NCBI GenBank assembly: GCA_963709585.1
Contig: CAVPXI010000007.1
Coordinates: forward strand, 384,001 to 448,000
DNA from: Candidatus Dormiibacterota bacterium
GTDB lineage: Bacteria > Chloroflexota > Dormibacteria > Aeolococcales > Aeolococcaceae
Direction of reading: 5' to 3'
Length of the DNA stretch: 64,000 bases
The first letter of the stretch is position 1. Each line of letters begins with the position of its first letter. Made by a program: the position numbers and the translations under genes. Shown one piece after another: positions 1 through 64,000 of this stretch. Below the pieces are notes generated by a model. That model ran no database searches, was not told where the DNA came from, and was given only the letters and a program-made list of their open reading frames with translations.

Positions 1-1415
<1,415 letters not shown>

Positions 1416-1560
1416 GACCGATCCATCTTCGCACTCGATGACGGCGCGAGGTGCCGGCCACGGCGCAGCATCCCGCCTTCTGCCTGAAACAGTCGGATTG
1501 ACCACAACACCCGGTGCGGCGCGGCTATCCTTCTCGTCCTGATGAGGAATTGCAAAGGAT

Positions 1561-2451
1561 TTGGTCGTGGCCGGCAGCCAGAGAACTGACGTCCGCCCAG
1601 AGCACCAGCTCTACCACGAGTACACGACCGACGTCGACCAGGCTCGGACCAACGTCCACTATGAGCAGCCGCCGGAATTCTTCCTGCTCATCACCGGCGG
1701 TGATTGGAACGTCTACTCGGCCAACCTCTGGGACCCGGGCACCGAGGACGACACCGCCTCACAGCAGGCAAAGCTCGACCTGATCGCTCGGCTCGCGGGT
1801 CTCGAGCGGGGCATGCGCCTCATCGATGTGGGGTGCGGCTGGGCCGGCCCACTCACCTATCTGTGTGACACCTATGGGCTCACCGGTACCGGGCTGACGC
1901 TGTCACCGACCCAGAAGGGCTATGCCGAGCAGCGGATCGCCGGCCGCGGCACCGACGCGAAGATCGTCCTCAGCCACTGGGAGGACTACACGCCTGACGA
2001 GGAGGTGGACGCGATCTACACCGACGAGGTGATCGTCCACTTCTTCAACCTCGCCGGGTTCTTCGCCAAGTGCCACGAGTGGCTCAAACCCGGCGGCGTG
2101 ATGATCAACAAGGAGTTGCACCTCAAGCACCCCCGGCACGCGAAGCTCGATCGCGGCGGCGAGTTCGTGAGTCAGATCTACGGAGACACCGGCAACTACC
2201 GGACCCTCGCGGAGGAAACCCGCCTCGCCAATGAAGCGGGATTCGACATCGAGCGGGTGCATCACATCGAGCGCCGGCACTACGAGGTGACCATCGACCA
2301 CTGGCTGGCGAACATGCACAAGCACGCCGACCAGCTCAAAGAGATGGTCGGGGACCAGCACTACCGCGATTTCCGGGTGTATCTGCGGCTTGCCCGGCAC
2401 ATCCAGCGCAACGTGACCCTCGACGTCGTGGTCTGCCGCAAGTTCGCCTGA
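1561..2451 (+). CDS. SAM-dependent methyltransferase, cyclopropane-fatty-acyl-phospholipid synthase family
   Basis: HYEQPPEFF...YSANLW...QQAKLDLIAR...IDVGCGWAG, GLTLSPTQ, and C-terminal HYEVTIDHW pattern of the Cfa/CmaA family. Confidence 0.82.
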   Translation: MVVAGSQRTDVRPEHQLYHEYTTDVDQARTNVHYEQPPEFFLLITGGDWNVYSANLWDPGTEDDTASQQAKLDLIARLAGLERGMRLIDVGCGWAGPLTYLCDTYGLTGTGLTLSPTQKGYAEQRIAGRGTDAKIVLSHWEDYTPDEEVDAIYTDEVIVHFFNLAGFFAKCHEWLKPGGVMINKELHLKHPRHAKLDRGGEFVSQIYGDTGNYRTLAEETRLANEAGFDIERVHHIERRHYEVTIDHWLANMHKHADQLKEMVGDQHYRDFRVYLRLARHIQRNVTLDVVVCRKFA

Positions 2452-2463
2452 ACGAGCCGGGGG

Positions 2464-3198
2464 TCAGGTCGGGGTCGAGAGCTGCGCCAGGTACGACGTG
2501 AGGTGGGTGTACGCGCCGGTGGCGAGCAACACACCCAGGGCCACGGTGATGACACCGCCGGCCAGCGTCAGGGGGCGCACCAACCGGTTGAGACGGCGGG
2601 GGAGTTCGGGGAGTGACGCCCAGAGCAGCGCCACCGCGATGAAGGGCAGGCCGAGCCCGAGCGAGTAGACGACCAGCAGGAGCGCTCCGCTCAGTGCGTG
2701 GGAGCTGAGTGCGGCGAGGGTCAGCGCCGCCGCCAGGTACGGCCCGACGCACGGCGTCCAGCCGAGGCCGAAGACGACGCCGACCAGGAAGGCGCCGAGC
2801 ACCCCGCGACGGCGCAGCCGTTCGGGGAGCTGGAATCCCTGGGTTCTTTCGAGCATGCCGACCCTGACCACGCCGATGATGGCGAGGCCGAAGAGGATCA
2901 CCGCGACCCCGCCGACGATCTCGACGATCCGTCCGCTCACCGCCCCATTGGCAACCCGCGCGATCCCCCCGGCGGTCAGCCCGAGGAGGACGAAGACGAG
3001 CGTGAACCCGGCGACGTAGAGCAGCGAGCCGGCGAGGAGCCGGAGCCGGAAGCTGTGCCGGTCCGGGTTGCTCAGCTCCGCAGCGCTCACCCCTGAGACA
3101 CATGCGAGATAAGCCGGGAGCAGCGGAACCGTGCACGGTGCGAGAAAGGACCCGAGCCCCGCGACGAAGGTCGCGAGCACCGTGGCAATCGAGAGCAT
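2464..3198 (-). CDS. ccdA: Cytochrome c biogenesis / thiol-disulfide transporter CcdA
   Basis: SFLAPCTVPLLPAY and FGLGWTPCVGP motifs, multiple TM helices. Confidence 0.9.
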   Translation of the reverse strand: MLSIATVLATFVAGLGSFLAPCTVPLLPAYLACVSGVSAAELSNPDRHSFRLRLLAGSLLYVAGFTLVFVLLGLTAGGIARVANGAVSGRIVEIVGGVAVILFGLAIIGVVRVGMLERTQGFQLPERLRRRGVLGAFLVGVVFGLGWTPCVGPYLAAALTLAALSSHALSGALLLVVYSLGLGLPFIAVALLWASLPELPRRLNRLVRPLTLAGGVITVALGVLLATGAYTHLTSYLAQLSTPT

Positions 3199-4241
3199 CA
3201 GCCGAAGGTGAAGGTGTAGATGCGGAAGCCCGCAGGCACGGTCAGGTCGATCAGATGGTAGCCGGGGGAGACTCCGGCGAGCAGCTGGAACAGGTCCTGC
3301 CTACTGACCGTGAAGGCGGAATCGGTCAACCCGGATCCACTCTCGCTGCCGGCGACCGCCTTTCCGTCAAGTTTGACTGAAACCGGCAGTGCAGCCCCGG
3401 GCGTTCCGGCCACGATGTACACCGAGTCGGCGATGAAGTTGAGCCGGACGTGGCCGCTCGTGTCCGCCTGCAGATACTGGCCCTCGTCGGTCCAGGTACC
3501 GGTCACCTGGATCGCGTTCTGCATCTGGGGCGGACCGGGATCGGCGTAGGCGACCGGCGCGCCGGGCGTCCCATAGAGCTCGTTATCGGCAAGCTGCCCG
3601 CGCTCGCTGCCCGCGTAGAGCTCGGGCGTCGTGTTGCCGGGGACCGGCGTGGACGACGGGAGCGCAGCGGTGTGCACGTTGAGCAGCTCCGCCACGGCGG
3701 CATCGGTCTGCGTGTAGTCCCCCTCACCGAAGCTCGTGTAGGCGACCCGCCCCTGCTGGTCGAGCAGGTACTCGGCGGGCCAGAATTGGTTCTGGTAGGC
3801 GTTCCATGTGGCCAGCTGGCTGTCGATGGCGACCGGCCACGTGACCCCGAGGCGCGTGACCGCGGCTGCGACGTTGGCCGGGACCTTCTCGAAGTCGAAC
3901 TCCGGCGAGTGCACGCCGACGATCACGAAGCCGTCCTGCTTGTAGTCGTTGTAGAGGGCCTGGAGGTGGGGAATCGTACGCACGCAGTTGACGCACGAGA
4001 ACGTCCAGAAATCGATGAGCACGACCTTGCCGTGAAGGTCCGCCAGGGTCAGCGGCGCACTGTTGAGCCAGCCGTCGATGCCGGTGAAGTCGGGGGCGTT
4101 GTGGCGGTCACCCACCGCGAGCACCTGGCCGCCGGTGCTCGACGCCGTGGCCGCCGGGGGCGGGTTGCGCACCACGGTGAACAGCACCGCGGCGACGATC
4201 AGCACGGCGACGGTTGCGAGCGCAAGACGGTATCGGGTCAC
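3198..4241 (-). CDS. Membrane-anchored redoxin (DipZ-like thioredoxin plus C-terminal domain)
   Basis: N-terminal TM; DFWTFSCVNC; GVHSPEFDFEK; C-terminal IYTFTFG typical of DipZ; translationally coupled to ccdA. Confidence 0.88.
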   Translation of the reverse strand: MTRYRLALATVAVLIVAAVLFTVVRNPPPAATASSTGGQVLAVGDRHNAPDFTGIDGWLNSAPLTLADLHGKVVLIDFWTFSCVNCVRTIPHLQALYNDYKQDGFVIVGVHSPEFDFEKVPANVAAAVTRLGVTWPVAIDSQLATWNAYQNQFWPAEYLLDQQGRVAYTSFGEGDYTQTDAAVAELLNVHTAALPSSTPVPGNTTPELYAGSERGQLADNELYGTPGAPVAYADPGPPQMQNAIQVTGTWTDEGQYLQADTSGHVRLNFIADSVYIVAGTPGAALPVSVKLDGKAVAGSESGSGLTDSAFTVSRQDLFQLLAGVSPGYHLIDLTVPAGFRIYTFTFG

Positions 4242-4333
4242 GTGGGCTCAACTGAACTGTACGGGCTCTGTGTTGAGGAACCATTACGGATCCGGTCCCG
4301 TCTGCTAGCTTGTGTCGCGACCTACGGTCGCAG

Positions 4334-6350
4334 ATGAACCCGATGAGCAACCCCGCCCCCGACCGGCTGCTCGGCGATCGGAGGCGGGTGGTCGTCGAAC
4401 GCGTCAGACCCACCGTCGACTGCGGCGAGTTCCCCGCCAAGGGCACCCGTGGGCTTCCAGTGCGAGTGTCCGCGCGTGTCTTCGCGGACGGCCACGATCC
4501 GCTCCTCGCCTGGGTCTGGCACTGGCCGGGGGCCAGGCCCCTCGCGCCCGACGCCCCGCCGTCAGGGATGCTCGAGGTGCCCATGGAGTCCGAGCCCCAG
4601 GACTGGTTCAGCGCATGGATCAAGCCCCGCCGGCTCGGTGCCTGGAGCTTCGCGGTCGTGGGGATCCGCGACGTCTGGGGAGGCTTCGCTCGCGACCTGG
4701 GGATCCGGTTCCAGGCGGGCGTCGACGTCGAGCTCGATCTCTCCGACGGCGCGGCGCTCGCCGTCGCCCGGGCCGATCTGCCCGTGGTCTCCAAGTCGGA
4801 CCGTCGGGCGCTCACCGCGCTCGCGACCAAGCTCGGCGCCGACACCGCCGCCGAGTCGAGGGTCCAGCTGGCCACACGTGAGGCGACGATGGGACTGATG
4901 CGGCGTACCGCCGACCTCAGCCACGCCACCATCGCCGGTCCGTACCCCCTGTGGGTCGAACGCGAGATCGCCGGGTACTCCGCCTGGTACGAAATGTTCC
5001 CGAGGTCGGAGGGGGCGGTGCCGCCCCGAAGCGGCACGTTCAAGCTCGCCCGCAAACGCCTCCCGGCGATCGCGGCGATGGGCTTCTCGGTGCTGTACCT
5101 GCCCCCGATCCACCCGATCGGGATCACCCATCGCAAGGGGCCGAACAATGTGACCGAGTGCTCGCCCGGCGACCCGGGGAGCCCGTGGGCGATCGGCGCG
5201 GCGTCGGGTGGACACACGGCCGTGCACCCCGACCTCGGCACAATCGATGACTTCGACGAGTTCGTCGCCGCCGCCGAGAGTGCCGGCCTCGAGGTGGCAC
5301 TCGACTATGCGCTGCAGTGCAGCCCCGATCATCCCTGGGTCAGCGAGCACCCGGCGTGGTTCCGCCACCGCTCGGACGGATCGATCCGCTACGCCGAGAA
5401 CCCGCCCAAGCAGTACCAGGACATCTACCCGATCGACTTCGACAGCGACGACGCGCCGCAACTCTGGGTCGCGCTCCGCGACGTGATGCGCTTCTGGGTC
5501 GGCCACGGCGTGCGCATCTTCCGCGTCGACAATCCGCACACCAAGGCATTCCCCTTCTGGGAATGGCTCATCGCTGAGATCCGCCGCGAACACCCGGAGG
5601 TGGTCATGCTCGCCGAGGCGTTCGTCCGGCCCGCGGTGATGCAGCGGCTTGCCAAAGTCGGCTTCTCCCAGTCGTACACGTACTTCACGTGGCGCAACAG
5701 CGCCTGGGAACTCAGCGAGTATCTGACAGAGTTGTCACAGACCGAGCTGGTCGACTGGTTCCGGCCGAACTTCTGGGTGAACACGCCGGACATCCTGCAC
5801 GCCACGCTCCAGCACGGAGGTCCAGCGGCCTTCAGAATGCGCGCGGTGATCGCGGCGATCACCTGCCCCTCCTGGGGGATGTACAGCGGCTACGAGCTCT
5901 GCGAAAGCGTGGCGGTGCGCGAGGGCAGCGAGGAATACCTCGAACTCCGAGAAGTATCAGCTGCGCCCGCGTGACTGGTCGCAGCCGGGGTCGATCGCTC
6001 ATTTCATCACCCGGCTGAACGAGATCCGCAACGGCCACCGCGATGCCATCGCGCAGCTGAGCACACTGCGCCTGCACCACATGACCGACGAATCGATGCT
6101 CTGCGTCTCGCGATCGACTCCCGAGAAGGACGATGTGATCATCCTCGTCGTCAACCTGGATCCCCATCATCCGCGGGAGGCAAACACGTGGCTGGACCTC
6201 GGCGTGCTCGGCGTGACCGGGGACCGGCCGTTCGAGGTGCATGATGAACTTGGAGGTGAGACGTACACGTGGCACGGCGCGGTGAACTACGTTCGACTGG
6301 ATCCGGCACTGCAGCCGGCGCACGTCCTGCACGTGCGCCCGCAACGATGA
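4334..6350 (+). CDS. glgE: Alpha-1,4-glucan:maltose-1-phosphate maltosyltransferase; apparent +1 frameshift at 5942-5947 (probable sequencing error)
   Basis: [49 protein letters not shown]; removing one A from GAACTC restores [16 protein letters not shown] and joins ORF 6081-6350. Confidence 0.93.
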
Positions 6351-8011
6351 AGGCACGCGTCGAGCTGGCCGATGACGCGCTCTGGTTCCAGAAGGCAGTC
6401 TTCTACGAGCTGTCGGTCCGTGCCTTTCACGACGACAACAACGACGGCATCGGCGACTTCGCCGGTCTGATCGGGAAGCTCGAATACCTCGAGTGGCTCG
6501 GCGTCGACTGCATCTGGCTGCTGCCCTTCCAGCAGAGCCCGCTGCGCGACGGCGGCTATGACATCGCCGACTACCGGATGGTGCTGCCCGATTACGGCAC
6601 CGTCGAGGATGTTGCGCGGCTCGTCGAGAAGGCGCACCGCCGGGGCATCCGGGTGATCATGGACCTGGTCATCAACCACACCAGCGACCAGCATCCCTGG
6701 TTCAAGAGCGCGCGCTCGTCACCGGACAGCGAGTACCGCGACTGGTACATGTGGTCGAACACGAAGAATAAATTCACCGACGCCCGGATCATCTTCCTCG
6801 ACACCGAGACGTCGAACTGGACATGGGACGACGAGGCGGGGGCGTACTACTTTCACCGTTTCTTCAGTCACCAACCCGATCTCAACTACGACAACCCGCA
6901 AGTCCGCGCCGAGATCATCGACGTGTGCAGATTCTGGCTCGACCTCGGCGTGGACGGCTTCCGGCTCGACGCCGTCCCCTACCTCTTCAAGCGCGAGGGG
7001 ACCAACAGCGAGAACCTGCCTGAGACCCACGCGTTCCTCGCTGAGCTGCGCGCCGCGCTCGACGTCCAGTACCCGGACAAGGTGCTCCTCGCGGAGGCGA
7101 ACCAGTGGCCGGAGGACGTGGTGGACTATTTCGGCTCACCGGACGAGCCCGAATGCCACATGTGCTTCAACTTTCCATTGATGCCGCGGATGTTCATGGG
7201 CCTGCGCCGCGAACAGCGATATCCCATCACCGAGATCCTCGATCGCACTCCGGCTGTGCCACCCAACTGCCAGTGGGGGATCTTCCTGCGCAACCACGAC
7301 GAGCTCACCCTCGAGATGGTGACCGACGAGGAGCGCGACTACATGTGGGGTGAGTACGCGAAGGACCCGCGTGCCAAGCTCAACCTCGGGATCCGCCGCC
7401 GGCTCGCCCCGCTGCTGAACAACGGGCGCCGTCAGATGGAGTTGTTTCACGGGCTCATCCTCTCGCTCCCGGGCAGCCCGATCCTCTACTACGGCGACGA
7501 GATCGGCATGGGGGACAACGTCTACCTCGGCGACCGAGACGGCGTTCGCACCCCGATGCAGTGGACCGCCGACAGCAACGGTGGTTTCAGCCAGGCGGAT
7601 TTCGCACAACTGTATCTGCCGCCGCTCATGGACCCGGTCTACGGCTACCAGGCGTGCAATGTCAGCGCGCAGCGCCGCAACGAGTCGTCGATGCTGCACT
7701 GGCTCCGCCGGTTCATCGCGGTGCGCAAGCGCTTCCCGGTGTTCGGCGAAGGGAGCTTCGAAGCCCTCGACGCGGCCAACCCCTCGGTGTTCGCCTTCCT
7801 GCGCAGCATGGACGGACAGACAGTTCTCTGCGTCAACAACCTTTCGCGATTCGCGCAACCGGTCGAGCTCGACCTGCGCAAGTACGCCGACATGACGCCG
7901 GTCGAGATGCTCGGGCGGGTCCACTTTCCACGCATCGGCGAGCTGCCGTACCTGTTGACCATGGGTCCGCACGGTTTCTACTGGTTCACGTTGGACCCAC
8001 CGGCATCATGA
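6347..8011 (+). CDS. treS: Trehalose synthase / maltose alpha-D-glucosyltransferase
   Basis: [58 protein letters not shown]. Confidence 0.96.
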
Positions 8012-9534
8012 GTGCGCAGGACGGCGGCGTGACGGCCATACTCCGCGACCATCGCCTCGCGGGCTGCGAGCAGGCGCTCGGCGCGTACATCGCCCGGCAG
8101 CGCTGGGCCGGCGCGCAAGGTCGAAGCATCAGCACGACCGCGATCGTCGACGCCGCGGTGATCAGCGAGAGCTCACCCGTGCTGCTGCACACGCTCACCG
8201 CCGTGACCTTCACCGACGGTGGGACGACGCGCTACGCGCTCCCGCTCGGCACCCGTCCGGTGGGTGATCCCATCATCGAGCGGGTGCCGGAGTTCATGAT
8301 CCCGTGGCCGGAAGCGCCCGAGCCCATCGCGCTCTACGACGCGGTCGGGGATTCAACGTACATCGAGTGGCTGCTCGACGCCGTCCGCAACCAGCGGGTG
8401 CTGCCGACCTCCACCGGGACGTTGCGGTGCTCATGCCCGGACCCGGACGCGCTCGACACCGGCAGCCTGTCGTCGGTACGCCACCTCCGAGTCGAGCAGA
8501 GCAACACGTCGGTCGAGGTGGGTGACGCCATATTCCTCAAGCATCTGCGTCGCGTCGAGCCGGGACCGTCGCAGGAGCTCGAGATGTCCGACGCGCTCGC
8601 CGCCGCCGGCTTCACCCACCTTGCGACGATGCTCGGACGCGTGGTGTGGGAGTCGGGTGGCGACGCCCCCTCGGCGCTGGTGCTCGTGCAGCGCTTTCTG
8701 CACAACAGCACCGAGGGCTGGGCGCTCGCGCTCACGTCGCTGCGCGACCTCTACGCCAACGCAGAGTCGGTCGGGCAGGCAGATCCGGCGGAGCGCCGCG
8801 CGATGGTGGACGACCAGGATGCCGCCTTCCTCGCCGAGTCGATGCGGCTCGGCAAGGTGGTCGCGGAGATGCACCTCGCGCTGGCCTCGGGTGCGCCGGG
8901 CACGGACATGGCGCCGGCGCCGCTGACCGAGGGGTCGCTCAACACCTGGGCGAACACGATGACCCGCGAGCTCGATCACGTCCTCGCCCGCGACGAGCCG
9001 TCGCTCGACCCGCTTCGCGACGTGAGGGATGCCGTGGTGGCTCGGTTCGATCAGATCCGTGTGCTCTCTCCAGGTGGATTGCTCATCCGCACTCATGGCG
9101 ATCTGCACCTCGGCCAGCTCCTCCGCATCGACACGGGATGGGTGATCCTGGACTTCGAAGGCGAACCGGATCGGACTCCGGCCCAACGCCGCGAGCTCAC
9201 CACGCCGCTGCGCGACGTCGCGGCGATGCTCCGCTCCTTCGACTACGCGGCCGCGGCCGCGATCGCCGATCGCACCGGGCCGGAAGGGGCCGAGGCCGAG
9301 CTGCTCCGCGGCTACGGTGAGGCCTGGGCTGACGCGAACCGCGACGCCTTCTGGAGCGCGTACCTCGACACCATCGGCTCCCAGCCGGTGCTGCCCGCCC
9401 CCGGCCCATCGCTGGTGCTCCGGCGCGCCTTCGAGGTGCAGAAGGCCGTCTACGAGATCGGCTACGAGCTCGGTCACCGGCCGTCCTGGGTTCCGATCCC
9501 GCTGCGATTCCTGCTCCGCGGCGCCGGCCAGTGA
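8008..9534 (+). CDS. mak: Maltokinase (Pep2/Mak)
   Basis: [47 protein letters not shown]; sits between treS and glgB. Confidence 0.9.
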
Positions 9535-11721
9535 CCGCTGGCGACGCGGGCGGGTCCGAGCTCGAAGCGGCCGTGGAGCAGATGCTCGCCGGCCGCCTCC
9601 GAGATCCTCACGAGCTGCTGGGACCCCGCGCCACCGGCGATTCGGTGCGGATCCGGGCGTTCCATCCGGAAGCGACCACCGCAAGCGTCGCCCGACCGGA
9701 CGGCCTCACGCCGATGCGCCGGGTAAATGCCGCGGGATTGTTCGAGGCCAATGTTCCCGCCGGCGAACGCGGTTATCGCATCCGCTTCCGCAACGCGGAG
9801 CGCGAGTGGGAGCAGGAGGATCCATACCGGTTCTCTCCAACCCTCGGCGAGCTGGACCTCCACCTGATCGGCGAAGGAACGCACGCCCAGCTCTGGCGGG
9901 TTCTCGGCGCGCGCATCGTCGAGCACGAAGGCGTCTTCGGCGCCGCATTCAGCGTCTGGGCGCCAAATGCGCTCGGGGTCAGCGTGGTGAGCGACGCCAA
10001 CTTCTGGGATGCGCGCACCTGGCCGATGCGCACCCTCGGCGGCTCGGGGGTGTGGGAGCTGTTCTGCCCGGGGGTCGGCCCCGGCGTTCGCTACAAGTTC
10101 CTGGTCACGCGCGGCGACGGGATGCGCATCTTCAAGGCCGATCCCCTGGCGAGAGCGTCTGATCATCCGCCCGGGACCGCCAGCATCGTCGAGCAGAGCG
10201 TCCACCGTTGGCGGGACGGGGCGTGGATGCGCCGGCGCGCCGCCGCGGGCCTCGAGCAGGCCCCGTTCGCTGCCTACGAGGTCCACCTGAGCTCGTGGCG
10301 TCGCGGTGCCGATGGGCGCATCCTCAGCTACCGCGAGATCGCCGAGCCCCTCGCCGCCCACTGCAGCGCCATGGGGTTCACGCACGTGGAGCTGCTCCCG
10401 ATCATGGAGCACCCCTTCGGCGGATCGTGGGGATACCAGGTCACCGGGTATTACGCCCCGACCGCGCGGCACGGCTCCCCCGACGATTTCCGCCATTTCG
10501 TTGACGTCATGCACCGCAGCGGCATCGGTGTGATCCTCGACTGGGTGCCCGCCCACTTCCCACGCGACGGATGGGCGCTCGCGCGGTTCGACGGGACGCC
10601 GCTCTACGAGCACGCCGACCCGCGCCGCGGCGAGCAACCCGATTGGGGAACGTACGTCTTCAACTACGCACGCAACGAGGTGCGCAACTTCCTCGTCGCC
10701 AACGCCCACTACTGGGCGGAGGAATTCCACGTCGACGGGCTGCGCGTCGACGCCGTGGCCTCGATGCTCTACCTCGACTACTCGCGACAGCCGGGCGGGT
10801 GGGTGCCGAACATCTACGGCGGCAAGGAGAATCTCGAGGCGATCGCCCTGCTCCGCGAGGTCAACGACTCGTTGCACGCGCGCAAGTCGGGCATCCTGAC
10901 CATCGCCGAGGAGTTCGACGACCTGGCCGGGGGTGACCCGGTCAACGGCGAGCGGGGGCCTCGGCTTCGACTTCAAATGGAACATGGGCTGGATGCACGA
11001 CACCCTCGACTACCTGCACAAGGATCCCGTCTATCGCAGGTACGCGCATCACCAGATGACGTTCGGGCTCATGTACGCATGGTCGGAACGCTTCATCCTG
11101 CCGCTCTCGCACGACGAGGTCGTGCACCTCAAGGGGTCGCTCCTCGGCAAGATGTCCGGCGATCCCTGGCAGCGCTTCGCCAACCTGCGCGCGCTCTTCG
11201 GCTGGATGTGGGCGCACCCGGGCAAGAAACTGCTCTTCATGGGCGGTGAGCTCGCCGAGGAGCGCGAATGGGCGCACGATTCCGAGCTCGACTGGCGGCT
11301 GCTCGACGACCCGGCGCACGCCGGAGTGCATCGCATGATGGTCGACCTGGGTGCGCTGTATGGGGCGTCGCCGGCGCTCTGGGAGCTCGACGAGAGCCCC
11401 CAGGGGTTCGAATGGATCGACGCCGGCAACGCGGATCAGAACATCCTCAGCTTCGTCCGGCGAGACGCTCACGGGCATCCGGGCATCGCCTGCATCGCCA
11501 ACTTCGCGCCCGTGGTCCGCTACGACTTCAGGGTCGGGCTGCCGCTCCCCGGCCGCTGGACCGAGGTGCTGAACACCGATTCCGATCACTACGGCGGCAG
11601 CGGCGTCGGCAACCTGGGGGCTGTCGAAGCCGGAGCCGAGCCCATGCACGCGTACTCGTATTCGGCTCAGGTGACCCTGCCGCCGCTCGCGGTGCTCTGG
11701 CTCGCGCCACCCGCGGTGTAG
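9531..11721 (+). CDS. glgB: 1,4-alpha-glucan branching enzyme; apparent +1 frameshift at 10911-10916
   Basis: [32 protein letters not shown]; removing one T from GAGTTC gives [12 protein letters not shown] and continues into [19 protein letters not shown]. Confidence 0.95.
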
Positions 11722-11742
11722 CCCCCATTGCTTAACGGGGGC
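11721..11742 (+). terminator. GC-rich hairpin immediately after the glgB stop, possible terminator
   Basis: GCCCCC-ATTGCTTAAC-GGGGGC inverted repeat; no U-tract. Confidence 0.35.
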
Positions 11743-11877
11743 GCATTCGTGAGAATGGGTGGGAACCTGCGGGCCGAGAGTGGACGTGTCGCGATGGACG
11801 AGGAATGTGAACCCATCGCGGGCGCGTCGCGCCCGGGCGAGACCGCTCTGAGCAGACACAGGGGTTGACCCACGACT

Positions 11878-12255
11878 ATGAACACCGACGAGGCCCGCAC
11901 CCGCTTGGTGACCGAACGAGTCCGGATCGAAGAGCTTCGTAACGCGGCGAACCGGCTGACCGCGGACGCCCAGGACGCGACCGAGCGCGAGCTCGCCTCG
12001 GCTGAGCAGCACCCCGCGGAACTCGCCAGCGAGACGATCGGTCTGGAGATCGATCACAGCGTCCTGCAGCACGCCGAGCTGGAGCTGCTCGAGCTCGAGG
12101 CGGCGGTCAAGCGGGTTGACACCGGCTCGTATGGCAACTGCGAGGCCTGCGGCCAGCCGATCAGCGAAGGCCGACTCGAGGCGATCCCGACGGCCAGATA
12201 CTGCATCGAGGACCAGGCCAAGCACGATCGCAACGGGCGGCGCAACGGGCGCTAG
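11878..12255 (+). CDS. TraR/DksA family zinc-finger protein
   Basis: Coiled-coil followed by GSYGNCEACGQPISEGRLEAIPTARYC. Confidence 0.88.
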   Translation: MNTDEARTRLVTERVRIEELRNAANRLTADAQDATERELASAEQHPAELASETIGLEIDHSVLQHAELELLELEAAVKRVDTGSYGNCEACGQPISEGRLEAIPTARYCIEDQAKHDRNGRRNGR

Positions 12256-12806
12256 CCGCCGAAGTCGACGTCCTTGGTCGTCACCGTCCCGGCCGTCCGC
12301 CCCGGCGCCGTCTGGTAGGTCCAGTACAAGTTCGTGTGCGCGATGACCTGGTCCGGCGGCGGCGCCCCCCATTCCGTCTGGTCCCCCGTCGTGTGGGCGT
12401 CACTGACCAGGGTCGCGTCGTATCCCCTGGCAAATGCGCCATGGAGCGTGGAGCGGATGCACGCGTCGGTCTCCGCGCCGACGACCAGAAGTCGCCCGAC
12501 TCCGAGGCCCGACAGCACGGACTCGAGCGTGGTGTCCTCGAAGGAGTCGCCATAGTTCTTCTCGACGAGCGGCTCGGCGTCGCCCGGCTTCAGCTCGGGA
12601 ACGATCCTCCGGTCGTCGCTCTCCCTCGCAAGCTGCTCGTCCGAGTGCTGGACCCAGACAACCGGGACCCGCTCCAGCCTCGCCTTCTCGACCAGGCTGG
12701 CGACATTCGCGACGACCGCGTCGCGCCGGTGAGCCCTCTCGACAACGCCGTTCTGCACGTCGACGACGAGGAGTGCTGTGTTCGGTCGGTTTTCGAGTGT
12801 GGTCAT
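12252..12806 (-). CDS. Isochorismatase family cysteine hydrolase
   Basis: [40 protein letters not shown]. Confidence 0.9.
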
Positions 12807-12810
12807 GTTC

Positions 12811-14335
12811 TCAGTGGCGGAAGTGGCGCTCCCCGGTGAGCACGACCGCCATGCCCAGCGCGTCGGCGGCTTCGGTGACCTTTAAGTCGTTCTTGCTGCC
12901 GCCCGGGTGGATGACCGAGCGCACCCCCGCCTTGCCCAGGGTCTCGAGGCCGTCCGGCATCGGGAAGAAAGCGTCCGAGGCTGAGACAGCCCCGCCCGCG
13001 CGATCACCGGCCCGGGCCACTGCCAGCTCCGAGGAACTCCACGCGGGACATCTGACCCGCTCCCACGCCCACCGCCATGCCGTCGCGGACGATGACCACC
13101 GCGTTGGACTTGACGTGCCGGCAGACGCGCCACGCGATCAGCAGGTCGCGCCACTCGGCCTCGTCGGGCTGCCGCTCGCTGACCACGGTCATGGTCGAGC
13201 GCTCGATGATCACCCGGTCGCGCGTCTGCACGAGCAGCCCGCCATCGATGCTTCGGACGTCCAGCGGCTCGGCCTGCGACGGCCGATCCACGATAAGCAC
13301 GCGTATCCGCGGCTTGGTGGCGAGATGCGCCGCCGCATCGTCATCCAATCCCGGGCACACCACGGCTTCGAGGAAGGTCTCGGTCAGCGCGGTTGCGGTC
13401 GCCATGTCGATCGCTCGATTGACCCCGACGATGCCGCCGAACGCGGATCGCGGATCGCATTCGTAGGCCCGGCGGTACGCGTCGACGGCGTTCTCGCCGA
13501 CGGCGAAGCCGCACGGGTTGGTGTGCTTGATGATGCCGGCGGCGGGCCCGTCGAACTCGGCGACCAGCGCGCGCGCCGCATCGACATCGAGCCAGTTGGT
13601 GAAGGACAGCGCCGTGCCCTGGAGCTGGCGCGCGTGCGCCGTCCCGCCGGGTGGTCCCGGGATCGCGTAGAGGGCTCCTCGCTGGTGGGGGTTCTCGCCG
13701 TAGCGGAGCTCGTGCAATCGCGACCCGCCGACGGTGAGCTCGGCGGGCAGCCCCTCGGCGGCGGCGCTGCTGCGCAGCCACGCGGCGACCTGCGTGTCGT
13801 ACGCGGCCACGTGAGCGAATGCCTCGGTGGCCAGCCGGTGGCGGGTCGCCCGGGACACTGACTTGTGCTCGCGCAACTCGCTCATGACCGCCCCGTACTG
13901 CGCCGGCGAGACGACCACGGCGACCGAATCACGATTCTTGGCCGCGGCACGGATCATGGATGGCCCGCCGATGTCGATGTTCTCGACAATCGCGTCGTCG
14001 TCCGCACCCCGTGCAAGCGTCTCGGCAAACGGGTAGAGGGACACGACCACCATGTCGATGGGCTCGTAGCGGCTCTCGGCGAGCTGGCGCATATGCTCGG
14101 GATCGTCCCGGCGGGCGAGGATGCCGGCATGGATCGCCGGGTGGAGGGTGCGGACGCGCCCGTCGAGCATCTCCGGGAACCCGGTGACGTCGGCGACCGG
14201 CTGCGCCTCGACGCCGGCTTCGGCGAGCGCCCCGCTGGTGCTGCTGGTCGCGATCAGGTCGTACCCATGCTCGATCAGGCCGCGCGCGAACTCCACAAGG
14301 CCGGTCTTGTCGCTCACGGAGAGCAGCGCCCGCAT
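12811..14335 (-). CDS. purH: Bifunctional AICAR transformylase / IMP cyclohydrolase; apparent +1 frameshift at 13034-13039
   Basis: [52 protein letters not shown], then ASDAFFP...GERHFRH in the second frame. Confidence 0.96.
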
Positions 14336-14337
14336 GC

Positions 14338-14982
14338 TCAGACCGATGCCGGCGCGGGCGCGGGGAGCACCCGCACGCGGTTGCCGTCGCGCCGGAGCCG
14401 GCCCGTGCACCAGAGCGCCACCGCGCGCGGGAGCAGCTCCCACTCGCTCTCGTGAATCCGGCGGCGCAGGGTCGCCGCGTCGTCGTCCATCTCGACCGGC
14501 ACCGCGGTCTGGAGGACGATCGGTCCGCCGTCAGCCTCGCCGCGCTCGAGCAGTTGCACCGTGCAGCCGGTCACGCGCACGCCCCGGGCGAGAGCCCGCT
14601 CGACGGCGTCCATCCCGCCGGCGAAGGCGGGTAGCAACGAGGGGTGCACGTTGAGGATGGCGTCGGGGTAGGCGTCGAGGAACTCGTCGCTGAGGATGCG
14701 GTCGTAGCCGGCACATACGACCAATCGCACCCCGGCGGCCTGGAACCGCCTGTGGATCTCGCGGTCCCTGGCGGTGGCGTCGCCGGCGAAGTCCGACTGG
14801 GGCAGTGCGATCGCGGGCACACCCCAGCCGAGGGCGACGTCGAGCGCATGAGCGCTGCGCCGGTTCGAGACCACGAGTGCCACGCGCGCGGGAAAGTCGG
14901 GATCCCTGCACGCCTGGAGGAGAGCGTCGAGGTTGGTTCCCTTTCCAGACACCAGCACCCCGACGGGGGTACGTTCGCTCAC
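14338..14982 (-). CDS. purN: Phosphoribosylglycinamide formyltransferase
   Basis: GVLVSGKGTNL, AGYDRIL, LNVHPSLLPAF, TGCTV, DGGPIVLQ; GTG start overlaps the purM stop. Confidence 0.94.
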   Translation of the reverse strand: MSERTPVGVLVSGKGTNLDALLQACRDPDFPARVALVVSNRRSAHALDVALGWGVPAIALPQSDFAGDATARDREIHRRFQAAGVRLVVCAGYDRILSDEFLDAYPDAILNVHPSLLPAFAGGMDAVERALARGVRVTGCTVQLLERGEADGGPIVLQTAVPVEMDDDAATLRRRIHESEWELLPRAVALWCTGRLRRDGNRVRVLPAPAPASV

Positions 14983-16001
14983 CGGAGGTTGACCCGCCGC
15001 GTGCCTGACTGGGGGACCACCTCGCCGATGCGCCAGACGGGAATGCCGGCGGCGGAGGCGATCGGGGGAACGTCGGGGGGAACGATCACCACCATGCCGA
15101 CACCCATGTTGAAGGTGCGCCACATCTCCTCGAGGTGGACGCCACCTGCCTGCTGGATGGCGGTGAAGAGCGGCGGAATGTTCCACGTGGAACGTTCGAT
15201 GGTCGCCGCGAGGCCGTCGGGGAGCACCCGGGGCACGTTGTCGATCACGCCACCCCCGGTGATGTGCGCCATCGCGCGCACATCGGTGAGCGTGCGCAGC
15301 TCGCGGATCGCCTGGAGGTAGCAGCGATGCGGCTCGAGCAGGAGGTCGACCAGCGGTCGGTCGGTGCCCGGGAGGACGTCGGACCATTGGAGCTCGTGCT
15401 CGGCGACGATGTGACGCACCAGCGAATACCCGTTGGTGTGCAGCCCGCTGCTCGGCAGCGCGAGGAGCACGTCACCGGCCTGGACGCGACTCCCGTCGAT
15501 GATCGCCTGGGCCTCGACGGAGCCGACGATGAAGCCCGCGATGTCGTAGTCACCGAGGGCGTACACGCCCGGCATCTCGGCCGTCTCGCCGCCGATGAGC
15601 GCGCACCCTGCGGCCCGGCAGGCCTCGGCGATCCCCTCGATGAGCTCCGCCAGATGCTCGGGCACGAGCTTGCCGGTGGCGTAGTAGTCGAGAAAGAAGA
15701 GCGGTTCGGCGCCGCAGCAGAGGATGTCGTTGACGCAGTGGTTGACGAGGTCGACGCCGATGCCGCGGTGGCGCCCGGTGGCGATCGCGATCTTCACCTT
15801 GGTGCCAACCGAGTCGGTGCTCGAGGCCAGCACGCGTCCATTGGGCGCTCCCGGCTCGAGGGCGAACAGCCCGCTGAACGCGCCGATCCCGCCAAGGACC
15901 TGCGCGGTGTGGGTCGACGCGATGCTGCGCCGGATCAGGCTGACGGCGCGGTTGCCCTCATCAATGTCGACGCCGGCGTCCGCGTAGCGAAGATCACCCA
16001 T
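14979..16001 (-). CDS. purM: Phosphoribosylformylglycinamidine cyclo-ligase (AIR synthetase)
   Basis: YADAGVDI, DSVGTK, CVNDI, GAEPLFFLDY, GGETAEMPG, SSGLHTNGYSL, HITGGG, TFNMGVG. Confidence 0.97.
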   Translation of the reverse strand: MGDLRYADAGVDIDEGNRAVSLIRRSIASTHTAQVLGGIGAFSGLFALEPGAPNGRVLASSTDSVGTKVKIAIATGRHRGIGVDLVNHCVNDILCCGAEPLFFLDYYATGKLVPEHLAELIEGIAEACRAAGCALIGGETAEMPGVYALGDYDIAGFIVGSVEAQAIIDGSRVQAGDVLLALPSSGLHTNGYSLVRHIVAEHELQWSDVLPGTDRPLVDLLLEPHRCYLQAIRELRTLTDVRAMAHITGGGVIDNVPRVLPDGLAATIERSTWNIPPLFTAIQQAGGVHLEEMWRTFNMGVGMVVIVPPDVPPIASAAGIPVWRIGEVVPQSGTRRVNLR

Positions 16002-16120
16002 CTGCTGAGAGTGTATCGACGGTCTCACAGGGGACGCGGAATGGCGACGAACATCGCAGGTCGCCGCAGCGGTGTCACCATGTAAGGGAACACGGCCAAG
16101 TCCAGGAATCCAACCATCTC

Positions 16121-17899
16121 GTGAACCCAACCGACACCTCGGACCCGAATTATTTCCATCGGGTCGTGGACTGCCAGTGGGCGTGCCCGGCCCACACCAA
16201 CGTCCCCGAGTACATCCGTCTGATCGCCCAGGGGCGCTACACCGACTCATACATGTCCAACCGCGAGTCCAACGTGTTTCCGGGGATCCTCGGGCGTACC
16301 TGCGACCGGCCCTGCGAGCCCGCGTGCCGGCGCACCAGGATCGACGGGTCCCCGGTGGCGATCTGCCGTCTCAAGCGCGTCGCCTCCGACCTCCGCGGGG
16401 ACATCGCCGATCGCCTCCCGGTGATCCCGACCATCAAGAGCGGGAGGCGCGTCGTCTGCGTCGGCGCCGGGCCGGCATCGCTCACCGTGGCCAACGACCT
16501 CATGCCGCTCGGCTACGACGTGGTCATCCTCGAGCAGCAACCCCAGCCCGGCGGCCTGATGCGCACCAACATCCCCGCGTTCCGGCTCCCGGCGGAGATC
16601 CTCGACGAGGAGATCGCGACCATCGTCGACATGGGCGTCGACCTCCGCTTGAACACCCCGGTGTCGAGCCTTCGCTCGCTGCTCGAGCAGGACTTCGATG
16701 CCGTCTTCATCGGCACCGGCGCGCCCCGTGGCAAGAACCTCGACATTCCCGGACGGCGCGAGAGCGACCGGATCCATATCGGCATCGACTGGCTGGAATC
16801 GGTCGCGTTCGGGCACACCGAGAAGATCGGCGAGCGCGTACTGATCATCGGCGTCGGCAACACGGCGATGGACTGCTGCCGCTCGTCGCTGCGCCTCGGT
16901 GGCACCGACATCAAGGTGATGGCCCGCCGCCCGCGCTCGTTCTTCAAAGCATCATCGTGGGAGCTCGAGGACGCCGAGGAGGAGGGTGTGGAGATCCTCG
17001 TCAACCATTCGCCGACGCGATTCGTCATCGAGGACGGCCTGCTCGTCGGGATGGAGTTTCAGCGCCTCGAATGGGACGAGCAGGCGCGCCACTCAACGGT
17101 GATCGATACCGTGGTGATCCCATGCGACGACGTCATCCTCGCGATCGGCCAGGAGAACGCGTTCCCCTGGATGGAGCGCGATCTCGGCCTCGAGGTCGGC
17201 GACTGGGACATGCCCGTGGTCGACCCGATCACCTTCCAGTCGTCGCTGCCGGGGGTCTTCTTCGGCGGGGACTCGGCGATGGGGCCGAAGAACATCATCT
17301 GGGCGGTCGAGCACGGTCACCAGGCAGCGATCTCGATGCACAACCACTGCGAAGGCATCTCGGTCAGCTCGCGGCCGCCCCAGGGCGTCAACCTGGTCAG
17401 CCAGAAGATGGGGCTCGCCGAGTGGAGCTACCACAACGACTACAACCCCTCGACGCGCCAGCGGATGCAGCACGTCGAGCTGACCCGACGGTTCCAGAGC
17501 ATCGGCACCGAGGTGGAGGTTGGGTTCTCCGCCGAGCAGACGGCGCGCGAGGTGCAGCGCTGTCTCAACTGCGACATTCAGACCGTATTCGCGGCACCGC
17601 TCTGCATCGAGTGCGACGCGTGCATCGACATCTGCCCGGTGCAGTGCCTGACCATCACCGAGAACGGTGACGAGGCCGATCTGCGCACCAGATTGATGGC
17701 GCCCGCCAGGAACCTCGACCAGGCCCTGTATGTCTCCGCGGCGCTGCCTCAGACCGGGCGCGTGATGGTCAAGGACGAGGATCTCTGCGTCCACTGCGGC
17801 CTCTGCGCCGAGCGGTGCCCGACCGCCGCGTGGGACATGCAGAAATTCGAGCTACTGATCCCGCTCGCGGTCTCAACACCTGTGCCGGTGGCGACCTGA
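16121..17899 (+). CDS. GltD-like FAD/NAD(P)H oxidoreductase with C-terminal 2x[4Fe-4S] ferredoxin domain
   Basis: DCQWACPAH, GRTCDRPCEPAC, GAGPA, GVGNTAMDC, C-terminal CIECDACIDICP and CVHCGLCAERCP. Confidence 0.88.
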   Translation: MNPTDTSDPNYFHRVVDCQWACPAHTNVPEYIRLIAQGRYTDSYMSNRESNVFPGILGRTCDRPCEPACRRTRIDGSPVAICRLKRVASDLRGDIADRLPVIPTIKSGRRVVCVGAGPASLTVANDLMPLGYDVVILEQQPQPGGLMRTNIPAFRLPAEILDEEIATIVDMGVDLRLNTPVSSLRSLLEQDFDAVFIGTGAPRGKNLDIPGRRESDRIHIGIDWLESVAFGHTEKIGERVLIIGVGNTAMDCCRSSLRLGGTDIKVMARRPRSFFKASSWELEDAEEEGVEILVNHSPTRFVIEDGLLVGMEFQRLEWDEQARHSTVIDTVVIPCDDVILAIGQENAFPWMERDLGLEVGDWDMPVVDPITFQSSLPGVFFGGDSAMGPKNIIWAVEHGHQAAISMHNHCEGISVSSRPPQGVNLVSQKMGLAEWSYHNDYNPSTRQRMQHVELTRRFQSIGTEVEVGFSAEQTAREVQRCLNCDIQTVFAAPLCIECDACIDICPVQCLTITENGDEADLRTRLMAPARNLDQALYVSAALPQTGRVMVKDEDLCVHCGLCAERCPTAAWDMQKFELLIPLAVSTPVPVAT

Positions 17900-17900
17900 C

Positions 17901-19719
17901 ATGGCAGCTGAGCGTTTCGCGCCGCCCCGTTCCAGGGTGAACGACTTCGCGTTGAAGCTCGCCAACGTCAACGGCACCGGGTCGTCGAGCGCCAACAACC
18001 TGCTGATGCGCGCGATCTTCCGGATGGGCGTGCCCGTCTCGGGCAAGAACCTGTTCCCGTCCAACATCCAGGGCCTGCCGACATGGTACGAGATCCGCGT
18101 CAACAAGGACGGGCACGTCGCCCGCGCCCGCGAGTACGACCTCATGGTGGCGATGAACGGGCAGACCTACGCACGCGACATCGCCGAGGTGGCAAGCGGC
18201 GGTTTCACGATGTACGACTCGTCGTGGCCGCTCGACCGTGACCTCATCCGCGAGGACGTGACCTACCTCGGGGTGCCGCTCGCGGAGATGTGCAACGACG
18301 AGTTCCGCGGACCACGCGAGCGCATCCTGATGAAGAACATCGCCTGCGCCGGGGCGCTCGTGGCCATGCTCGGCATCGATATGGAGGTGATCGCGCAACT
18401 GCTCACCGAGCAGTTCGCCGGTAAGGACCGGCTGCGCGAGTCCAATCAGCGCGCGCTCCGGCTCGGCCACGATTTCGCGACATCGCACTTCGACCACCCG
18501 CTGCCATGCCACATCGAGGCGATGGACGCGACCGAGGGCTCGATCCTCATCGACGGCAACACCGCGGCGGCGCTCGGCTGCGTCTACGCGGGCGCCACGG
18601 TCGCGGCCTGGTACCCGATCACGCCGTCGACGTCGCTCATGGACGCATTTGCGAAGTACTGCGCCAAGTTCCGGCGCGACCCCGAGACCGGGCGCAACAA
18701 CTACCTGGTACTGCAGGCCGAGGACGAGCTGGCCGCGATCGGCATGGTGCTTGGCGCATCGTGGGCGGGAGCGCGCGCGTTCACGTCGACGTCGGGCCCG
18801 GGCATCTCGTTGATGCAGGAGCTGCTCGGCATGGGCTATTACGCGGAGATTCCGGCGGTGGTGTTCGACGTCCAGCGGGTCGGCCCGTCGACGGGGATGC
18901 CCACTCGCGTGCAGCAGTCGGACATTCTGGCCTGCGCGTATGCGTCGCACGGCGACACCAAGCACGTGCTCCTGTTCCCGGCACATCCGGCCGAGTGCTT
19001 CGCGATGGCGGCGAATGCCTTCGACCTCGCGGAGCGTTTCCAGACTCCGGTGTTCGTGCTCTCCGACCTCGACATCGGCATGAACGACTGGGTGAGCCCC
19101 GCGCTGGAGTGGGACGACTCCTACGTTCCCGATCGCGGCCGCGTCCTCGATGCGGGCGAGCTGCGCGAGCTCGAGGTGTATCACCGCTACGAGCCGGCCG
19201 ACGCCGAGTTCGGTTGCGGCGCGCACGCTCCCGGGCGTGAGCGAGCTGGGTGCGTTTTTCACGCGCGGGTCGGGCCACACCATCGAGGGCGCGTACACCG
19301 AGTATCCCGAGGAGTACCAGGCGGTTCTCGACCGTCTCGCGCGCAAGCACACCGCATCCGCGGAGCACATTCCCCTTCCACTCGTGGACGACCACGCCCA
19401 CGCGTCACTCGGCATCGTCACCCTTGGCAGCTGTGAGCTGGCGGTCCTGGAGGCGGTCGAACTGCTCGCCAAACGCGAGATCGCCGCCGACTACATGCGC
19501 GTCCGCGGCTTCCCCTTCGGCGCCGGGGTGCGCGCCTTCCTCGACGCCCACGAGACGATCGTGGTCGTCGAGCAGAACCGTGACGGCCAGTTGCGCACGC
19601 TGCTCACCCTCGAGACGCCGGTGTCGAAGGAGAAGCTGCGCTCCGTGCTCGCCTACGGCGGGTATCCGTTGAGTGCCGAGGACGTCGTCGACGGCGTCAC
19701 CAAGATCCTGGAGGCCTGA
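17901..19719 (+). CDS. korA: 2-oxoacid:ferredoxin oxidoreductase alpha subunit; apparent +1 frameshift at 19206-19211
   Basis: FPSNIQGLPTW, AWYPITPSTS, QAEDELAAIG, TSGPGISLM, QRVGPSTGMPTR; VVEQNRDGQL in the second frame. Confidence 0.92.
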
Positions 19720-19721
19720 CC

Positions 19722-20771
19722 GTGCCATCGATCGTCAAGCCGCAGGTGACACACCCGGGCCTCGAGCGCAATGCGCTGGGGCTGAGCATCCGCGACTACG
19801 AAGGCGGGATGTCGACGCTGTGCGCGGGATGCGGACACGACTCGGTCACCGCGGCGATCACCCACGCGTTGTGGGAGAGCGATACGCCGCCACACATGAT
19901 CGCCAAGCTGAGCGGCATCGGCTGCTCGGCGAAGACCGCCGCGTACTTCGCGCGTGGCGCGCACGGGTTCAACGGCTGTCACGGACGCATGCCACCGATC
20001 GCAACCGGAGCGAGCGCCGCGAACCGCGACCTGCTCTGCATCGGAATCTCCGGTGACGGTGATTCACTGTCGATCGGGCTCGGCCACCTCGCGCACCTCG
20101 TGCGGCGCAACGTGCGCATGGTCTACGTCATCGAGAACAACGGCGTGTACGGGCTCACCAAGGGCCAGTTCTCGGCGTCGGCGGATGTTGGCTCGACCAC
20201 CAAGCGCGGCGAGGCCAATCACCTCCAGCCGATCGATCCGATCTTTCTCGGGCTGTCGGTGGGCGCGACCTTCCTCGCGCGCGGCTTCTCCGGCGACAAG
20301 CGTCAGTTGGTCCCGATCTTCCGCGCAGCGATGGCACATCGGGGGCTGTCGATCATCGACGTGATCTCGCCGTGCGTCACCTTCAACGACCACGAAGGTT
20401 CAACCAAGAGCTATCTCTTCACACGCCAGCACGACGTGCAGATGACGGTGACCGACTTCGTGCCACCCGCAGAGGAAATCTCCGCGACCATTCCCGACCA
20501 GGGCGTCGTGAGCATCCCGATGCACGACGGAGCAACGCTGCGCTTCCGGAGCGTTCCGGACGGCTACGACCCGACGGACCGGATGGCGGTGATGGAGCAC
20601 CTGATGTCGGCGCGTGGCCGTGGCGAAATTGTGACCGGTCTTCTGTACATCGACGAGCAGTCGTCGGACCTGCACGAGCTTGGCAACACCACAGATCTGC
20701 CGCTCACGCAGGTGCCGTACGAGAAGCTCTGCCCGGGCTCGGCGGCCTTGGCGGGCGTGGGTTTCCGCTAG
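19722..20771 (+). CDS. korB: 2-oxoacid:ferredoxin oxidoreductase beta subunit
   Basis: STLCAGCGH, SGIGCS, HGR, SGDGD, ENNGVYGLTKGQFS, ISPCVTFN. Confidence 0.93.
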   Translation: MPSIVKPQVTHPGLERNALGLSIRDYEGGMSTLCAGCGHDSVTAAITHALWESDTPPHMIAKLSGIGCSAKTAAYFARGAHGFNGCHGRMPPIATGASAANRDLLCIGISGDGDSLSIGLGHLAHLVRRNVRMVYVIENNGVYGLTKGQFSASADVGSTTKRGEANHLQPIDPIFLGLSVGATFLARGFSGDKRQLVPIFRAAMAHRGLSIIDVISPCVTFNDHEGSTKSYLFTRQHDVQMTVTDFVPPAEEISATIPDQGVVSIPMHDGATLRFRSVPDGYDPTDRMAVMEHLMSARGRGEIVTGLLYIDEQSSDLHELGNTTDLPLTQVPYEKLCPGSAALAGVGFR

Positions 20772-21068
20772 CCCGTTGATGGGCGATCCCACGTGGCCAT
20801 TTCATCCTTGAGGTTGATGGCCGAGCGACAGGACGCTGGCCTGTGCCGGACCAACCTCACTGGCTCCTGGCAGCATATCGTCCCAACGACATCTGAGCAC
20901 TTCGTGCAAGTCGTCGTTCGTCAGGTTTACGAGGCGGCCCGGTGAAGTGCTGAGGGCTTGATGTCTCCAGAGAGCATCCTGCGGCGAGGCAGCGTCTGAT
21001 ACTGTCGCGGGCGCCGATCGGAGATCGTCCGCACGGCCCTGCACGTCGCAACCACGCGGGAGCACCAC

Positions 21069-21674
21069 ATGCCAGACACCACTTGTCACATGTCGATCTC
21101 GCTTGACGGCTTCGTCGCCGGGCCAGACCAGAGCTTGGACAACCCGCTGGGGAAGCGGGGCCAGGAGTTGCACGGTTGGCACATCGGCGACCCGCGGGCG
21201 ACTGAGGCCGACAGGGTCGCGACCGAGTGGCTCATGCGCCCCCGTGGCGCGTATGTGATGGGGCGGAACATGTTCGGCCCGATCCGCGGGGACTGGGACG
21301 AGGAATGGACCGGCTGGTGGGGTCCGGAACCGCCGTATCACGCGCCGGTGTTCGTGCTGACCCATCACGATCGCGAGCCCATCCGGATGGACGGGGGGAC
21401 CACCTTCCACTTTGTCACCGAAGGGTTCGACGCGGCCTATTCCGCGGCATGTGAGACCGCCGGGGAAGCCGGCGTGGACATCGCTGGCGGGGCTTCGACC
21501 GTCCGGCAGGCGCTAGTAGCTGGGGTGATCGACGAGTTGACCCTCGACATCGCGCCTGTTCTGCTCGGTTCGGGCGAGCGCATCTTCGACGGGATCGAGT
21601 ATTTCGGCTTCGAGCCTGCCGAGGTCTTGCACTCGCCGCTGACCACCCACATCCGCTACCGCCGCATCCACTGA
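21069..21674 (+). CDS. Dihydrofolate reductase family (RibD C-terminal) protein
   Basis: MSISLDGFVAGP, MGRNMF, PVFVLTHH, IAGGASTVRQ, IDELTLDIAPVLLGSG. Confidence 0.88.
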   Translation: MPDTTCHMSISLDGFVAGPDQSLDNPLGKRGQELHGWHIGDPRATEADRVATEWLMRPRGAYVMGRNMFGPIRGDWDEEWTGWWGPEPPYHAPVFVLTHHDREPIRMDGGTTFHFVTEGFDAAYSAACETAGEAGVDIAGGASTVRQALVAGVIDELTLDIAPVLLGSGERIFDGIEYFGFEPAEVLHSPLTTHIRYRRIH

Positions 21675-21809
21675 CATGCGGCCGCGCTCCCTAACTCAGC
21701 AGCGCGATCAGTTGCCCGATTGATGGCGATCGTAAACCTACGCCGGCTAGAGCCGCAACGCATCCGCCCCTTCCGTCTGAAGTACCGTGACCTCGGCCCG
21801 TCCAAGCCG

Positions 21810-21837
21810 TCACGAGACATTGACGGATACTCGCCTG
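21810..21837 (+). repeat. 28-bp dispersed direct repeat, copy 1 (candidate recombination site)
   Basis: TCACGAGACAT-TGACGG-ATACTCGCCTG. Confidence 0.75.
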
Positions 21838-21931
21838 TGCAGGGAATGCCTTGCTTAGGTGGGTTGCCGGCCAGCCAGGACACGCCACCCCCGCGTGCGC
21901 TGCGCCTGTATCGGTTACCGTGTCGAGTGCG

Positions 21932-22663
21932 ATGCGCGCGGCGCTGATCGACGTTGGGGGGACCCTCTGGTCAGAGGGCACGGGCGGCGTCCAGCCCAGG
22001 GGCCACCACAGCGGCAGCAACCCCGTGGAGCGTCACGGCGTCGAATGGGAAGCCCGACTGTCGCAAGCTGATGTTCCCACGGACCGCGTCAGCGTCCTCC
22101 GTGAGAACCTTAGCCCCCTGGTCCAAATGGCGGTGGAGAACGCCGAGTACTTTGACATCTGGGCGGCGATCAGGGAGGCTTCCGCGATTGCCGGGCTGGC
22201 CAACATTGATGCTGAACGCATTCGCGCCGCCAGCTGCCTCCCAGCCTCCAGCTTCACAGCACCCTTCGTTGGAGCTCTCGATCTACTGACCGCACTACAT
22301 CACCATGACATCCGAGTCGTGCTCATATGCAATGCAATCTGGCGCACGAGCGACGACTACTGGAGCGACTTTCGGTCGTTCCGCCTGAGTGATCAGATCG
22401 ACGCCATCCTGTCGTCTGTCGACCTCAGGTCGCGAAAGCCCAGCCGAGCCTTCTTCGAGGCGGCACTTCAAGAAGCGGCGGCGCCGCCCATGGACTGTGT
22501 GGTCATTGCGAATTCCGAAGTCAGCGACATTGAGCCAGCCAAGGCGCTCGGGATGCGCGCCATTCGCGTTGCGATCGACGAGCCGCCGCCCCCAGCAACC
22601 AACGCCGACTACGTCTGTACGTCGCTCACCGAGGTAGAAACTGTCCTACATAAAGCCTGCTGA
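21932..22663 (+). CDS. HAD-superfamily hydrolase
   Basis: ALIDVGGTLW motif I, ICNA, RKPSRAFF, ANSEVSDIEPAKALGM. Confidence 0.8.
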   Translation: MRAALIDVGGTLWSEGTGGVQPRGHHSGSNPVERHGVEWEARLSQADVPTDRVSVLRENLSPLVQMAVENAEYFDIWAAIREASAIAGLANIDAERIRAASCLPASSFTAPFVGALDLLTALHHHDIRVVLICNAIWRTSDDYWSDFRSFRLSDQIDAILSSVDLRSRKPSRAFFEAALQEAAAPPMDCVVIANSEVSDIEPAKALGMRAIRVAIDEPPPPATNADYVCTSLTEVETVLHKAC

Positions 22664-22698
22664 CGGCCGCTGCCGAGGACCTTGTTCACTGCGTGCTT

Positions 22699-22725
22699 TC
22701 TGGGTACATTCTCCGCTCTCGGCTC
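22699..22725 (+). repeat. Degenerate copy of the 28-bp repeat
   Basis: TCTGGGTACAT-TCTCCG-CTCTCGGCTC; left arm 9/11 to consensus; about 35 bp after the HAD stop. Confidence 0.45.
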
Positions 22726-22903
22726 GAACGCGCCAGAGCGTACGGCGGGAGCGTCCAGAAGCTCGCAGGGACCCCACACGAATCGATTTCCAGCCGCCGA
22801 AGCGGGTCGGTCGATAGATCGCCCGTCCTCGAAGGCCTCAGCCTGGATAGACGCTCTGTTTTTCGCCAGCGTAAGTCATGACTGAGGACGAGGAAACCGA
22901 GGC

Positions 22904-22972
22904 GCTACCATCGCAGCTGGCGTCAGCGATCACGTCGTCTGGAAGATCGACGAGATCGTCACCCTCCGGGAC
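22904..22972 (+). pseudogene. Remnant of the C-terminus of an IS1-like DDE transposase
   Basis: Translates as ATIAAGVSDHVVWKIDEIVTL, resembling the TPAMAAGxxDHVWxxEEIV tail of IS1-related transposases; no upstream ORF. Confidence 0.5.
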
Positions 22973-22998
22973 TTCGCACCCTCGCTAACCTGGGAGCC

Positions 22999-23136
22999 GT
23001 GGACGACCGAGGAATCCGAGCTGCAAGACGGCGCGTCATCGTCCTCACTGTGGTCGCTGCTGTCCTGGGTCTCCCGCTCGTTTGGCTGCTGCTGGGCCTG
23101 TTTCACGGCATTGATTTCGGTTCGGCTGGCTTCTAG
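22999..23136 (+). CDS. 45-aa single-TM microprotein
   Basis: GGGAG RBS + GTG; MDDRGIRAARRRVIVLTVVAAVLGLPLVWLLLGLFHGIDFGSAGF (basic N-terminus then hydrophobic helix). Confidence 0.5.
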   Translation: MDDRGIRAARRRVIVLTVVAAVLGLPLVWLLLGLFHGIDFGSAGF

Positions 23137-23139
23137 CGC

Positions 23140-23277
23140 ATGAAGATCGGATCGCGCCGCGGTTGGGTGGTCGCGTTCGCCGTCGTCCTGGCGGGTATCG
23201 CCGCGGTCTATGTTGCGATGGACCTCGTGCTTACGGCGATCTCATGCGCTAGCGCCTCTGCGTGCGGCGGCGGATAG
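23140..23277 (+). CDS. 45-aa single-TM microprotein
   Basis: Starts 3 nt after the previous stop; MKIGSRRGWVVAFAVVLAGIAAVYVAMDLVLTAISCASASACGGG. Confidence 0.5.
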   Translation: MKIGSRRGWVVAFAVVLAGIAAVYVAMDLVLTAISCASASACGGG

Positions 23278-23639
23278 CCCCAAACGGCCACAGCACGGTC
23301 CGCCCCGGGTCGAGCAGAAGGAAGGAACGAGGGACAGACCGGAGCCTCATTCGGTCCGCCCTCACACATTGGAGCAGAGGAGTTGAGGAACACGAGCCGT
23401 GCTCAAGGCGGCGGCTCGCGTCCTCGCTCACGGAGGGGCTACGCCGCGTACTGGAATGAACCCGGCCGAATCTTGGCGAGCCAGTGGTTTGTCGCGATGT
23501 GGGTGCGACCTTCGAGAACGTGCACCGTCTTGTGGGTGTCCGGGTCCACGGCATCGAAGGTCTCGCGAGCGACGACGAGACCTCGGCCCCGATAGCCGTT
23601 GTGCGCGGTGGCGACCGTGTTGATTAGACGGCCCGGCGC

Positions 23640-23667
23640 TCAAGGTACATTTATGGACGCTGGCCTG
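23640..23667 (+). repeat. 28-bp dispersed direct repeat, copy 2
   Basis: TCAAGGTACAT-TTATGG-ACGCTGGCCTG. Confidence 0.9.
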
Positions 23668-23777
23668 GACCGATGTCCATTCGCCGGACTCGTGCTAAGA
23701 ACCCATGAGATCAGATCGTTGCTACGTAGTGTCGTGGCAGGCAGCCTCGCTCCATGAGATTAGGGCAGGATCGGAAC

Positions 23778-24089
23778 ATGGCCAAGGCTGGTGGACCCGA
23801 CAAAGACCGTGGTGGCAAGGTATCGCCGGACGGGTTGTTCATGTGGAACGGTACTGTCTGGCAGCGTTGCGGCGCGGTTCCGGTGAACACGCTAACCAAT
23901 GGGGGGTTCTATTTCGACGGCACCACTTGGATGGCCGTGCCTTCGCCTCCGTCGCCAGTGGCCCCTAGGCATCGTTTTGGACATTTCTCGCCGAGCTGGT
24001 GGTTCATTCCATTGGTGACCGTGGGCGTATTCGTGTTCACCGTCGCCGCGCTCATTCTCTTTGCTCTGTTGAGCCACGCGCACACCTAG
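23778..24089 (+). CDS. Hypothetical membrane protein with two xxDGxxxWxGxxW-like repeats and a C-terminal TM
   Basis: GCAGGA RBS; SPDGLFMWNGTVW / NGGFYFDGTTW; hydrophobic C-terminus. Confidence 0.65.
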   Translation: MAKAGGPDKDRGGKVSPDGLFMWNGTVWQRCGAVPVNTLTNGGFYFDGTTWMAVPSPPSPVAPRHRFGHFSPSWWFIPLVTVGVFVFTVAALILFALLSHAHT

Positions 24090-24156
24090 AGACCACTGTG
24101 GTCAGCCCGGGCTACGGCCGGTCGCCGACCCCGTGCCTGACGCGTGAACCGAAATC

Positions 24157-24184
24157 TCAAGGTACATTCGCGGATGCTGGCCTG
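24157..24184 (+). repeat. 28-bp dispersed direct repeat, copy 3
   Basis: TCAAGGTACAT-TCGCGG-ATGCTGGCCTG. Confidence 0.92.
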
Positions 24185-24429
24185 CACGAGGGTGCTCGAG
24201 GCTGAACCTTGACTAAGGTGGTGCAGGACGTTGATGGCGTTCGAATACAGGTCGTAGCCGCGGAACCGTCGACTTCTTGAGGTCGTGGAGGTCACCAGGT
24301 CCATCGAGCAGCCACATAAGCGAGGCCGACAGTCCCGCCCCAAAGCCCCCAACCAGAGCTACTCGCTCTAGGACAACCCGCGGTAAGGCTGGGTGGTGTT
24401 GGGCCAGCGCGTTCAGGAGGCTGAGGGCT

Positions 24430-24960
24430 CTAGCAGCTCCATGTGCCCACGATGTGGAGGAGTGGGGTCGTCGCCCTGAGCGCTGCGAGGTTCGCATCCA
24501 CTGAACCGTGAATGGTTCCAGTGGTGGTCTTCGAGAGGGTAATAGTGCCGCTACTCATGGGGCTATCTTGTCCTGCGGCCCAAGTTTCGGAGTTAGCGGC
24601 AAAGATCGCAACAGATCCCGGAGGTCCCGGCGACTGCAGTTCGCCTGCCAGGGGGAGCTTGAACGTCCCCACTCCGCCAAGAAATTTGAGCGCGACGTCC
24701 GTCGATCCAGCGCTGAAGTCAACCGTACCGGTGAGTTCCAGGTCGGCAGGTGGTGGCGATGCCAGCCCGGTAGATATGTCGACGATGGAACAACCGGTGC
24801 CGGCCTTCTGCGTGCCAGCGGTCACCGTACGGGTTATGGCTCCGGAAAGCGTCAGTGAACCCTGCGCAACTCTCGCTGCCGGGGTTGCCGATCCACAACT
24901 TGTCCCCACGAGAAGGGACGCGAGGACGACGCCCGTTCGTACTGCTCGGATCAGGCCCAT
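24430..24960 (-). CDS. Putative lipoprotein, beta-rich
   Basis: Signal peptide ending LLVGTSC-G; G/S/T-rich; ends HIVGTWSC. Confidence 0.7.
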   Translation of the reverse strand: MGLIRAVRTGVVLASLLVGTSCGSATPAARVAQGSLTLSGAITRTVTAGTQKAGTGCSIVDISTGLASPPPADLELTGTVDFSAGSTDVALKFLGGVGTFKLPLAGELQSPGPPGSVAIFAANSETWAAGQDSPMSSGTITLSKTTTGTIHGSVDANLAALRATTPLLHIVGTWSC

Positions 24961-25038
24961 TTCAACACCAGCATACGAAGATCATCCAGGGGCGACAACG
25001 ACAGCGACACATGAGTCGCCGGGTCCGACCGGAACAGC

Positions 25039-25066
25039 TCAAGGGACATTGGCGTGTACTGGCCTG
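25039..25066 (+). repeat. 28-bp dispersed direct repeat, copy 4
   Basis: TCAAGGGACAT-TGGCGT-GTACTGGCCTG. Confidence 0.85.
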
Positions 25067-25226
25067 AGCCACGCACCCATGCCTAGATCGGGTCGGACGA
25101 CCTGCTAGCCCGGGCCTCTCCCGCGCCTGAAGATCGTCGCCATCGGTTCGCCGCCCTTACTCTCCCCGGCATTGCACCCCTTGTCGCGGGACACGGCATC
25201 GCCGAAGCTTTCATCGCATGGTTCGG

Positions 25227-25689
25227 CTACTTCAAGAGGTGCACGAGTGTCGTCTCAGTGGCGACTGGATCCGGCGTCGGATCTCCGTAGATCTCCCAGG
25301 AGAGCCCAGCTCGACTCCCTCCGGTTCGCGGCCATCCATTTATCGATCGCGTTGTATGCCTCGTTCATGCGGTTGTACGGCCCGCGGTGGACGGCTACGG
25401 CAGCTTCCCCTCCTGGTGCTTCGGTCGCGTAGACCTCGCCCACGGTCTCAAATGTGCGCGTGACTTCGACGCCGAAGTCGCACACGATCGGCGCGCCCGG
25501 CTGCTTCGAATCCTGGTAGAGGAATATGTTGTGGCCGTCAGTCCACAGCCCCGGCTGACTGCGAATGAAGTCCCAGACCTTGCCCAGCGCTGGCCCCCAC
25601 GCCGAGCCAATCTCGTCCGGCGCAACCTCGCGACGCACGGCGGCCAACTTGCGGGGCTGAACAGTCTGTACGTCGACTGAGACCAGCAT
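25227..25689 (-). CDS. GyrI-like small-molecule binding protein; apparent +1 frameshift near 25311
   Basis: PRKLAAVRREV, TDGHNIFLY, CDFGVEV, AVHRGPYNRM; correcting one base beside GACTC gives SWEIYGDPTPDP...LVHLLK-stop. Confidence 0.8.
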
Positions 25690-25759
25690 TCCACGATCGT
25701 AAACAAGCCGAGGCGGATAAGGAGCTCTCACCGTCGACACCGGACTGACCCCCGGTCAC

Positions 25760-25787
25760 TCAAGGTACATTCCCGGACGCTGGCCTG
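25760..25787 (+). repeat. 28-bp dispersed direct repeat, copy 5
   Basis: TCAAGGTACAT-TCCCGG-ACGCTGGCCTG. Confidence 0.92.
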
Positions 25788-26345
25788 GTCTGCCGAGGTC
25801 ACGCTCGGGACTGGCGCTGGGATCGCGTCGCCGCATCCGTGTGAACTCGATCTTCTCGCGAACCAACACCGTCAGCGACTCCCCGCAAAAGAGCGATGCA
25901 TCCGAGCTGGTCGGGATCAGAGGTCAGCCATTGGCGGCGTTGCGCTGGATCGTGGACGGAATCAGCGGGTCCGGTAACTGGGGTCCACGGAGTTCCACCA
26001 CTGGGCCGCCTGCGTCGTGTCGCCGGCGGTAGCGGGAGTCCGATACCTCACCGAGAATGATGATGGCAAGCACTAACCCGATCGCGCTCGCGACGACAAG
26101 CATGCCTAGCCTCCAGCATCCTGCTTACAGATCGGTCGTCCTATACCCCAGCACACCATAGGGTCATCCTCCGCCGTTTCTGTCGCGCATGCAAGCAGAA
26201 GCGAATCGAGCACCCAGGAGGATCAGCTGACATGCCGACTTCGTAGCTCGTGATCGTGAGCTGCGTCGAGGCGCTGAGTATCCGAACGGCGAGGCGGCGA
26301 GGAGAGTAAGTGTTGAGCTTTCGGGCCGAACGGTCTATCTCCCCC

Positions 26346-26373
26346 TCAAGGTACATTGGCGGATACTCGCCTG
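26346..26373 (+). repeat. 28-bp dispersed direct repeat, copy 6
   Basis: TCAAGGTACAT-TGGCGG-ATACTCGCCTG. Confidence 0.9.
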
Positions 26374-26422
26374 CACGACCTTTATCTCACCGCATGCGGG
26401 CCCCAGCACGAGGCGGGGCCAC

Positions 26423-26833
26423 CTACGGCTCCGTGATCTGGAGACTCACGGTGACGGTGGCTCCGTTGTTGACCGTCACGGTGGCGCTATAACGACCCGG
26501 TTCCTCCTGCTGCGGCGCGGAGACAGTGTAGGTTCCGGGCGACAGGTCGAATTCAAAGACGCCGCTGGCGTTCGTCGTTGCCGTGCCGGCCACCGTTCCA
26601 TCGGGACGCGTTGCGGTGATGGCCGCGTTCTTCTCCACTTGGAAATAGCCGGAGGGGCACGGAGACCGTCCCATGCAGGTGGGAACGGGTCCGGCGGTGA
26701 GGGTGAAGGTTCCGTGGATGTGGCCCTCAGCCGTAGGTCCGGTCGACGGCGGACTCGCAGTCGAGGATACCGAGCTGGCGCACCCGGTGACCGCTATTGC
26801 TATGACGGCGAGACTCAGCCGTAGGCGTTGCAC
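26423..26833 (-). CDS. Lipoprotein with carboxypeptidase-regulatory-like (transthyretin-like beta-sandwich) domain
   Basis: Lipobox AVTGC; TATTNASGVFEFDLSPGTYTVSA motif. Confidence 0.75.
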   Translation of the reverse strand: MQRLRLSLAVIAIAVTGCASSVSSTASPPSTGPTAEGHIHGTFTLTAGPVPTCMGRSPCPSGYFQVEKNAAITATRPDGTVAGTATTNASGVFEFDLSPGTYTVSAPQQEEPGRYSATVTVNNGATVTVSLQITEP

Positions 26834-26930
26834 TCAATAACTCCCTGACACGGCCCGAACGGGGATCTTGCCCAGGCGGCAATGGAAGCAGCCCAGGTTA
26901 TTCGGCTTAGGTCCGGGCGCAAAGCTTAGC

Positions 26931-26958
26931 TCTGGCGACATTAGCGACTGCTCGCCTG
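26931..26958 (+). repeat. 28-bp dispersed direct repeat, copy 7
   Basis: TCTGGCGACAT-TAGCGA-CTGCTCGCCTG. Confidence 0.7.
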
Positions 26959-26999
26959 AGCCTCCCTCTTTGTGCCTGATGCGCGGACCGACCAACGGG

Positions 27000-27236
27000 C
27001 TAAAGCGGCGTTCCCCTTTGCGCCCACCCGGGTCCGTCGGTAGTGACCGAAACCTTCACGCCAAGCAGGCTCATGAGAGCTCGAGTGGCTCGCTCTTCGT
27101 CCATGTTTGCGGCCGCGTGTGTGGCCACGATGAATACCCACTCGTCCTCCCCGTCATGCAGCCAGCGGACCGGTCCGGACACACCATTCTCGATCAGCAG
27201 CGCGCGAGCAGTTGCGAGAAGATCGGATTGAGCCAT
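27000..27236 (-). CDS. Small hypothetical protein (78 aa)
   Basis: Fills the interval between two repeats; TATTCT -10-like box 7 nt upstream of ATG; the LMSLLGVKVSV segment loosely recalls minimal nucleotidyltransferases. Confidence 0.55.
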   Translation of the reverse strand: MAQSDLLATARALLIENGVSGPVRWLHDGEDEWVFIVATHAAANMDEERATRALMSLLGVKVSVTTDGPGWAQRGTPL

Positions 27237-27271
27237 CCGGGACAGAATACGCACTCCCACCTAAACGATCC

Positions 27272-27299
27272 TCGAGGTACATTCCCGGATGCTGGCCTG
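27272..27299 (+). repeat. 28-bp dispersed direct repeat, copy 8
   Basis: TCGAGGTACAT-TCCCGG-ATGCTGGCCTG. Confidence 0.9.
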
Positions 27300-27335
27300 G
27301 CTCAGGGCTCCAGTCTCCGGACGCCGGAGTGCAGC

Positions 27336-28082
27336 TCAGTTACTCGAGGGCAGCAACGACCAGCAGAGGGGTTCGCCATCTGTGCCGACCGGCGGAGCCC
27401 CGGCGTCGCTAGCGGAGACGTTGGTGGGCGGACCTGATGCCGGAGGCACGATGACTACCTCCGTTCCGCCTGAGGGTGCCGGTCCGATCGCTGACGCCGG
27501 CCGAACGTATGGTGGCATCGAGCGGAGATAGCCTTGGAGATCTGTAGCTGGCACCATGACAACATCCACTGAGGCGTACTGGGTGGCCACTCCGCCTGCC
27601 GCGGCTGAGACGAATTTCCCGTGCAAATCGACAACGTACCAATGACCGATCGCTCCCGACGGACCGGAGAAGGTCCCGCAATCAGCGGGGTTACCGGTCT
27701 GCCAGGCATTGGAGATCGCGTCCCAGAACTCTTGATCGGTGACGTACTTCACCTCCACGGAGTCGACGCGCTGCACAATTTCCGGGTCGTGTTGAAACAG
27801 CGCTTGAAGCGCGGCTTCGACGAGTGGCGGCTCTGTTGGCAGAGAGGCCAGACGCACGCTGCTGGTCGGATTGGTCGGCGCTGACCGCCCAACCGCGAAT
27901 CCCGTCCCGGCGCTCGCGGCAAGAGCGAAGACGATGACCGCAACCACGGCGGCGGAGCGGCGCCCGCGGGGACGCTTGACTCGACTGGGCTCAGGCTGAG
28001 ACTCGCCTATGTCCTGCGCCGCATGTTGGAGGAGCCTGCGTATGCGAGCCTCCTCGATTTCGATGGTTCCTTGATCGTCCAT
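27336..28082 (-). CDS. Putative single-TM anti-sigma factor
   Basis: Directly downstream of an ECF sigma; short cytoplasmic N-terminus (EARIRRLL), TM (AAVVAVIVFALAASAG), extracytoplasmic domain. Confidence 0.65.
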   Translation of the reverse strand: MDDQGTIEIEEARIRRLLQHAAQDIGESQPEPSRVKRPRGRRSAAVVAVIVFALAASAGTGFAVGRSAPTNPTSSVRLASLPTEPPLVEAALQALFQHDPEIVQRVDSVEVKYVTDQEFWDAISNAWQTGNPADCGTFSGPSGAIGHWYVVDLHGKFVSAAAGGVATQYASVDVVMVPATDLQGYLRSMPPYVRPASAIGPAPSGGTEVVIVPPASGPPTNVSASDAGAPPVGTDGEPLCWSLLPSSN

Positions 28083-28093
28083 TTCACGCTCTC

Positions 28094-28642
28094 CTAACTT
28101 GCGTCGATGAGGGAACGGAGCCGGCGGCGTCCCTCCCGTAATTGGTTCTCCACAGTCTTTGGCGTACAGCCGAGCGCCTCCGCGACCGACGCCGTGCTCT
28201 GGTCTTCGAGGTAGGCGAGCACAACGCACATCCGCATTCGCGGCGGCAGTCGCTTTAGTGCGCGGACGATGTCGAGCGTCTCAGCACGCCCCTCAGGCTC
28301 AGCCGAGCTCGCCGCCAAGAGGCGGAGTCGGTCGATCTGCATTCGCATCCGCCGGCGCTGCCGCGTGGCGAGGCGAATCGCGACCATCCGGAGCCAGGGC
28401 CACGCCGGGGTACGCAGGTATCCGGGGTGCTCCCTTTCCTGCCGAAGCGCCTCGACGAAGACGGACTGACAGAGATCTTCGCCGGTACTGAGATCGCCGG
28501 TGATCAGCGTTGCAAATGCCCGGAGCCGCCTCCACTCGTCGGCGTAGATCTCCCGGATTCGCTCGCCCGGCTCCATCAATACCTCTAGCGGCGGCTGCTC
28601 TTCAGGGGAGCTGATCGGCAACCGCTCGTGCATGAACGTCAT
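28094..28642 (-). CDS. ECF-type RNA polymerase sigma factor
   Basis: Region 2 (GEDLCQSVF...WLRMVAIR) and region 4 (LKRLPPRMRMCVVLAYLED...VAEALGCTPKTVENQL). Confidence 0.88.
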   Translation of the reverse strand: MTFMHERLPISSPEEQPPLEVLMEPGERIREIYADEWRRLRAFATLITGDLSTGEDLCQSVFVEALRQEREHPGYLRTPAWPWLRMVAIRLATRQRRRMRMQIDRLRLLAASSAEPEGRAETLDIVRALKRLPPRMRMCVVLAYLEDQSTASVAEALGCTPKTVENQLREGRRRLRSLIDAS

Positions 28643-28897
28643 GTTCTCTTCTATGCACGGGCGACGCGAAAACCCCTAGAGACACGCAGTTCGACTTCGT
28701 AGTCCGCCACCTAGACCTCCTGTCGTCATGCGAGAGAGAGTGCGCTGAATCGCCACCGCCTGACCTCTGGCGTGGTTACGTCAGGGAGCATGGACGCGGA
28801 CGGTCATCGACCGAATCGGCTCGCCGATTGGGGTCCAGGTGATTGACAACTCAGCGCCGAGCATCATCTAGTCCAGAGGCAGGCTGAACCGAGTTCC

Positions 28898-28925
28898 TCT
28901 AGTGACATTTGCGGATGCTCGCCTG
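28898..28925 (+). repeat. 28-bp dispersed direct repeat, copy 9
   Basis: TCTAGTGACAT-TTGCGG-ATGCTCGCCTG. Confidence 0.8.
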
Positions 28926-28974
28926 AGCGAGGGTCGCCTTCACATGCACGGGGCCGTGCGGCAATACTGCCCTC

Positions 28975-29535
28975 ATGCGGATGCGCCACCTGAGGGTTCG
29001 GGGATTCACGGCTTTCGCCCTTATCCTGACCTTCGCCGGGTGCACGTCGGCGCCTCGGCCATCTCCGACGCCTAGCGCCCCGGTCCCGGCGAGCATTCAA
29101 GCGAACGGCATCGTCGCTCCGTGTCTTCCTGGTGACGTGAGCCTCACCACGACGGCGAAGCCGGTCGCCCCGCCAAGGACAACCGGAGTAGTGATCACCA
29201 CCACCTTGCTCAACCGAAGGGACTTCGCTTGCGCGCTTGCTATGCTGATATGCCCGCATGGTGATCTTTATGCGGAGGTGGTCAATGCGGTCGGCGCCAT
29301 TGTGTGGTCGCCGGGGTACGCCGTCGGCTGTCCACCGCAGCCCCGTCTAGCGGCGGACATCGTCGCACCGCATTCGTCCGTCAAAGTGACCCAGGTGTGG
29401 GGCGACACGTATTGCGGGCCGGCCTACGGCTGCGGGCCTTCGACAAAGGCCGCCGCGCCCGGGATGTACCGTGCTCGAGGAATCTCCGACACTGTCGGCG
29501 TCGGCAGCCAGAGTGCACCCTTCACCGTTCCATGA
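28975..29535 (+). CDS. Putative Cys-rich lipoprotein
   Basis: Lipobox TFAGC; Pro/Ser linker; several Cys; PGMYRARG...SAPFTV C-terminus. Confidence 0.7.
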   Translation: MRMRHLRVRGFTAFALILTFAGCTSAPRPSPTPSAPVPASIQANGIVAPCLPGDVSLTTTAKPVAPPRTTGVVITTTLLNRRDFACALAMLICPHGDLYAEVVNAVGAIVWSPGYAVGCPPQPRLAADIVAPHSSVKVTQVWGDTYCGPAYGCGPSTKAAAPGMYRARGISDTVGVGSQSAPFTVP

Positions 29536-29565
29536 ACCTGGAGGCCGTATTTAGCTTGTCGCGCG

Positions 29566-30198
29566 CTACCCAGCTGCGCCCTGATACTCGAAATCAGTGG
29601 CGAAGCCGCAGCGCTCGTGCAGATCCCAAAGAAGTGGCGGGTCATTCACCCGCAGCTCGTCGGCGACCACCTCCTGGCCCGGTCGATCCAATCCAGGGAT
29701 GCCACAAGCGACCGGCGCGGACGCCTCCACCGGAACTGTCGCCGACACACTGACGAACGTGGCGGCCCTGATGAACCATCGCCGAGGAACATGCGACAAG
29801 CGAATTCGAGCACGACGAACGTCGTGCACGATGCCGATGGCTCGAGCGAAGTTTTCCAGCGCTGTGCCTCCCGCCCGGCCGAGGAAGATCGAAGTCAGCG
29901 AACCGTACTGCGCGTCGCTGGCATCGTCGCCGATGTACAGGCTGACCCGCCAAGGCGAGCTCGGTTCATCGTCGTCGTACCAGCCGGCCAGGACGACGTC
30001 AAGATCGCTGAGGATGACGTCGTCCGCCCGGCCCTCGTTGATGTGCCAGGAAAGGGCGAACTGACAGATGCCGTGCGTCGAGCGACCGCCTGGGCGATCG
30101 CCGACGGTGCGACACGGGCAGATGGCGTCGCAGTTGCACGCTTCGAAGTAGCTGCCGCTCAGGTGCCATGAAGTCGGCGGCAATGACAAGGAGCTCAC
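29566..30198 (-). CDS. DUF1326 family protein
   Basis: WHLSGSYFEACNCDAICPC, HINEG, IFLGRAGG. Confidence 0.82.
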   Translation of the reverse strand: MSSLSLPPTSWHLSGSYFEACNCDAICPCRTVGDRPGGRSTHGICQFALSWHINEGRADDVILSDLDVVLAGWYDDDEPSSPWRVSLYIGDDASDAQYGSLTSIFLGRAGGTALENFARAIGIVHDVRRARIRLSHVPRRWFIRAATFVSVSATVPVEASAPVACGIPGLDRPGQEVVADELRVNDPPLLWDLHERCGFATDFEYQGAAG

Positions 30199-31424
30199 GT
30201 CGCCTGCCTTCGCGACACCATGTGCTCCGCCAACACGGCGGCGTCCTCGGCGACGCCAAAGAGCGTGGCTGATTTCCGTTTGCGCTGAAAGTGAACGCCC
30301 ATGAAGTGAAGCCCGGAAACGATCGTGCTCGAGCCGTCGACCTGGATGGGGAATCCGCTTTCGTCGAACGCGTTGGGCGCTGCGACCCAGCTTGTGTAGT
30401 CGGGTCGGAACCCGGTCGTAAAGATCACCGCGCCAAGGCGGGCCAGGTCAAGGCTCTCGGGCGGGTTGGCCTCAAACGCCTGGGGGTCCGGCATCGCCAG
30501 CGCCGGCACGGAACGGGCTTCGCAGTTAGCCGCGATGAGATCTCGGACGTCGGCGTAGCGAGCATCGCCAAACGCTACTGATGCGTGGAGGTCGCGGGCG
30601 AAGTGGACGCGCCCGTCCTCGACGCCCGCGAATCGCCCGACGAGTTCGACCCCGAGCGCCTGGAGCGTCCGATAGTTGAGATCGCGCCCGCCTCCATGGC
30701 CCGTAAATTGCGGGTTCGAGAGGAACCGAGCGCTCGGACTGGGCAACTCGTCGAGGCGAGTCTCGTAGAAGTCGCTGTCGAGAATCCAGCTCAGGACGTC
30801 ACGACCCTCGATTCGGCGAGGCACCCACGGAGCGCGGCCGCACGCGAGGTATACGTTTCGTCCGGCCTCGAAACACTCTTCGGCGAGTTGGCAGCCGGTC
30901 TGTCCGCTGCCGACGACCAAGACATCCCCTCCTGGGAGCGCGCCCGGGTTGGTATAACCCTCCACATCGATCGTCAGGACCGAATCCACCGGCATCTCAT
31001 GTGCCGCGGCCGGCCGGTAGGCGCGCTGATACCCCCCAGAAGCCAGCACCACCTCACGGGCTCGGATCTCGACGTTCGACGTCCGAAGCGTGAACGTGCC
31101 GTCTTCGCGTGGTTCGATCGCCGTCACCTCCACGCCTGCTCGGATGGGTGCGCTGAAGCTCCGAGCGTAGCGATTTAGGTATTTGACAATCTCATCCTTC
31201 GGCATGAACCCATCAGGGTCATCACCGTCGTAGCGCGAACCCGGAAGGTGGACGGTCCAGTTGGGGACCACCAAACGGAAGCTGTCCCACCTACGCTGCC
31301 AGGACTCGCCTATGGACCCGCGTTCGAGTACGACGTGCTCAATCGCGGCATGCGTCAGCTCGTGGCTCAGAGACAGGCCAGCCTGGCCCGCACCGACGAT
31401 CGCCACATCCACTGCTTCAACCAT
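30195..31424 (-). CDS. Flavin-dependent oxidoreductase (FMO/CzcO-like)
   Basis: IVGAGQAGL, RWDSFRL, VGSGQTGCQLAEE, IFTTGFRPD, TLFGVAEDA. Confidence 0.85.
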   Translation of the reverse strand: MVEAVDVAIVGAGQAGLSLSHELTHAAIEHVVLERGSIGESWQRRWDSFRLVVPNWTVHLPGSRYDGDDPDGFMPKDEIVKYLNRYARSFSAPIRAGVEVTAIEPREDGTFTLRTSNVEIRAREVVLASGGYQRAYRPAAAHEMPVDSVLTIDVEGYTNPGALPGGDVLVVGSGQTGCQLAEECFEAGRNVYLACGRAPWVPRRIEGRDVLSWILDSDFYETRLDELPSPSARFLSNPQFTGHGGGRDLNYRTLQALGVELVGRFAGVEDGRVHFARDLHASVAFGDARYADVRDLIAANCEARSVPALAMPDPQAFEANPPESLDLARLGAVIFTTGFRPDYTSWVAAPNAFDESGFPIQVDGSSTIVSGLHFMGVHFQRKRKSATLFGVAEDAAVLAEHMVSRRQAT

Positions 31425-31587
31425 TGGTCTCCCGCACGCGAAGAGTTTGCCTCGTCGACACGAGGCGCGGTCGGCGTTGTAGTCCCTCAACGATACTGAG
31501 GTTCGCCTCCCGCTCCCACTCCCACGGCCCGCCGAATCGGGTCAGGCTCACCCTCCGCCACCTAATGCGAAATCGAGTGCGCCACGA

Positions 31588-32292
31588 TCATGCGTGGAAG
31601 GCAAAGGTCTGTACGAACTGATCCACCTGCGCCGCTGTTGCCGTCTTTGCCCCGGCGACTCCACCAACTATCGCGAGGATGTAGTACGTCCGACCGCCCG
31701 CAGCGACGTCGTATTCCACTTGGAGTGATCCGGACCCCATCCCCTCAGTCTGATCTCCCGAGAGTCGCGTGCTACTGACGCCATTCACGTCGACTGTCGT
31801 CATTTGCACGTTGCTGTATAGAGATCTGTTTGTCGATATGAGTGAGATGCCTGCAGGCGGAGCCGTCCCGGCGACGGATTCAACGAAGATCCCGATCTGA
31901 CCGTCTCCTAGGGGACAACTCGTGTAGAGCCCACCCGAATCGATCAAGAGCCAACTCGCGCTCACATTGTCGCAATACACCTTCCAGCTTGGAGGCAGGT
32001 CGAAGGTAACCTTCTGAATGGCACTCGTGTACGAGGTCCACCCAACGGGAAGGCTCGAGGTGGCGGACGGGCTCGAGGTGGCGGACGGGCTCGAGGTGGC
32101 GGACGGGCTCGAGGTGGCGGACGGGCTCGAGGTGGCGGACGGGCTCGGCGTATCCGAGGGACTGAACATTGTGGCCGGCGCCTGTGACGGTACCGGCGAT
32201 GCCGATGAGCCAGTGGTTCCGCACGCTGCCAAGGAGCCGATTAGAGGGATCGCAAGGCAGCCAGCAATTCGTGAAGAGACTGCGGGTGTCAA
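31588..32292 (-). CDS. Lipoprotein with tandem (PSATSS) linker and PsbP/DcrB-like domain
   Basis: Lipobox LAAC; WTSYTS...TFDLPPSW; ends VDQFVQTFAF. Confidence 0.72.
   Translation of the reverse strand: MTPAVSSRIAGCLAIPLIGSLAACGTTGSSASPVPSQAPATMFSPSDTPSPSATSSPSATSSPSATSSPSATSSPSATSSLPVGWTSYTSAIQKVTFDLPPSWKVYCDNVSASWLLIDSGGLYTSCPLGDGQIGIFVESVAGTAPPAGISLISTNRSLYSNVQMTTVDVNGVSSTRLSGDQTEGMGSGSLQVEYDVAAGGRTYYILAIVGGVAGAKTATAAQVDQFVQTFAFHA
32052..32141. repeat. Perfect 18-bp tandem repeat x5 (coding VNTR)
   Basis: GGCTCGAGGTGGCGGACG x5, encoding PSATSS x5 on the minus strand. Confidence 0.95.
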
Positions 32293-32378
32293 TAGCGTCC
32301 CTCCCTTTTTGGGACGAGGCCACGTTAGCTCAGGGTTAACGGGTCCAGCGAATGCGGGTTACTAAACCTCCCGGCGAT

Positions 32379-33425
32379 CTACTTACCTCGCTTGAGCATT
32401 GCCCGGATACCGGCGAGAGTTCGGCGCTTGACCACGAGCAATCTCTCCTCCAGGTTGCTCACCTCCATTCGCACCAGGCGCGATTGAGCAGCCAACGGTC
32501 GCGGATGTTCACTCTGCATTCGAGTCCGCGCGATCCTCATCGACTCGAGCTGGGTTTGTCGTATCGACTCTCTACCAGAGGCGGCATCAAGCAAGCGCAG
32601 GCTCACATAGAACTCAAAGTTATTGGGTTGGGTGGGCACGAACGCTGCAACCTCGTAGTCAATGAGTCCCAGCCGAGCCAGCTTCTCGACGAGGCCAAGG
32701 AAGGAGTCTGGTGTGAACACATGGCAATGCACGTCGACGAATTCATCGCTGATCTGCATGTGCCGGCAAGCGTCTAAAGCCGCGACGTCCGGGTCATCAA
32801 AATCCTCACGAACAGCGAGGCTGTAGTCTGCCGTACCAGCCCACACCGCGGCGGTGTCCACGGTGCCGCCGATCGCCTTTGAGTAGAAGTCATAGGCTTG
32901 CCGGAAACTGGGTTGACGTAGCCCGCGCAAGTTGGCGTCGACGAGGTCGCTTACTTCAGTAAGCGATCGGTTGATGTCGAAGCAATACCGCTTGTCAGGG
33001 ATGATCAGCGATAGGATGCCGCCGGGTCGCAAGACATGGGTGAGGTCTTCCAGCCAACCGACAGGGTCGGGGATATGTTCGATGACGTGCGCAGCAATGA
33101 CATAGTCAAATGGCGCGTCGCTTGCAACAGCTTCGGCGATCGTCGTTGTCGCTCCGAGTACATAGTCAACTTCCACGATCTCGTCCAATCGATCTCGCAT
33201 CCCCTGGTTCGTCCCATACTTCTGCCGGAGTTCGGCCGCGCTGGCGTGGTCGACATACCGCACGGGACCCTCGTCCTTGCGCACTCTCGGGGAAGCGAGC
33301 GGCCCAATCTCCAGCCCGCGCATGTGGACAACGTCGACAGCAGCCAATTCAGGCCGCAGTTGGACTGGATTGCCTTGCACCTGAGTTCCGCTCATGGTCA
33401 TGGAGCGGAGCCTGGGCCGAGGCAT
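32379..33425 (-). CDS. Class I SAM-dependent methyltransferase domain protein
   Basis: GLEIGPL, YVDH, FDYVIAAHVIEHIPDP, LRPGGILSLIIPDKRYCFD. Confidence 0.82.
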   Translation of the reverse strand: MPRPRLRSMTMSGTQVQGNPVQLRPELAAVDVVHMRGLEIGPLASPRVRKDEGPVRYVDHASAAELRQKYGTNQGMRDRLDEIVEVDYVLGATTTIAEAVASDAPFDYVIAAHVIEHIPDPVGWLEDLTHVLRPGGILSLIIPDKRYCFDINRSLTEVSDLVDANLRGLRQPSFRQAYDFYSKAIGGTVDTAAVWAGTADYSLAVREDFDDPDVAALDACRHMQISDEFVDVHCHVFTPDSFLGLVEKLARLGLIDYEVAAFVPTQPNNFEFYVSLRLLDAASGRESIRQTQLESMRIARTRMQSEHPRPLAAQSRLVRMEVSNLEERLLVVKRRTLAGIRAMLKRGK

Positions 33426-33596
33426 CCTGGGTATATCACCGCGACGCGGATTCTGTCACACATTCCCGACGCGTTCGTAGACCATGATGGCCGTGCCGTC
33501 CGTGAATGCTCTCGAGTCAACGAGCCTGAGACGACGGCGGGACGACCCAGAAACTCATCGGTCGCGATGCGCTGGCACTCCTTCCGGCGGTTCTGC

Positions 33597-34319
33597 TCAG
33601 GTGACGTCGGCGGCTATGCATGCGGTCGCGAAGTCGGCCATTGACGGAAAGGTCCAGTCCGGTTCCACCGCGGTGTCCGGAGGCAGCGTGGCCCCCCAAC
33701 CCGCACGTCCGCTGCGCCGGTTGATCCAGACCGTCGAAAGTCCCGCGGCCTTTGCCGGAACGTGGTCGTGGAAGATGCTCTGCGCGACGTGGAGCAGCCG
33801 TTCGCGCTCGACGCCCATGCCGCGCGCGGTGTCGAGCAGCACCGCAAAGTTGCGCGCCGCCGGCTTGTACGAGCCGACGTCCTGGGCAGTGACGACGGCG
33901 TCGAATCGGACGCCCAGGCGGGCGTTGCTCCCCGCGAACGATTTCCGATCGACATTCGAAAGGATCACGAGCTTGTACAGGGTGGACAGTGTCGCGAGCG
34001 CCTGGTGCAAGTCGGCGAACGCGGGCCATTCAGGGACGGACCACGCGAGCCGCTCGCACTGCGCAGCGTCGACAGCCACACCGGTGGCCCCGCCGAGCGA
34101 TCGCATCGTGGCGGCGAGGATCTCCGGGTACAGAGCGGTCGGCGTTCGCGCCTCCTCACGCGCTTCCGCGGTCGCGAATCGCTCGAGGAGCTGCTCCGGC
34201 GTCAGGCTGACCCCGTGCCCGGCCGCCCACGGTGTGAGCACGGCAGAGATCCCCGATTCCCAGTCGATGAGCGTGCCGTAGCAGTCGAAGCTGAGCGCGT
34301 CGAAATCGGACAGTCTCAT
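33597..34319 (-). CDS. Haloacid dehalogenase type II-like HAD hydrolase
   Basis: LSFDCYGTLIDWESG, LSNVD, GSYKP, HVAQSIFHDHVPA, WINRR. Confidence 0.9.
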   Translation of the reverse strand: MRLSDFDALSFDCYGTLIDWESGISAVLTPWAAGHGVSLTPEQLLERFATAEAREEARTPTALYPEILAATMRSLGGATGVAVDAAQCERLAWSVPEWPAFADLHQALATLSTLYKLVILSNVDRKSFAGSNARLGVRFDAVVTAQDVGSYKPAARNFAVLLDTARGMGVERERLLHVAQSIFHDHVPAKAAGLSTVWINRRSGRAGWGATLPPDTAVEPDWTFPSMADFATACIAADVT

Positions 34320-34708
34320 CGTCGCTGCCCTGCGCAGCTGACGCAGTACGAAATCGGCAGGCTCGAGCCTTGTCCGCGCTCACGCACATCGCCGCCGGGC
34401 GTTCCCACATACGCGAAATGCTCGAGCTCGCGGCCGCACTGGGCGCATCGGGTATGGCCTCCGATCCATTGATACACGAAAGGTTGCCCGCCAACGAAGA
34501 CGGTCAATTGGGGCCACGGTCGAAACTGGGTGGCAAGGACCAGACGGCGCTCGGCGTTGGTCGGGATCGACCCGAGTGCGAGGCTGTTGTCACGAATGTC
34601 CGCAATCTCCAGCTGGCCCGTCTCGGTATCGCCGCGCAGAGCCATGACTTCAATTGCCGAGCCCTCCACACGGCCGGCGACGGTGGATTCGAGGTCCTTC
34701 AGAGTCAT
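34316..34708 (-). CDS. Hypothetical protein with C-terminal CxxC...CxxC zinc ribbon
   Basis: Overlaps both neighbours (operon-like); CAQC and CVSC. Confidence 0.6.
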   Translation of the reverse strand: MTLKDLESTVAGRVEGSAIEVMALRGDTETGQLEIADIRDNSLALGSIPTNAERRLVLATQFRPWPQLTVFVGGQPFVYQWIGGHTRCAQCGRELEHFAYVGTPGGDVRERGQGSSLPISYCVSCAGQRR

Positions 34709-35205
34709 GTGGTATCGAGTTTCTCACTCGCTCGCGACCGGGTGATGTAGCGCGGTACGTCCTCGGCCTGAGCCTCGCGAGCGGCGAGGCTGGCCGCTAG
34801 CTCGTCGAGTACTGAGGTGAGCTGGTCGGCGGACGTGGAGGTCAGTCCGGCGACGGTCTGCTCGGCAACCCGCCGCCACGCCGCCTTCAGCTTCGGCAGC
34901 AATGCCCACCCCTGGTCGCTGAGTTCGACGATGGTGGCGCGCCCATCGCTGAGGGACGAGCGCCGAACCACGAGTCCGGCGGCCTCGAGTTGCCGGACGC
35001 TGAGGGTGATGGTCGGCGGCTCATAACCGCTGGCGGCGGCCAGCTGCGCCTGGGTGCGAGGCCCTGCGCTCTCGAGCTCGAGCAGCACCAGCTTGTGCCC
35101 CGGGTGAATGCCCAGCGGGGCGAGCGCAGCGATGGCCAGCGCGCGGTGGCGGATACCGATGGCTCGGATCGCCTCGTTGAGTGCGTCTGCTTGATCGAAG
35201 TTCAT
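34705..35205 (-). CDS. MarR family transcriptional regulator
   Basis: TQAQLAAASGYEPPTITLSVRQLEAAGLVVR...DGRATIVELSDQG winged HTH. Confidence 0.9.
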   Translation of the reverse strand: MNFDQADALNEAIRAIGIRHRALAIAALAPLGIHPGHKLVLLELESAGPRTQAQLAAASGYEPPTITLSVRQLEAAGLVVRRSSLSDGRATIVELSDQGWALLPKLKAAWRRVAEQTVAGLTSTSADQLTSVLDELAASLAAREAQAEDVPRYITRSRASEKLDTT

Positions 35206-35229
35206 CGGCGCCTCTTGACTCCTAGATGC

Positions 35230-35256
35230 TTAGGCGCCTAACCTTAGGCGCCTAAG
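35230..35256. promoter_or_regulatory. Tandem palindromic operator (TTAGGCGCCTAA x2), likely MarR binding sites
   Basis: TTAGGCGCCTAA at 35230-35241 and CTTAGGCGCCTAAG at 35243-35256, between the divergent marR and membrane-protein genes. Confidence 0.75.
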
Positions 35257-35317
35257 TAATTCTACCGCCTGGCGCATGTCGGGCCCAGCGGTAACCACCC
35301 AAGAGGAGAGCGCTGTC

Positions 35318-35749
35318 ATGGCCAGTACGACAACCATGGAATACACCACCCCACGAGCTTCGCGCCTGAGCGGGACCCGAGTCCTCGGCATCGGAGGCGC
35401 CGTGACCGCCGCGGTTGCAGTCTGGGCCGTTGCCGTGCCGGTCCTGGGCCTCCACCTAATCGTCCGATTCGGCACCGGTTTCCCTCAGAGCATCGGGCTT
35501 GACTTCGTCGTGGGTGCCAGCTTCCTGGCGTCTCTGGCGGGCTGGGGTCTCCTCGTGATGCTGGAAAGGCGCAGTCGCCACGCTCGCCTGATCTGGACTA
35601 TGGCTTCACTCGCGGTGCTGCTCGTCTCGTTGAGCCTCCCTCTCAGCGCGGGGACCACAGCGTCAACGAAAGCCGCCCTCGCCGTGATGCACGTGGCCGT
35701 CGCGGCAGTCCTGATCCCCGCCATGCGCATCCGCTCAGCAGCGCGATAA
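35318..35749 (+). CDS. Four-TM membrane protein (DUF6069-like)
   Basis: GAGGAG RBS; four hydrophobic helices; LAGWGLL...LERR, LAVMHVAVAAVL. Confidence 0.7.
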   Translation: MASTTTMEYTTPRASRLSGTRVLGIGGAVTAAVAVWAVAVPVLGLHLIVRFGTGFPQSIGLDFVVGASFLASLAGWGLLVMLERRSRHARLIWTMASLAVLLVSLSLPLSAGTTASTKAALAVMHVAVAAVLIPAMRIRSAAR

Positions 35750-35938
35750 CGCCTGCAGGGCGGACCGTGGCACTCCGCGGCTGAGGTTCGCCCAGACGCG
35801 GCGGTAGCATGGCGCCACCGTGGCAGCAGTGGCGGTGGCCTGGACGCTCGCGAGGCCGGGAGTAACCGGCGCCATCGTCCGGGCGCGCAGTGCGGCGGCG
35901 GCCACTGCCGTGGTAACGCACGGGTCCGGGGCGCAAGC

Positions 35939-36684
35939 ATGACCGGCTTCGTACCCGTACTGATCGCCACCTTCCTGGCGTCAGCGGTCGAGGCCATCGA
36001 GATGGTCACCATCGTGGTGGGGGTCGGGGCAACCCGCGGCTGGCGCTCGACGCTGCTTGGGGCGGCGACCGGCTTCCTCGTGCTCGCGGTGCTCGTCGCC
36101 GCCTTTGGTCTGGCACTCAGCGCCATTCCGATCGCACCGCTCAGGCTGGTGATTGGAGCCCTGCTGCTGATCTTCGGGCTGCAGTGGTTGCGAAAGGGCG
36201 TGGTTCGGGTCGCGGCTCGGGGACTGGCAGGCATCCAGATGGACGCCGTGGAAGATGCCGAGGTGTGGACGGGTATCGGTGTCGACTGGACGGCGTTCGT
36301 CCTGGCCTTCAAGGGCGTGTTGCTCGAAGGGTTGGAAATCGCCTTTATCGTCGTCTCGCTCGGGGCCACCGCGGGCCAGCTGGGAGTGGCGGTAATCGGT
36401 GGCGCGGCCGCACTGGTGATCGTGGGTGCTCTGGGCATTGCCCTGATACGCGTGGTGGTGCGCATTCCGCGCAGCTTCTACAGCTCGTGGTCGGGATTCT
36501 GCTGAGCACCTTCGGGTCGTTCTGGGCACCGGAAGGCCTCGGGGTGAGCTGGCCCGGAGGCGACATGGCGATCCTCGGACTGCTGGCTGTCTATGTGCTC
36601 GCAGCGGCCACCAACATCGCGATCGAGCGCCGGGGTGCACGCCGCGGCGCAATGAACATCAGTCTGGGCGAGGTGACGAGATGA
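35939..36684 (+). CDS. COG4280-like membrane protein (possible metal transporter); apparent -1 frameshift near 36477
   Basis: FLASAVEAIE, FGLQWLRK, FKGVLLEGLEIAFIV; continues in another frame as LQLVVGILLSTFGSFWAPEGLGVSWPG. Confidence 0.75.
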
Positions 36685-36920
36685 TCCGCGTCCTATCGTG
36701 GCTGCGCGGCTTCGGCCGCTTCTGGTATCGATTCATCATCGGTGACGATTGGACGGTGGCGACGGCGGTTGTCATCGGCCTGGCGGTCACCGCCGCTCTG
36801 AACGCAGCTCACATCGCCGCGTGGTGGGTCATCCCGCTGATCGTGATCGTGATGCTGCGGGTCAGTGTGCAGCGGTCCAAGCGCCCAAAGGAACAGCACA
36901 GCGTCCGGCGCACGGGATGA
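36681..36920 (+). CDS. Small membrane protein
   Basis: FGRFWYRFIIGDDW motif and two TM segments; overlaps both neighbours. Confidence 0.7.
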   Translation: MIRVLSWLRGFGRFWYRFIIGDDWTVATAVVIGLAVTAALNAAHIAAWWVIPLIVIVMLRVSVQRSKRPKEQHSVRRTG

Positions 36921-38099
36921 AAGCGGTCGTCTTCACCGACACCCGGTCGGTCAGCGTTCGCGACGTGCCCGACGCGGAAATCGAGGAGCCGACCGACGCC
37001 GTCATCCGCGTGACGTCCAGCGCGATCTGTGGCACGGACCTGCACATGTATGACGGCAGAACAGGTGCCACACCAGGCCTGATATTCGGCCATGAGCCCC
37101 TCGGGGTGATCGATCGCGTGGGGGCGGCAGTCGAGATGGTCCAGCCCGGGGATCGGGTCGTGATTCCAACTCATTTGTACTGCGGCGTCTGCGTGAATTG
37201 CGCGCGCGGCTACTCTGCCGCCTGTCTGCGGGTGCGTCCCGGCGGGTTTGGGGCCGCGTATGGCTACGCTGGGATGGGTCCGTATCGCGGCGCGCACGCG
37301 GAACTGCTGCGGGTGCCCTACGCCGATGCCAACTGCATCCCGGTACCGGGTGCACCGGGCGACGAGTGGGAAGACGATCTGGTATTGCTGGCCGATGCCT
37401 TCGTCACCGGCTGGCATGCGACTGTCCTTGCGGACGTGTACCCAGGTGCGACCGTCGCCGTCTTCGGCGCCGGCACCATCGGCCTCCTCTCCGCCTACAG
37501 CGCATTGCTCAAAGGCGCAGCGGAGGTCTACGTGGTCGACCACATTTCTGAGCGGCTGGACAAAGCCCGCGAGCTGGGCGCAGCTGCCGTCGATTTCCGG
37601 CAGGGCGACCCTGTCGAGCAGATACTCGAGCTTCGTCGGAACTCGTGGACTTCCGTTGGGCGAGGAGCCGATGAGCGGCGTGCAGATCGGCATCGACGCG
37701 GTGGGCTTCCAAGCCGTCGATCGTTCGGCGGTGCACGCGGAGAACCCAACGCAGGTCATCTTTGACCTCGGCCGGCTCATCAACCCGACCGGGCACCTGG
37801 GCATCGCCGGCGTCTACGCGGAGAAGGATCTCCATCCTGCGCCAGAGGGATCTTCCGACGGCCGGCTCACGGTGCCGTGGGCGACCTTCTTCTCGAAAGG
37901 TGTTTCGGTCAACTTTGGCCGCACCCACGACCGCCGCTACACCGTGCTCTTGCGGGACCTGGTGCTGTCAGGTCGAGCTCGGCCGGGCGTAGTCGTCACG
38001 CATCATGGTCGACTCGAAGACGCACCGGACCTGTACCGGGAGTTCGATCAGCGCGCGACCGGAATCATCAAGGCCGTGCTCCATCCGCAGCAGGGCTGA
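36917..38099 (+). CDS. Zn-dependent alcohol/aldehyde dehydrogenase, glutathione-independent formaldehyde dehydrogenase-like; apparent +1 frameshift at 37639-37644
   Basis: ICGTDLHMY, GHEPLG, CGVCVNC...C, GAAYGYAGMGPY, FGAGTIG; IDAVGFQA...IKAVL in the second frame. Confidence 0.88.
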
Positions 38100-38176
38100 C
38101 AGCATGGTGATGAGACGTAGGCACAGCCGGCGATTGGCCTGCAAGGTGCTCGAGGAGCCATCCTGATCGGGGACGG

Positions 38177-38773
38177 TTACAGAGGCGCTACGCCGATCAG
38201 GCCGTTGCGGGTGACCAGCGACGTCAGCGCGTCAACGTCGAGATCGCCCGTTCCCGACGGTCGTCGCGGTAACACCATGTAGCGCGATTCGGCGCTCGAA
38301 TCCCACACGTTCACGTCGACATCGGTGTCAAGGTCGAACCCAAATTCCGAAAGAACGGCGCGCGGGTCGCGAACAACGCGTGAGCGGTACGCCTCGCTCT
38401 TGTACCAAGTCGGCGACGGCCCGAGCAGCGCGATCGGGTAGCAGGAACACAGGGTGCAGACGACGACATTGTGGAGGCTTTCTGTGTTGGCCACGACCTT
38501 GAGCCGTTGCTGCTGGAGGCCGCCGCCCATTGACAGCCCCAGCTCCTCGATCGCGCTGTTCGCATGTGCGAGCAGCCGCGCGCGAAACGATTCGTCAACC
38601 CACGCCTGGGCGACAACCCGCGCGCCGTTGGCCGGCGACGACCGAGCCAGAAAGGCCTCGAGCGCCACTTCCAGCTCGCGTGCATCAACGAGCTCGCGCT
38701 GCTCGAGCAGACCTTCGACGTGACGTACGCGCGCCGCCAGGGAGCCAGGCGTGTGCTCGTGATCGCCGCTCAT
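38177..38773 (-). CDS. Nitrile hydratase alpha / thiocyanate hydrolase gamma-like subunit (Co-type)
   Basis: NGARVVAQAWVD, VVCTLCSCYP metal-binding motif, WYKSEAYRSRVVRDPR, RYMVLPRRP. Confidence 0.92.
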   Translation of the reverse strand: MSGDHEHTPGSLAARVRHVEGLLEQRELVDARELEVALEAFLARSSPANGARVVAQAWVDESFRARLLAHANSAIEELGLSMGGGLQQQRLKVVANTESLHNVVVCTLCSCYPIALLGPSPTWYKSEAYRSRVVRDPRAVLSEFGFDLDTDVDVNVWDSSAESRYMVLPRRPSGTGDLDVDALTSLVTRNGLIGVAPL

Positions 38774-39054
38774 CGCGTGTCCTTGTGGACAGCGGTCAGG
38801 TAGCTCTGCCACAACGCGATCGTGACCGTGTGATCGCCCTCCCCGAAGAGGTCGCGTGCCGCGAACTGCACGGCGTAGACCGGTTCCGGCGTACTGTCGA
38901 TTCCCCGCGCGCGATCATCCGCCCGCGGATAGACACCCTCGCACTCGATCACGACGCCGACCGCCCCGCGGGCGTAGCGCGGAAGCCTGGTGTGGTGCGG
39001 TGGATCGATGCGACTGGTCTGAACGCGAGCGCCTGATGTGAATCGTTCAGCCAT
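38770..39054 (-). CDS. Nitrile hydratase beta C-terminal (SH3-like) subunit, ScnA-like
   Basis: HTRLPRYARGAVG, YAVQFAARDLFG, LWQSYL. Confidence 0.88.
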   Translation of the reverse strand: MAERFTSGARVQTSRIDPPHHTRLPRYARGAVGVVIECEGVYPRADDRARGIDSTPEPVYAVQFAARDLFGEGDHTVTIALWQSYLTAVHKDTR

Positions 39055-39334
39055 CGCTCATCTCAGCGGCGGCGGTGAGGACTCCTTTCTCCACCAGGAG
39101 CGTGGAGATGGCGTGGAACCACCGCTCGTAATACGAGGCTGCCAGATACTGCTGCGCGGGCATGCGCTCCACTGCGTCGCGAAACTCGTCGAGGTTGTAG
39201 ATACCACGCCCAATCAGAGCACGGTTCATCGCAAAGACGTGCGCTTCCCCGTCCGCGTGGGACGGTGGCTCATCGACCTCGTGCACGAGCGGGGGAAATC
39301 CCTCCATGCCGCCGACGTCGTTGACTCAACTCAT
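39047..39334 (-). CDS. Nitrile hydratase beta N-terminal subunit, ScnB-like; in-frame TGA at codon 3 (probable error for CGA)
   Basis: MS*VNDVGGMEGF...LDEFRDAVERM...YLAASYYERW. Confidence 0.85.
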
Positions 39335-39338
39335 CGCG

Positions 39339-39626
39339 CTACGAGTTGGCCGCCACCCCGCGAACCTCTGCCGACTTCAGACGCACGGCATGAGGAGCGT
39401 GGTCGCTCGCGAAGAACTGCTGCGCCATCTCCGCACCGGCTTTTGCCGTTGCCTCGCTGTCGAAGAACACCACCGAGATCGCCTCCCCATCGTCGTCGGC
39501 TTCCAGCCAGTATCCGGCAACGAATCCTGGTGATTTCGCCACCAGGGGTGCAACGTTTTCCGTGAGATTCCGTCGGTCCTCTTCGTCGTCCCGTTCGATG
39601 TTAACTGTGGTTACGAGAGCGTGCAT
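39339..39626 (-). CDS. Small dimeric alpha/beta-barrel (ABM-like) protein
   Basis: VAPLVAKSPGFVAGYWL...SVVFFDSEATA; directly upstream of the hydratase genes. Confidence 0.7.
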   Translation of the reverse strand: MHALVTTVNIERDDEEDRRNLTENVAPLVAKSPGFVAGYWLEADDDGEAISVVFFDSEATAKAGAEMAQQFFASDHAPHAVRLKSAEVRGVAANS

Positions 39627-39728
39627 CGGGTCGCCTCCTCCGGGCAGATATGGGCTTGACAGTATGCCTGAGGCTACCTGGCTCCGTATGGCCCCAGCCG
39701 AGCCCTCCGAGCACGGTCGCGACGAGGC

Positions 39729-40244
39729 TCAGCTGGGCGGCGGCATCTGGCTGATGCCCGACGCAGTGTTGACGATGCGCTCGATCTGCTTGACATGCGG
39801 CCGTTCATGGCGAGCCAGCCACTGCGCGTAGAACAGCACAGTCCGCTCTAGCGCCCTTCCCGCCCCGGTGACGGTTGCCGCACGTGACCAGCCTTCGCGC
39901 GGCAACGGTTCCAGGATCGCCAGTAGATCGGCACGCTGCGTCGCCAAGGCCCGCAACGAGGGCCGGAACTCCAGCTCGAGATAGTCCGTCTTCTTGATCC
40001 ATGTCCGGGGATTGACAGCCCGTAGCGTCGGCGCGTCCTCGTTGATCATCGCGACGATGCAGTTGCCCCAGACGTCGGCACATGCGCGGAGATGAGCGAG
40101 CACGTCGTTTGCGGACCACTCATCGTGGCTGGAGCTGGTCCGCAACTGAGCCGGTGTCAGACCGGCCGTGCGCTCAGCGATGCGCGGCGCCGTCTCTTCA
40201 AGCTGGGACAGAACCTGCTCAATCGTCAGCGATCTGCTGGGCAC
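39729..40244 (-). CDS. DinB family protein
   Basis: EWSANDVLAHL and HERPHVKQI His motifs. Confidence 0.82.
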   Translation of the reverse strand: MPSRSLTIEQVLSQLEETAPRIAERTAGLTPAQLRTSSSHDEWSANDVLAHLRACADVWGNCIVAMINEDAPTLRAVNPRTWIKKTDYLELEFRPSLRALATQRADLLAILEPLPREGWSRAATVTGAGRALERTVLFYAQWLARHERPHVKQIERIVNTASGISQMPPPS

Positions 40245-40255
40245 GTGGCGACCGC

Positions 40256-41539
40256 TCAGATGTCGTCCGCCAACGTCTCCGCCAAAGCGGGGGTCACGGC
40301 ATTGGGCAGCACTGTATTGACATAAGAAGTGACCGCCTCTTTGAGGCCGACGTCGTGCCCGGCGGCCTCGGAGAGATACCAACGGTGGTCGAGCACCTGG
40401 TGGAATACCTCGGCGGGCTCGAGCCGGCTGCGAAGCTCGGCCGGGACTGCGGCAACGGTGGGCTCGAAGACCTCGCTGAGCCAGCGGCGGGCGGCCACCC
40501 TCTCCGAGACCGGCGCTCCTGCCGAAGCCTCCAGCTCGGTTCGGTATCGGGCAAGATCGCCCAGCAGTCGCCGCGCCTGGTTCTCCTGGACCTCGAGGCC
40601 AGTCAGGGCTCGGAGGGTGCGGATGTGATGGCCGGGCTCGACGACTCGGGGCTGAAGGCGCATGCGGTACTCGCCACCCTGCGCAAGCACTTCGACCTCG
40701 TCGACGTCGAAGCCCAGAGCATTGAGCCGTTGCAGCCGCTCTTCGATCCGGTAGCGCTGGTCGGGGGCGAAGGCGACTTCCTGGGTCAGCTCCGACCAGA
40801 GACCTTCGTAGCGCCGGCGCAACTCCTCGGCGGCACCAAGTGGATCCATGCGATGAACGAGCCCCTCAGCCGTGATGTCGAGGAGCTCGCCGGCGATGTT
40901 CTCCTCGGCCACCATGACATCCTGGTTGCGCTGGCCGTCGCTCAGCTGCGGGTGGAGCTCGCCGGTTTCGGTGTCGACCACGTATGCACCCAGGGCTCCG
41001 GCATCGCGGCGGAACAGCGTGTTGGAAAGGGAGCAGTCACCCCAGAAAAAGCCGGCGACGTGGAGCCGGATCAGCAGGTTCACCAGGCTGTCGAGGAGGC
41101 GGTCGCTCAGCGCCTCATCAGCACCCGTCGCCCCCAGAACCCGGCGATAGGGCAGCGAGAAGTCGAGATGCCGGGTGATCAGGATGGCGTCGAGCCCGTC
41201 GTCCAACGACGTCCGCAGGAATGCCCCTTCGCCGCCAGTGCCGCCGCCGGCCCGGCGATCGGTGACCAGCCCGGCGACCTCGACCACCGGAATGAACAGC
41301 CGGTCGAGTTCAGCGAGCAGCCGGTACTCACGCTCGGCCAGGCGGCGGGATAGTTCCTTGAGCGCGTAGATGGCCTCGCCATAGCGGACGAATCGGACCA
41401 CGTGGCGTGAGATCCCTCGCGGGACGTCGACCAGGCGCTCATGCCGCCAGGCGGCGAGCGGAAGGTCCCAGGGCAGATCGAGGAAGTCGGGATGGCCGGT
41501 GCGCCTCCGCATCTGGAAGTCGACTGCCTGCGGTATCAC
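40256..41539 (-). CDS. DUF4032-domain protein with N-terminal LPS-kinase-like domain
   Basis: FLDLPWDLPL, GISRHVVRF, FFWGDCSLSNTLFRRDAG, VDTETGE, LDHRWYLSE. Confidence 0.85.
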   Translation of the reverse strand: MIPQAVDFQMRRRTGHPDFLDLPWDLPLAAWRHERLVDVPRGISRHVVRFVRYGEAIYALKELSRRLAEREYRLLAELDRLFIPVVEVAGLVTDRRAGGGTGGEGAFLRTSLDDGLDAILITRHLDFSLPYRRVLGATGADEALSDRLLDSLVNLLIRLHVAGFFWGDCSLSNTLFRRDAGALGAYVVDTETGELHPQLSDGQRNQDVMVAEENIAGELLDITAEGLVHRMDPLGAAEELRRRYEGLWSELTQEVAFAPDQRYRIEERLQRLNALGFDVDEVEVLAQGGEYRMRLQPRVVEPGHHIRTLRALTGLEVQENQARRLLGDLARYRTELEASAGAPVSERVAARRWLSEVFEPTVAAVPAELRSRLEPAEVFHQVLDHRWYLSEAAGHDVGLKEAVTSYVNTVLPNAVTPALAETLADDI

Positions 41540-41605
41540 TGATGGCCTCCGAGGTCCACCGCGCCACGGCAACCCCAGGCGCGATGCGCGTCCCTGTCCG
41601 CCGGC

Positions 41606-42151
41606 TTAGGTCGTCGCCGCAGCCGGCACGTTCGCCTCGACGAGCTCGCCCTGGATGGTGATCTGAATTTCGCTGCCGACCACAAGCCTGCCATCCATGA
41701 GCATGTCGACGTTGAGACCGAAGTCCTTGCGCAGGATCTGCGTCTCCGCGCCGTAGCCGATCCGGTGGCCCATGTTGGGGTCGTTGAACTCTCCATAGTT
41801 CACGACTGCGAGGGTCACCGGTCGGGTGTTGCCCTTGATGGTCAGATCGCCAGTCATCGTGTATCGATCCGATCCAGCGCTTTCGATCTTCGTGCTCTTG
41901 AACGTGATGGTCGGAAAGTGTTCAACGTCGAGAAAGTTTGACGTGCGCAGATCGTTGTCGCGGCGTTCATTGTGGGTGCGAATACTCGCGGTCTGGATGA
42001 CCACCTCCACGGACGACGCCTCAGGATTTTCGACGTTGATGTCGCCCGACGCCTGCACGTCTGTGAAGTTGCCACGCACCGTCATCATGCCCAGATGCTT
42101 GACGGCGAACTCGACCTGCGTGTGCATCGGGTCCAATTGCCAGACGCCCAT
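41606..42151 (-). CDS. YceI family protein
   Basis: WQLDPMHTQVEFAVKH, RDNDLRTSNFLDVEHFPTITF, GDLTIKG, RKDFG. Confidence 0.92.
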   Translation of the reverse strand: MGVWQLDPMHTQVEFAVKHLGMMTVRGNFTDVQASGDINVENPEASSVEVVIQTASIRTHNERRDNDLRTSNFLDVEHFPTITFKSTKIESAGSDRYTMTGDLTIKGNTRPVTLAVVNYGEFNDPNMGHRIGYGAETQILRKDFGLNVDMLMDGRLVVGSEIQITIQGELVEANVPAAATT

Positions 42152-42469
42152 GAGCAACCTCCTGTCACGCGTCATCGTCGGCAGGGCATCGTAACGCTCG
42201 GGGCGGCACGCCGGCGTGTCTCGCCTGGACCGGTTCACCCGTGTCGTCGCCATCCAGTTCGGCTGGGTCCCGATCACATCGCCCGACGGCAATGGCTGGC
42301 CTCAGGGTGTCTGGGTCTCCTGCAGGAACTGATGGCCGCGCCGAAATCTCTCGGCAGTCGTCCCGCCACCCCGGTTTGATCGTCTGAGCCCACGCCTTCG
42401 GCTCTGATGCGGCGGTGACAATTCGCTGACCACTGGGACAGACGGCCCCGCGATGTAGAGACTGGCTCC

Positions 42470-43654
42470 ATGAGCACCACGGTCGACCCGAAGTGGTTCA
42501 CCGCGCCGCCCGGCCACTATCCGCTCGGTCCTCCGACAGCCTCGACCGATCGGTTCTTCGACATGGCGGCGGACCTCCTCTGTATCGCCGGGGTGGACGG
42601 CTACTTCAAGGTCGTGAACCAGGCCTGGAGTGAGGCACTGGGCTACCAGGATGGTGAGCTGCTCCAGAGGCCGTTCGTGGACTTCGTACATCCTGAGGAT
42701 CGGCGGGCGACGATCAACGCGTCATCCCAGGTCGCCAGCGGCTCCAAGCTCGTGCACTTCCGCAACCGCTATCGATGCAAAGACGGCACGTACAAATGGC
42801 TTGCGTGGTCGGCGTCGGCGGCGCTCAGCGACGGATCGATCTACGCGGTCGCACGCGATGTGACCGACGAGGTCGCCACTCAGGTCAACGTGCAACAGCA
42901 CCGCGATGCCCAGAGAACGCGCGTGCTGGGCGTCATGTCCGAGAACGCCATCCGGCCGGTCTTCCAGCCGATCGTCAACATCACCACGCTCGAGGTCGGC
43001 GGGTACGAGGCGCTGTCGCGGTTTGATCTCGCATCGGGAGCCGGCGGCTCGCCCGAGCAGTGGTTCGCGGCGGCTGAAGAGGCAGGACTGCGTTCCCAGC
43101 TCGAGATCCACGCGATCCGCAAAGCGGTGGCCCACGCGTACCAGCTGCCGTCCGAGGCATTTCTTTCTCTGAACGCCTCGCCTGTCACGCTGTTGCGCGA
43201 GGACTTCAGCCGCATGGTCGAAGCGCTGCACGGGGAATGCCTTGTCGTGGAAGTCACCGAGCATGCCGCAGTCGAGGACTACGAGCCGTTGCAGCGTGCG
43301 ATCGATCGTCTGCGCCACCACGGGGTGCGCCTCGCTATCGACGATGCCGGCGCCGGCTTCGCCAGCCTCAAACACATCGTGCATCTGCTTCCCGAGTTCA
43401 TCAAGCTCGACCTGTTCCTGATCCGCAACATCCATGAGGATCCCGTCAAGCGCGCGGTGGTCGCCGGCATGCTCGGCGTCGCGGCGCAGATCGGTGGCAA
43501 GGTCATCGCCGAGGGGGTCGAGACAGCCGACGAGTTGAGCGTGCTGCGCGAACTCGGGGTCGAGTGGGTTCAGGGCTACTACTTCGGGCGTCCGGGTCCG
43601 CTGCCCGCCGCCGTCACCGCCACCGGTTCGCGCTCGCCGACGCACCCTTCCTGA
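42470..43654 (+). CDS. PAS-EAL c-di-GMP phosphodiesterase
   Basis: PAS (FVHPEDR); FQPIV, YEALSRF, VEVTE, AIDDAGAGFASL, IKLD, AEGVET, QGYYFGRP. Confidence 0.92.
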   Translation: MSTTVDPKWFTAPPGHYPLGPPTASTDRFFDMAADLLCIAGVDGYFKVVNQAWSEALGYQDGELLQRPFVDFVHPEDRRATINASSQVASGSKLVHFRNRYRCKDGTYKWLAWSASAALSDGSIYAVARDVTDEVATQVNVQQHRDAQRTRVLGVMSENAIRPVFQPIVNITTLEVGGYEALSRFDLASGAGGSPEQWFAAAEEAGLRSQLEIHAIRKAVAHAYQLPSEAFLSLNASPVTLLREDFSRMVEALHGECLVVEVTEHAAVEDYEPLQRAIDRLRHHGVRLAIDDAGAGFASLKHIVHLLPEFIKLDLFLIRNIHEDPVKRAVVAGMLGVAAQIGGKVIAEGVETADELSVLRELGVEWVQGYYFGRPGPLPAAVTATGSRSPTHPS

Positions 43655-43690
43655 CCTCGGCGGCCGCGAGGGCTGTCGTAGGATGGCTCG

Positions 43691-43915
43691 GTGGAGGAGG
43701 CAACGCTCGCGGTCGCGTCTGGGGAGCTCGAGCAGCAGCTGGAGGGACAGCGGAAGGCGTTGACCGGCTACTGCTATCGCATGCTCGGCTCGCCGTTCGA
43801 GGCCGAAGACGCGGTGCAGGAGACCATGCTCCGCGCCTGGCGCGGGTTCGACCACTTCGAAGGCCGCGCCGCGCTGCGTTCCTGGCTGTTCCGGATTGCC
43901 ACCAGCGTCTGGTAG
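43691..43915 (+). pseudogene. Truncated ECF sigma-70 factor (region 2 only)
   Basis: [28 protein letters not shown]...[10 protein letters not shown] then stop; no region 4 before the next gene at 44042. Confidence 0.75.
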
Positions 43916-44041
43916 GACCGCTCTGCGAGCGAGAACTCATCGGAGATCGACCGATGAGTTCCTGGAGCCGGCGTCGTCAGTACAGACAGGGAACGCAATA
44001 TTGATAGCAAGCCACACGCACATCACGAAGGAGCCGACACA

Positions 44042-44599
44042 ATGCCAAGAAAAGTCGTCGCCAGCACATACATCACCCTCGACGGCTACATCGACGAGCC
44101 CGGCAAATGGTCGTTCCCGTTCTGGTCCGATGGGCTCGCGCAGTTCAAGGCACGAGAGCTGTTCGCGAGCGACGCCCAGCTGCTCGGACGTGTGACCTAC
44201 GAGGGCTTCGCCGCCGCCTGGCCCACCATGGAAGGCACCGGCGAGTTCGGCGAGAAGATGAACAGCATGCCGAAGTACGTCGCCTCGCGCACCCTGGAGA
44301 CGGCGTCGTGGAATGCGACGATCATCAAGGGCGACGTCGCCGAAAAGGTTCGCGAGCTCAAGCAGGAGGACGGTGGTGACCTGCTGATCGGCGGCAGCGG
44401 CCAGCTCATCGACTTCCTCACCGGGCACGACCTCATCGACGAATACCGATTGATGGTCTATCCGATCGTGATCGGCGACGGCACGAGGCGCCTGTTCGCT
44501 TCGATACCGCGGCGAACCTTCACGCTCGTCGAGTCGGCGAGCTTTGCGAATGGCGTGCTCGTCAACACCTACCATCCTGTAGACGCGAGCGCGGGATAG
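44042..44599 (+). CDS. Dihydrofolate reductase family protein
   Basis: ITLDGY, LLGRVTYEGF, MPKYVASRTL, GSGQL, IDEYRLMVYP. Confidence 0.9.
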   Translation: MPRKVVASTYITLDGYIDEPGKWSFPFWSDGLAQFKARELFASDAQLLGRVTYEGFAAAWPTMEGTGEFGEKMNSMPKYVASRTLETASWNATIIKGDVAEKVRELKQEDGGDLLIGGSGQLIDFLTGHDLIDEYRLMVYPIVIGDGTRRLFASIPRRTFTLVESASFANGVLVNTYHPVDASAG

Positions 44600-44641
44600 C
44601 CGAGGCGGAGCAGCGCTGTCCAGGCGCTCGACGGCGCGCCC

Positions 44642-45619
44642 CTACGACGCCAGCAGGCGTGCCACGGTTGCGGGATCGAAGTTGCCGCCGCTGAGGACGA
44701 TCACGGTCGGATGCTCGGCGCTCCCGGGCGGCACTCTCCCGGTGCGATAGGCGGCCAGCGTCAGCGCGGCGGTCGGTTCGATGGCGAGCTTCAACCGCGT
44801 CCAGGCCACGCGCAGGGCGTCTTTGAGCTCGTCCTCGGAAACCGTCACGATGTCGCGCACCAGCGCGTCGCCGACGATCACCTCGAAATTCCGGTTTCCG
44901 ATCGACTTGGATTTCACTCCCTCGGCGAGGGTCGCCGGATCCGATGCAAGTGAATGAAGGGTTCCCGCGTGCAGGCTCTTGGCCGCGTCATTCGCGACTT
45001 CGGGCTCGACGCCGATGATCGCCGTCTCAGGCGAGAGGGCGGAGATCGCGAGTGCGATCCCGGAGATTTGACCGCCCCCACCGACCGGGACGACAACCGC
45101 GCCTGGCGCCGCAAGGTCTTCGAGAATTTCGAGACCGACGCTGCCGGCGCCATGAATCACATCCCAGTCGTCGTAGGGATGGATCAGCCGCAGCCCCTGG
45201 GACGCTGCGATCTCCTCGGCGATCTCCTCTCGGTTGTCGTAGGTGACGCCGTCAGACACGAGCGTGGCTCCGAAGGATCGGATCCCGGCGATCTTCGCCG
45301 GGGTGACCCCTTCTGGGACGACGATCGTCGCTTTCAGGCCTGCGGCCTGAGCCGCGCATGCCAGCGCCTGTCCGTGGTTTCCCGAGCTGTGCGTGACCAC
45401 GCCGGCAACATCCGGTTCGCGTTCGAGGAGGCTCAGCACCGCGTTGAAGGCACCGCGAGCTTTGAACGAGCCGGTGAGCTGCAGCAACTCCGGCTTGACC
45501 ATCAACCCCGGCGAGATGTCGGTTCGCAACAGCGGCGTCCTGCGAACGTGGCCCTCGATGCGGGCTGCTGCCCGGCGGATCTCCGCGAGGTGCTCAGCGC
45601 CAGGCGAGTGCTGTGCCAC
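44642..45619 (-). CDS. PLP-dependent threonine/serine dehydratase (serine racemase-like)
   Basis: RTPL, QLTGSFKARG, HSSGNHGQA, PVGGGG, EPTAA, LSGGN. Confidence 0.9.
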   Translation of the reverse strand: MAQHSPGAEHLAEIRRAAARIEGHVRRTPLLRTDISPGLMVKPELLQLTGSFKARGAFNAVLSLLEREPDVAGVVTHSSGNHGQALACAAQAAGLKATIVVPEGVTPAKIAGIRSFGATLVSDGVTYDNREEIAEEIAASQGLRLIHPYDDWDVIHGAGSVGLEILEDLAAPGAVVVPVGGGGQISGIALAISALSPETAIIGVEPEVANDAAKSLHAGTLHSLASDPATLAEGVKSKSIGNRNFEVIVGDALVRDIVTVSEDELKDALRVAWTRLKLAIEPTAALTLAAYRTGRVPPGSAEHPTVIVLSGGNFDPATVARLLAS

Positions 45620-45625
45620 TCCGGG

Positions 45626-47104
45626 TCAGGACGAGACCGCGACGGGAATCTCCAGCGCCAGCTTGTCCATCTCGAGTTGCGCCGGAACGTCGACCGGATA
45701 GGAACCCGTGAAGCACGCGAAGCAGAAGCCGTTGCCGTCGGGCTGTCCCATCGCGCGGCGCAGACCGGCGAGACTGAGATAGCGGAGCGAGTCGGCGCCG
45801 AGCATCGCGCCGATCTCGCGCTCGGTGTGACCGGCGGCGATCAGCTCACGCCGCGACGCGATGTCGATACCCATGAAGCACGGCCACGCGATCGGCGGCG
45901 ACGCGATGCGCATGTGCACCTCGCTCGCGCCGGCGCGGCGCAGCTCGTCGATGATGCGGCGCGACGTGGTCCCGCGTACGATCGAGTCGTCGACGAGCAC
46001 CACGCGCCGGCCTTCGAGCACGTGGCGCATCGGGTTGAACTTCAGACGGATCCCGGCTTCGCGCAACCGCTGGGTTGGCTGGATAAAGGTGCGCGTGATG
46101 TAGCGCGACTTGATCATGCCTTCCGCAAAGGGCAGCCCCGCCTGCTCCGCGTATCCGATAGCCGCCGGGGTGCCGCTGTCGGGCAGGGTGATCACGATGT
46201 CCCCGTCCGCGGGCGCCTCGCGCGCCAGCTCGCGGCCCATCTGGCGCCGCAACTCGTACAGCGACTTGCCCATCATCACGCTGTCGGGCCTGGCGAAATA
46301 GATGAATTCGAACGAGCACATCGCGCGGTGCGCGGCAGTCCGCTGGATCTTGGTGCTGCGCATGCCGGAGGCATCGACGGTCACGATCTCCCCGGGCTCG
46401 ATCTCGCAGAGGAACGTCGCCCCGACGACGTCGAGCGCACACGTCTCGCTCGCCATCACGTATCCGGTGCCGCCGGGCGCGTCGATGTCGCCGAAGCGGC
46501 CGAGACACAGCGGGCGGATGCCGAGCGGGTCGCGCGCGGCGACCAGCGAATCCTTGGTGAGGAACACGAGGCAGTACGCGCCCTCGACACGGGGCAGCGC
46601 TTCCGCGAGCGCCTGCTCCAGCGTGTCCGCCTTGGTCTGCGAGAGCAGTGCGCCGAGCACCTCGGTGTCGCTCGTGGTCTCGAAGCTGAAGCCCTTGGTG
46701 ATCAGCTCGTCGCGCAGCTTGGTGGCGTTGACAAGGTTACCGTTGTGCGCGATCACCACCGGACCGATCGTCGGATGCTCGACGGCTAACGGTTGGGCGT
46801 TGAGCAACCGCGCGCTGCCGGTGGTGCTGTAGCGCGTGTGCCCGATGGCGATGTTGCCCTTGAGGCCGTCGATGATCTCCTGGTCGAACACCTGCGAGAC
46901 GAGGCCCATCTCCTTGCGGATGCGAATCTCGTGACCATCGCTGACCGCGATACCGGCGGACTCCTGTCCGCGATGCTGCAACGAGTACAGGCCGAAGTAC
47001 GTCAGGTTGGCGACGTCCTCGCCCGGGTGGAACACCCCGAAGACGCCGCATTCCTCATGGAGATGATCGTCGTCGAAGGCGTCCATTCCGGCCTGATCAC
47101 TCAC
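45626..47104 (-). CDS. purF: Amidophosphoribosyltransferase
   Basis: EECGVFG, LQHRGQESAG, GHTRYSTTG, HNGNL, FEFIYFARPDS, VDDSIVRGTT, CFACFTG. Confidence 0.97.
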   Translation of the reverse strand: MSDQAGMDAFDDDHLHEECGVFGVFHPGEDVANLTYFGLYSLQHRGQESAGIAVSDGHEIRIRKEMGLVSQVFDQEIIDGLKGNIAIGHTRYSTTGSARLLNAQPLAVEHPTIGPVVIAHNGNLVNATKLRDELITKGFSFETTSDTEVLGALLSQTKADTLEQALAEALPRVEGAYCLVFLTKDSLVAARDPLGIRPLCLGRFGDIDAPGGTGYVMASETCALDVVGATFLCEIEPGEIVTVDASGMRSTKIQRTAAHRAMCSFEFIYFARPDSVMMGKSLYELRRQMGRELAREAPADGDIVITLPDSGTPAAIGYAEQAGLPFAEGMIKSRYITRTFIQPTQRLREAGIRLKFNPMRHVLEGRRVVLVDDSIVRGTTSRRIIDELRRAGASEVHMRIASPPIAWPCFMGIDIASRRELIAAGHTEREIGAMLGADSLRYLSLAGLRRAMGQPDGNGFCFACFTGSYPVDVPAQLEMDKLALEIPVAVSS

Positions 47105-49317
47105 GCTCTATCAACGCTCCTTCATGCACCCTGCGCACGTCGGCGAGTGACGCGTCGATGCACCCGGTCACACCGACCCTCTCGCCTCCGACGGAGCCGA
47201 GACCACGGAAGGGGACCGAATGCCGCCCTGCCAGCTCGTGCAATCGCACAAGTGCCTCCCTGGCGAAGCTGATGACGAATCGAGATTGACTTTCACCGAA
47301 CAGTATACCGGCCGCCCCGGTATTCAACCCTGCATCCTTCCCAAGCTCCTCGATGCCCACCCAGGCGCCTATGTCGCCCAGCAGACACGACTCGGCGATC
47401 GCGATCGCGATCCCACCCTCCGCGCAGTCGTGTGCGGAGTGGAGCAGCCCGGCGGCGATGGCATCGAGGACGAAGCCGTGCACGCGTCGCTCGAGGTCGA
47501 GATCGAGATGGGGCGGGACGCCGGCGTTGACCCCATGGGCGATCCGCTGGTACTCGCTGCCATCGAGCTCGGCTTCGACAGGCCCGACCAGCGCAATGAG
47601 GTCACCATCGTCGCGAAATCCCGCGGTGCATCGCTGCGTGACGTCGTCGATGACCCCCACCATGCCAATGACAACGGTCGGATCGATCCCGGTACCACCC
47701 GTATCGTTGTACAGGCTCACGTTGCCGCTCACCACCGGGATCTCGAGCGCCCTGCAGGCGGCACCGATGCCATCAATTGCGTCGTGGAGGTCCCACCACA
47801 CGTCGGCGTGCTCGGGATTGGCGAAATTGAGACAGTTGGTGATTGCGGCCGGTTTCGCGCCCGTGGCGACGACATTGCGCGCCGCCTCGCACACGGAGAT
47901 CATCGCTCCCAGCCGCGCATCGAGCGCGGTATACCGCGAGTTGCCGTCGGTCGCCAGCGCGAGCCCGAGCGACGTGCCGTCGACGCGCACCAGTGCCGCA
48001 TCACCACCGGGAAGGATCAGCGTCGCGTCGCCGACCTGATGGTCGTACCGCCTGTAGACCGATGCGCGACTCCCGAGGTTCGGGCTGCCAAGGAGTTGGA
48101 GCAGTGCCTCGTCGTGGCTCCACGACGGCATCGGACCGGGTGCTGCGGAAGGTGCAGGGGGGTCCGGGCGCGGACCCGGGGAGCCGCGCGGCGGCGCGCC
48201 GTCGACCAGGAGGTCGAGGGGCAGGTCGCAGACACGATCGCCGCCGTCGCGGACCACGAAACGCTGCTCGGGAAGGATCACCGCGACCACGTCAGAGTGA
48301 AGGTCCCAGCGCTCGAACACCGACTGCAAGGATCGAACGTCATCCGGCCTGGCCACGATCAACATGCGCTCCTGCAACTCGCTGAGCATCACGTCGTACG
48401 GGGTCATGCCGGTCTCACGGCGCGAGGCGCGCGCGACGTCGACCTCGATACCGCACCCGCCGCGATGCGCGAGTTCCGCGGTGCTGCCGCAGAGCCCGGC
48501 CGCGCCAAGATCCTGCATCGCGATCACGCGCGGATCACCGGCGAGCTCCAGGCACGCCTCCATCAGGCACTTCTCGAGAAATGGGTTGCCGACCTGCACG
48601 GCGGGGCGGCGCGCAGCACTGTCCGCGTCGAGCACCACCGAAGCGAAGCTCGCGCCGTGGATGCCGTCGCGGCCGGTGTCGGCGCCGACGAGGAGCACGA
48701 GGTTGCCCGGGCCGCTTGCGGTTGCGCGCGTCAACCTGCCCTGCTCGACGACGCCGACGCACATCGCGTTGACGAGGCAGTTGGTCCGGTACGAACTCAT
48801 CGAAGTACAGTTCACCGCCGACCGTCGGCACGCCGATGCAGTTGCCGTACCCGCCAATTCCGGCCACGACCCCGTCGAACAGATGACGCTGGTGGGGCTC
48901 GTCGAGAGGACCGAATCGCAGGGAATCGAGCAGCGCAACCGGGCGCGCGCCCATCGTGAAGATGTCACGGAGGATGCCGCCAACACCGGTCGCAGCACCC
49001 TGGTACGGCTCGATCGCGCTGGGGTGATTGTGCGACTCGATCTTGAACACGCAGGCAAGACCGTGGCCGATGTCGACGGCGCCGGCGTTCTCGCCCGGCC
49101 CCTGGAGCACGTGCGGCCCTTGCGTGGGAAGCGTGCCGAGCAGCGGCTTGCTTGTCTTGTAGCTGCAGTGCTCGCTCCACAGCGCGCCGACGATGCCGAG
49201 CTCGAGGCGATTCGGTTCGCGCCCGAGCGATGTGACCAGGTGCACGTATTCGGCGCGGGTGAGCGCCACCTCCGCAAGGTCGGCGTCGCTCGCCACCGCG
49301 ACCTGCACGCTGGTCAC
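47097..49317 (-). CDS. purL: FGAM synthase large subunit; apparent +1 frameshift at 48793-48798
   Basis: [33 protein letters not shown]; then [45 protein letters not shown]. Confidence 0.96.
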
Positions 49318-50033
49318 GAAACGGCCGCAACCGGCATCGCACCATCGCGACTGACCATCTTCGCCACGCTGTTGAACAGCAGCATCCCGTCCGAGGATCC
49401 GAGCAGCGCTTCGCACGCCCGCTCCGGGTGCGGCATCATACCGAGCACGTTGCGACGCTCATTGACGATACCCGCAATGTCGTGCATCGACCCGTTCGGC
49501 GATGCGTTCTCCACCGCCGATCCGTCCCGCCGCACATATCGAAACGCCACCCGCTGCTCGCGTTCCAGCGCGTCGAGCGTCTCTTCGTCAGCAACGAAAC
49601 GCCCCTCCCCATGCGACACCGGAATCTGCAGAACATCCCCGCGCGCACACCCCGCGGTGAAGGCGGTATCGATAGTCTCCACGCGCAACCAGGCGGGTGC
49701 GCACCGAAACTCCAGCGAGCTGTTGCGCGTCAGTGCCCCCGGCAGCAGATGTGCCTCGCACAGGATCTGAAACCCATTACAGATCCCCCAGACGAGTCCC
49801 CCAGCACTCGTAAACTCGGCAACGGACTCCATCAACGGCGCAAAACGAGCGACGGCCCCCGCACGCAAGTAGTCGCCATACGCGAACCCACCAGGGAGAA
49901 TCACGCAATCAGCGCCGCGCAAATCCCGATCCTTGTGCCAAAGCATGACCGCTTCATGCCCCGCAAGTTCGACCGCGTGCCGGCAATCGCGATCCGACCA
50001 AGTCCCCGGAAACACCGCGATCCCAAACCGCAT
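49314..50033 (-). CDS. purQ: FGAM synthase glutaminase subunit
   Basis: [42 protein letters not shown]. Confidence 0.97.
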
Positions 50034-50118
50034 CAGCAGTGTCCCACGCACCACGTCGAGAACAGTTCCCGATCGGTGCCGGGCGCCCACGCCTCGAGCG
50101 CCCAACGTCGAAACGAGT

Positions 50119-50348
50119 GGACGGATTCAGCAAGGGCCGATGAGGCGATTCCCGTAAGGGAGCTGGTTAGCGGGTCCCAGGCGCCAAGGTGCCCGTTAGC
50201 CGCGAGTTCCGTCCGAACGGTGGGGAGGGTGTCGGCGGAGGCGGGCCATCTCGCAGCCGGGGCTACCCCCCCGGGCGAGAGTGAGGGGCGGAACGGCGAA
50301 GGCGTTCCGACCCCGTGCCCGCCGTAGTCCACGCCCTCCCCACCGTTC
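50119..50348. other. Multi-stem palindromic intergenic element between purS and purQ
   Basis: 18-bp inverted repeat 50215-50232/50331-50348 enclosing two hairpins; adjacent second domain closed by 50119-50125/50208-50214. Confidence 0.7.
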
Positions 50349-50616
50349 ACGACGCCTGCTCGGTGAGAGCGCGCACGCCCGAGATGCGCGAGTCCTCGAT
50401 CACCGTATTGCGCAGCAGTTGCTCGCACATCTGCTCGACTTGATCGCGAGCCGTGGCCTCATCGCCGGCTTCGACCTCGACCTCGAGGTACTTGCCCACG
50501 CGCACCGCGCGCACCCCGGCGAACCCAAGCCGATGCAGCGAATCGCGCACCACGAGACCCTGGGGATCGTTGACCACGGGCTTCAGAGCCACGATGACCT
50601 CGACCGCAAAGGTCAT
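50347..50616 (-). CDS. purS: FGAM synthase subunit PurS
   Basis: LKPVVNDPQG, VRVGKY, MCEQLLRNTVIE. Confidence 0.95.
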   Translation of the reverse strand: MTFAVEVIVALKPVVNDPQGLVVRDSLHRLGFAGVRAVRVGKYLEVEVEAGDEATARDQVEQMCEQLLRNTVIEDSRISGVRALTEQAS

Positions 50617-51509
50617 TCGGTGGTGATCCCTTCGATCTCGATACCGCAGATGCGCCGGGCGGCCTCGAGGTAGCGCTGGGTCGTGCCGCGCACCACGTCG
50701 TCGGGGAGCGCGGGGCCGGGATCGGTCTTGTCCCACCCCAGGGTCTCCACGTAATCGCGCACGAATTGCTTGTCGAACGAGACCGCGGGCTCGCCCTCGC
50801 GCCACTCGGCAATCTCCCAGAAGCGTGAGGAATCGGGGGTGAAGATCTCATCGATCAACGTGAGCTTCCCGTTGATGAAGCCGAACTCGAACTTGGTGTC
50901 GGCAAGGTAGATGCCCACGCTCTCGCATCGCGCTGCGGCGTAATCGTAGAGGCGCAGTGACGCCGACTCCACCTCGTCGGCGAGTGACGGACCGAGGAGG
51001 CCACGGAGCTCGAGCCGCGAGATGTTGATGTCGTGGCCGTCGTCCTTCTTGATCGCCGGCGTGAATCTCGGCGATGGCAGGCGCGACGAGTTGCGCAGCC
51101 CCTCATGGAGAAGCTCACCCGCGAGGGTTCCCTTGTCGCGGTATTCCTTCCACCCCGACCCGCTGATGAATCCGCGCACCACGCACTCGACGTCGATGCG
51201 TTGTGCGCGCGCGACGTGCATGGAGCGAGGCAGCCAGTCGCCGCGCACCGCCTCCGGGATCGCCTCCTCGAAGTCCGGGAGCAGGTGATTCGGCATGAGG
51301 CCGGCGGTCTGCGCGAACCACCACCGCGACATCTGGGTGAGCACGGCGCCCTTTCCCGGAATCCCGGTCGGCAGGACTACGTCGAAGACGCTCAGCCGGT
51401 CCGTCGCAATCATCAGCAGGGTGCCGTCGGCGAGTTGAAAGGTGTCGCGCACCTTGCCGCGCCGGAAGAGGTTCAGGTCGCCGACATCGGCGGTGCTCAT
51501 CACTTGCAT
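50613..51509 (-). CDS. purC: SAICAR synthetase
   Basis: GKVRD, ATDRLS, ECVVRG, ADTKFEFG, DEIFTPDSSRFW, SFDKQFVRD. Confidence 0.97.
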   Translation of the reverse strand: MQVMSTADVGDLNLFRRGKVRDTFQLADGTLLMIATDRLSVFDVVLPTGIPGKGAVLTQMSRWWFAQTAGLMPNHLLPDFEEAIPEAVRGDWLPRSMHVARAQRIDVECVVRGFISGSGWKEYRDKGTLAGELLHEGLRNSSRLPSPRFTPAIKKDDGHDINISRLELRGLLGPSLADEVESASLRLYDYAAARCESVGIYLADTKFEFGFINGKLTLIDEIFTPDSSRFWEIAEWREGEPAVSFDKQFVRDYVETLGWDKTDPGPALPDDVVRGTTQRYLEAARRICGIEIEGITTE

Positions 51510-52888
51510 CAGCTCATCCTCCCGCCCGCGAGGCCGGCCTTGAGCGCGAACGCGGGTGTAGACGCATCCGCTGCCGAACGTAGCGGTGTCGTCGTCGACA
51601 GACCGAGACGGCGGTACGTCTCATCGATATGGGCGAGGTACGGCTCGATCTCGAAACAGTGCGCGATCGTCGCCTCCGAAAGGGCGCCGGCAATGTCGAC
51701 GTCGACGGTCACGAGGTCACGAAACGAGCCCTCGCCATCCCGCGCCCGAGTGGCAAGCGACTGGACGACTCGATAGGCCCGCTCGCGAGGCCATTCCGCG
51801 TCGACGATGAGTGCGGTGAGCACCTGCTGCGAGAACACGATGCCACCGTGCAACTCGATGTTCGCAGCCATGTTCTCGGGCTTGACGCGAAGCCCTTCGA
51901 CAATTCGCGTGGACAGACGCACGATGTAGGCGCTCAGGGCGCACGCATCGGGAAGGATCACGCGTTCCGCCGACGAGTGTGTGATGTCGCGCTCGTGCCA
52001 GAGCGCGACATCCTCCATCGCCGTCAGCGCGTACCCGCGAAGCACGCGCGCGAGCCCGCAGATCCGCTCGCACAGCACCGGGTTCCGCTTGTGGGGCATC
52101 GCCGACGAGCCTTTCTGCCGCTGCCCGAACGGCTCCTCGACCTCGTCGACCTCGGTGACCTGAAGCAGACGTATGGTCGTCGCGAGCCGCTCCAGGACGG
52201 CGCCGAGGAGCGCGAGCGCGGTGATGAACGATGCGTGGCGGTCGCGCGCGAGCACCTGCGTCGCCACCGGAGCGGTGGCGAGCTTGAGCTCCTGACAGAC
52301 GTGCTCCTCAACCGCGGGAGGGACGCTCGCGTGGGTGCCGATCGCGCCGGTGATCTTACCGACGGCGATCTCGGCCGTTGCGGCCGACAGACGCGTCCGG
52401 GAGCGACGCACCTCGTCGACGAAATTGGCGATCTTGACGCCGAGGGTCAGCGGTTCCGCGTGGACTCCGTGGGTGCGGCCCATCATCACCGTGAGCCGGT
52501 GGCGTTCCGCCTGCTCGACCAGCGCCTCGACCAGTGATTCGAGGTCGGCGTCGATCACGCCTGCGGCATCGCGGAGCTGGGTCGCCAGGGCGGTATCGAC
52601 GACGTCCGATGACGTCAAGCCGAGGTGGAAGTAGCGTCCCGCGTCGCCGAGCGTCTCCTGCACCGCAGCCACGAACGCAGCCATGTCGTGCCCCTGTTCG
52701 GCCTCGAGCTCGGCAATGCGGTCGGCATCGATCGCCGCCCCCCGCAGCGTGGTCAGCGCTTCAACCGGGATCCGGCCGATCTCCGCCCAACCCTCACACG
52801 CGAGCAACTCGACATCCAGCCAGCGTTGCAGTCGCGATGAGTCACTGAAGATCTTTGCGATCTGCTGCGGGGCGTACCGGGGGATCAC
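51509..52888 (-). CDS. purB: Adenylosuccinate lyase
   Basis: MIPRY, HLGLTSSDVVDT, GRTHGVHAEP, GSSAMPHKRNP, LWHERDITHSSAER. Confidence 0.97.
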   Translation of the reverse strand: MIPRYAPQQIAKIFSDSSRLQRWLDVELLACEGWAEIGRIPVEALTTLRGAAIDADRIAELEAEQGHDMAAFVAAVQETLGDAGRYFHLGLTSSDVVDTALATQLRDAAGVIDADLESLVEALVEQAERHRLTVMMGRTHGVHAEPLTLGVKIANFVDEVRRSRTRLSAATAEIAVGKITGAIGTHASVPPAVEEHVCQELKLATAPVATQVLARDRHASFITALALLGAVLERLATTIRLLQVTEVDEVEEPFGQRQKGSSAMPHKRNPVLCERICGLARVLRGYALTAMEDVALWHERDITHSSAERVILPDACALSAYIVRLSTRIVEGLRVKPENMAANIELHGGIVFSQQVLTALIVDAEWPRERAYRVVQSLATRARDGEGSFRDLVTVDVDIAGALSEATIAHCFEIEPYLAHIDETYRRLGLSTTTPLRSAADASTPAFALKAGLAGGRMS

Positions 52889-52907
52889 CTACGGTCATTC
52901 TATCGGG

Positions 52908-53786
52908 GTGACCGATGGCACCTCCCTCCCCCTGGTGATAGCGCACCGCGGCGCCTCGCGAGACGCGCCGGCGAATACGCCCGCCGCGTTCGAGGCGGCG
53001 ATCGCGGTGGGTGCGGACGCCGTGGAGCTCGACGTGCGCCGGACCGCCGACGGGGTGCTCGTGGTCCATCACAACGCGTCCCGCCGCGGCGTTCCCCTGA
53101 CGCTACTGACCTACTCGGCGCTGGTGCGCCTGAGCCGCCACGAGCCACCGCCACTGGACACGGTCCTTGATCTCTGCGCGGGCAGGATCGCGCTCGACAT
53201 CGAGGTCAAGGAGCCCGGCTACGAGGCCGAGGTGATCGAGGCGGCGTCGAGGCGTTTTCCTCCGGAGCGGCTGTTGTACACCTCCTTCGAGGAGTCGGTG
53301 ATCAGCACCATCCGCCGCCTGGAGCCGAACGCGCGCTGCGGCCTGCTGCTCGGGCCCGGCCGGTTGCGCAGCCGCAGCCAGCGATACGAGGGGCTGCCTT
53401 TCGATCTCGCCGAACGGTGTGGCGCGGACCTGCTCGCCGTCCATCAGTGGCTGGCGCCGCTGCGCCGCAGGAGCCGGAGGGTCCCCGGGACCGGCCTTCT
53501 GGCGGAGGCGGAGGCGCGTGGGTTCCCGATGATGGTCTGGACGGTCGACGGGCCCCAGCGCCTCCGCGCCTATCTCGCGGACGGACGCGTCGCGGGGATA
53601 ATCACTGACCTGCCCGGCCTCGCGGTCGAGACCCGCCGTGAGCTGATAGATGGGGCAAAAGGGAAGGGACGAGCACCCGCCGGGGTCCGGCGCCCGGGGA
53701 GCAGGACGATATTCATGCCAGCCCACGTAACCGGACCAACTCGGCCGGCGTTGACTGATCGAGTGCGCCCGGTGATCCCGAGATGA
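52908..53786 (+). CDS. Glycerophosphodiester phosphodiesterase family protein
   Basis: IAHRGAS, VELDVRRTADG, DIEVK, TSF, VWTVD, GIITD. Confidence 0.88.
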   Translation: MTDGTSLPLVIAHRGASRDAPANTPAAFEAAIAVGADAVELDVRRTADGVLVVHHNASRRGVPLTLLTYSALVRLSRHEPPPLDTVLDLCAGRIALDIEVKEPGYEAEVIEAASRRFPPERLLYTSFEESVISTIRRLEPNARCGLLLGPGRLRSRSQRYEGLPFDLAERCGADLLAVHQWLAPLRRRSRRVPGTGLLAEAEARGFPMMVWTVDGPQRLRAYLADGRVAGIITDLPGLAVETRRELIDGAKGKGRAPAGVRRPGSRTIFMPAHVTGPTRPALTDRVRPVIPR

Positions 53787-54346
53787 CGCTACCTCGGGCG
53801 TATGAGGACCAACTTGTCGAGCGTGCCAAACAGGACGCCGACGCCTTTGGGGAACTGTACGACCACTACTTCGGGCAGATCTACCGGTTCGTCTTCAGTC
53901 GCCTCCGAGACCAGGAGGCCGCCGAGGACGTTACATCAGAGGTCTTTTTCAAGGCACTCCGTGCAATCGGGCGATACAAACCCTCAGGCCACCCCTTCAG
54001 CGCCTGGCTCTATCAGATCAGTGTCAACGCAATCAATGATCATTACCGCAGCCGCAAACCGACCTCGAGCCTCGACAGCGCAATCGCTGTCGCCGATCCG
54101 GCGCGCCCGGTTGACGACCGCGTCGTGGACAGCGCCGAGGCCGCGCGTGTCTGGGCAGCGATCGACGATCTCCCGCCCCAGCAGAGGGCGGCCATGACCC
54201 TGAAGCTCGGCGAGGATCTCAAGCTTGCCCAGATCGGCGAGATCCTGGGAAAAAGCGAGGGAGCCGTGAAGCTGCTCATCCATCGCGGGATGATCGGCGT
54301 CCGCCTGCGCCTCGGTGTCGTCGTGGCCCTCGAGGAGCAGACCTGA
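53783..54346 (+). CDS. ECF-type RNA polymerase sigma factor
   Basis: AFGELYD, AAEDVTSEVF, FSAWLYQI, GKSEGAVKLLIHRG. Confidence 0.92.
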   Translation: MTLPRAYEDQLVERAKQDADAFGELYDHYFGQIYRFVFSRLRDQEAAEDVTSEVFFKALRAIGRYKPSGHPFSAWLYQISVNAINDHYRSRKPTSSLDSAIAVADPARPVDDRVVDSAEAARVWAAIDDLPPQQRAAMTLKLGEDLKLAQIGEILGKSEGAVKLLIHRGMIGVRLRLGVVVALEEQT

Positions 54347-56638
54347 TGTCCTGGATGGGTGGTTGGTTCGATCCCGAGCTCGAGGACCTCTTCCACGACG
54401 ACCCCGAACTGCTCGAGACGGCGCGGCAGGTGCGCGCCGCGCGCCCGCGCTCCGAGCCCGATCCGCGCTTCCAGAACCGGCTTCGCGCTCAGCTCGTCGC
54501 CGAGGCTTCGCGCGGCTTCAGCGCCCGCGGCGTGCGCCGGTGGTGGCGGCTCGGACCGACGCACTTCGCGTGGGGCGGGGCGGTTGTCGGGGCGGCATTG
54601 ATCACCGCGACAGTGTTCACCTTCGTCTCGAACCACGCCCCGGATCAGACGGTCACGGCGTTCTCGCAACTCAGCGCCCAGCACTCGGTCAGCCCGAACC
54701 AGGTGATCACGGTCGCGTTCAACCAGCCGATGGATGAACATGCCGTCGAGGCGGGGGTCCAGATCCAGCCGGCGATCAAGGTGACGTACTCCTGGAAGGA
54801 CAACAACCTGGTGATCTCGCCCGCGTATCACCTCTCCGCGAATACCCCATACACGGTGACCATCGCCCAGACCGCCATCCGCGCGTCCTCGGGCGCGTTG
54901 GCGGTGGCACCGATCAACATCACCTTCGGGACTGCGCCGACGCCAACTCCCGGCCCCGTGGCCCCGCCGTCGCTCAGTCCCGCGGTGGTCGGTTCGAACG
55001 GAACCGGCGGCTCGCTGCTCTACGCGCCGGACGGCTCACTGGTCAGCACCGTCGGTCTGCTTCCAGCGTCGGCGATAACCTCCCAGAGCCCAACCGTGAC
55101 CGCTGCAGGGGCAACCCCGACGGCGAGCCCGACGCCGACACCCGAGGGCACGATCACGCAGACTCCCGAGGTACCGGGATCGCTCGTCGAATTCCCCCGC
55201 TCCGGAGCTCCAACCCAGCTCGGACCGCTTCCTCCCAGCGCGGCGGCATTCTCGCCCAACGGCGGTCGTTACCTCGCAAGCGCGGTGGATAACGGCAACG
55301 GCGGTTCGACGATCGTCGTCACCAGGAGCGACGGAACCCAGACCGAGAGGCTCGTCGAACTCGACAACGCCCGTAACCGCGTTGACGTGGGCGACGAACG
55401 ATCGAATCATCTACACCGACGGCATCACCATCTGGTCGGTTGACGTGTCCAAGGCAAAGGCGCAGTTGTACGCGCATACCGGGTCGGGCACGATCACCGC
55501 GCTCGCCCTCGGTGGTGGATACGCCTACGTCTCGCCGGCCGCCGGCACCGGCGGCGCACTGCTGAACATCAACACCGGAGCCGCCCAGGTGCTCACGGGC
55601 GCCGTGAGTGACGTCGCGTTCAGCGGTGACGGCACCATCGTGGCCTGGGTCGACGAATCGGCGCACCCGGCCCGCATCCTTACCGAGAGCATCGCTCGGG
55701 GCGCGTCGACGCAGGCGGCACCGACGGCGGTGTCAACGCCCGACACGACCGCGACTCCCAGCGATGTCGCGCTCGATCTGACGGGCGACGAGATCGCGTA
55801 TCTCAGCACGGATTCGGCGGGCGTCGCTGAACTGGTGGTTGCCCAACTGGCGAGCGGAACGCCGCTTGCGGTCGAATCACCGTCGAATGCCACCCAGATC
55901 ACGCTGTCCCCGCCCGGCGACCAGGTCGCGTTCGTCTCGAACACGGCGGGCGGCGCGTCGATCGAACAGGCCCCGGTCCCGGGCGCCACGACGAAGCCGC
56001 ACGGCCCGCAGATACCCGCCGGCGCCAACCGCACCCTGCAGCAATTCGTCCAGGCGCAGGTCGGTCAGGACGGCCAGCCCGATTTCGCCACACTCGGCGC
56101 GCTGAGCGCACCCGGAAAGGACTTCTCGTCGAGCACGCCGCAGGACCTCAGCCGGGCGTACGTGATCAGCACCTACCTCGACCAGGGTGTGGTCGGCGCG
56201 AGCATCGAGCTGATCGTCGATCCGAGTTCCGGGCATACAACCACGCGATTCGCCAGCGAGACGCTGCTCATCGCCCAGGGACCCAGCGGTGGATACGTGG
56301 TCACGTCGGCACACACCTCGCAGCTCCGTGACCAGTCGGCGGGGCCGCACGTCGTCCAGGTGAGCTCGAACACCGCGAACGGCGTCACCACACTCCAGGT
56401 GAGCTTCGACAGCGACCTCAACCCGGGCAGCGTCGCGAGCGCGATCGCGGTGCTCTCCGCGTCCGGGACGACACTGCCTTCGACGGCTGTCTACAACCCC
56501 GATACGCGAATCGCCACCGTGACCATCGACAACGCTCCGACCGGGACATTGACGCTGGACATCGCGACCACGCTCGCTGACTTCAAAGGTCAGACCCTCG
56601 TGCAGGGCTTTACGACGAACGTCGAGGCCAATTCCTAA
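54346..56638 (+). CDS. Large single-TM anti-sigma-like protein with Ig-like (Big_5) and propeller-like extracellular domains; apparent +1 frameshift at 55357-55362
   Basis: EPDPRFQNRLRAQL, TM, ITVAFNQPMD...NTPYTVTI; AFSPNG / AFSGDG / LSPPGDQVAF repeats; C-terminal VSFDSDL Ig-like segment. Confidence 0.75.
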
Positions 56639-57396
56639 CCGCGCGCTTCCGGTCTGAAGCACCAAAGCGTCGCGCGAACCGGAATGCGCATGGTCCCGTC
56701 CGCGGCGGTGCACGCCGCCAGCGCGCGCTGACACCCGGTGCGAATTTCGCGGAGCGCCGCATCGGATTCGCGCTCCAGGTCGGCGGCGACAGGCCGGTCG
56801 CCGACCATCGCCGCCCAGTAGTGTCCGATACCGTCGAAGCGCACCACGTCGTGCAGCGTCACCGGCTCCCAGCGCGCGCTCTGCACCGGATCTGGGCCGG
56901 CGAGACAGCGCGCCAGGAACTCGGAGTGGATCCCGGCGACATCGCGCAGCGCATCGACGAGCGCGACCTCGTGCAGCGGAGGCAGCGCCGCATCCCACGC
57001 GAGGAGCACGGCACCTCCGGTGGGGCGGGTGGCGCGCTCCGCGGTATCGAGCAGCGACGCGCCTTCCCAGAAGCCGACGGTGCAGAGTGACCCCACCCGG
57101 TCGCACGACGAATCCGCAAGCGCGAACGCTCCGCCGATCGCCAATTGCGTCGAGGCTGCGCATCCGGTTTCGCACACGTTGCCGAGTGCGGTCTGGAGGA
57201 GGGCGGCGTCGGTGTCGACGAGCACGACGGCTCCCTTCCTCGCGACCGCAGTGCCCAGTGCCACGCCGAGCGTCCCGCCGTCGCACATCAGGTCGCAGAC
57301 GGTCTCTCCGGGCTGCACGCCGAGCGCGCCGACAATCTGCTCGGCAAGCGGTCGAAGCACGGCGCTCGCGTACAGCCGCCCGAATCGCGGCTCCAC
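56635..57396 (-). CDS. Degenerate class I methyltransferase-like protein
   Basis: QPGETVCDLMCDGGTLG (divergent motif I), VVLVDTD, LADSSCD, RPTGG. Confidence 0.65.
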   Translation of the reverse strand: MEPRFGRLYASAVLRPLAEQIVGALGVQPGETVCDLMCDGGTLGVALGTAVARKGAVVLVDTDAALLQTALGNVCETGCAASTQLAIGGAFALADSSCDRVGSLCTVGFWEGASLLDTAERATRPTGGAVLLAWDAALPPLHEVALVDALRDVAGIHSEFLARCLAGPDPVQSARWEPVTLHDVVRFDGIGHYWAAMVGDRPVAADLERESDAALREIRTGCQRALAACTAADGTMRIPVRATLWCFRPEARG

Positions 57397-57401
57397 GCTC
57401 G

Positions 57402-58841
57402 CTAGCCGGAAACGGCGATCGCCGCGGCGATCGCCGCGACGCGTGCGGGGTCGCGCACGACCCGCCGCAACGGTTCCTGACGTTTCGCCCATTCGTCAGC
57501 CGTCGCCACCAGGTCGGGGTGTTGCTCGATGAACGCGGTGCTGTACGTACCGGCGCGAAAGTCGGGGTCGTCGATCACCGCAAGGTGGTACGCGATGTTG
57601 GTGTGGATTCCGGTGATGATGTATTCGAGGAGTGCGCGGCGCATCCGATCGAGCGCCATGACGCGAAGTCGGCGCGTAGGTGATCAACTTGGCGATCATC
57701 GGGTCGTAGTTGGGGGAGACGAGCCCCGGGCTCACCAGCGAGCTGTCGACGCGCACACCGGGGCCGGCTCGTGGTAGCCGGTGACCTGCCCCGGCGAGGG
57801 AAGGAAGCCGCGCGCGTAGTTCTCGGCATTGATCCGGCACTCGACGGCGTGGCCGCGCGGAACGACCTGCTCCTGACGCAGCGACAAGTGCTCGCCTGCG
57901 GCGATGCGCAACTGCTCGCCCACGAGGTCGATGCCGTACACAAGTTCGGTCACCGGGTGCTCGACCTGCAAACGCGTGTTCATCTCCAGGAAATAGAACT
58001 CACCGCCGCGGTAGATGAACTCCACGGTTCCAGCGTTGACGTAGCCGACCGCCTTGGCGGCGGTCACCGCCGCCTGTCCCATGCGCGCGCGAGTCTCCGC
58101 GTCGATGACCGGCGACGGCGCCTCCTCGAGGATCTTCTGGTGACGTCGCTGGATGGAGCATTCGCGCTCGCCGAGGTGGATGACGTTGCCGTGCGTGTCC
58201 GCCAGCACCTGGATCTCGATGTGGCGTGGTTCCTCGAGGTACCGCTCGAGAAAGATCGTGTCGTTGCCGAATGCGCGCTGCGCGGTGCTCTTCGCGGTGT
58301 CGAATGACGCGCGCAGTTCATCTTCGTCCCCGGCGACGCGCATCCCGATACCACCACCACCGGCGCTCGCTTTGATGAGCACGGGATACCCGATGCCGCG
58401 AGCGGCGTCGACGGTTTCGTCGATGTCACGGAGCGCACCGGTCCCCGGGACGACCGGAACGCCTGAGCCGCGCATACGCTCGCGGGCGGGCACCTTCTCG
58501 CCCATCGCGGCCATGGCGTCGGGCGGCGGGCCGACAAAGACGATGCCGCTCTCCTCACACGCGCGCGCGAGCTGCTGATTCTCACTGAGAAACCCATACC
58601 CGGGATGGATCGCCTCCGCGCCGGTCGCGCGAGCCGCGGCGATGATGCGGTCGATCACGAGGTAGGACTGCGCCGCCGGGGCGGGGCCGATCTCCACCGC
58701 TTCGTCGGCGAGCAGGACGAACGCCGCGGTGCGGTCGGCTTCGCTGTGCACCGCCACGGTTCGCACTCCGAGGTCGCGGCACCCGCGGATGATCCGCAGC
58801 GCGATCTCGCCGCGATTGGCGATGAGCACCTTGTCGAACAT
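57402..58841 (-). CDS. accC: Biotin carboxylase (AccC/PycA family); two compensating apparent frameshifts near 57765 (-4) and 57667 (+1)
   Basis: [57 protein letters not shown]; GPGVRVDS and YDPMIAKL in the shifted frame. Confidence 0.92.
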
Positions 58842-58862
58842 GGATGACTCCTCAGCCGGTGC

Positions 58863-60656
58863 TCACGCGCCGATCTGGATGAGCGGCGCACGCGGTCCTA
58901 CCACGACGCCCTCCTTCACGTACACCTCGGTGACGGTACCCGTCCGCGTCGCGGTGATGTCGTTCTGCATCTTCATCGCCTCGAGCACGCACACGACGTC
59001 CCCGAGCGCGACATGGTCGCCGACCTTGACGTTGACCTTGAGCAGCAAGCCCTGCATCGGCGACACCACCGTCCCTTCGCGGACCGCCGGCGCCGCCTTG
59101 GCGGTCGGCGCCGCGACGGACGGGGCGCCGGCATCGCCGCCACCGGTGATGCGCACTGCATAGCTCTGTCCGTCGACCTCCACAGTGAGCTCACGAACCG
59201 GAAGCGCGTTCGGGTTTTCACCCTGCGGCTCACTGGCGGGGGCGTCGGCGACCGCGAGCGGTTCGGACGGCCGTGCGGTCGGTGCGGGGTCCGGTTCGTC
59301 CCCGAGCCGTTCGGCGACGGCGTCACCGCGGACCAGGTTGAGGTAGGCATTCGGAAAGAGCGCATAGGTGACCATCGCGGGCGGATCCGGCTTCGCGTAT
59401 CCCTCGCGGATGAGCTCGCGGCGAGTTGTCTCCATCGCGGGCTCGAGGAGGTCGGCCGGGCGGCAGGTGATCGGCTCTTCCCGGCCGTTGACGAGACGCC
59501 GGACTTCGGGGTCGATCGGTTCGGGAGGCTCGCCGTAGAGGCCGAGGCAGTAGTCCTTGATCTCCTGGCTGATGGTCGCGTAGCGGTCACCCTCGACCAC
59601 GTTGTAGACGGCCTGCGTGGCCATGATCTCGGTGAGCGGCGTGATCAGCGGTGGGTATCCAAGCTCGGCGCGGACCTGGACGACGTCCGCCTCCACCTCG
59701 GCAAGGCGTCCGAGGGCGTTGCGCTCGCGAAGCTCGGCAATGGCGTGGCCCATGGCGGAGGGCGGCAGCAGTCCGCGCAGCGCCGAGGTGTCGAGACGGG
59801 CCGCGAGCGGATCGATGACGTCCGCGTACTGGACCAGCTCCTGTTCGAGCACCAACGCGGCGGCGGCGATACGCTCCAGGTCGAGACCGGGATCGACCTC
59901 GGTCCCGGCGAACCCCGCCACCAGCGCCTCGGCGCCGGGCATCGATGCACCGCCGGCGAGCGGCGAAAGCGCGCAGTCGGCGCGATACGCTCCCGCGATC
60001 GCGGCAGCGTGGCACGCCAGTGCGGCCATTCCCGTCTGCGCCGAGATCGAGACCGCCACCGGGACCCCGGCGGCCTCGCGGACCACCTTCACCGCCTTCG
60101 CGGCGGCGGCAGCACCCAGGACGCCGAGCGGATCGTGCAGGCAGATCGTCGGGTACCCGGCATCGACGAGCCTTCGAGCCACGTCCCCGAGGCCGTCGAG
60201 GCCGCGCCCGGGCACCTCGTTGTAGACGATGACGCCTTCGGCCTGCTTCCCGGCGGCCGCGATCGCCGTCGCGCAGCGTTCGAGATTGCGGACGTCGTTC
60301 AGCGGGTCGTAGCAGCGAAAGATGTCGACTCCCGCCGCAGCGGACGTCTCGATGAAGGCGTCGACCAGGTCGTCGGGGACCTGACGGTGTCCGACCAGCG
60401 ATTGCCCGGCGATCAACGCTAGAAAGGGCGTGATCGGCGCGGCGGCGCGGATTGCACGCAGCCGCTCGAAGGGATCCTCAGCGAGAAAGCGCAGCGACGC
60501 CTCAAATGTCGAGCCGCCGAAGACGTCGAGAGCGGCAAAACCGCAATGGTCGAGGGTCTCGGCGACCGGCAGAGCGTGGCGTAGGCGCAGTCTGCTGACC
60601 ATGAGCGACTGCTGCCCATGGCGGAGCGACGTCTCCACCAACTCGAGGCGGGGCAT
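58863..60656 (-). CDS. Pyruvate carboxylase subunit B / OadA-like protein with degenerate carboxyltransferase site and intact biotinyl domain
   Basis: Collinear with PycB (EDPFERL, DPLNDVRN, LGYPPLITP, EEPITCRPADLL, EAMKMQN), but several catalytic motifs are altered. Confidence 0.85.
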   Translation of the reverse strand: MPRLELVETSLRHGQQSLMVSRLRLRHALPVAETLDHCGFAALDVFGGSTFEASLRFLAEDPFERLRAIRAAAPITPFLALIAGQSLVGHRQVPDDLVDAFIETSAAAGVDIFRCYDPLNDVRNLERCATAIAAAGKQAEGVIVYNEVPGRGLDGLGDVARRLVDAGYPTICLHDPLGVLGAAAAAKAVKVVREAAGVPVAVSISAQTGMAALACHAAAIAGAYRADCALSPLAGGASMPGAEALVAGFAGTEVDPGLDLERIAAAALVLEQELVQYADVIDPLAARLDTSALRGLLPPSAMGHAIAELRERNALGRLAEVEADVVQVRAELGYPPLITPLTEIMATQAVYNVVEGDRYATISQEIKDYCLGLYGEPPEPIDPEVRRLVNGREEPITCRPADLLEPAMETTRRELIREGYAKPDPPAMVTYALFPNAYLNLVRGDAVAERLGDEPDPAPTARPSEPLAVADAPASEPQGENPNALPVRELTVEVDGQSYAVRITGGGDAGAPSVAAPTAKAAPAVREGTVVSPMQGLLLKVNVKVGDHVALGDVVCVLEAMKMQNDITATRTGTVTEVYVKEGVVVGPRAPLIQIGA

Positions 60657-60726
60657 TGCCGGGCATTCTAGCCAGCGGTAAGGCTGTGGGCTGTTGACAG
60701 GACAACCGTCAGCCGCCGGCGCGCCG

Positions 60727-61224
60727 CTACGAGAGGGTGAATCCCTCCGGGAGTTGCACCTTGGAGCGCATGCGCTCCCGTTCCTCCTTGATGCGAGCGG
60801 CAACCTCTGCATCGAAGAGACCGATGATCTCGGCGGCAAGATGACCGGCGTTCCGCGCACCCATCGGCCCGACCGCGACCGTGGCGACGGGGATGCCCGG
60901 CGGCATCTGCACGATGGACAGGAGCGAGTTGAAACCGGCGAGCGGCGTTGCCGCGAGCGGCACGCCGATCACCGGCAGCGTGGTCAGCGAGGCGAGCACA
61001 CCGGGAAGATGAGCGGCGGCTCCGGCGCCCGCGATCAGCACCTGCAGCCCGCGATCGGGCGCGGCCAGCGCGTATGCGCGCACCACGTCGCCCGCCCGGT
61101 GCGCCGACATGACCCCGATCTCCCACCCGATCCCGTAGCCGTCGAGCACCTCACCGCAGGTGTTCATCACGGGCAGATCGGACTCGCTGCCCACGAGGAT
61201 GCCGACGCGCACCGCCTTGGTCAC
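60727..61224 (-). CDS. purE: N5-CAIR mutase (class I PurE)
   Basis: [40 protein letters not shown]. Confidence 0.96.
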
Positions 61225-62516
61225 GAATGCACACCCGCGGTCGCCGATTGCCCGATATCGGTGCGGGCCTGCATGCCGTCGAAATGCACGCGCGCAAGAT
61301 TGCCATACGCACGTGCTCGCGCGGCCTCGACATCAGCAGCGACCGCGGTGACGCAGAGCACGCGACCTCCGGCGGTGCGCAACGAGCCGGCGCCGTCGCG
61401 CGCGGTTCCCGCGTGAAAGCAGAACACATCGTCATCGAGCGACTCGATCCCGGTGATCACGTCGCCGCGGCGAACGTCGCCGGGGTACCCGGCAGCCGCT
61501 GCGACCACGCCGATCGCGGTCCCGGACGCAGCGGCTGCGATACCGGCCGGCACTTCGCCTCGGGCGCATGCGGTGAGCACGTCGAGCAGCGGCTCGTCGA
61601 GGAGCGGGAGCACCACCTGGGTCTCGGGATCGCCGAAACGGGCGTTGAACTCGAGCACGCGCACGCCGTCGGGAGTGAGCATCAAGCCCGCATACAGACA
61701 TCCCACAAATGGAGTGCCCTGCTCGCGCAACGCGTCGATGCAGGGCTCGAGCACGGTGCGCGTCACCTCCTCGACGAACGTACTCGACGCCGCGTCGGGA
61801 GGCGGGGCGACCGCGCCCATGCCGCCGGTGTTGGCGCCACGATCGCCATCGAACATGCGCTTGTGGTCGCGTGCGGGAGCCAGGGTGCGCACGTTGCGTC
61901 CGTCACTGAGCCCGAACACGCTCACCTCGGGACCGTTGAGCAATTCCTCGATGACGACCTGCCGTCCCGCATCGCCGAAACGCAGCTCGGCGAGGCACTC
62001 GTCCAGGGCTCGCTCCGCATCCTCGACGCCGCTGCAGACGACCACGCCCTTGCCGAGCGCGAGCCCGTCGGCCTTGACCACGCAGGCTCCGCCAAGGTCG
62101 GCGACGAACGCGCTGAGGCGGGTGCGATCCGCGGCTTCGCCCGCACACCAGCGCGCCGTTGGGATACCCGCCGCGTCCATCACCTGCTTCGCGAACGTCT
62201 TGGACGACTCGATGCGCGCCGCGGCGGCCGTCGGCCCGAAGACGAGCACGCCGCGTGCGCTGCACGCGTCGGCCACGCCCGCCGCCGCCGCCGCGTCGGG
62301 TCCGATGATGACCAGATCCACAGCGCGCTCCGAGGCGACCTGGGCGACCGCAAACGCGTCGGTGACGTCAATGGGGACGTTCTCGGCGAGGTCAGCGGTG
62401 CCGGCGTTGCCGGGAGCGACGATGATCGCCACATCGGGCGAATCGCGCCGGCACGCCCAGGCCAGCGCGTGCTCGCGTCCGCCGGATCCGACGATGAGGA
62501 CTCGCCCTATTCCCAT
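61221..62516 (-). CDS. purD: Phosphoribosylamine--glycine ligase
   Basis: [52 protein letters not shown]. Confidence 0.97.
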
Positions 62517-64000
62517 TCGATCGTCGACGGCGGTTTGCTCGAGACGTCGTAGACGACGCGGTTGATGCCGGGCACCTCATTGACGATGCGCCGGCTGATC
62601 AAGCCGAGCACGTCGTACGGAACCCTCGCCCAGTCCGCGGTCATGCCGTCCTCGCTCTCGACGATGCGGACCGCGACGACGTTCCCGTAGGTCCGGTAGT
62701 CGCCCATGACCCCCACTGAGGAGATCGGGGTGAGGATCGCGAACGACTGCCAGACCTTTCGGTAGAGGCCGCTGCGCTTGATCTCGTCGATGACGACCCA
62801 ATCCGCGGCGCGCAGGGTTTCGAGGCGCTCGCGGGTCACCGCCCCGATGATCCGGATCGCCAGCCCCGGGCCGGGGAACGGCTGACGGAACACCATGTCC
62901 TCGGGAAGCCCGAGCGCAAGGCCGACGTTGCGAACCTCGTCTTTGAAGAGATATCGCAGCGGCTCCACGAGCTCGAACCGGAGGTTCTCGGGGAGCCCGC
63001 CGACGTTGTGATGGGTCTTGATCTTGGTCGCGTTGTGGGTGTCGTGCGAGGTCGATTCGATGACGTCCGGGTAGAGCGTCCCCTGGGCGAGAAAGTCGAT
63101 CTCGCCGAGATGTGTCGCCTGCTCCTCGAAGACACGGATGAACGTGGCCCCGATGCGGCGGCGCTTCTCTTCGGGGTCGACGACTCCGGCGAGCGCGTCG
63201 AGGAACTGGTCGGTGGCGTCGACGTGCACGAGGCGGATGTGTCGCTGGGTGCGCATCACGTCGACCACGCGGTCGCCCTCGCCACGGCGGAGCAGGCCGT
63301 TGTCGACGAAGACGCAGGTCAGCTGGTCACCGACCGCGCGATGCACGAGCGTGGCGGCGACCGCCGAGTCCACCCCGCCGCTGAGCGCGCAGATGACCTT
63401 GCCCTTGCCGATCTGGTCGCGCAGCGCGTTGATGGTCATATCGATGAACGACGCCGGCTGCCACGTACCCGCGCAGCCACACACGTCGATGAGGAAATTG
63501 CGCAGGATGTCGCGTCCCAGGGGCGTGTGTGCCACCTCGGGATGGAACTGGATGCCGTAGCGGCGCCCGGGGCCGACGAACGCGGCGCACGACGAGTTGA
63601 GTGAGTGCGCGATCGCCCGGAAGCCGGTCGGGAGCTCGGTGACGACATCGCCGTGTGACATCCAGACCGCGAGCTCGGAGGGAAGCTTCGCGAAGAGCCC
63701 GGCGTCGTCGTCGACGGTGACCGACGCGTGGCCGTACTCGCGACGTTCGGCGGGAGCCACGGCACCGCCGAGGTTCACCGCGAGGAGCTGCATGCCGTAG
63801 CAGATGCCGAGAATCGGAATATCGAGGTCGTAGAGCGCAGGGTCCGGGTGCGGGGCGCCCGGTTCGAACACCGACGCCGGTCCACCACTGAAGATGAGGC
63901 CGCGCGGCTCTCGCCGGCGAATCTCCTCGGCGCTGATCGTGCCCGGGACCAGCTCGCAGTACACCTTGGCCTCGCGCACGCGGCGCGCGATCAGTTGGCT
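62507..64000 (-). CDS. guaA: GMP synthase (N-terminus beyond the window end)
   Basis: [68 protein letters not shown]. Confidence 0.97.

Follow-up and report, generated by a model that had tools for sequence, protein, structure and literature searches.

An orphan array of small gene cassettes in Dormibacterota whose joints resemble attachment sites of a large serine integrase

The stretch of DNA analyzed here (64,000 nucleotides, hereafter the window) is best explained as carrying an orphan array of nine or ten small mobile gene cassettes. Arrays of this type are found across a single genus of Dormibacterota, an uncultured phylum of soil bacteria. Judged by sequence, the joints between the cassettes resemble the attachment sites of a large serine recombinase (LSR) of the integrase kind and not Xer or integron sites; an orphan array with LSR attachment sites as its joints is a reading that we favor with moderate confidence. 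We regard the system as a form of site-specific accretion at an integron-like scale.

Nine intergenic same-strand copies of a 28-bp motif, claimed in an earlier note on this DNA, were confirmed; the chance expectation is 0. The pattern given in that note, with up to 3 mismatches allowed, matches eight times, at 21810, 23640, 24157, 25039, 25760, 26346, 27272 and 28898, always on the + strand, and had no match in 100 dinucleotide shuffles. The ninth copy, at 26931, was recovered by repeat finding (family D2) and by PWM (33 bits). Spacing between sites is 341-1830 bp. A degenerate tenth copy had been proposed at 22699: its left arm, TCTGGGTACATT, is indeed kept, but the remainder is decayed and the full PWM score is below 2 bits. 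A PWM scan of the window flanks, where the motif had not been noticed before, found no further copy, the sole other match being one of 14.5 bits at 39503 on the - strand.

Genes in the window were called with a GC3-based heuristic and domains were assigned by Pfam. The conserved chromosomal genes ahead of the array end with the one for the PFOR beta subunit (19722-20771, + strand; TPP_enzyme_C and PFO_beta_C), and synteny with all 30 other genus genomes searched stops at ~20770-20776. Fifty nucleotides past the stop codon of this gene begins the true array head (20821-20843, +), a variant site overlooked by the earlier note, in which no 5-nt spacer separates the outer arm from the inner motif and TG follows. 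With 28.4 bits it is the only spacer-less PWM match of at least 20 bits in the whole 3.52-Mb assembly, and its left half appears to be of attB type. In genomes G008, G015, G016 and G002 the spacer-less variant occupies the corresponding position behind PFOR. Because the head lies ahead of it, the gene for a RibD_C-domain protein (21069-21674, +), also overlooked, is cassette 1. At least 10 genus genomes carry the RibD_C unit (~20832-21841) at a different locus, with 89-98% identity, for example at G008:C1:25509-26412 (98%).

Every joint that follows is on the + strand. Joint 1 (21810-21858), of putative attR type, has a 28-bp strong part and a 21-bp weak mirror half, and leads into cassette 2, with a gene for a HAD-family hydrolase (21851-22663, +). 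The decayed joint lies at 22699-22726; since the left arm alone survives, two cassettes are probably fused there. Joint 2 (23640-23688; pattern and PWM) precedes cassette 3, encoding a 111-aa protein (23754-24089, +); joint 3 (24157-24205; pattern, 0 mismatches) precedes cassette 4, a 176-aa protein (24430-24960, -); and joint 4 (25039-25087; pattern and PWM) precedes cassette 5, a GyrI-like small-molecule-binding protein (25255-25740, -). After joint 5 (25760-25808; pattern) comes cassette 6, a 59-aa ORF (25924-26103, -); after joint 6 (26346-26394; pattern), cassette 7, a 136-aa CarboxypepD_reg-domain protein (26423-26833, -); after joint 7, the weakest full copy (26931-26979; repeat family and PWM), cassette 8, an 86-aa ORF (27000-27260, -); and after joint 8 (27272-27320; pattern), cassette 9 (27336-28642, -). 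Cassettes 3, 4, 6 and 8 have no Pfam match. Cassette 9 consists of an ECF sigma factor ORF (28094-28642, -; Sigma70_r2/r4) and an adjacent 297-aa ORF (27336-28229, -) without a family in Pfam. The last joint lies at 28898-28946 (pattern), and a soil-metagenome contig (run X4) matches the window up to 28925 and is unlike it beyond.

Pfam thus gives the gene content listed earlier, namely HAD hydrolase, GyrI-like protein, CarboxypepD_reg lipoprotein, ECF sigma factor with adjacent ORF, and ORFs without Pfam match. For the supposed sigma/anti-sigma pair, the domain match supports the sigma factor, while its partner is read as an anti-sigma factor from position only. Several of these units recur elsewhere: the GyrI-like unit in G021, G008 and G002 (83-89% identity), the CarboxypepD_reg unit in G016 (three places), G004, G011 and G010 (82-93%), and the whole ECF sigma unit in G003:C2 (92.5%), with a different upstream neighbor, as well as in G008 and G043.

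The real site is ~49 bp long, not 28 bp. It comprises an outer arm (1-10, TCnnGnnACA), a 5-nt spacer (TTnnC), an inner motif (16-26, GGAyrCTsGCC), TG at 27-28, and a degenerate mirror half (29-49) in which the mirrored inner motif and the mirrored outer arm follow each other without a spacer. Information content has a sharp edge at position 1 and is strong over 1-28; the weaker conservation onward to ~49, at ~0.3-0.9 bit per position in canonical sites, had been overlooked. Complementarity between outer arms 1-10 and 40-49 reaches 4.25 of 10 positions about axis 25, versus 2.2-2.7 at five other axes, and the inner motif 16-26 mirrors 29-39 best about center 27.5 (4.72 of 11 versus 2.6-3.6 at other full-length centers). 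The right outer arm is therefore 5 bp closer to the center than the left. Published attP-type and attB-type half-sites of LSRs differ by this same offset, and the internal joints can be read as attR-type hybrids: an attP-type left half, a TG crossover dinucleotide and a degenerate attB-type right half. A dyad between the two 11-bp arms is not supported; CAT/ATG alone matches.

The units between sites are individually mobile, in keeping with the proposal that the sites delimit single-gene modules of a gene-capture array. A set of 199 inter-site units gave 22 full-length homologous pairs, and neighbors differ on both sides in 13 of the 14 pairs in which both could be evaluated. Segregation of site positions was followed in a second set (328 sites, 268 units, 22 pairs of at least 85% identity), in which the pairs are few and not independent. 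At the 3' site, positions 3-22 track the upstream unit in 71-100% of 21 cases (19/21 at position 3, 17/21, 19/21 and 15/21 at 13, 14 and 15, 20/21 at 19 and at 22), and from position 29 on tracking is at background level (5/21 at 29). At the 5' site, positions 3, 13, 14 and 20 do not track the cassette (2/10, 2/10, 4/10 and 1/10) and positions from 29 onward do (10/10 at 29). The crossover thus maps to positions 22-29. Positions 23 and 26 track the upstream cassette in 14/21 and 11/21 cases (background 0.52 and 0.59) and the downstream cassette in 8/10 each, and a crossover strictly at 27-28 predicts stronger tracking than this. Gain, loss or reordering between relatives, with breakpoints in the spacer, had been anticipated: content does differ and the breakpoints do fall within the site, but at 22-29. 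No excision joints were seen in contigs of four soil runs.

The motif is present in 22 of 24 same-genus genomes and in 0 of 16 from the sister family; the reversed pattern gave 0 matches in all genomes scanned. It is clustered, as had been expected, and not scattered. The whole source assembly (88.8% complete) has 14 PWM matches of at least 20 bits, consisting of the nine of the window array, three at C15:157583-159013 and singles on C8 and C23. The largest arrays reach 29 sites in 20 kb (G016:C12).

In relatives, a 2.5-3 kb LSR-encoding element heads arrays, with an attL-like site on one side and the first attR-like site on the other; a rolling-circle Rep is encoded as well in 8 of 14 full-length copies. 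Resolvase, Recombinase and Zn_ribbon_recom domains are all present in the LSR, whose N-terminal domain can be aligned with the catalytic domain of the TP901-1 integrase, R-x-S motif included; the enzyme looks intact. For the partner ORF, the matches are REP_ORF2-G2P and phrog_3419 (initiation of rolling-circle replication). The attL-like site consists of an attB-type half, TG, and an attP'-type half abutting the LSR start codon. In all seven genus LSR loci at least 50% identical to the G006 enzyme (G006, G021, G051, G057 twice, G010 and a pseudogene in G003), the left arm of the site abuts the start codon, and on the other strand these sites read attB-type half, TG, attP'-type half; 18 more distant LSR loci gave no strong and one weak start-adjacent match. 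Ten metagenome contigs contain the P' end of the element. By eye, their upstream half is spacer-less and followed by TG, with spacer-less PWM scores of at least 16 bits in six; the free attP form was found in none of the ten. Co-oriented canonical sites lie 2.5-3.0 kb downstream in six of the seven with enough sequence, the seventh retaining just 54 LSR codons. The far end of the element is a canonical attP-type half in G021 and G051.

An attB-type head is recognizable in only a quarter of arrays. Of 60 arrays, 15 have a spacer-less site in the 3 kb preceding their first canonical site (10 of the 44 whose upstream sequence extends to 3 kb or more), and none has one downstream of its last canonical site (0 of 49 when only arrays with sufficient sequence are counted); the two internal spacer-less sites each stand ahead of further canonical sites. 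Such head-only placement is the polarity predicted by LSR logic. In the source assembly, tblastn (E<=1e-5) found no LSR or Rep homologue, and the sole PF00239 match is a short resolvase-type ORF (177-196 aa) on C4; its array is therefore an orphan. The recombinase was correctly said to be encoded outside the window, and such an LSR is missing from the whole assembly as well. Any serine recombinase was found in just 15 of 24 genus genomes, and the search gave none in array-rich G004 (37 sites), G008, G014, G020 and G002. Single-contig G019, with ~35 sites, has only distant LSRs with other start-adjacent sequences.

We infer that this LSR catalyzes cassette movement. A circular element carrying attP would integrate at an attB-type head site. 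Excision between attL and any downstream attR would then remove the element together with 0 to n neighboring cassettes, and the excised circle could replicate via its Rep and enter a different head site, whether in that genome or in a new one. If the element were then excised alone, its passengers would stay behind a restored attB-type head. Such a cycle would extend arrays from the head end and reshuffle cassettes, and arrays may outlast the loss of their driver, as in the source genome. The manner in which excision would be licensed and the presumed origin of new cassettes are conjectural parts of the model. The analysis identified no directionality factor, and standard LSR rules leave unexplained how one end of a gene comes to have an attP-type half in the first place.

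It is rather unlikely that the LSR-Rep element is merely a parasite of head sites and that another trans-acting recombinase moves the cassettes. The site-type LSR clade occurs in just 6 of 41 other genus genomes, most of which have arrays, IS110 elements show that array sites attract site-specific parasites, and positions 23 and 26 segregate ambiguously. However, the far end of the LSR element is itself a canonical cassette joint, the internal joints share its attP-type half-site geometry down to the 5-bp offset, the head-only attB-type sites follow from LSR logic, and no other recombinase family tracks the arrays. The earlier note had proposed Xer/dif-like 11-6-11 sites served by a tyrosine recombinase encoded elsewhere. 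Such sites, or those of another tyrosine recombinase, possibly with a 6-bp overlap at 23-28, have a slim chance of being the explanation. A single Xer-like recombinase is universal (41/41 genomes, sister family included), and the mixed tracking of positions 23 and 26 would fit a heteroduplex overlap at 23-28, centered near the outer-arm axis. But the 16 sister-family genomes, none with the motif, have the Xer-like gene just as the genus does; the supposed central region (12-17) moves with the upstream cassette at positions 13-15, which are therefore not the crossover region; a loose scan of the assembly found no canonical dif-like core; and spacer-less heads and the 5-bp offset stay unexplained. 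None of the seven full-length tyrosine recombinases of G000 reaches the NCBIfam Xer or integron cut-off, and relatives of the three tested are patchy, multi-copy and beside tRNA genes. Arrays show no consistent linkage to any tyrosine recombinase; the ones found nearby adjoin tRNA genes, like island integrases.

Movement of the cassettes as non-autonomous elements by an IS110-family (bridge-RNA-type) recombinase is very improbable. IS110 transposase genes do lie in or beside arrays in G003, G010 (2 copies) and G016, and three independent copies are inserted at the identical point of the site (between 9 and 10) in the same orientation; this point differs from the crossover at 22-29, the copies interrupt sites rather than bound cassettes, and IS110 was detected in just 16 of the 31 genus genomes, with array-rich G004, G008, G014 and G020 not among them. 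A regulatory or REP-like repeat, reassorted by homologous recombination, is highly improbable: the repeats are intergenic and 28 bp is close to the lower length limit for RecA-dependent exchange, yet crossovers are confined to 22-29 rather than spread over 28 bp, all sites of an array point the same way regardless of how the genes are oriented, and site-specific elements (LSR, IS110) use them. A divergent integron, with IntI acting on attC-like sites, is extremely improbable, even though the arrays consist mostly of single-gene cassettes, their content resembles what chromosomal integrons typically carry (GNAT, glyoxalase, immunity proteins and many proteins of unknown function), and one cassette protein has a weak Cass2 match. 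This reading fails when tested for its defining features. The integron-integrase model TIGR02249 is matched with at most 40.5 bits against a cut-off of 265; unlike attC hairpins, the sites have no hairpin potential (mean z +0.3 in a sample of 80 out of 214), and any one base pair is found in at most 27 of the 214; the crossover is mid-site and not at one end; and ORF orientation is unbiased, with 141 ORFs against and 125 with the site direction.

The repeated site had been described in the earlier note as nine co-oriented copies, starting at 21810, 23640, 24157, 25039, 25760, 26346, 26931, 27272 and 28898. Eight of these are matched by the pattern (three mismatches or fewer) at these positions, all on the plus strand, against no pattern match in 100 shuffles of the window; the ninth, at 26931, was recovered by repeat search and position weight matrix (PWM). 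Successive sites lie 341-1830 bp apart. At 22699, where a degenerate tenth copy had been proposed, the left arm is present but the remainder of the site is absent. The housekeeping flanks, where the earlier note had not noticed the motif, have no copy in the PWM scan of the window, and Pfam bears out the genes assigned to the intervals: HAD, GyrI-like, a CarboxypepD_reg protein, and an ECF sigma factor with its partner ORF. Further intervals hold a RibD_C gene and several ORFs without any Pfam family. No Rfam match at E<=0.1 was found across window positions 20000-30000. The G+C content of 21000-33000 is 0.61-0.65 versus 0.66-0.72 in the flanks, and the GC3 of its ORFs is below that of the flanks, both in keeping with a separate gene pool.

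When the entire source assembly (G000; 3.52 Mb in 24 contigs, 88.8% complete, the window being C7:384001-448000) was scanned with the PWM, 14 matches reached at least 20 bits: nine in the window, three at C15:157583-159013, and singles at C8:83876 and C23:157076. Most of these are in groups and the motif is therefore clustered, not scattered; in the relatives, too, it clusters in arrays, as had been anticipated. With two mismatches or fewer allowed, 22 of 24 same-genus genomes have the motif and none of 16 sister-family genomes does; the reversed-pattern control is zero in every genome scanned. The sister-family counts for the motif, the Xer-like gene and the serine recombinases take in the unpublished genomes G027, G032 and G036. 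Public contigs matching the motif have titles of Candidatus Dormibacterota MAGs from soil and peat, and lone matches in unrelated taxa are within the range of chance, which by our own arithmetic is about 70 for 596 Gb. Arrays can be long: 29 sites lie within the first 20 kb of contig C12 of genome G016, and about 30 at 134.5-168.3 kb of G019, a genome in a single 3.34-Mb contig.

Arrays occupy several kinds of locus: downstream of the PFOR gene, in the relA-hisS interval, on islands linked to tRNA genes, and on an element resembling an ICE. Synteny of the window with all 30 other genus genomes searched breaks at about 20770-20776, the end of the PFOR-beta gene. Among 17 genomes examined at the PFOR locus, four (G000, G008, G016 and G002) carry arrays, G015 carries a variant head site alone, and the remainder have no site. 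The relA-hisS interval is a second hotspot, with a lone site in G000 (C23:157076, locus L033) versus a nine-site array in G003 (C2, locus L025) that is preceded by an IS110. The lone site at C8:83876 adjoins a HAD cassette, and the element around it (L032:11875-14817 and L032:16730-17761) encodes a TrwC relaxase, a DpnII-type restriction enzyme and a tyrosine integrase, next to which a stretch matches the tRNA-Gly gene of G019. Synteny of the C8 site with the G019 array was considered and rejected; the common stretch is only 91 bp (C8:91912-92002) and lies on that tRNA-Gly gene. The C8 element suggests that conjugative or mobilisable elements ferry cassette sites from host to host.

The units between sites behave as mobile cassettes. 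The 199 units cut out of 17 array stretches are 63-5745 bp long with a median of about 600 bp. By a GC3-based ORF heuristic, 140 of the 199 contain one ORF and 18 contain none; with heuristic gene calls, 141 ORFs run against the direction of the sites and 125 with it. All-against-all blastn of the units yielded 22 full-length homologous pairs, and in 13 of the 14 pairs evaluable at both ends the neighbours differ on both sides, in agreement with the prediction that relatives would differ at the sites. Cassettes of the window are among those that recur: a 92.5% identical copy of its sigma-factor unit lies in G003:C2 next to another upstream neighbour, the CarboxypepD_reg unit has copies in G016, G004, G011 and G010, and 10 or more genomes have the RibD_C unit elsewhere, at 89-98% identity. 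The 150 ORFs of other arrays analyzed with Pfam include GNAT acetyltransferases, glyoxalases, HAD hydrolases, DinB/MST and SnoaL proteins, ECF sigma factors, polymorphic-toxin immunity families, and many with no Pfam match.

Contigs from four soil-metagenome runs were compared with window positions 19500-30500. No joints were recovered and, these being contigs, missing circles or deletions carry no information; loose contig ends at site edges are mostly accounted for by matches to other arrays. One contig of run X4 (record 24), about 96% identical to the sigma-factor cassette, tracks the window through 28925, position 28 of the last joint, and then continues with 49 nt of unlike sequence. A related strain therefore has another downstream neighbour at this joint. 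Two contigs of run X2 end away from the joints, at 28728/28732 on the upstream side of the sigma-factor gene; a related strain may carry an insertion or a rearrangement here.

The position of the crossover was deduced from the segregation of site variants with their cassettes (328 sites, 268 units and 22 pairs of at least 85% identity, the pairs being few and partly non-independent). In the 3' site, positions 1-22 go with the cassette: 19/21 at position 3, 19/21 at 14, 20/21 at 19, 16/21 at 20 and 20/21 at 22. Positions 23 (14/21) and 26 (11/21) are ambiguous against backgrounds of 0.52 and 0.59, and from position 29 onward co-travel is at background. The 5' site is the reverse: positions 3, 13, 14 and 20 are independent of the cassette (2/10, 2/10, 4/10 and 1/10), and those from 29 onward go with it (10/10 at position 29). 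Thus, the crossover falls within positions 22-29. Such a restriction argues against homologous recombination spread along the repeat. Nor is the exchange region the 6-bp spacer (positions 12-17) of the earlier note, since variants at positions 13, 14 and 15 go with the upstream cassette (17/21, 19/21 and 15/21).

The anatomy of the site points to a serine integrase. Across 215 sites, the information profile has a sharp left edge at position 1, is strong to 28 and continues as weaker position-specific conservation to 49; the central dinucleotide TG at 27-28 is nearly invariant (T in 203 and G in 206 sites). The two outer arms complement each other about axis 25 (1-10 with 40-49; 4.25/10 versus 2.2-2.7 at other axes), and the inner motif 16-26 mirrors 29-39 best about a centre at 27.5 (4.72/11 versus 2.6-3.6). 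These centres give a 5-bp offset between the half-sites, so the left half consists of outer arm, 5-nt spacer and inner motif, and the right half has the inner motif directly on the outer arm, with TG between the halves; spacer-less, B-type sites also exist. In serine-integrase sites, the zinc-ribbon-domain motif of attB is closer to the central dinucleotide by 5 bp than its attP counterpart, and minimal attB sites are about 10 bp shorter (PMC3783163). Because of the 5-bp offset and this attB/attP rule, the cassette joints look like P-TG-B' hybrids, i.e., attR-type sites. No hairpin potential was detected by DNA folding of 80 of the 214 sites (mean z +0.32 and +0.30 versus shuffles); no base pair recurs in the folds of more than 27 of 214 sites, and long-range covariation is absent, the top mutual-information pairs being neighbouring positions throughout.

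Several tyrosine recombinases were considered and are judged unlikely. The earlier note had likened the sites to Xer/dif sites with 11-6-11 geometry and proposed a tyrosine recombinase encoded elsewhere; only CAT/ATG is common to the two 11-bp arms. One Xer-like gene is present in 41/41 genomes, equally in the 16 motif-free sister-family genomes, and scores 179 bits against the NCBIfam Xer cut-off of 335. None of the scanned tyrosine recombinases reaches the NCBIfam XerC/XerD cut-off, and a loose scan of the assembly gave no convincing dif-like core of the canonical type. The GC skew of G000, about 1%, is too weak to place the terminus, and neither C8 nor C23 has its lone site at a skew switch. 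The universal Xer-like recombinase (G000:C11:81693-83585, locus L212) makes up the C-terminal ~350 aa within a long open frame, the upstream part of which is probably a separate gene because in other genomes it runs through TGA stops.

The integrases of about 400 aa are patchy in identity between genomes and mostly adjoin tRNA genes. Eight copies were inspected: small arrays lie within 1.2-4 kb of four, a tRNA gene adjoins six, and no tRNA gene was found at loci L219 and L224. We take these enzymes to belong to array-bearing islands rather than to be the cassette recombinase. At loci L219, L220, L221 and L028 of G020 and G003, arrays of 2-4 sites lie 1.2-4 kb from such integrases, three of the four adjoining tRNA genes (Tyr, Met, Thr); these small arrays appear to be cargo of tRNA-linked islands. 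A fixed, intI-like platform beside the arrays was also rejected, the 11 flanks being heterogeneous (a tRNA-Gly-linked integrase, an AP2-domain protein, IS110). A TrwC/ICE-like element, other integrases and another clade of large serine recombinase (LSR) occur around further arrays and lone sites. In the whole G000 assembly (88.8% complete), the best score against the integron integrase model TIGR02249 is 40.5 bits, versus a cut-off of 265. In that assembly, the 8 kb at C23:56001-64000 read as N, adjacent to tyrosine-recombinase fragments at C23:65866-66734.

On comparative evidence only, the putative driver is an LSR. Serine recombinases overall are patchy (15/24 genus genomes), but at 7/7 genus loci encoding an LSR at least 50% identical to the G006 enzyme (G006, G021, G051, G057 twice, G010 and, as a pseudogene, G003), the left arm of the site abuts the LSR start codon. 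Read in TG polarity, the order is a spacer-less B-type half, TG, a P'-type half and the LSR gene, which makes the site an attL. About 2.5-3 kb past it, in the same polarity, a canonical joint forms the attR, its P half being the far end of the element, and more cassettes follow. Elements thus bounded by attL (B-P') and attR (P-B') are present in relatives and not in G000. In 10 metagenome contigs containing the P' end of the element, the upstream half is by eye spacer-less and then TG, and in six of the 10 it scores at least 16 bits with the spacer-less PWM. Co-oriented canonical sites lie 2.5-3.0 kb downstream in six of the seven contigs that are long enough, the seventh having just 54 LSR codons. 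The LSR has Resolvase, Recombinase and Zn-ribbon domains, its catalytic domain aligns with that of the TP901-1 integrase, and 8 of 14 full-length elements also encode a rolling-circle Rep (REP_ORF2-G2P, phrog_3419).

An array built by LSR logic should keep a chromosomal B half at its head and never show one at its tail. The spacer-less PWM has exactly one match of at least 20 bits in the G000 assembly, at window position 20821, the head of the array. In 15 of 60 arrays (10 of the 44 whose upstream sequence extends at least 3 kb), a spacer-less site precedes the first canonical one by no more than 3 kb, and none lies downstream of the last site (0 of the 49 whose downstream sequence extends at least 3 kb). 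Two are internal, each ahead of a further run of canonical sites. B halves are thus placed at heads and not at tails, as LSR logic predicts.

We lean, with modest confidence, to the view that these arrays are a second, independently evolved "integron", in which cassettes are captured and shuffled by an LSR instead of IntI: arrays of up to ~30 single-gene cassettes with attR-type hybrids and an attB-type head, in which a 2.5-3 kb LSR element, usually with Rep, moves variable runs of cassettes, throughout a genus of the uncultured soil phylum Candidatus Dormibacterota. A circular LSR element carrying attP would integrate at the B-type head site. Recombination of attL with any downstream attR would then excise the element with 0 to n cassettes, and the excised circle would replicate by its own Rep and enter another head. 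Excision of the bare element would leave its passengers behind a restored head. Exchange between two attR sites may be an alternative path for single cassettes.

The LSR element might instead exploit array heads as a parasite without driving the system, which we think unlikely. On that side, neither the LSR nor a Rep of the element kind is found in the G000 assembly, the site-type LSR clade is present in just 6 of 41 other genus genomes, and the closed genome G019 has large arrays and only distant LSRs. Neither a free attP form (0/10 metagenome contigs) nor an excision joint (contigs of the four soil runs) was seen, segregation at positions 23 and 26 is looser than expected of a strict crossover at 27-28, and a B-type head is recognisable in only a quarter of arrays. 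For an LSR driver stand the P-TG-B' reading of the joints themselves, the site at the start codon of the LSR clade, and the B halves ahead of, never behind, the arrays. Other LSR clades, 43-47% identical to the G006 enzyme (loci L253, L254 in G019, L268, L269 and L283), have different but related start-adjacent sequences with a CAT(A)TTAGC-like core in common. Each such clade may have its own attachment-site family, and these clades may run parallel systems from their start-adjacent sites.

The nearest described systems are tandem LSR islands, namely Dehalococcoides ssrA-GIs, with the CcrB homologue DsiB, and staphylococcal SCC composite islands; the nearest in outcome are integrons. In such islands an LSR integrates elements at one site, and repeated integration gives tandem units with direct repeats between them; units that lack a recombinase gene are proposed to move in cis, together with a neighbour, by accretion (PMC3146451). 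The Dormibacterota arrays resemble these islands in having tandem units with direct att repeats between, some without a recombinase. They differ in three respects: i) the units are ~60 bp to 5.7 kb, with a median of ~600 bp, mostly hold one gene and number up to 29 or more per array; ii) they occupy several chromosomal loci and the inside of mobile elements, not one single-copy essential gene; and iii) the driver would be a 2.5-3 kb LSR element, usually with Rep, rather than a multi-gene integration module. In A118/LI, phiC31 and Bxb1, serine integrases use ~50-bp sites with inner and outer half-site motifs, the B-type outer motif being 5 bp closer to the centre; hybrid attL and attR sites mark the element ends, and the integrase gene abuts its own P' half (PMC3783163). 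The Dormibacterota arrays depart from that logic in that dozens of attR-type hybrids are retained in tandem, bounding passenger genes.

Like integrons, the arrays hold small, mostly single-gene cassettes that reassort among arrays and genomes, and in the proposed model they would grow at the recombinase-proximal head. Integron cassettes are similar in content. Arrays lacking their recombinase are common in Dormibacterota, much as CALINs reportedly are among integrons. Unlike in integrons, the putative driver is a serine recombinase, not the tyrosine recombinase IntI, and lies in a mobile mini-element, not on a fixed platform; the sites are 49-bp, double-strand, sequence-defined and hairpin-free, with crossover mid-site. 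ORF orientation is also unbiased, which makes one shared promoter upstream unlikely. Short sites around small gene modules, with the recombinase elsewhere, recall pdif modules and IMEX. pdif sites alternate in orientation; the sites here are co-oriented, lack dyad 11-bp arms and have their crossover outside the 6-bp centre.

The literature searched contains no description of these arrays, of Dormibacterota cassettes or of an LSR-based cassette array, and array finders keyed to attC or IntI overlook such systems. If the model is right, integron integrases are not alone in capturing genes at cassette scale: via accretion and variable excision, a serine integrase obeying strict attP/attB logic would reach an integron-like outcome. 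It would also provide a new model of small adaptive gene trade in uncultured soil bacteria, with acetyltransferases, glyoxalases, immunity proteins and sigma factors among the genes traded. Dozens of orthogonal-looking attR variants for one integrase family, and a minimal integrating replicon of 2.5-3 kb, would be of interest for genome engineering.

IS110 was considered as the cassette mover and rejected: PF01548 is found in 16/31 genus genomes, and the insertion point, between site positions 9 and 10, differs from the crossover at 22-29. IS1111/IS110 elements target integron attC sites. The likeness here is an IS110 at one fixed position and orientation inside joints, the difference being that its target in Dormibacterota is an LSR-type site. 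Three independent copies are inserted precisely at the 9/10 point, and the element is a site-specific parasite of cassette joints. It encodes 357 aa in ~1.34 kb and sits at the same point and in the same orientation in three different joints, in the units at 6334 and 8749 of locus L023 (G010:C13) and at L017:8487-9560 (G016:C7).
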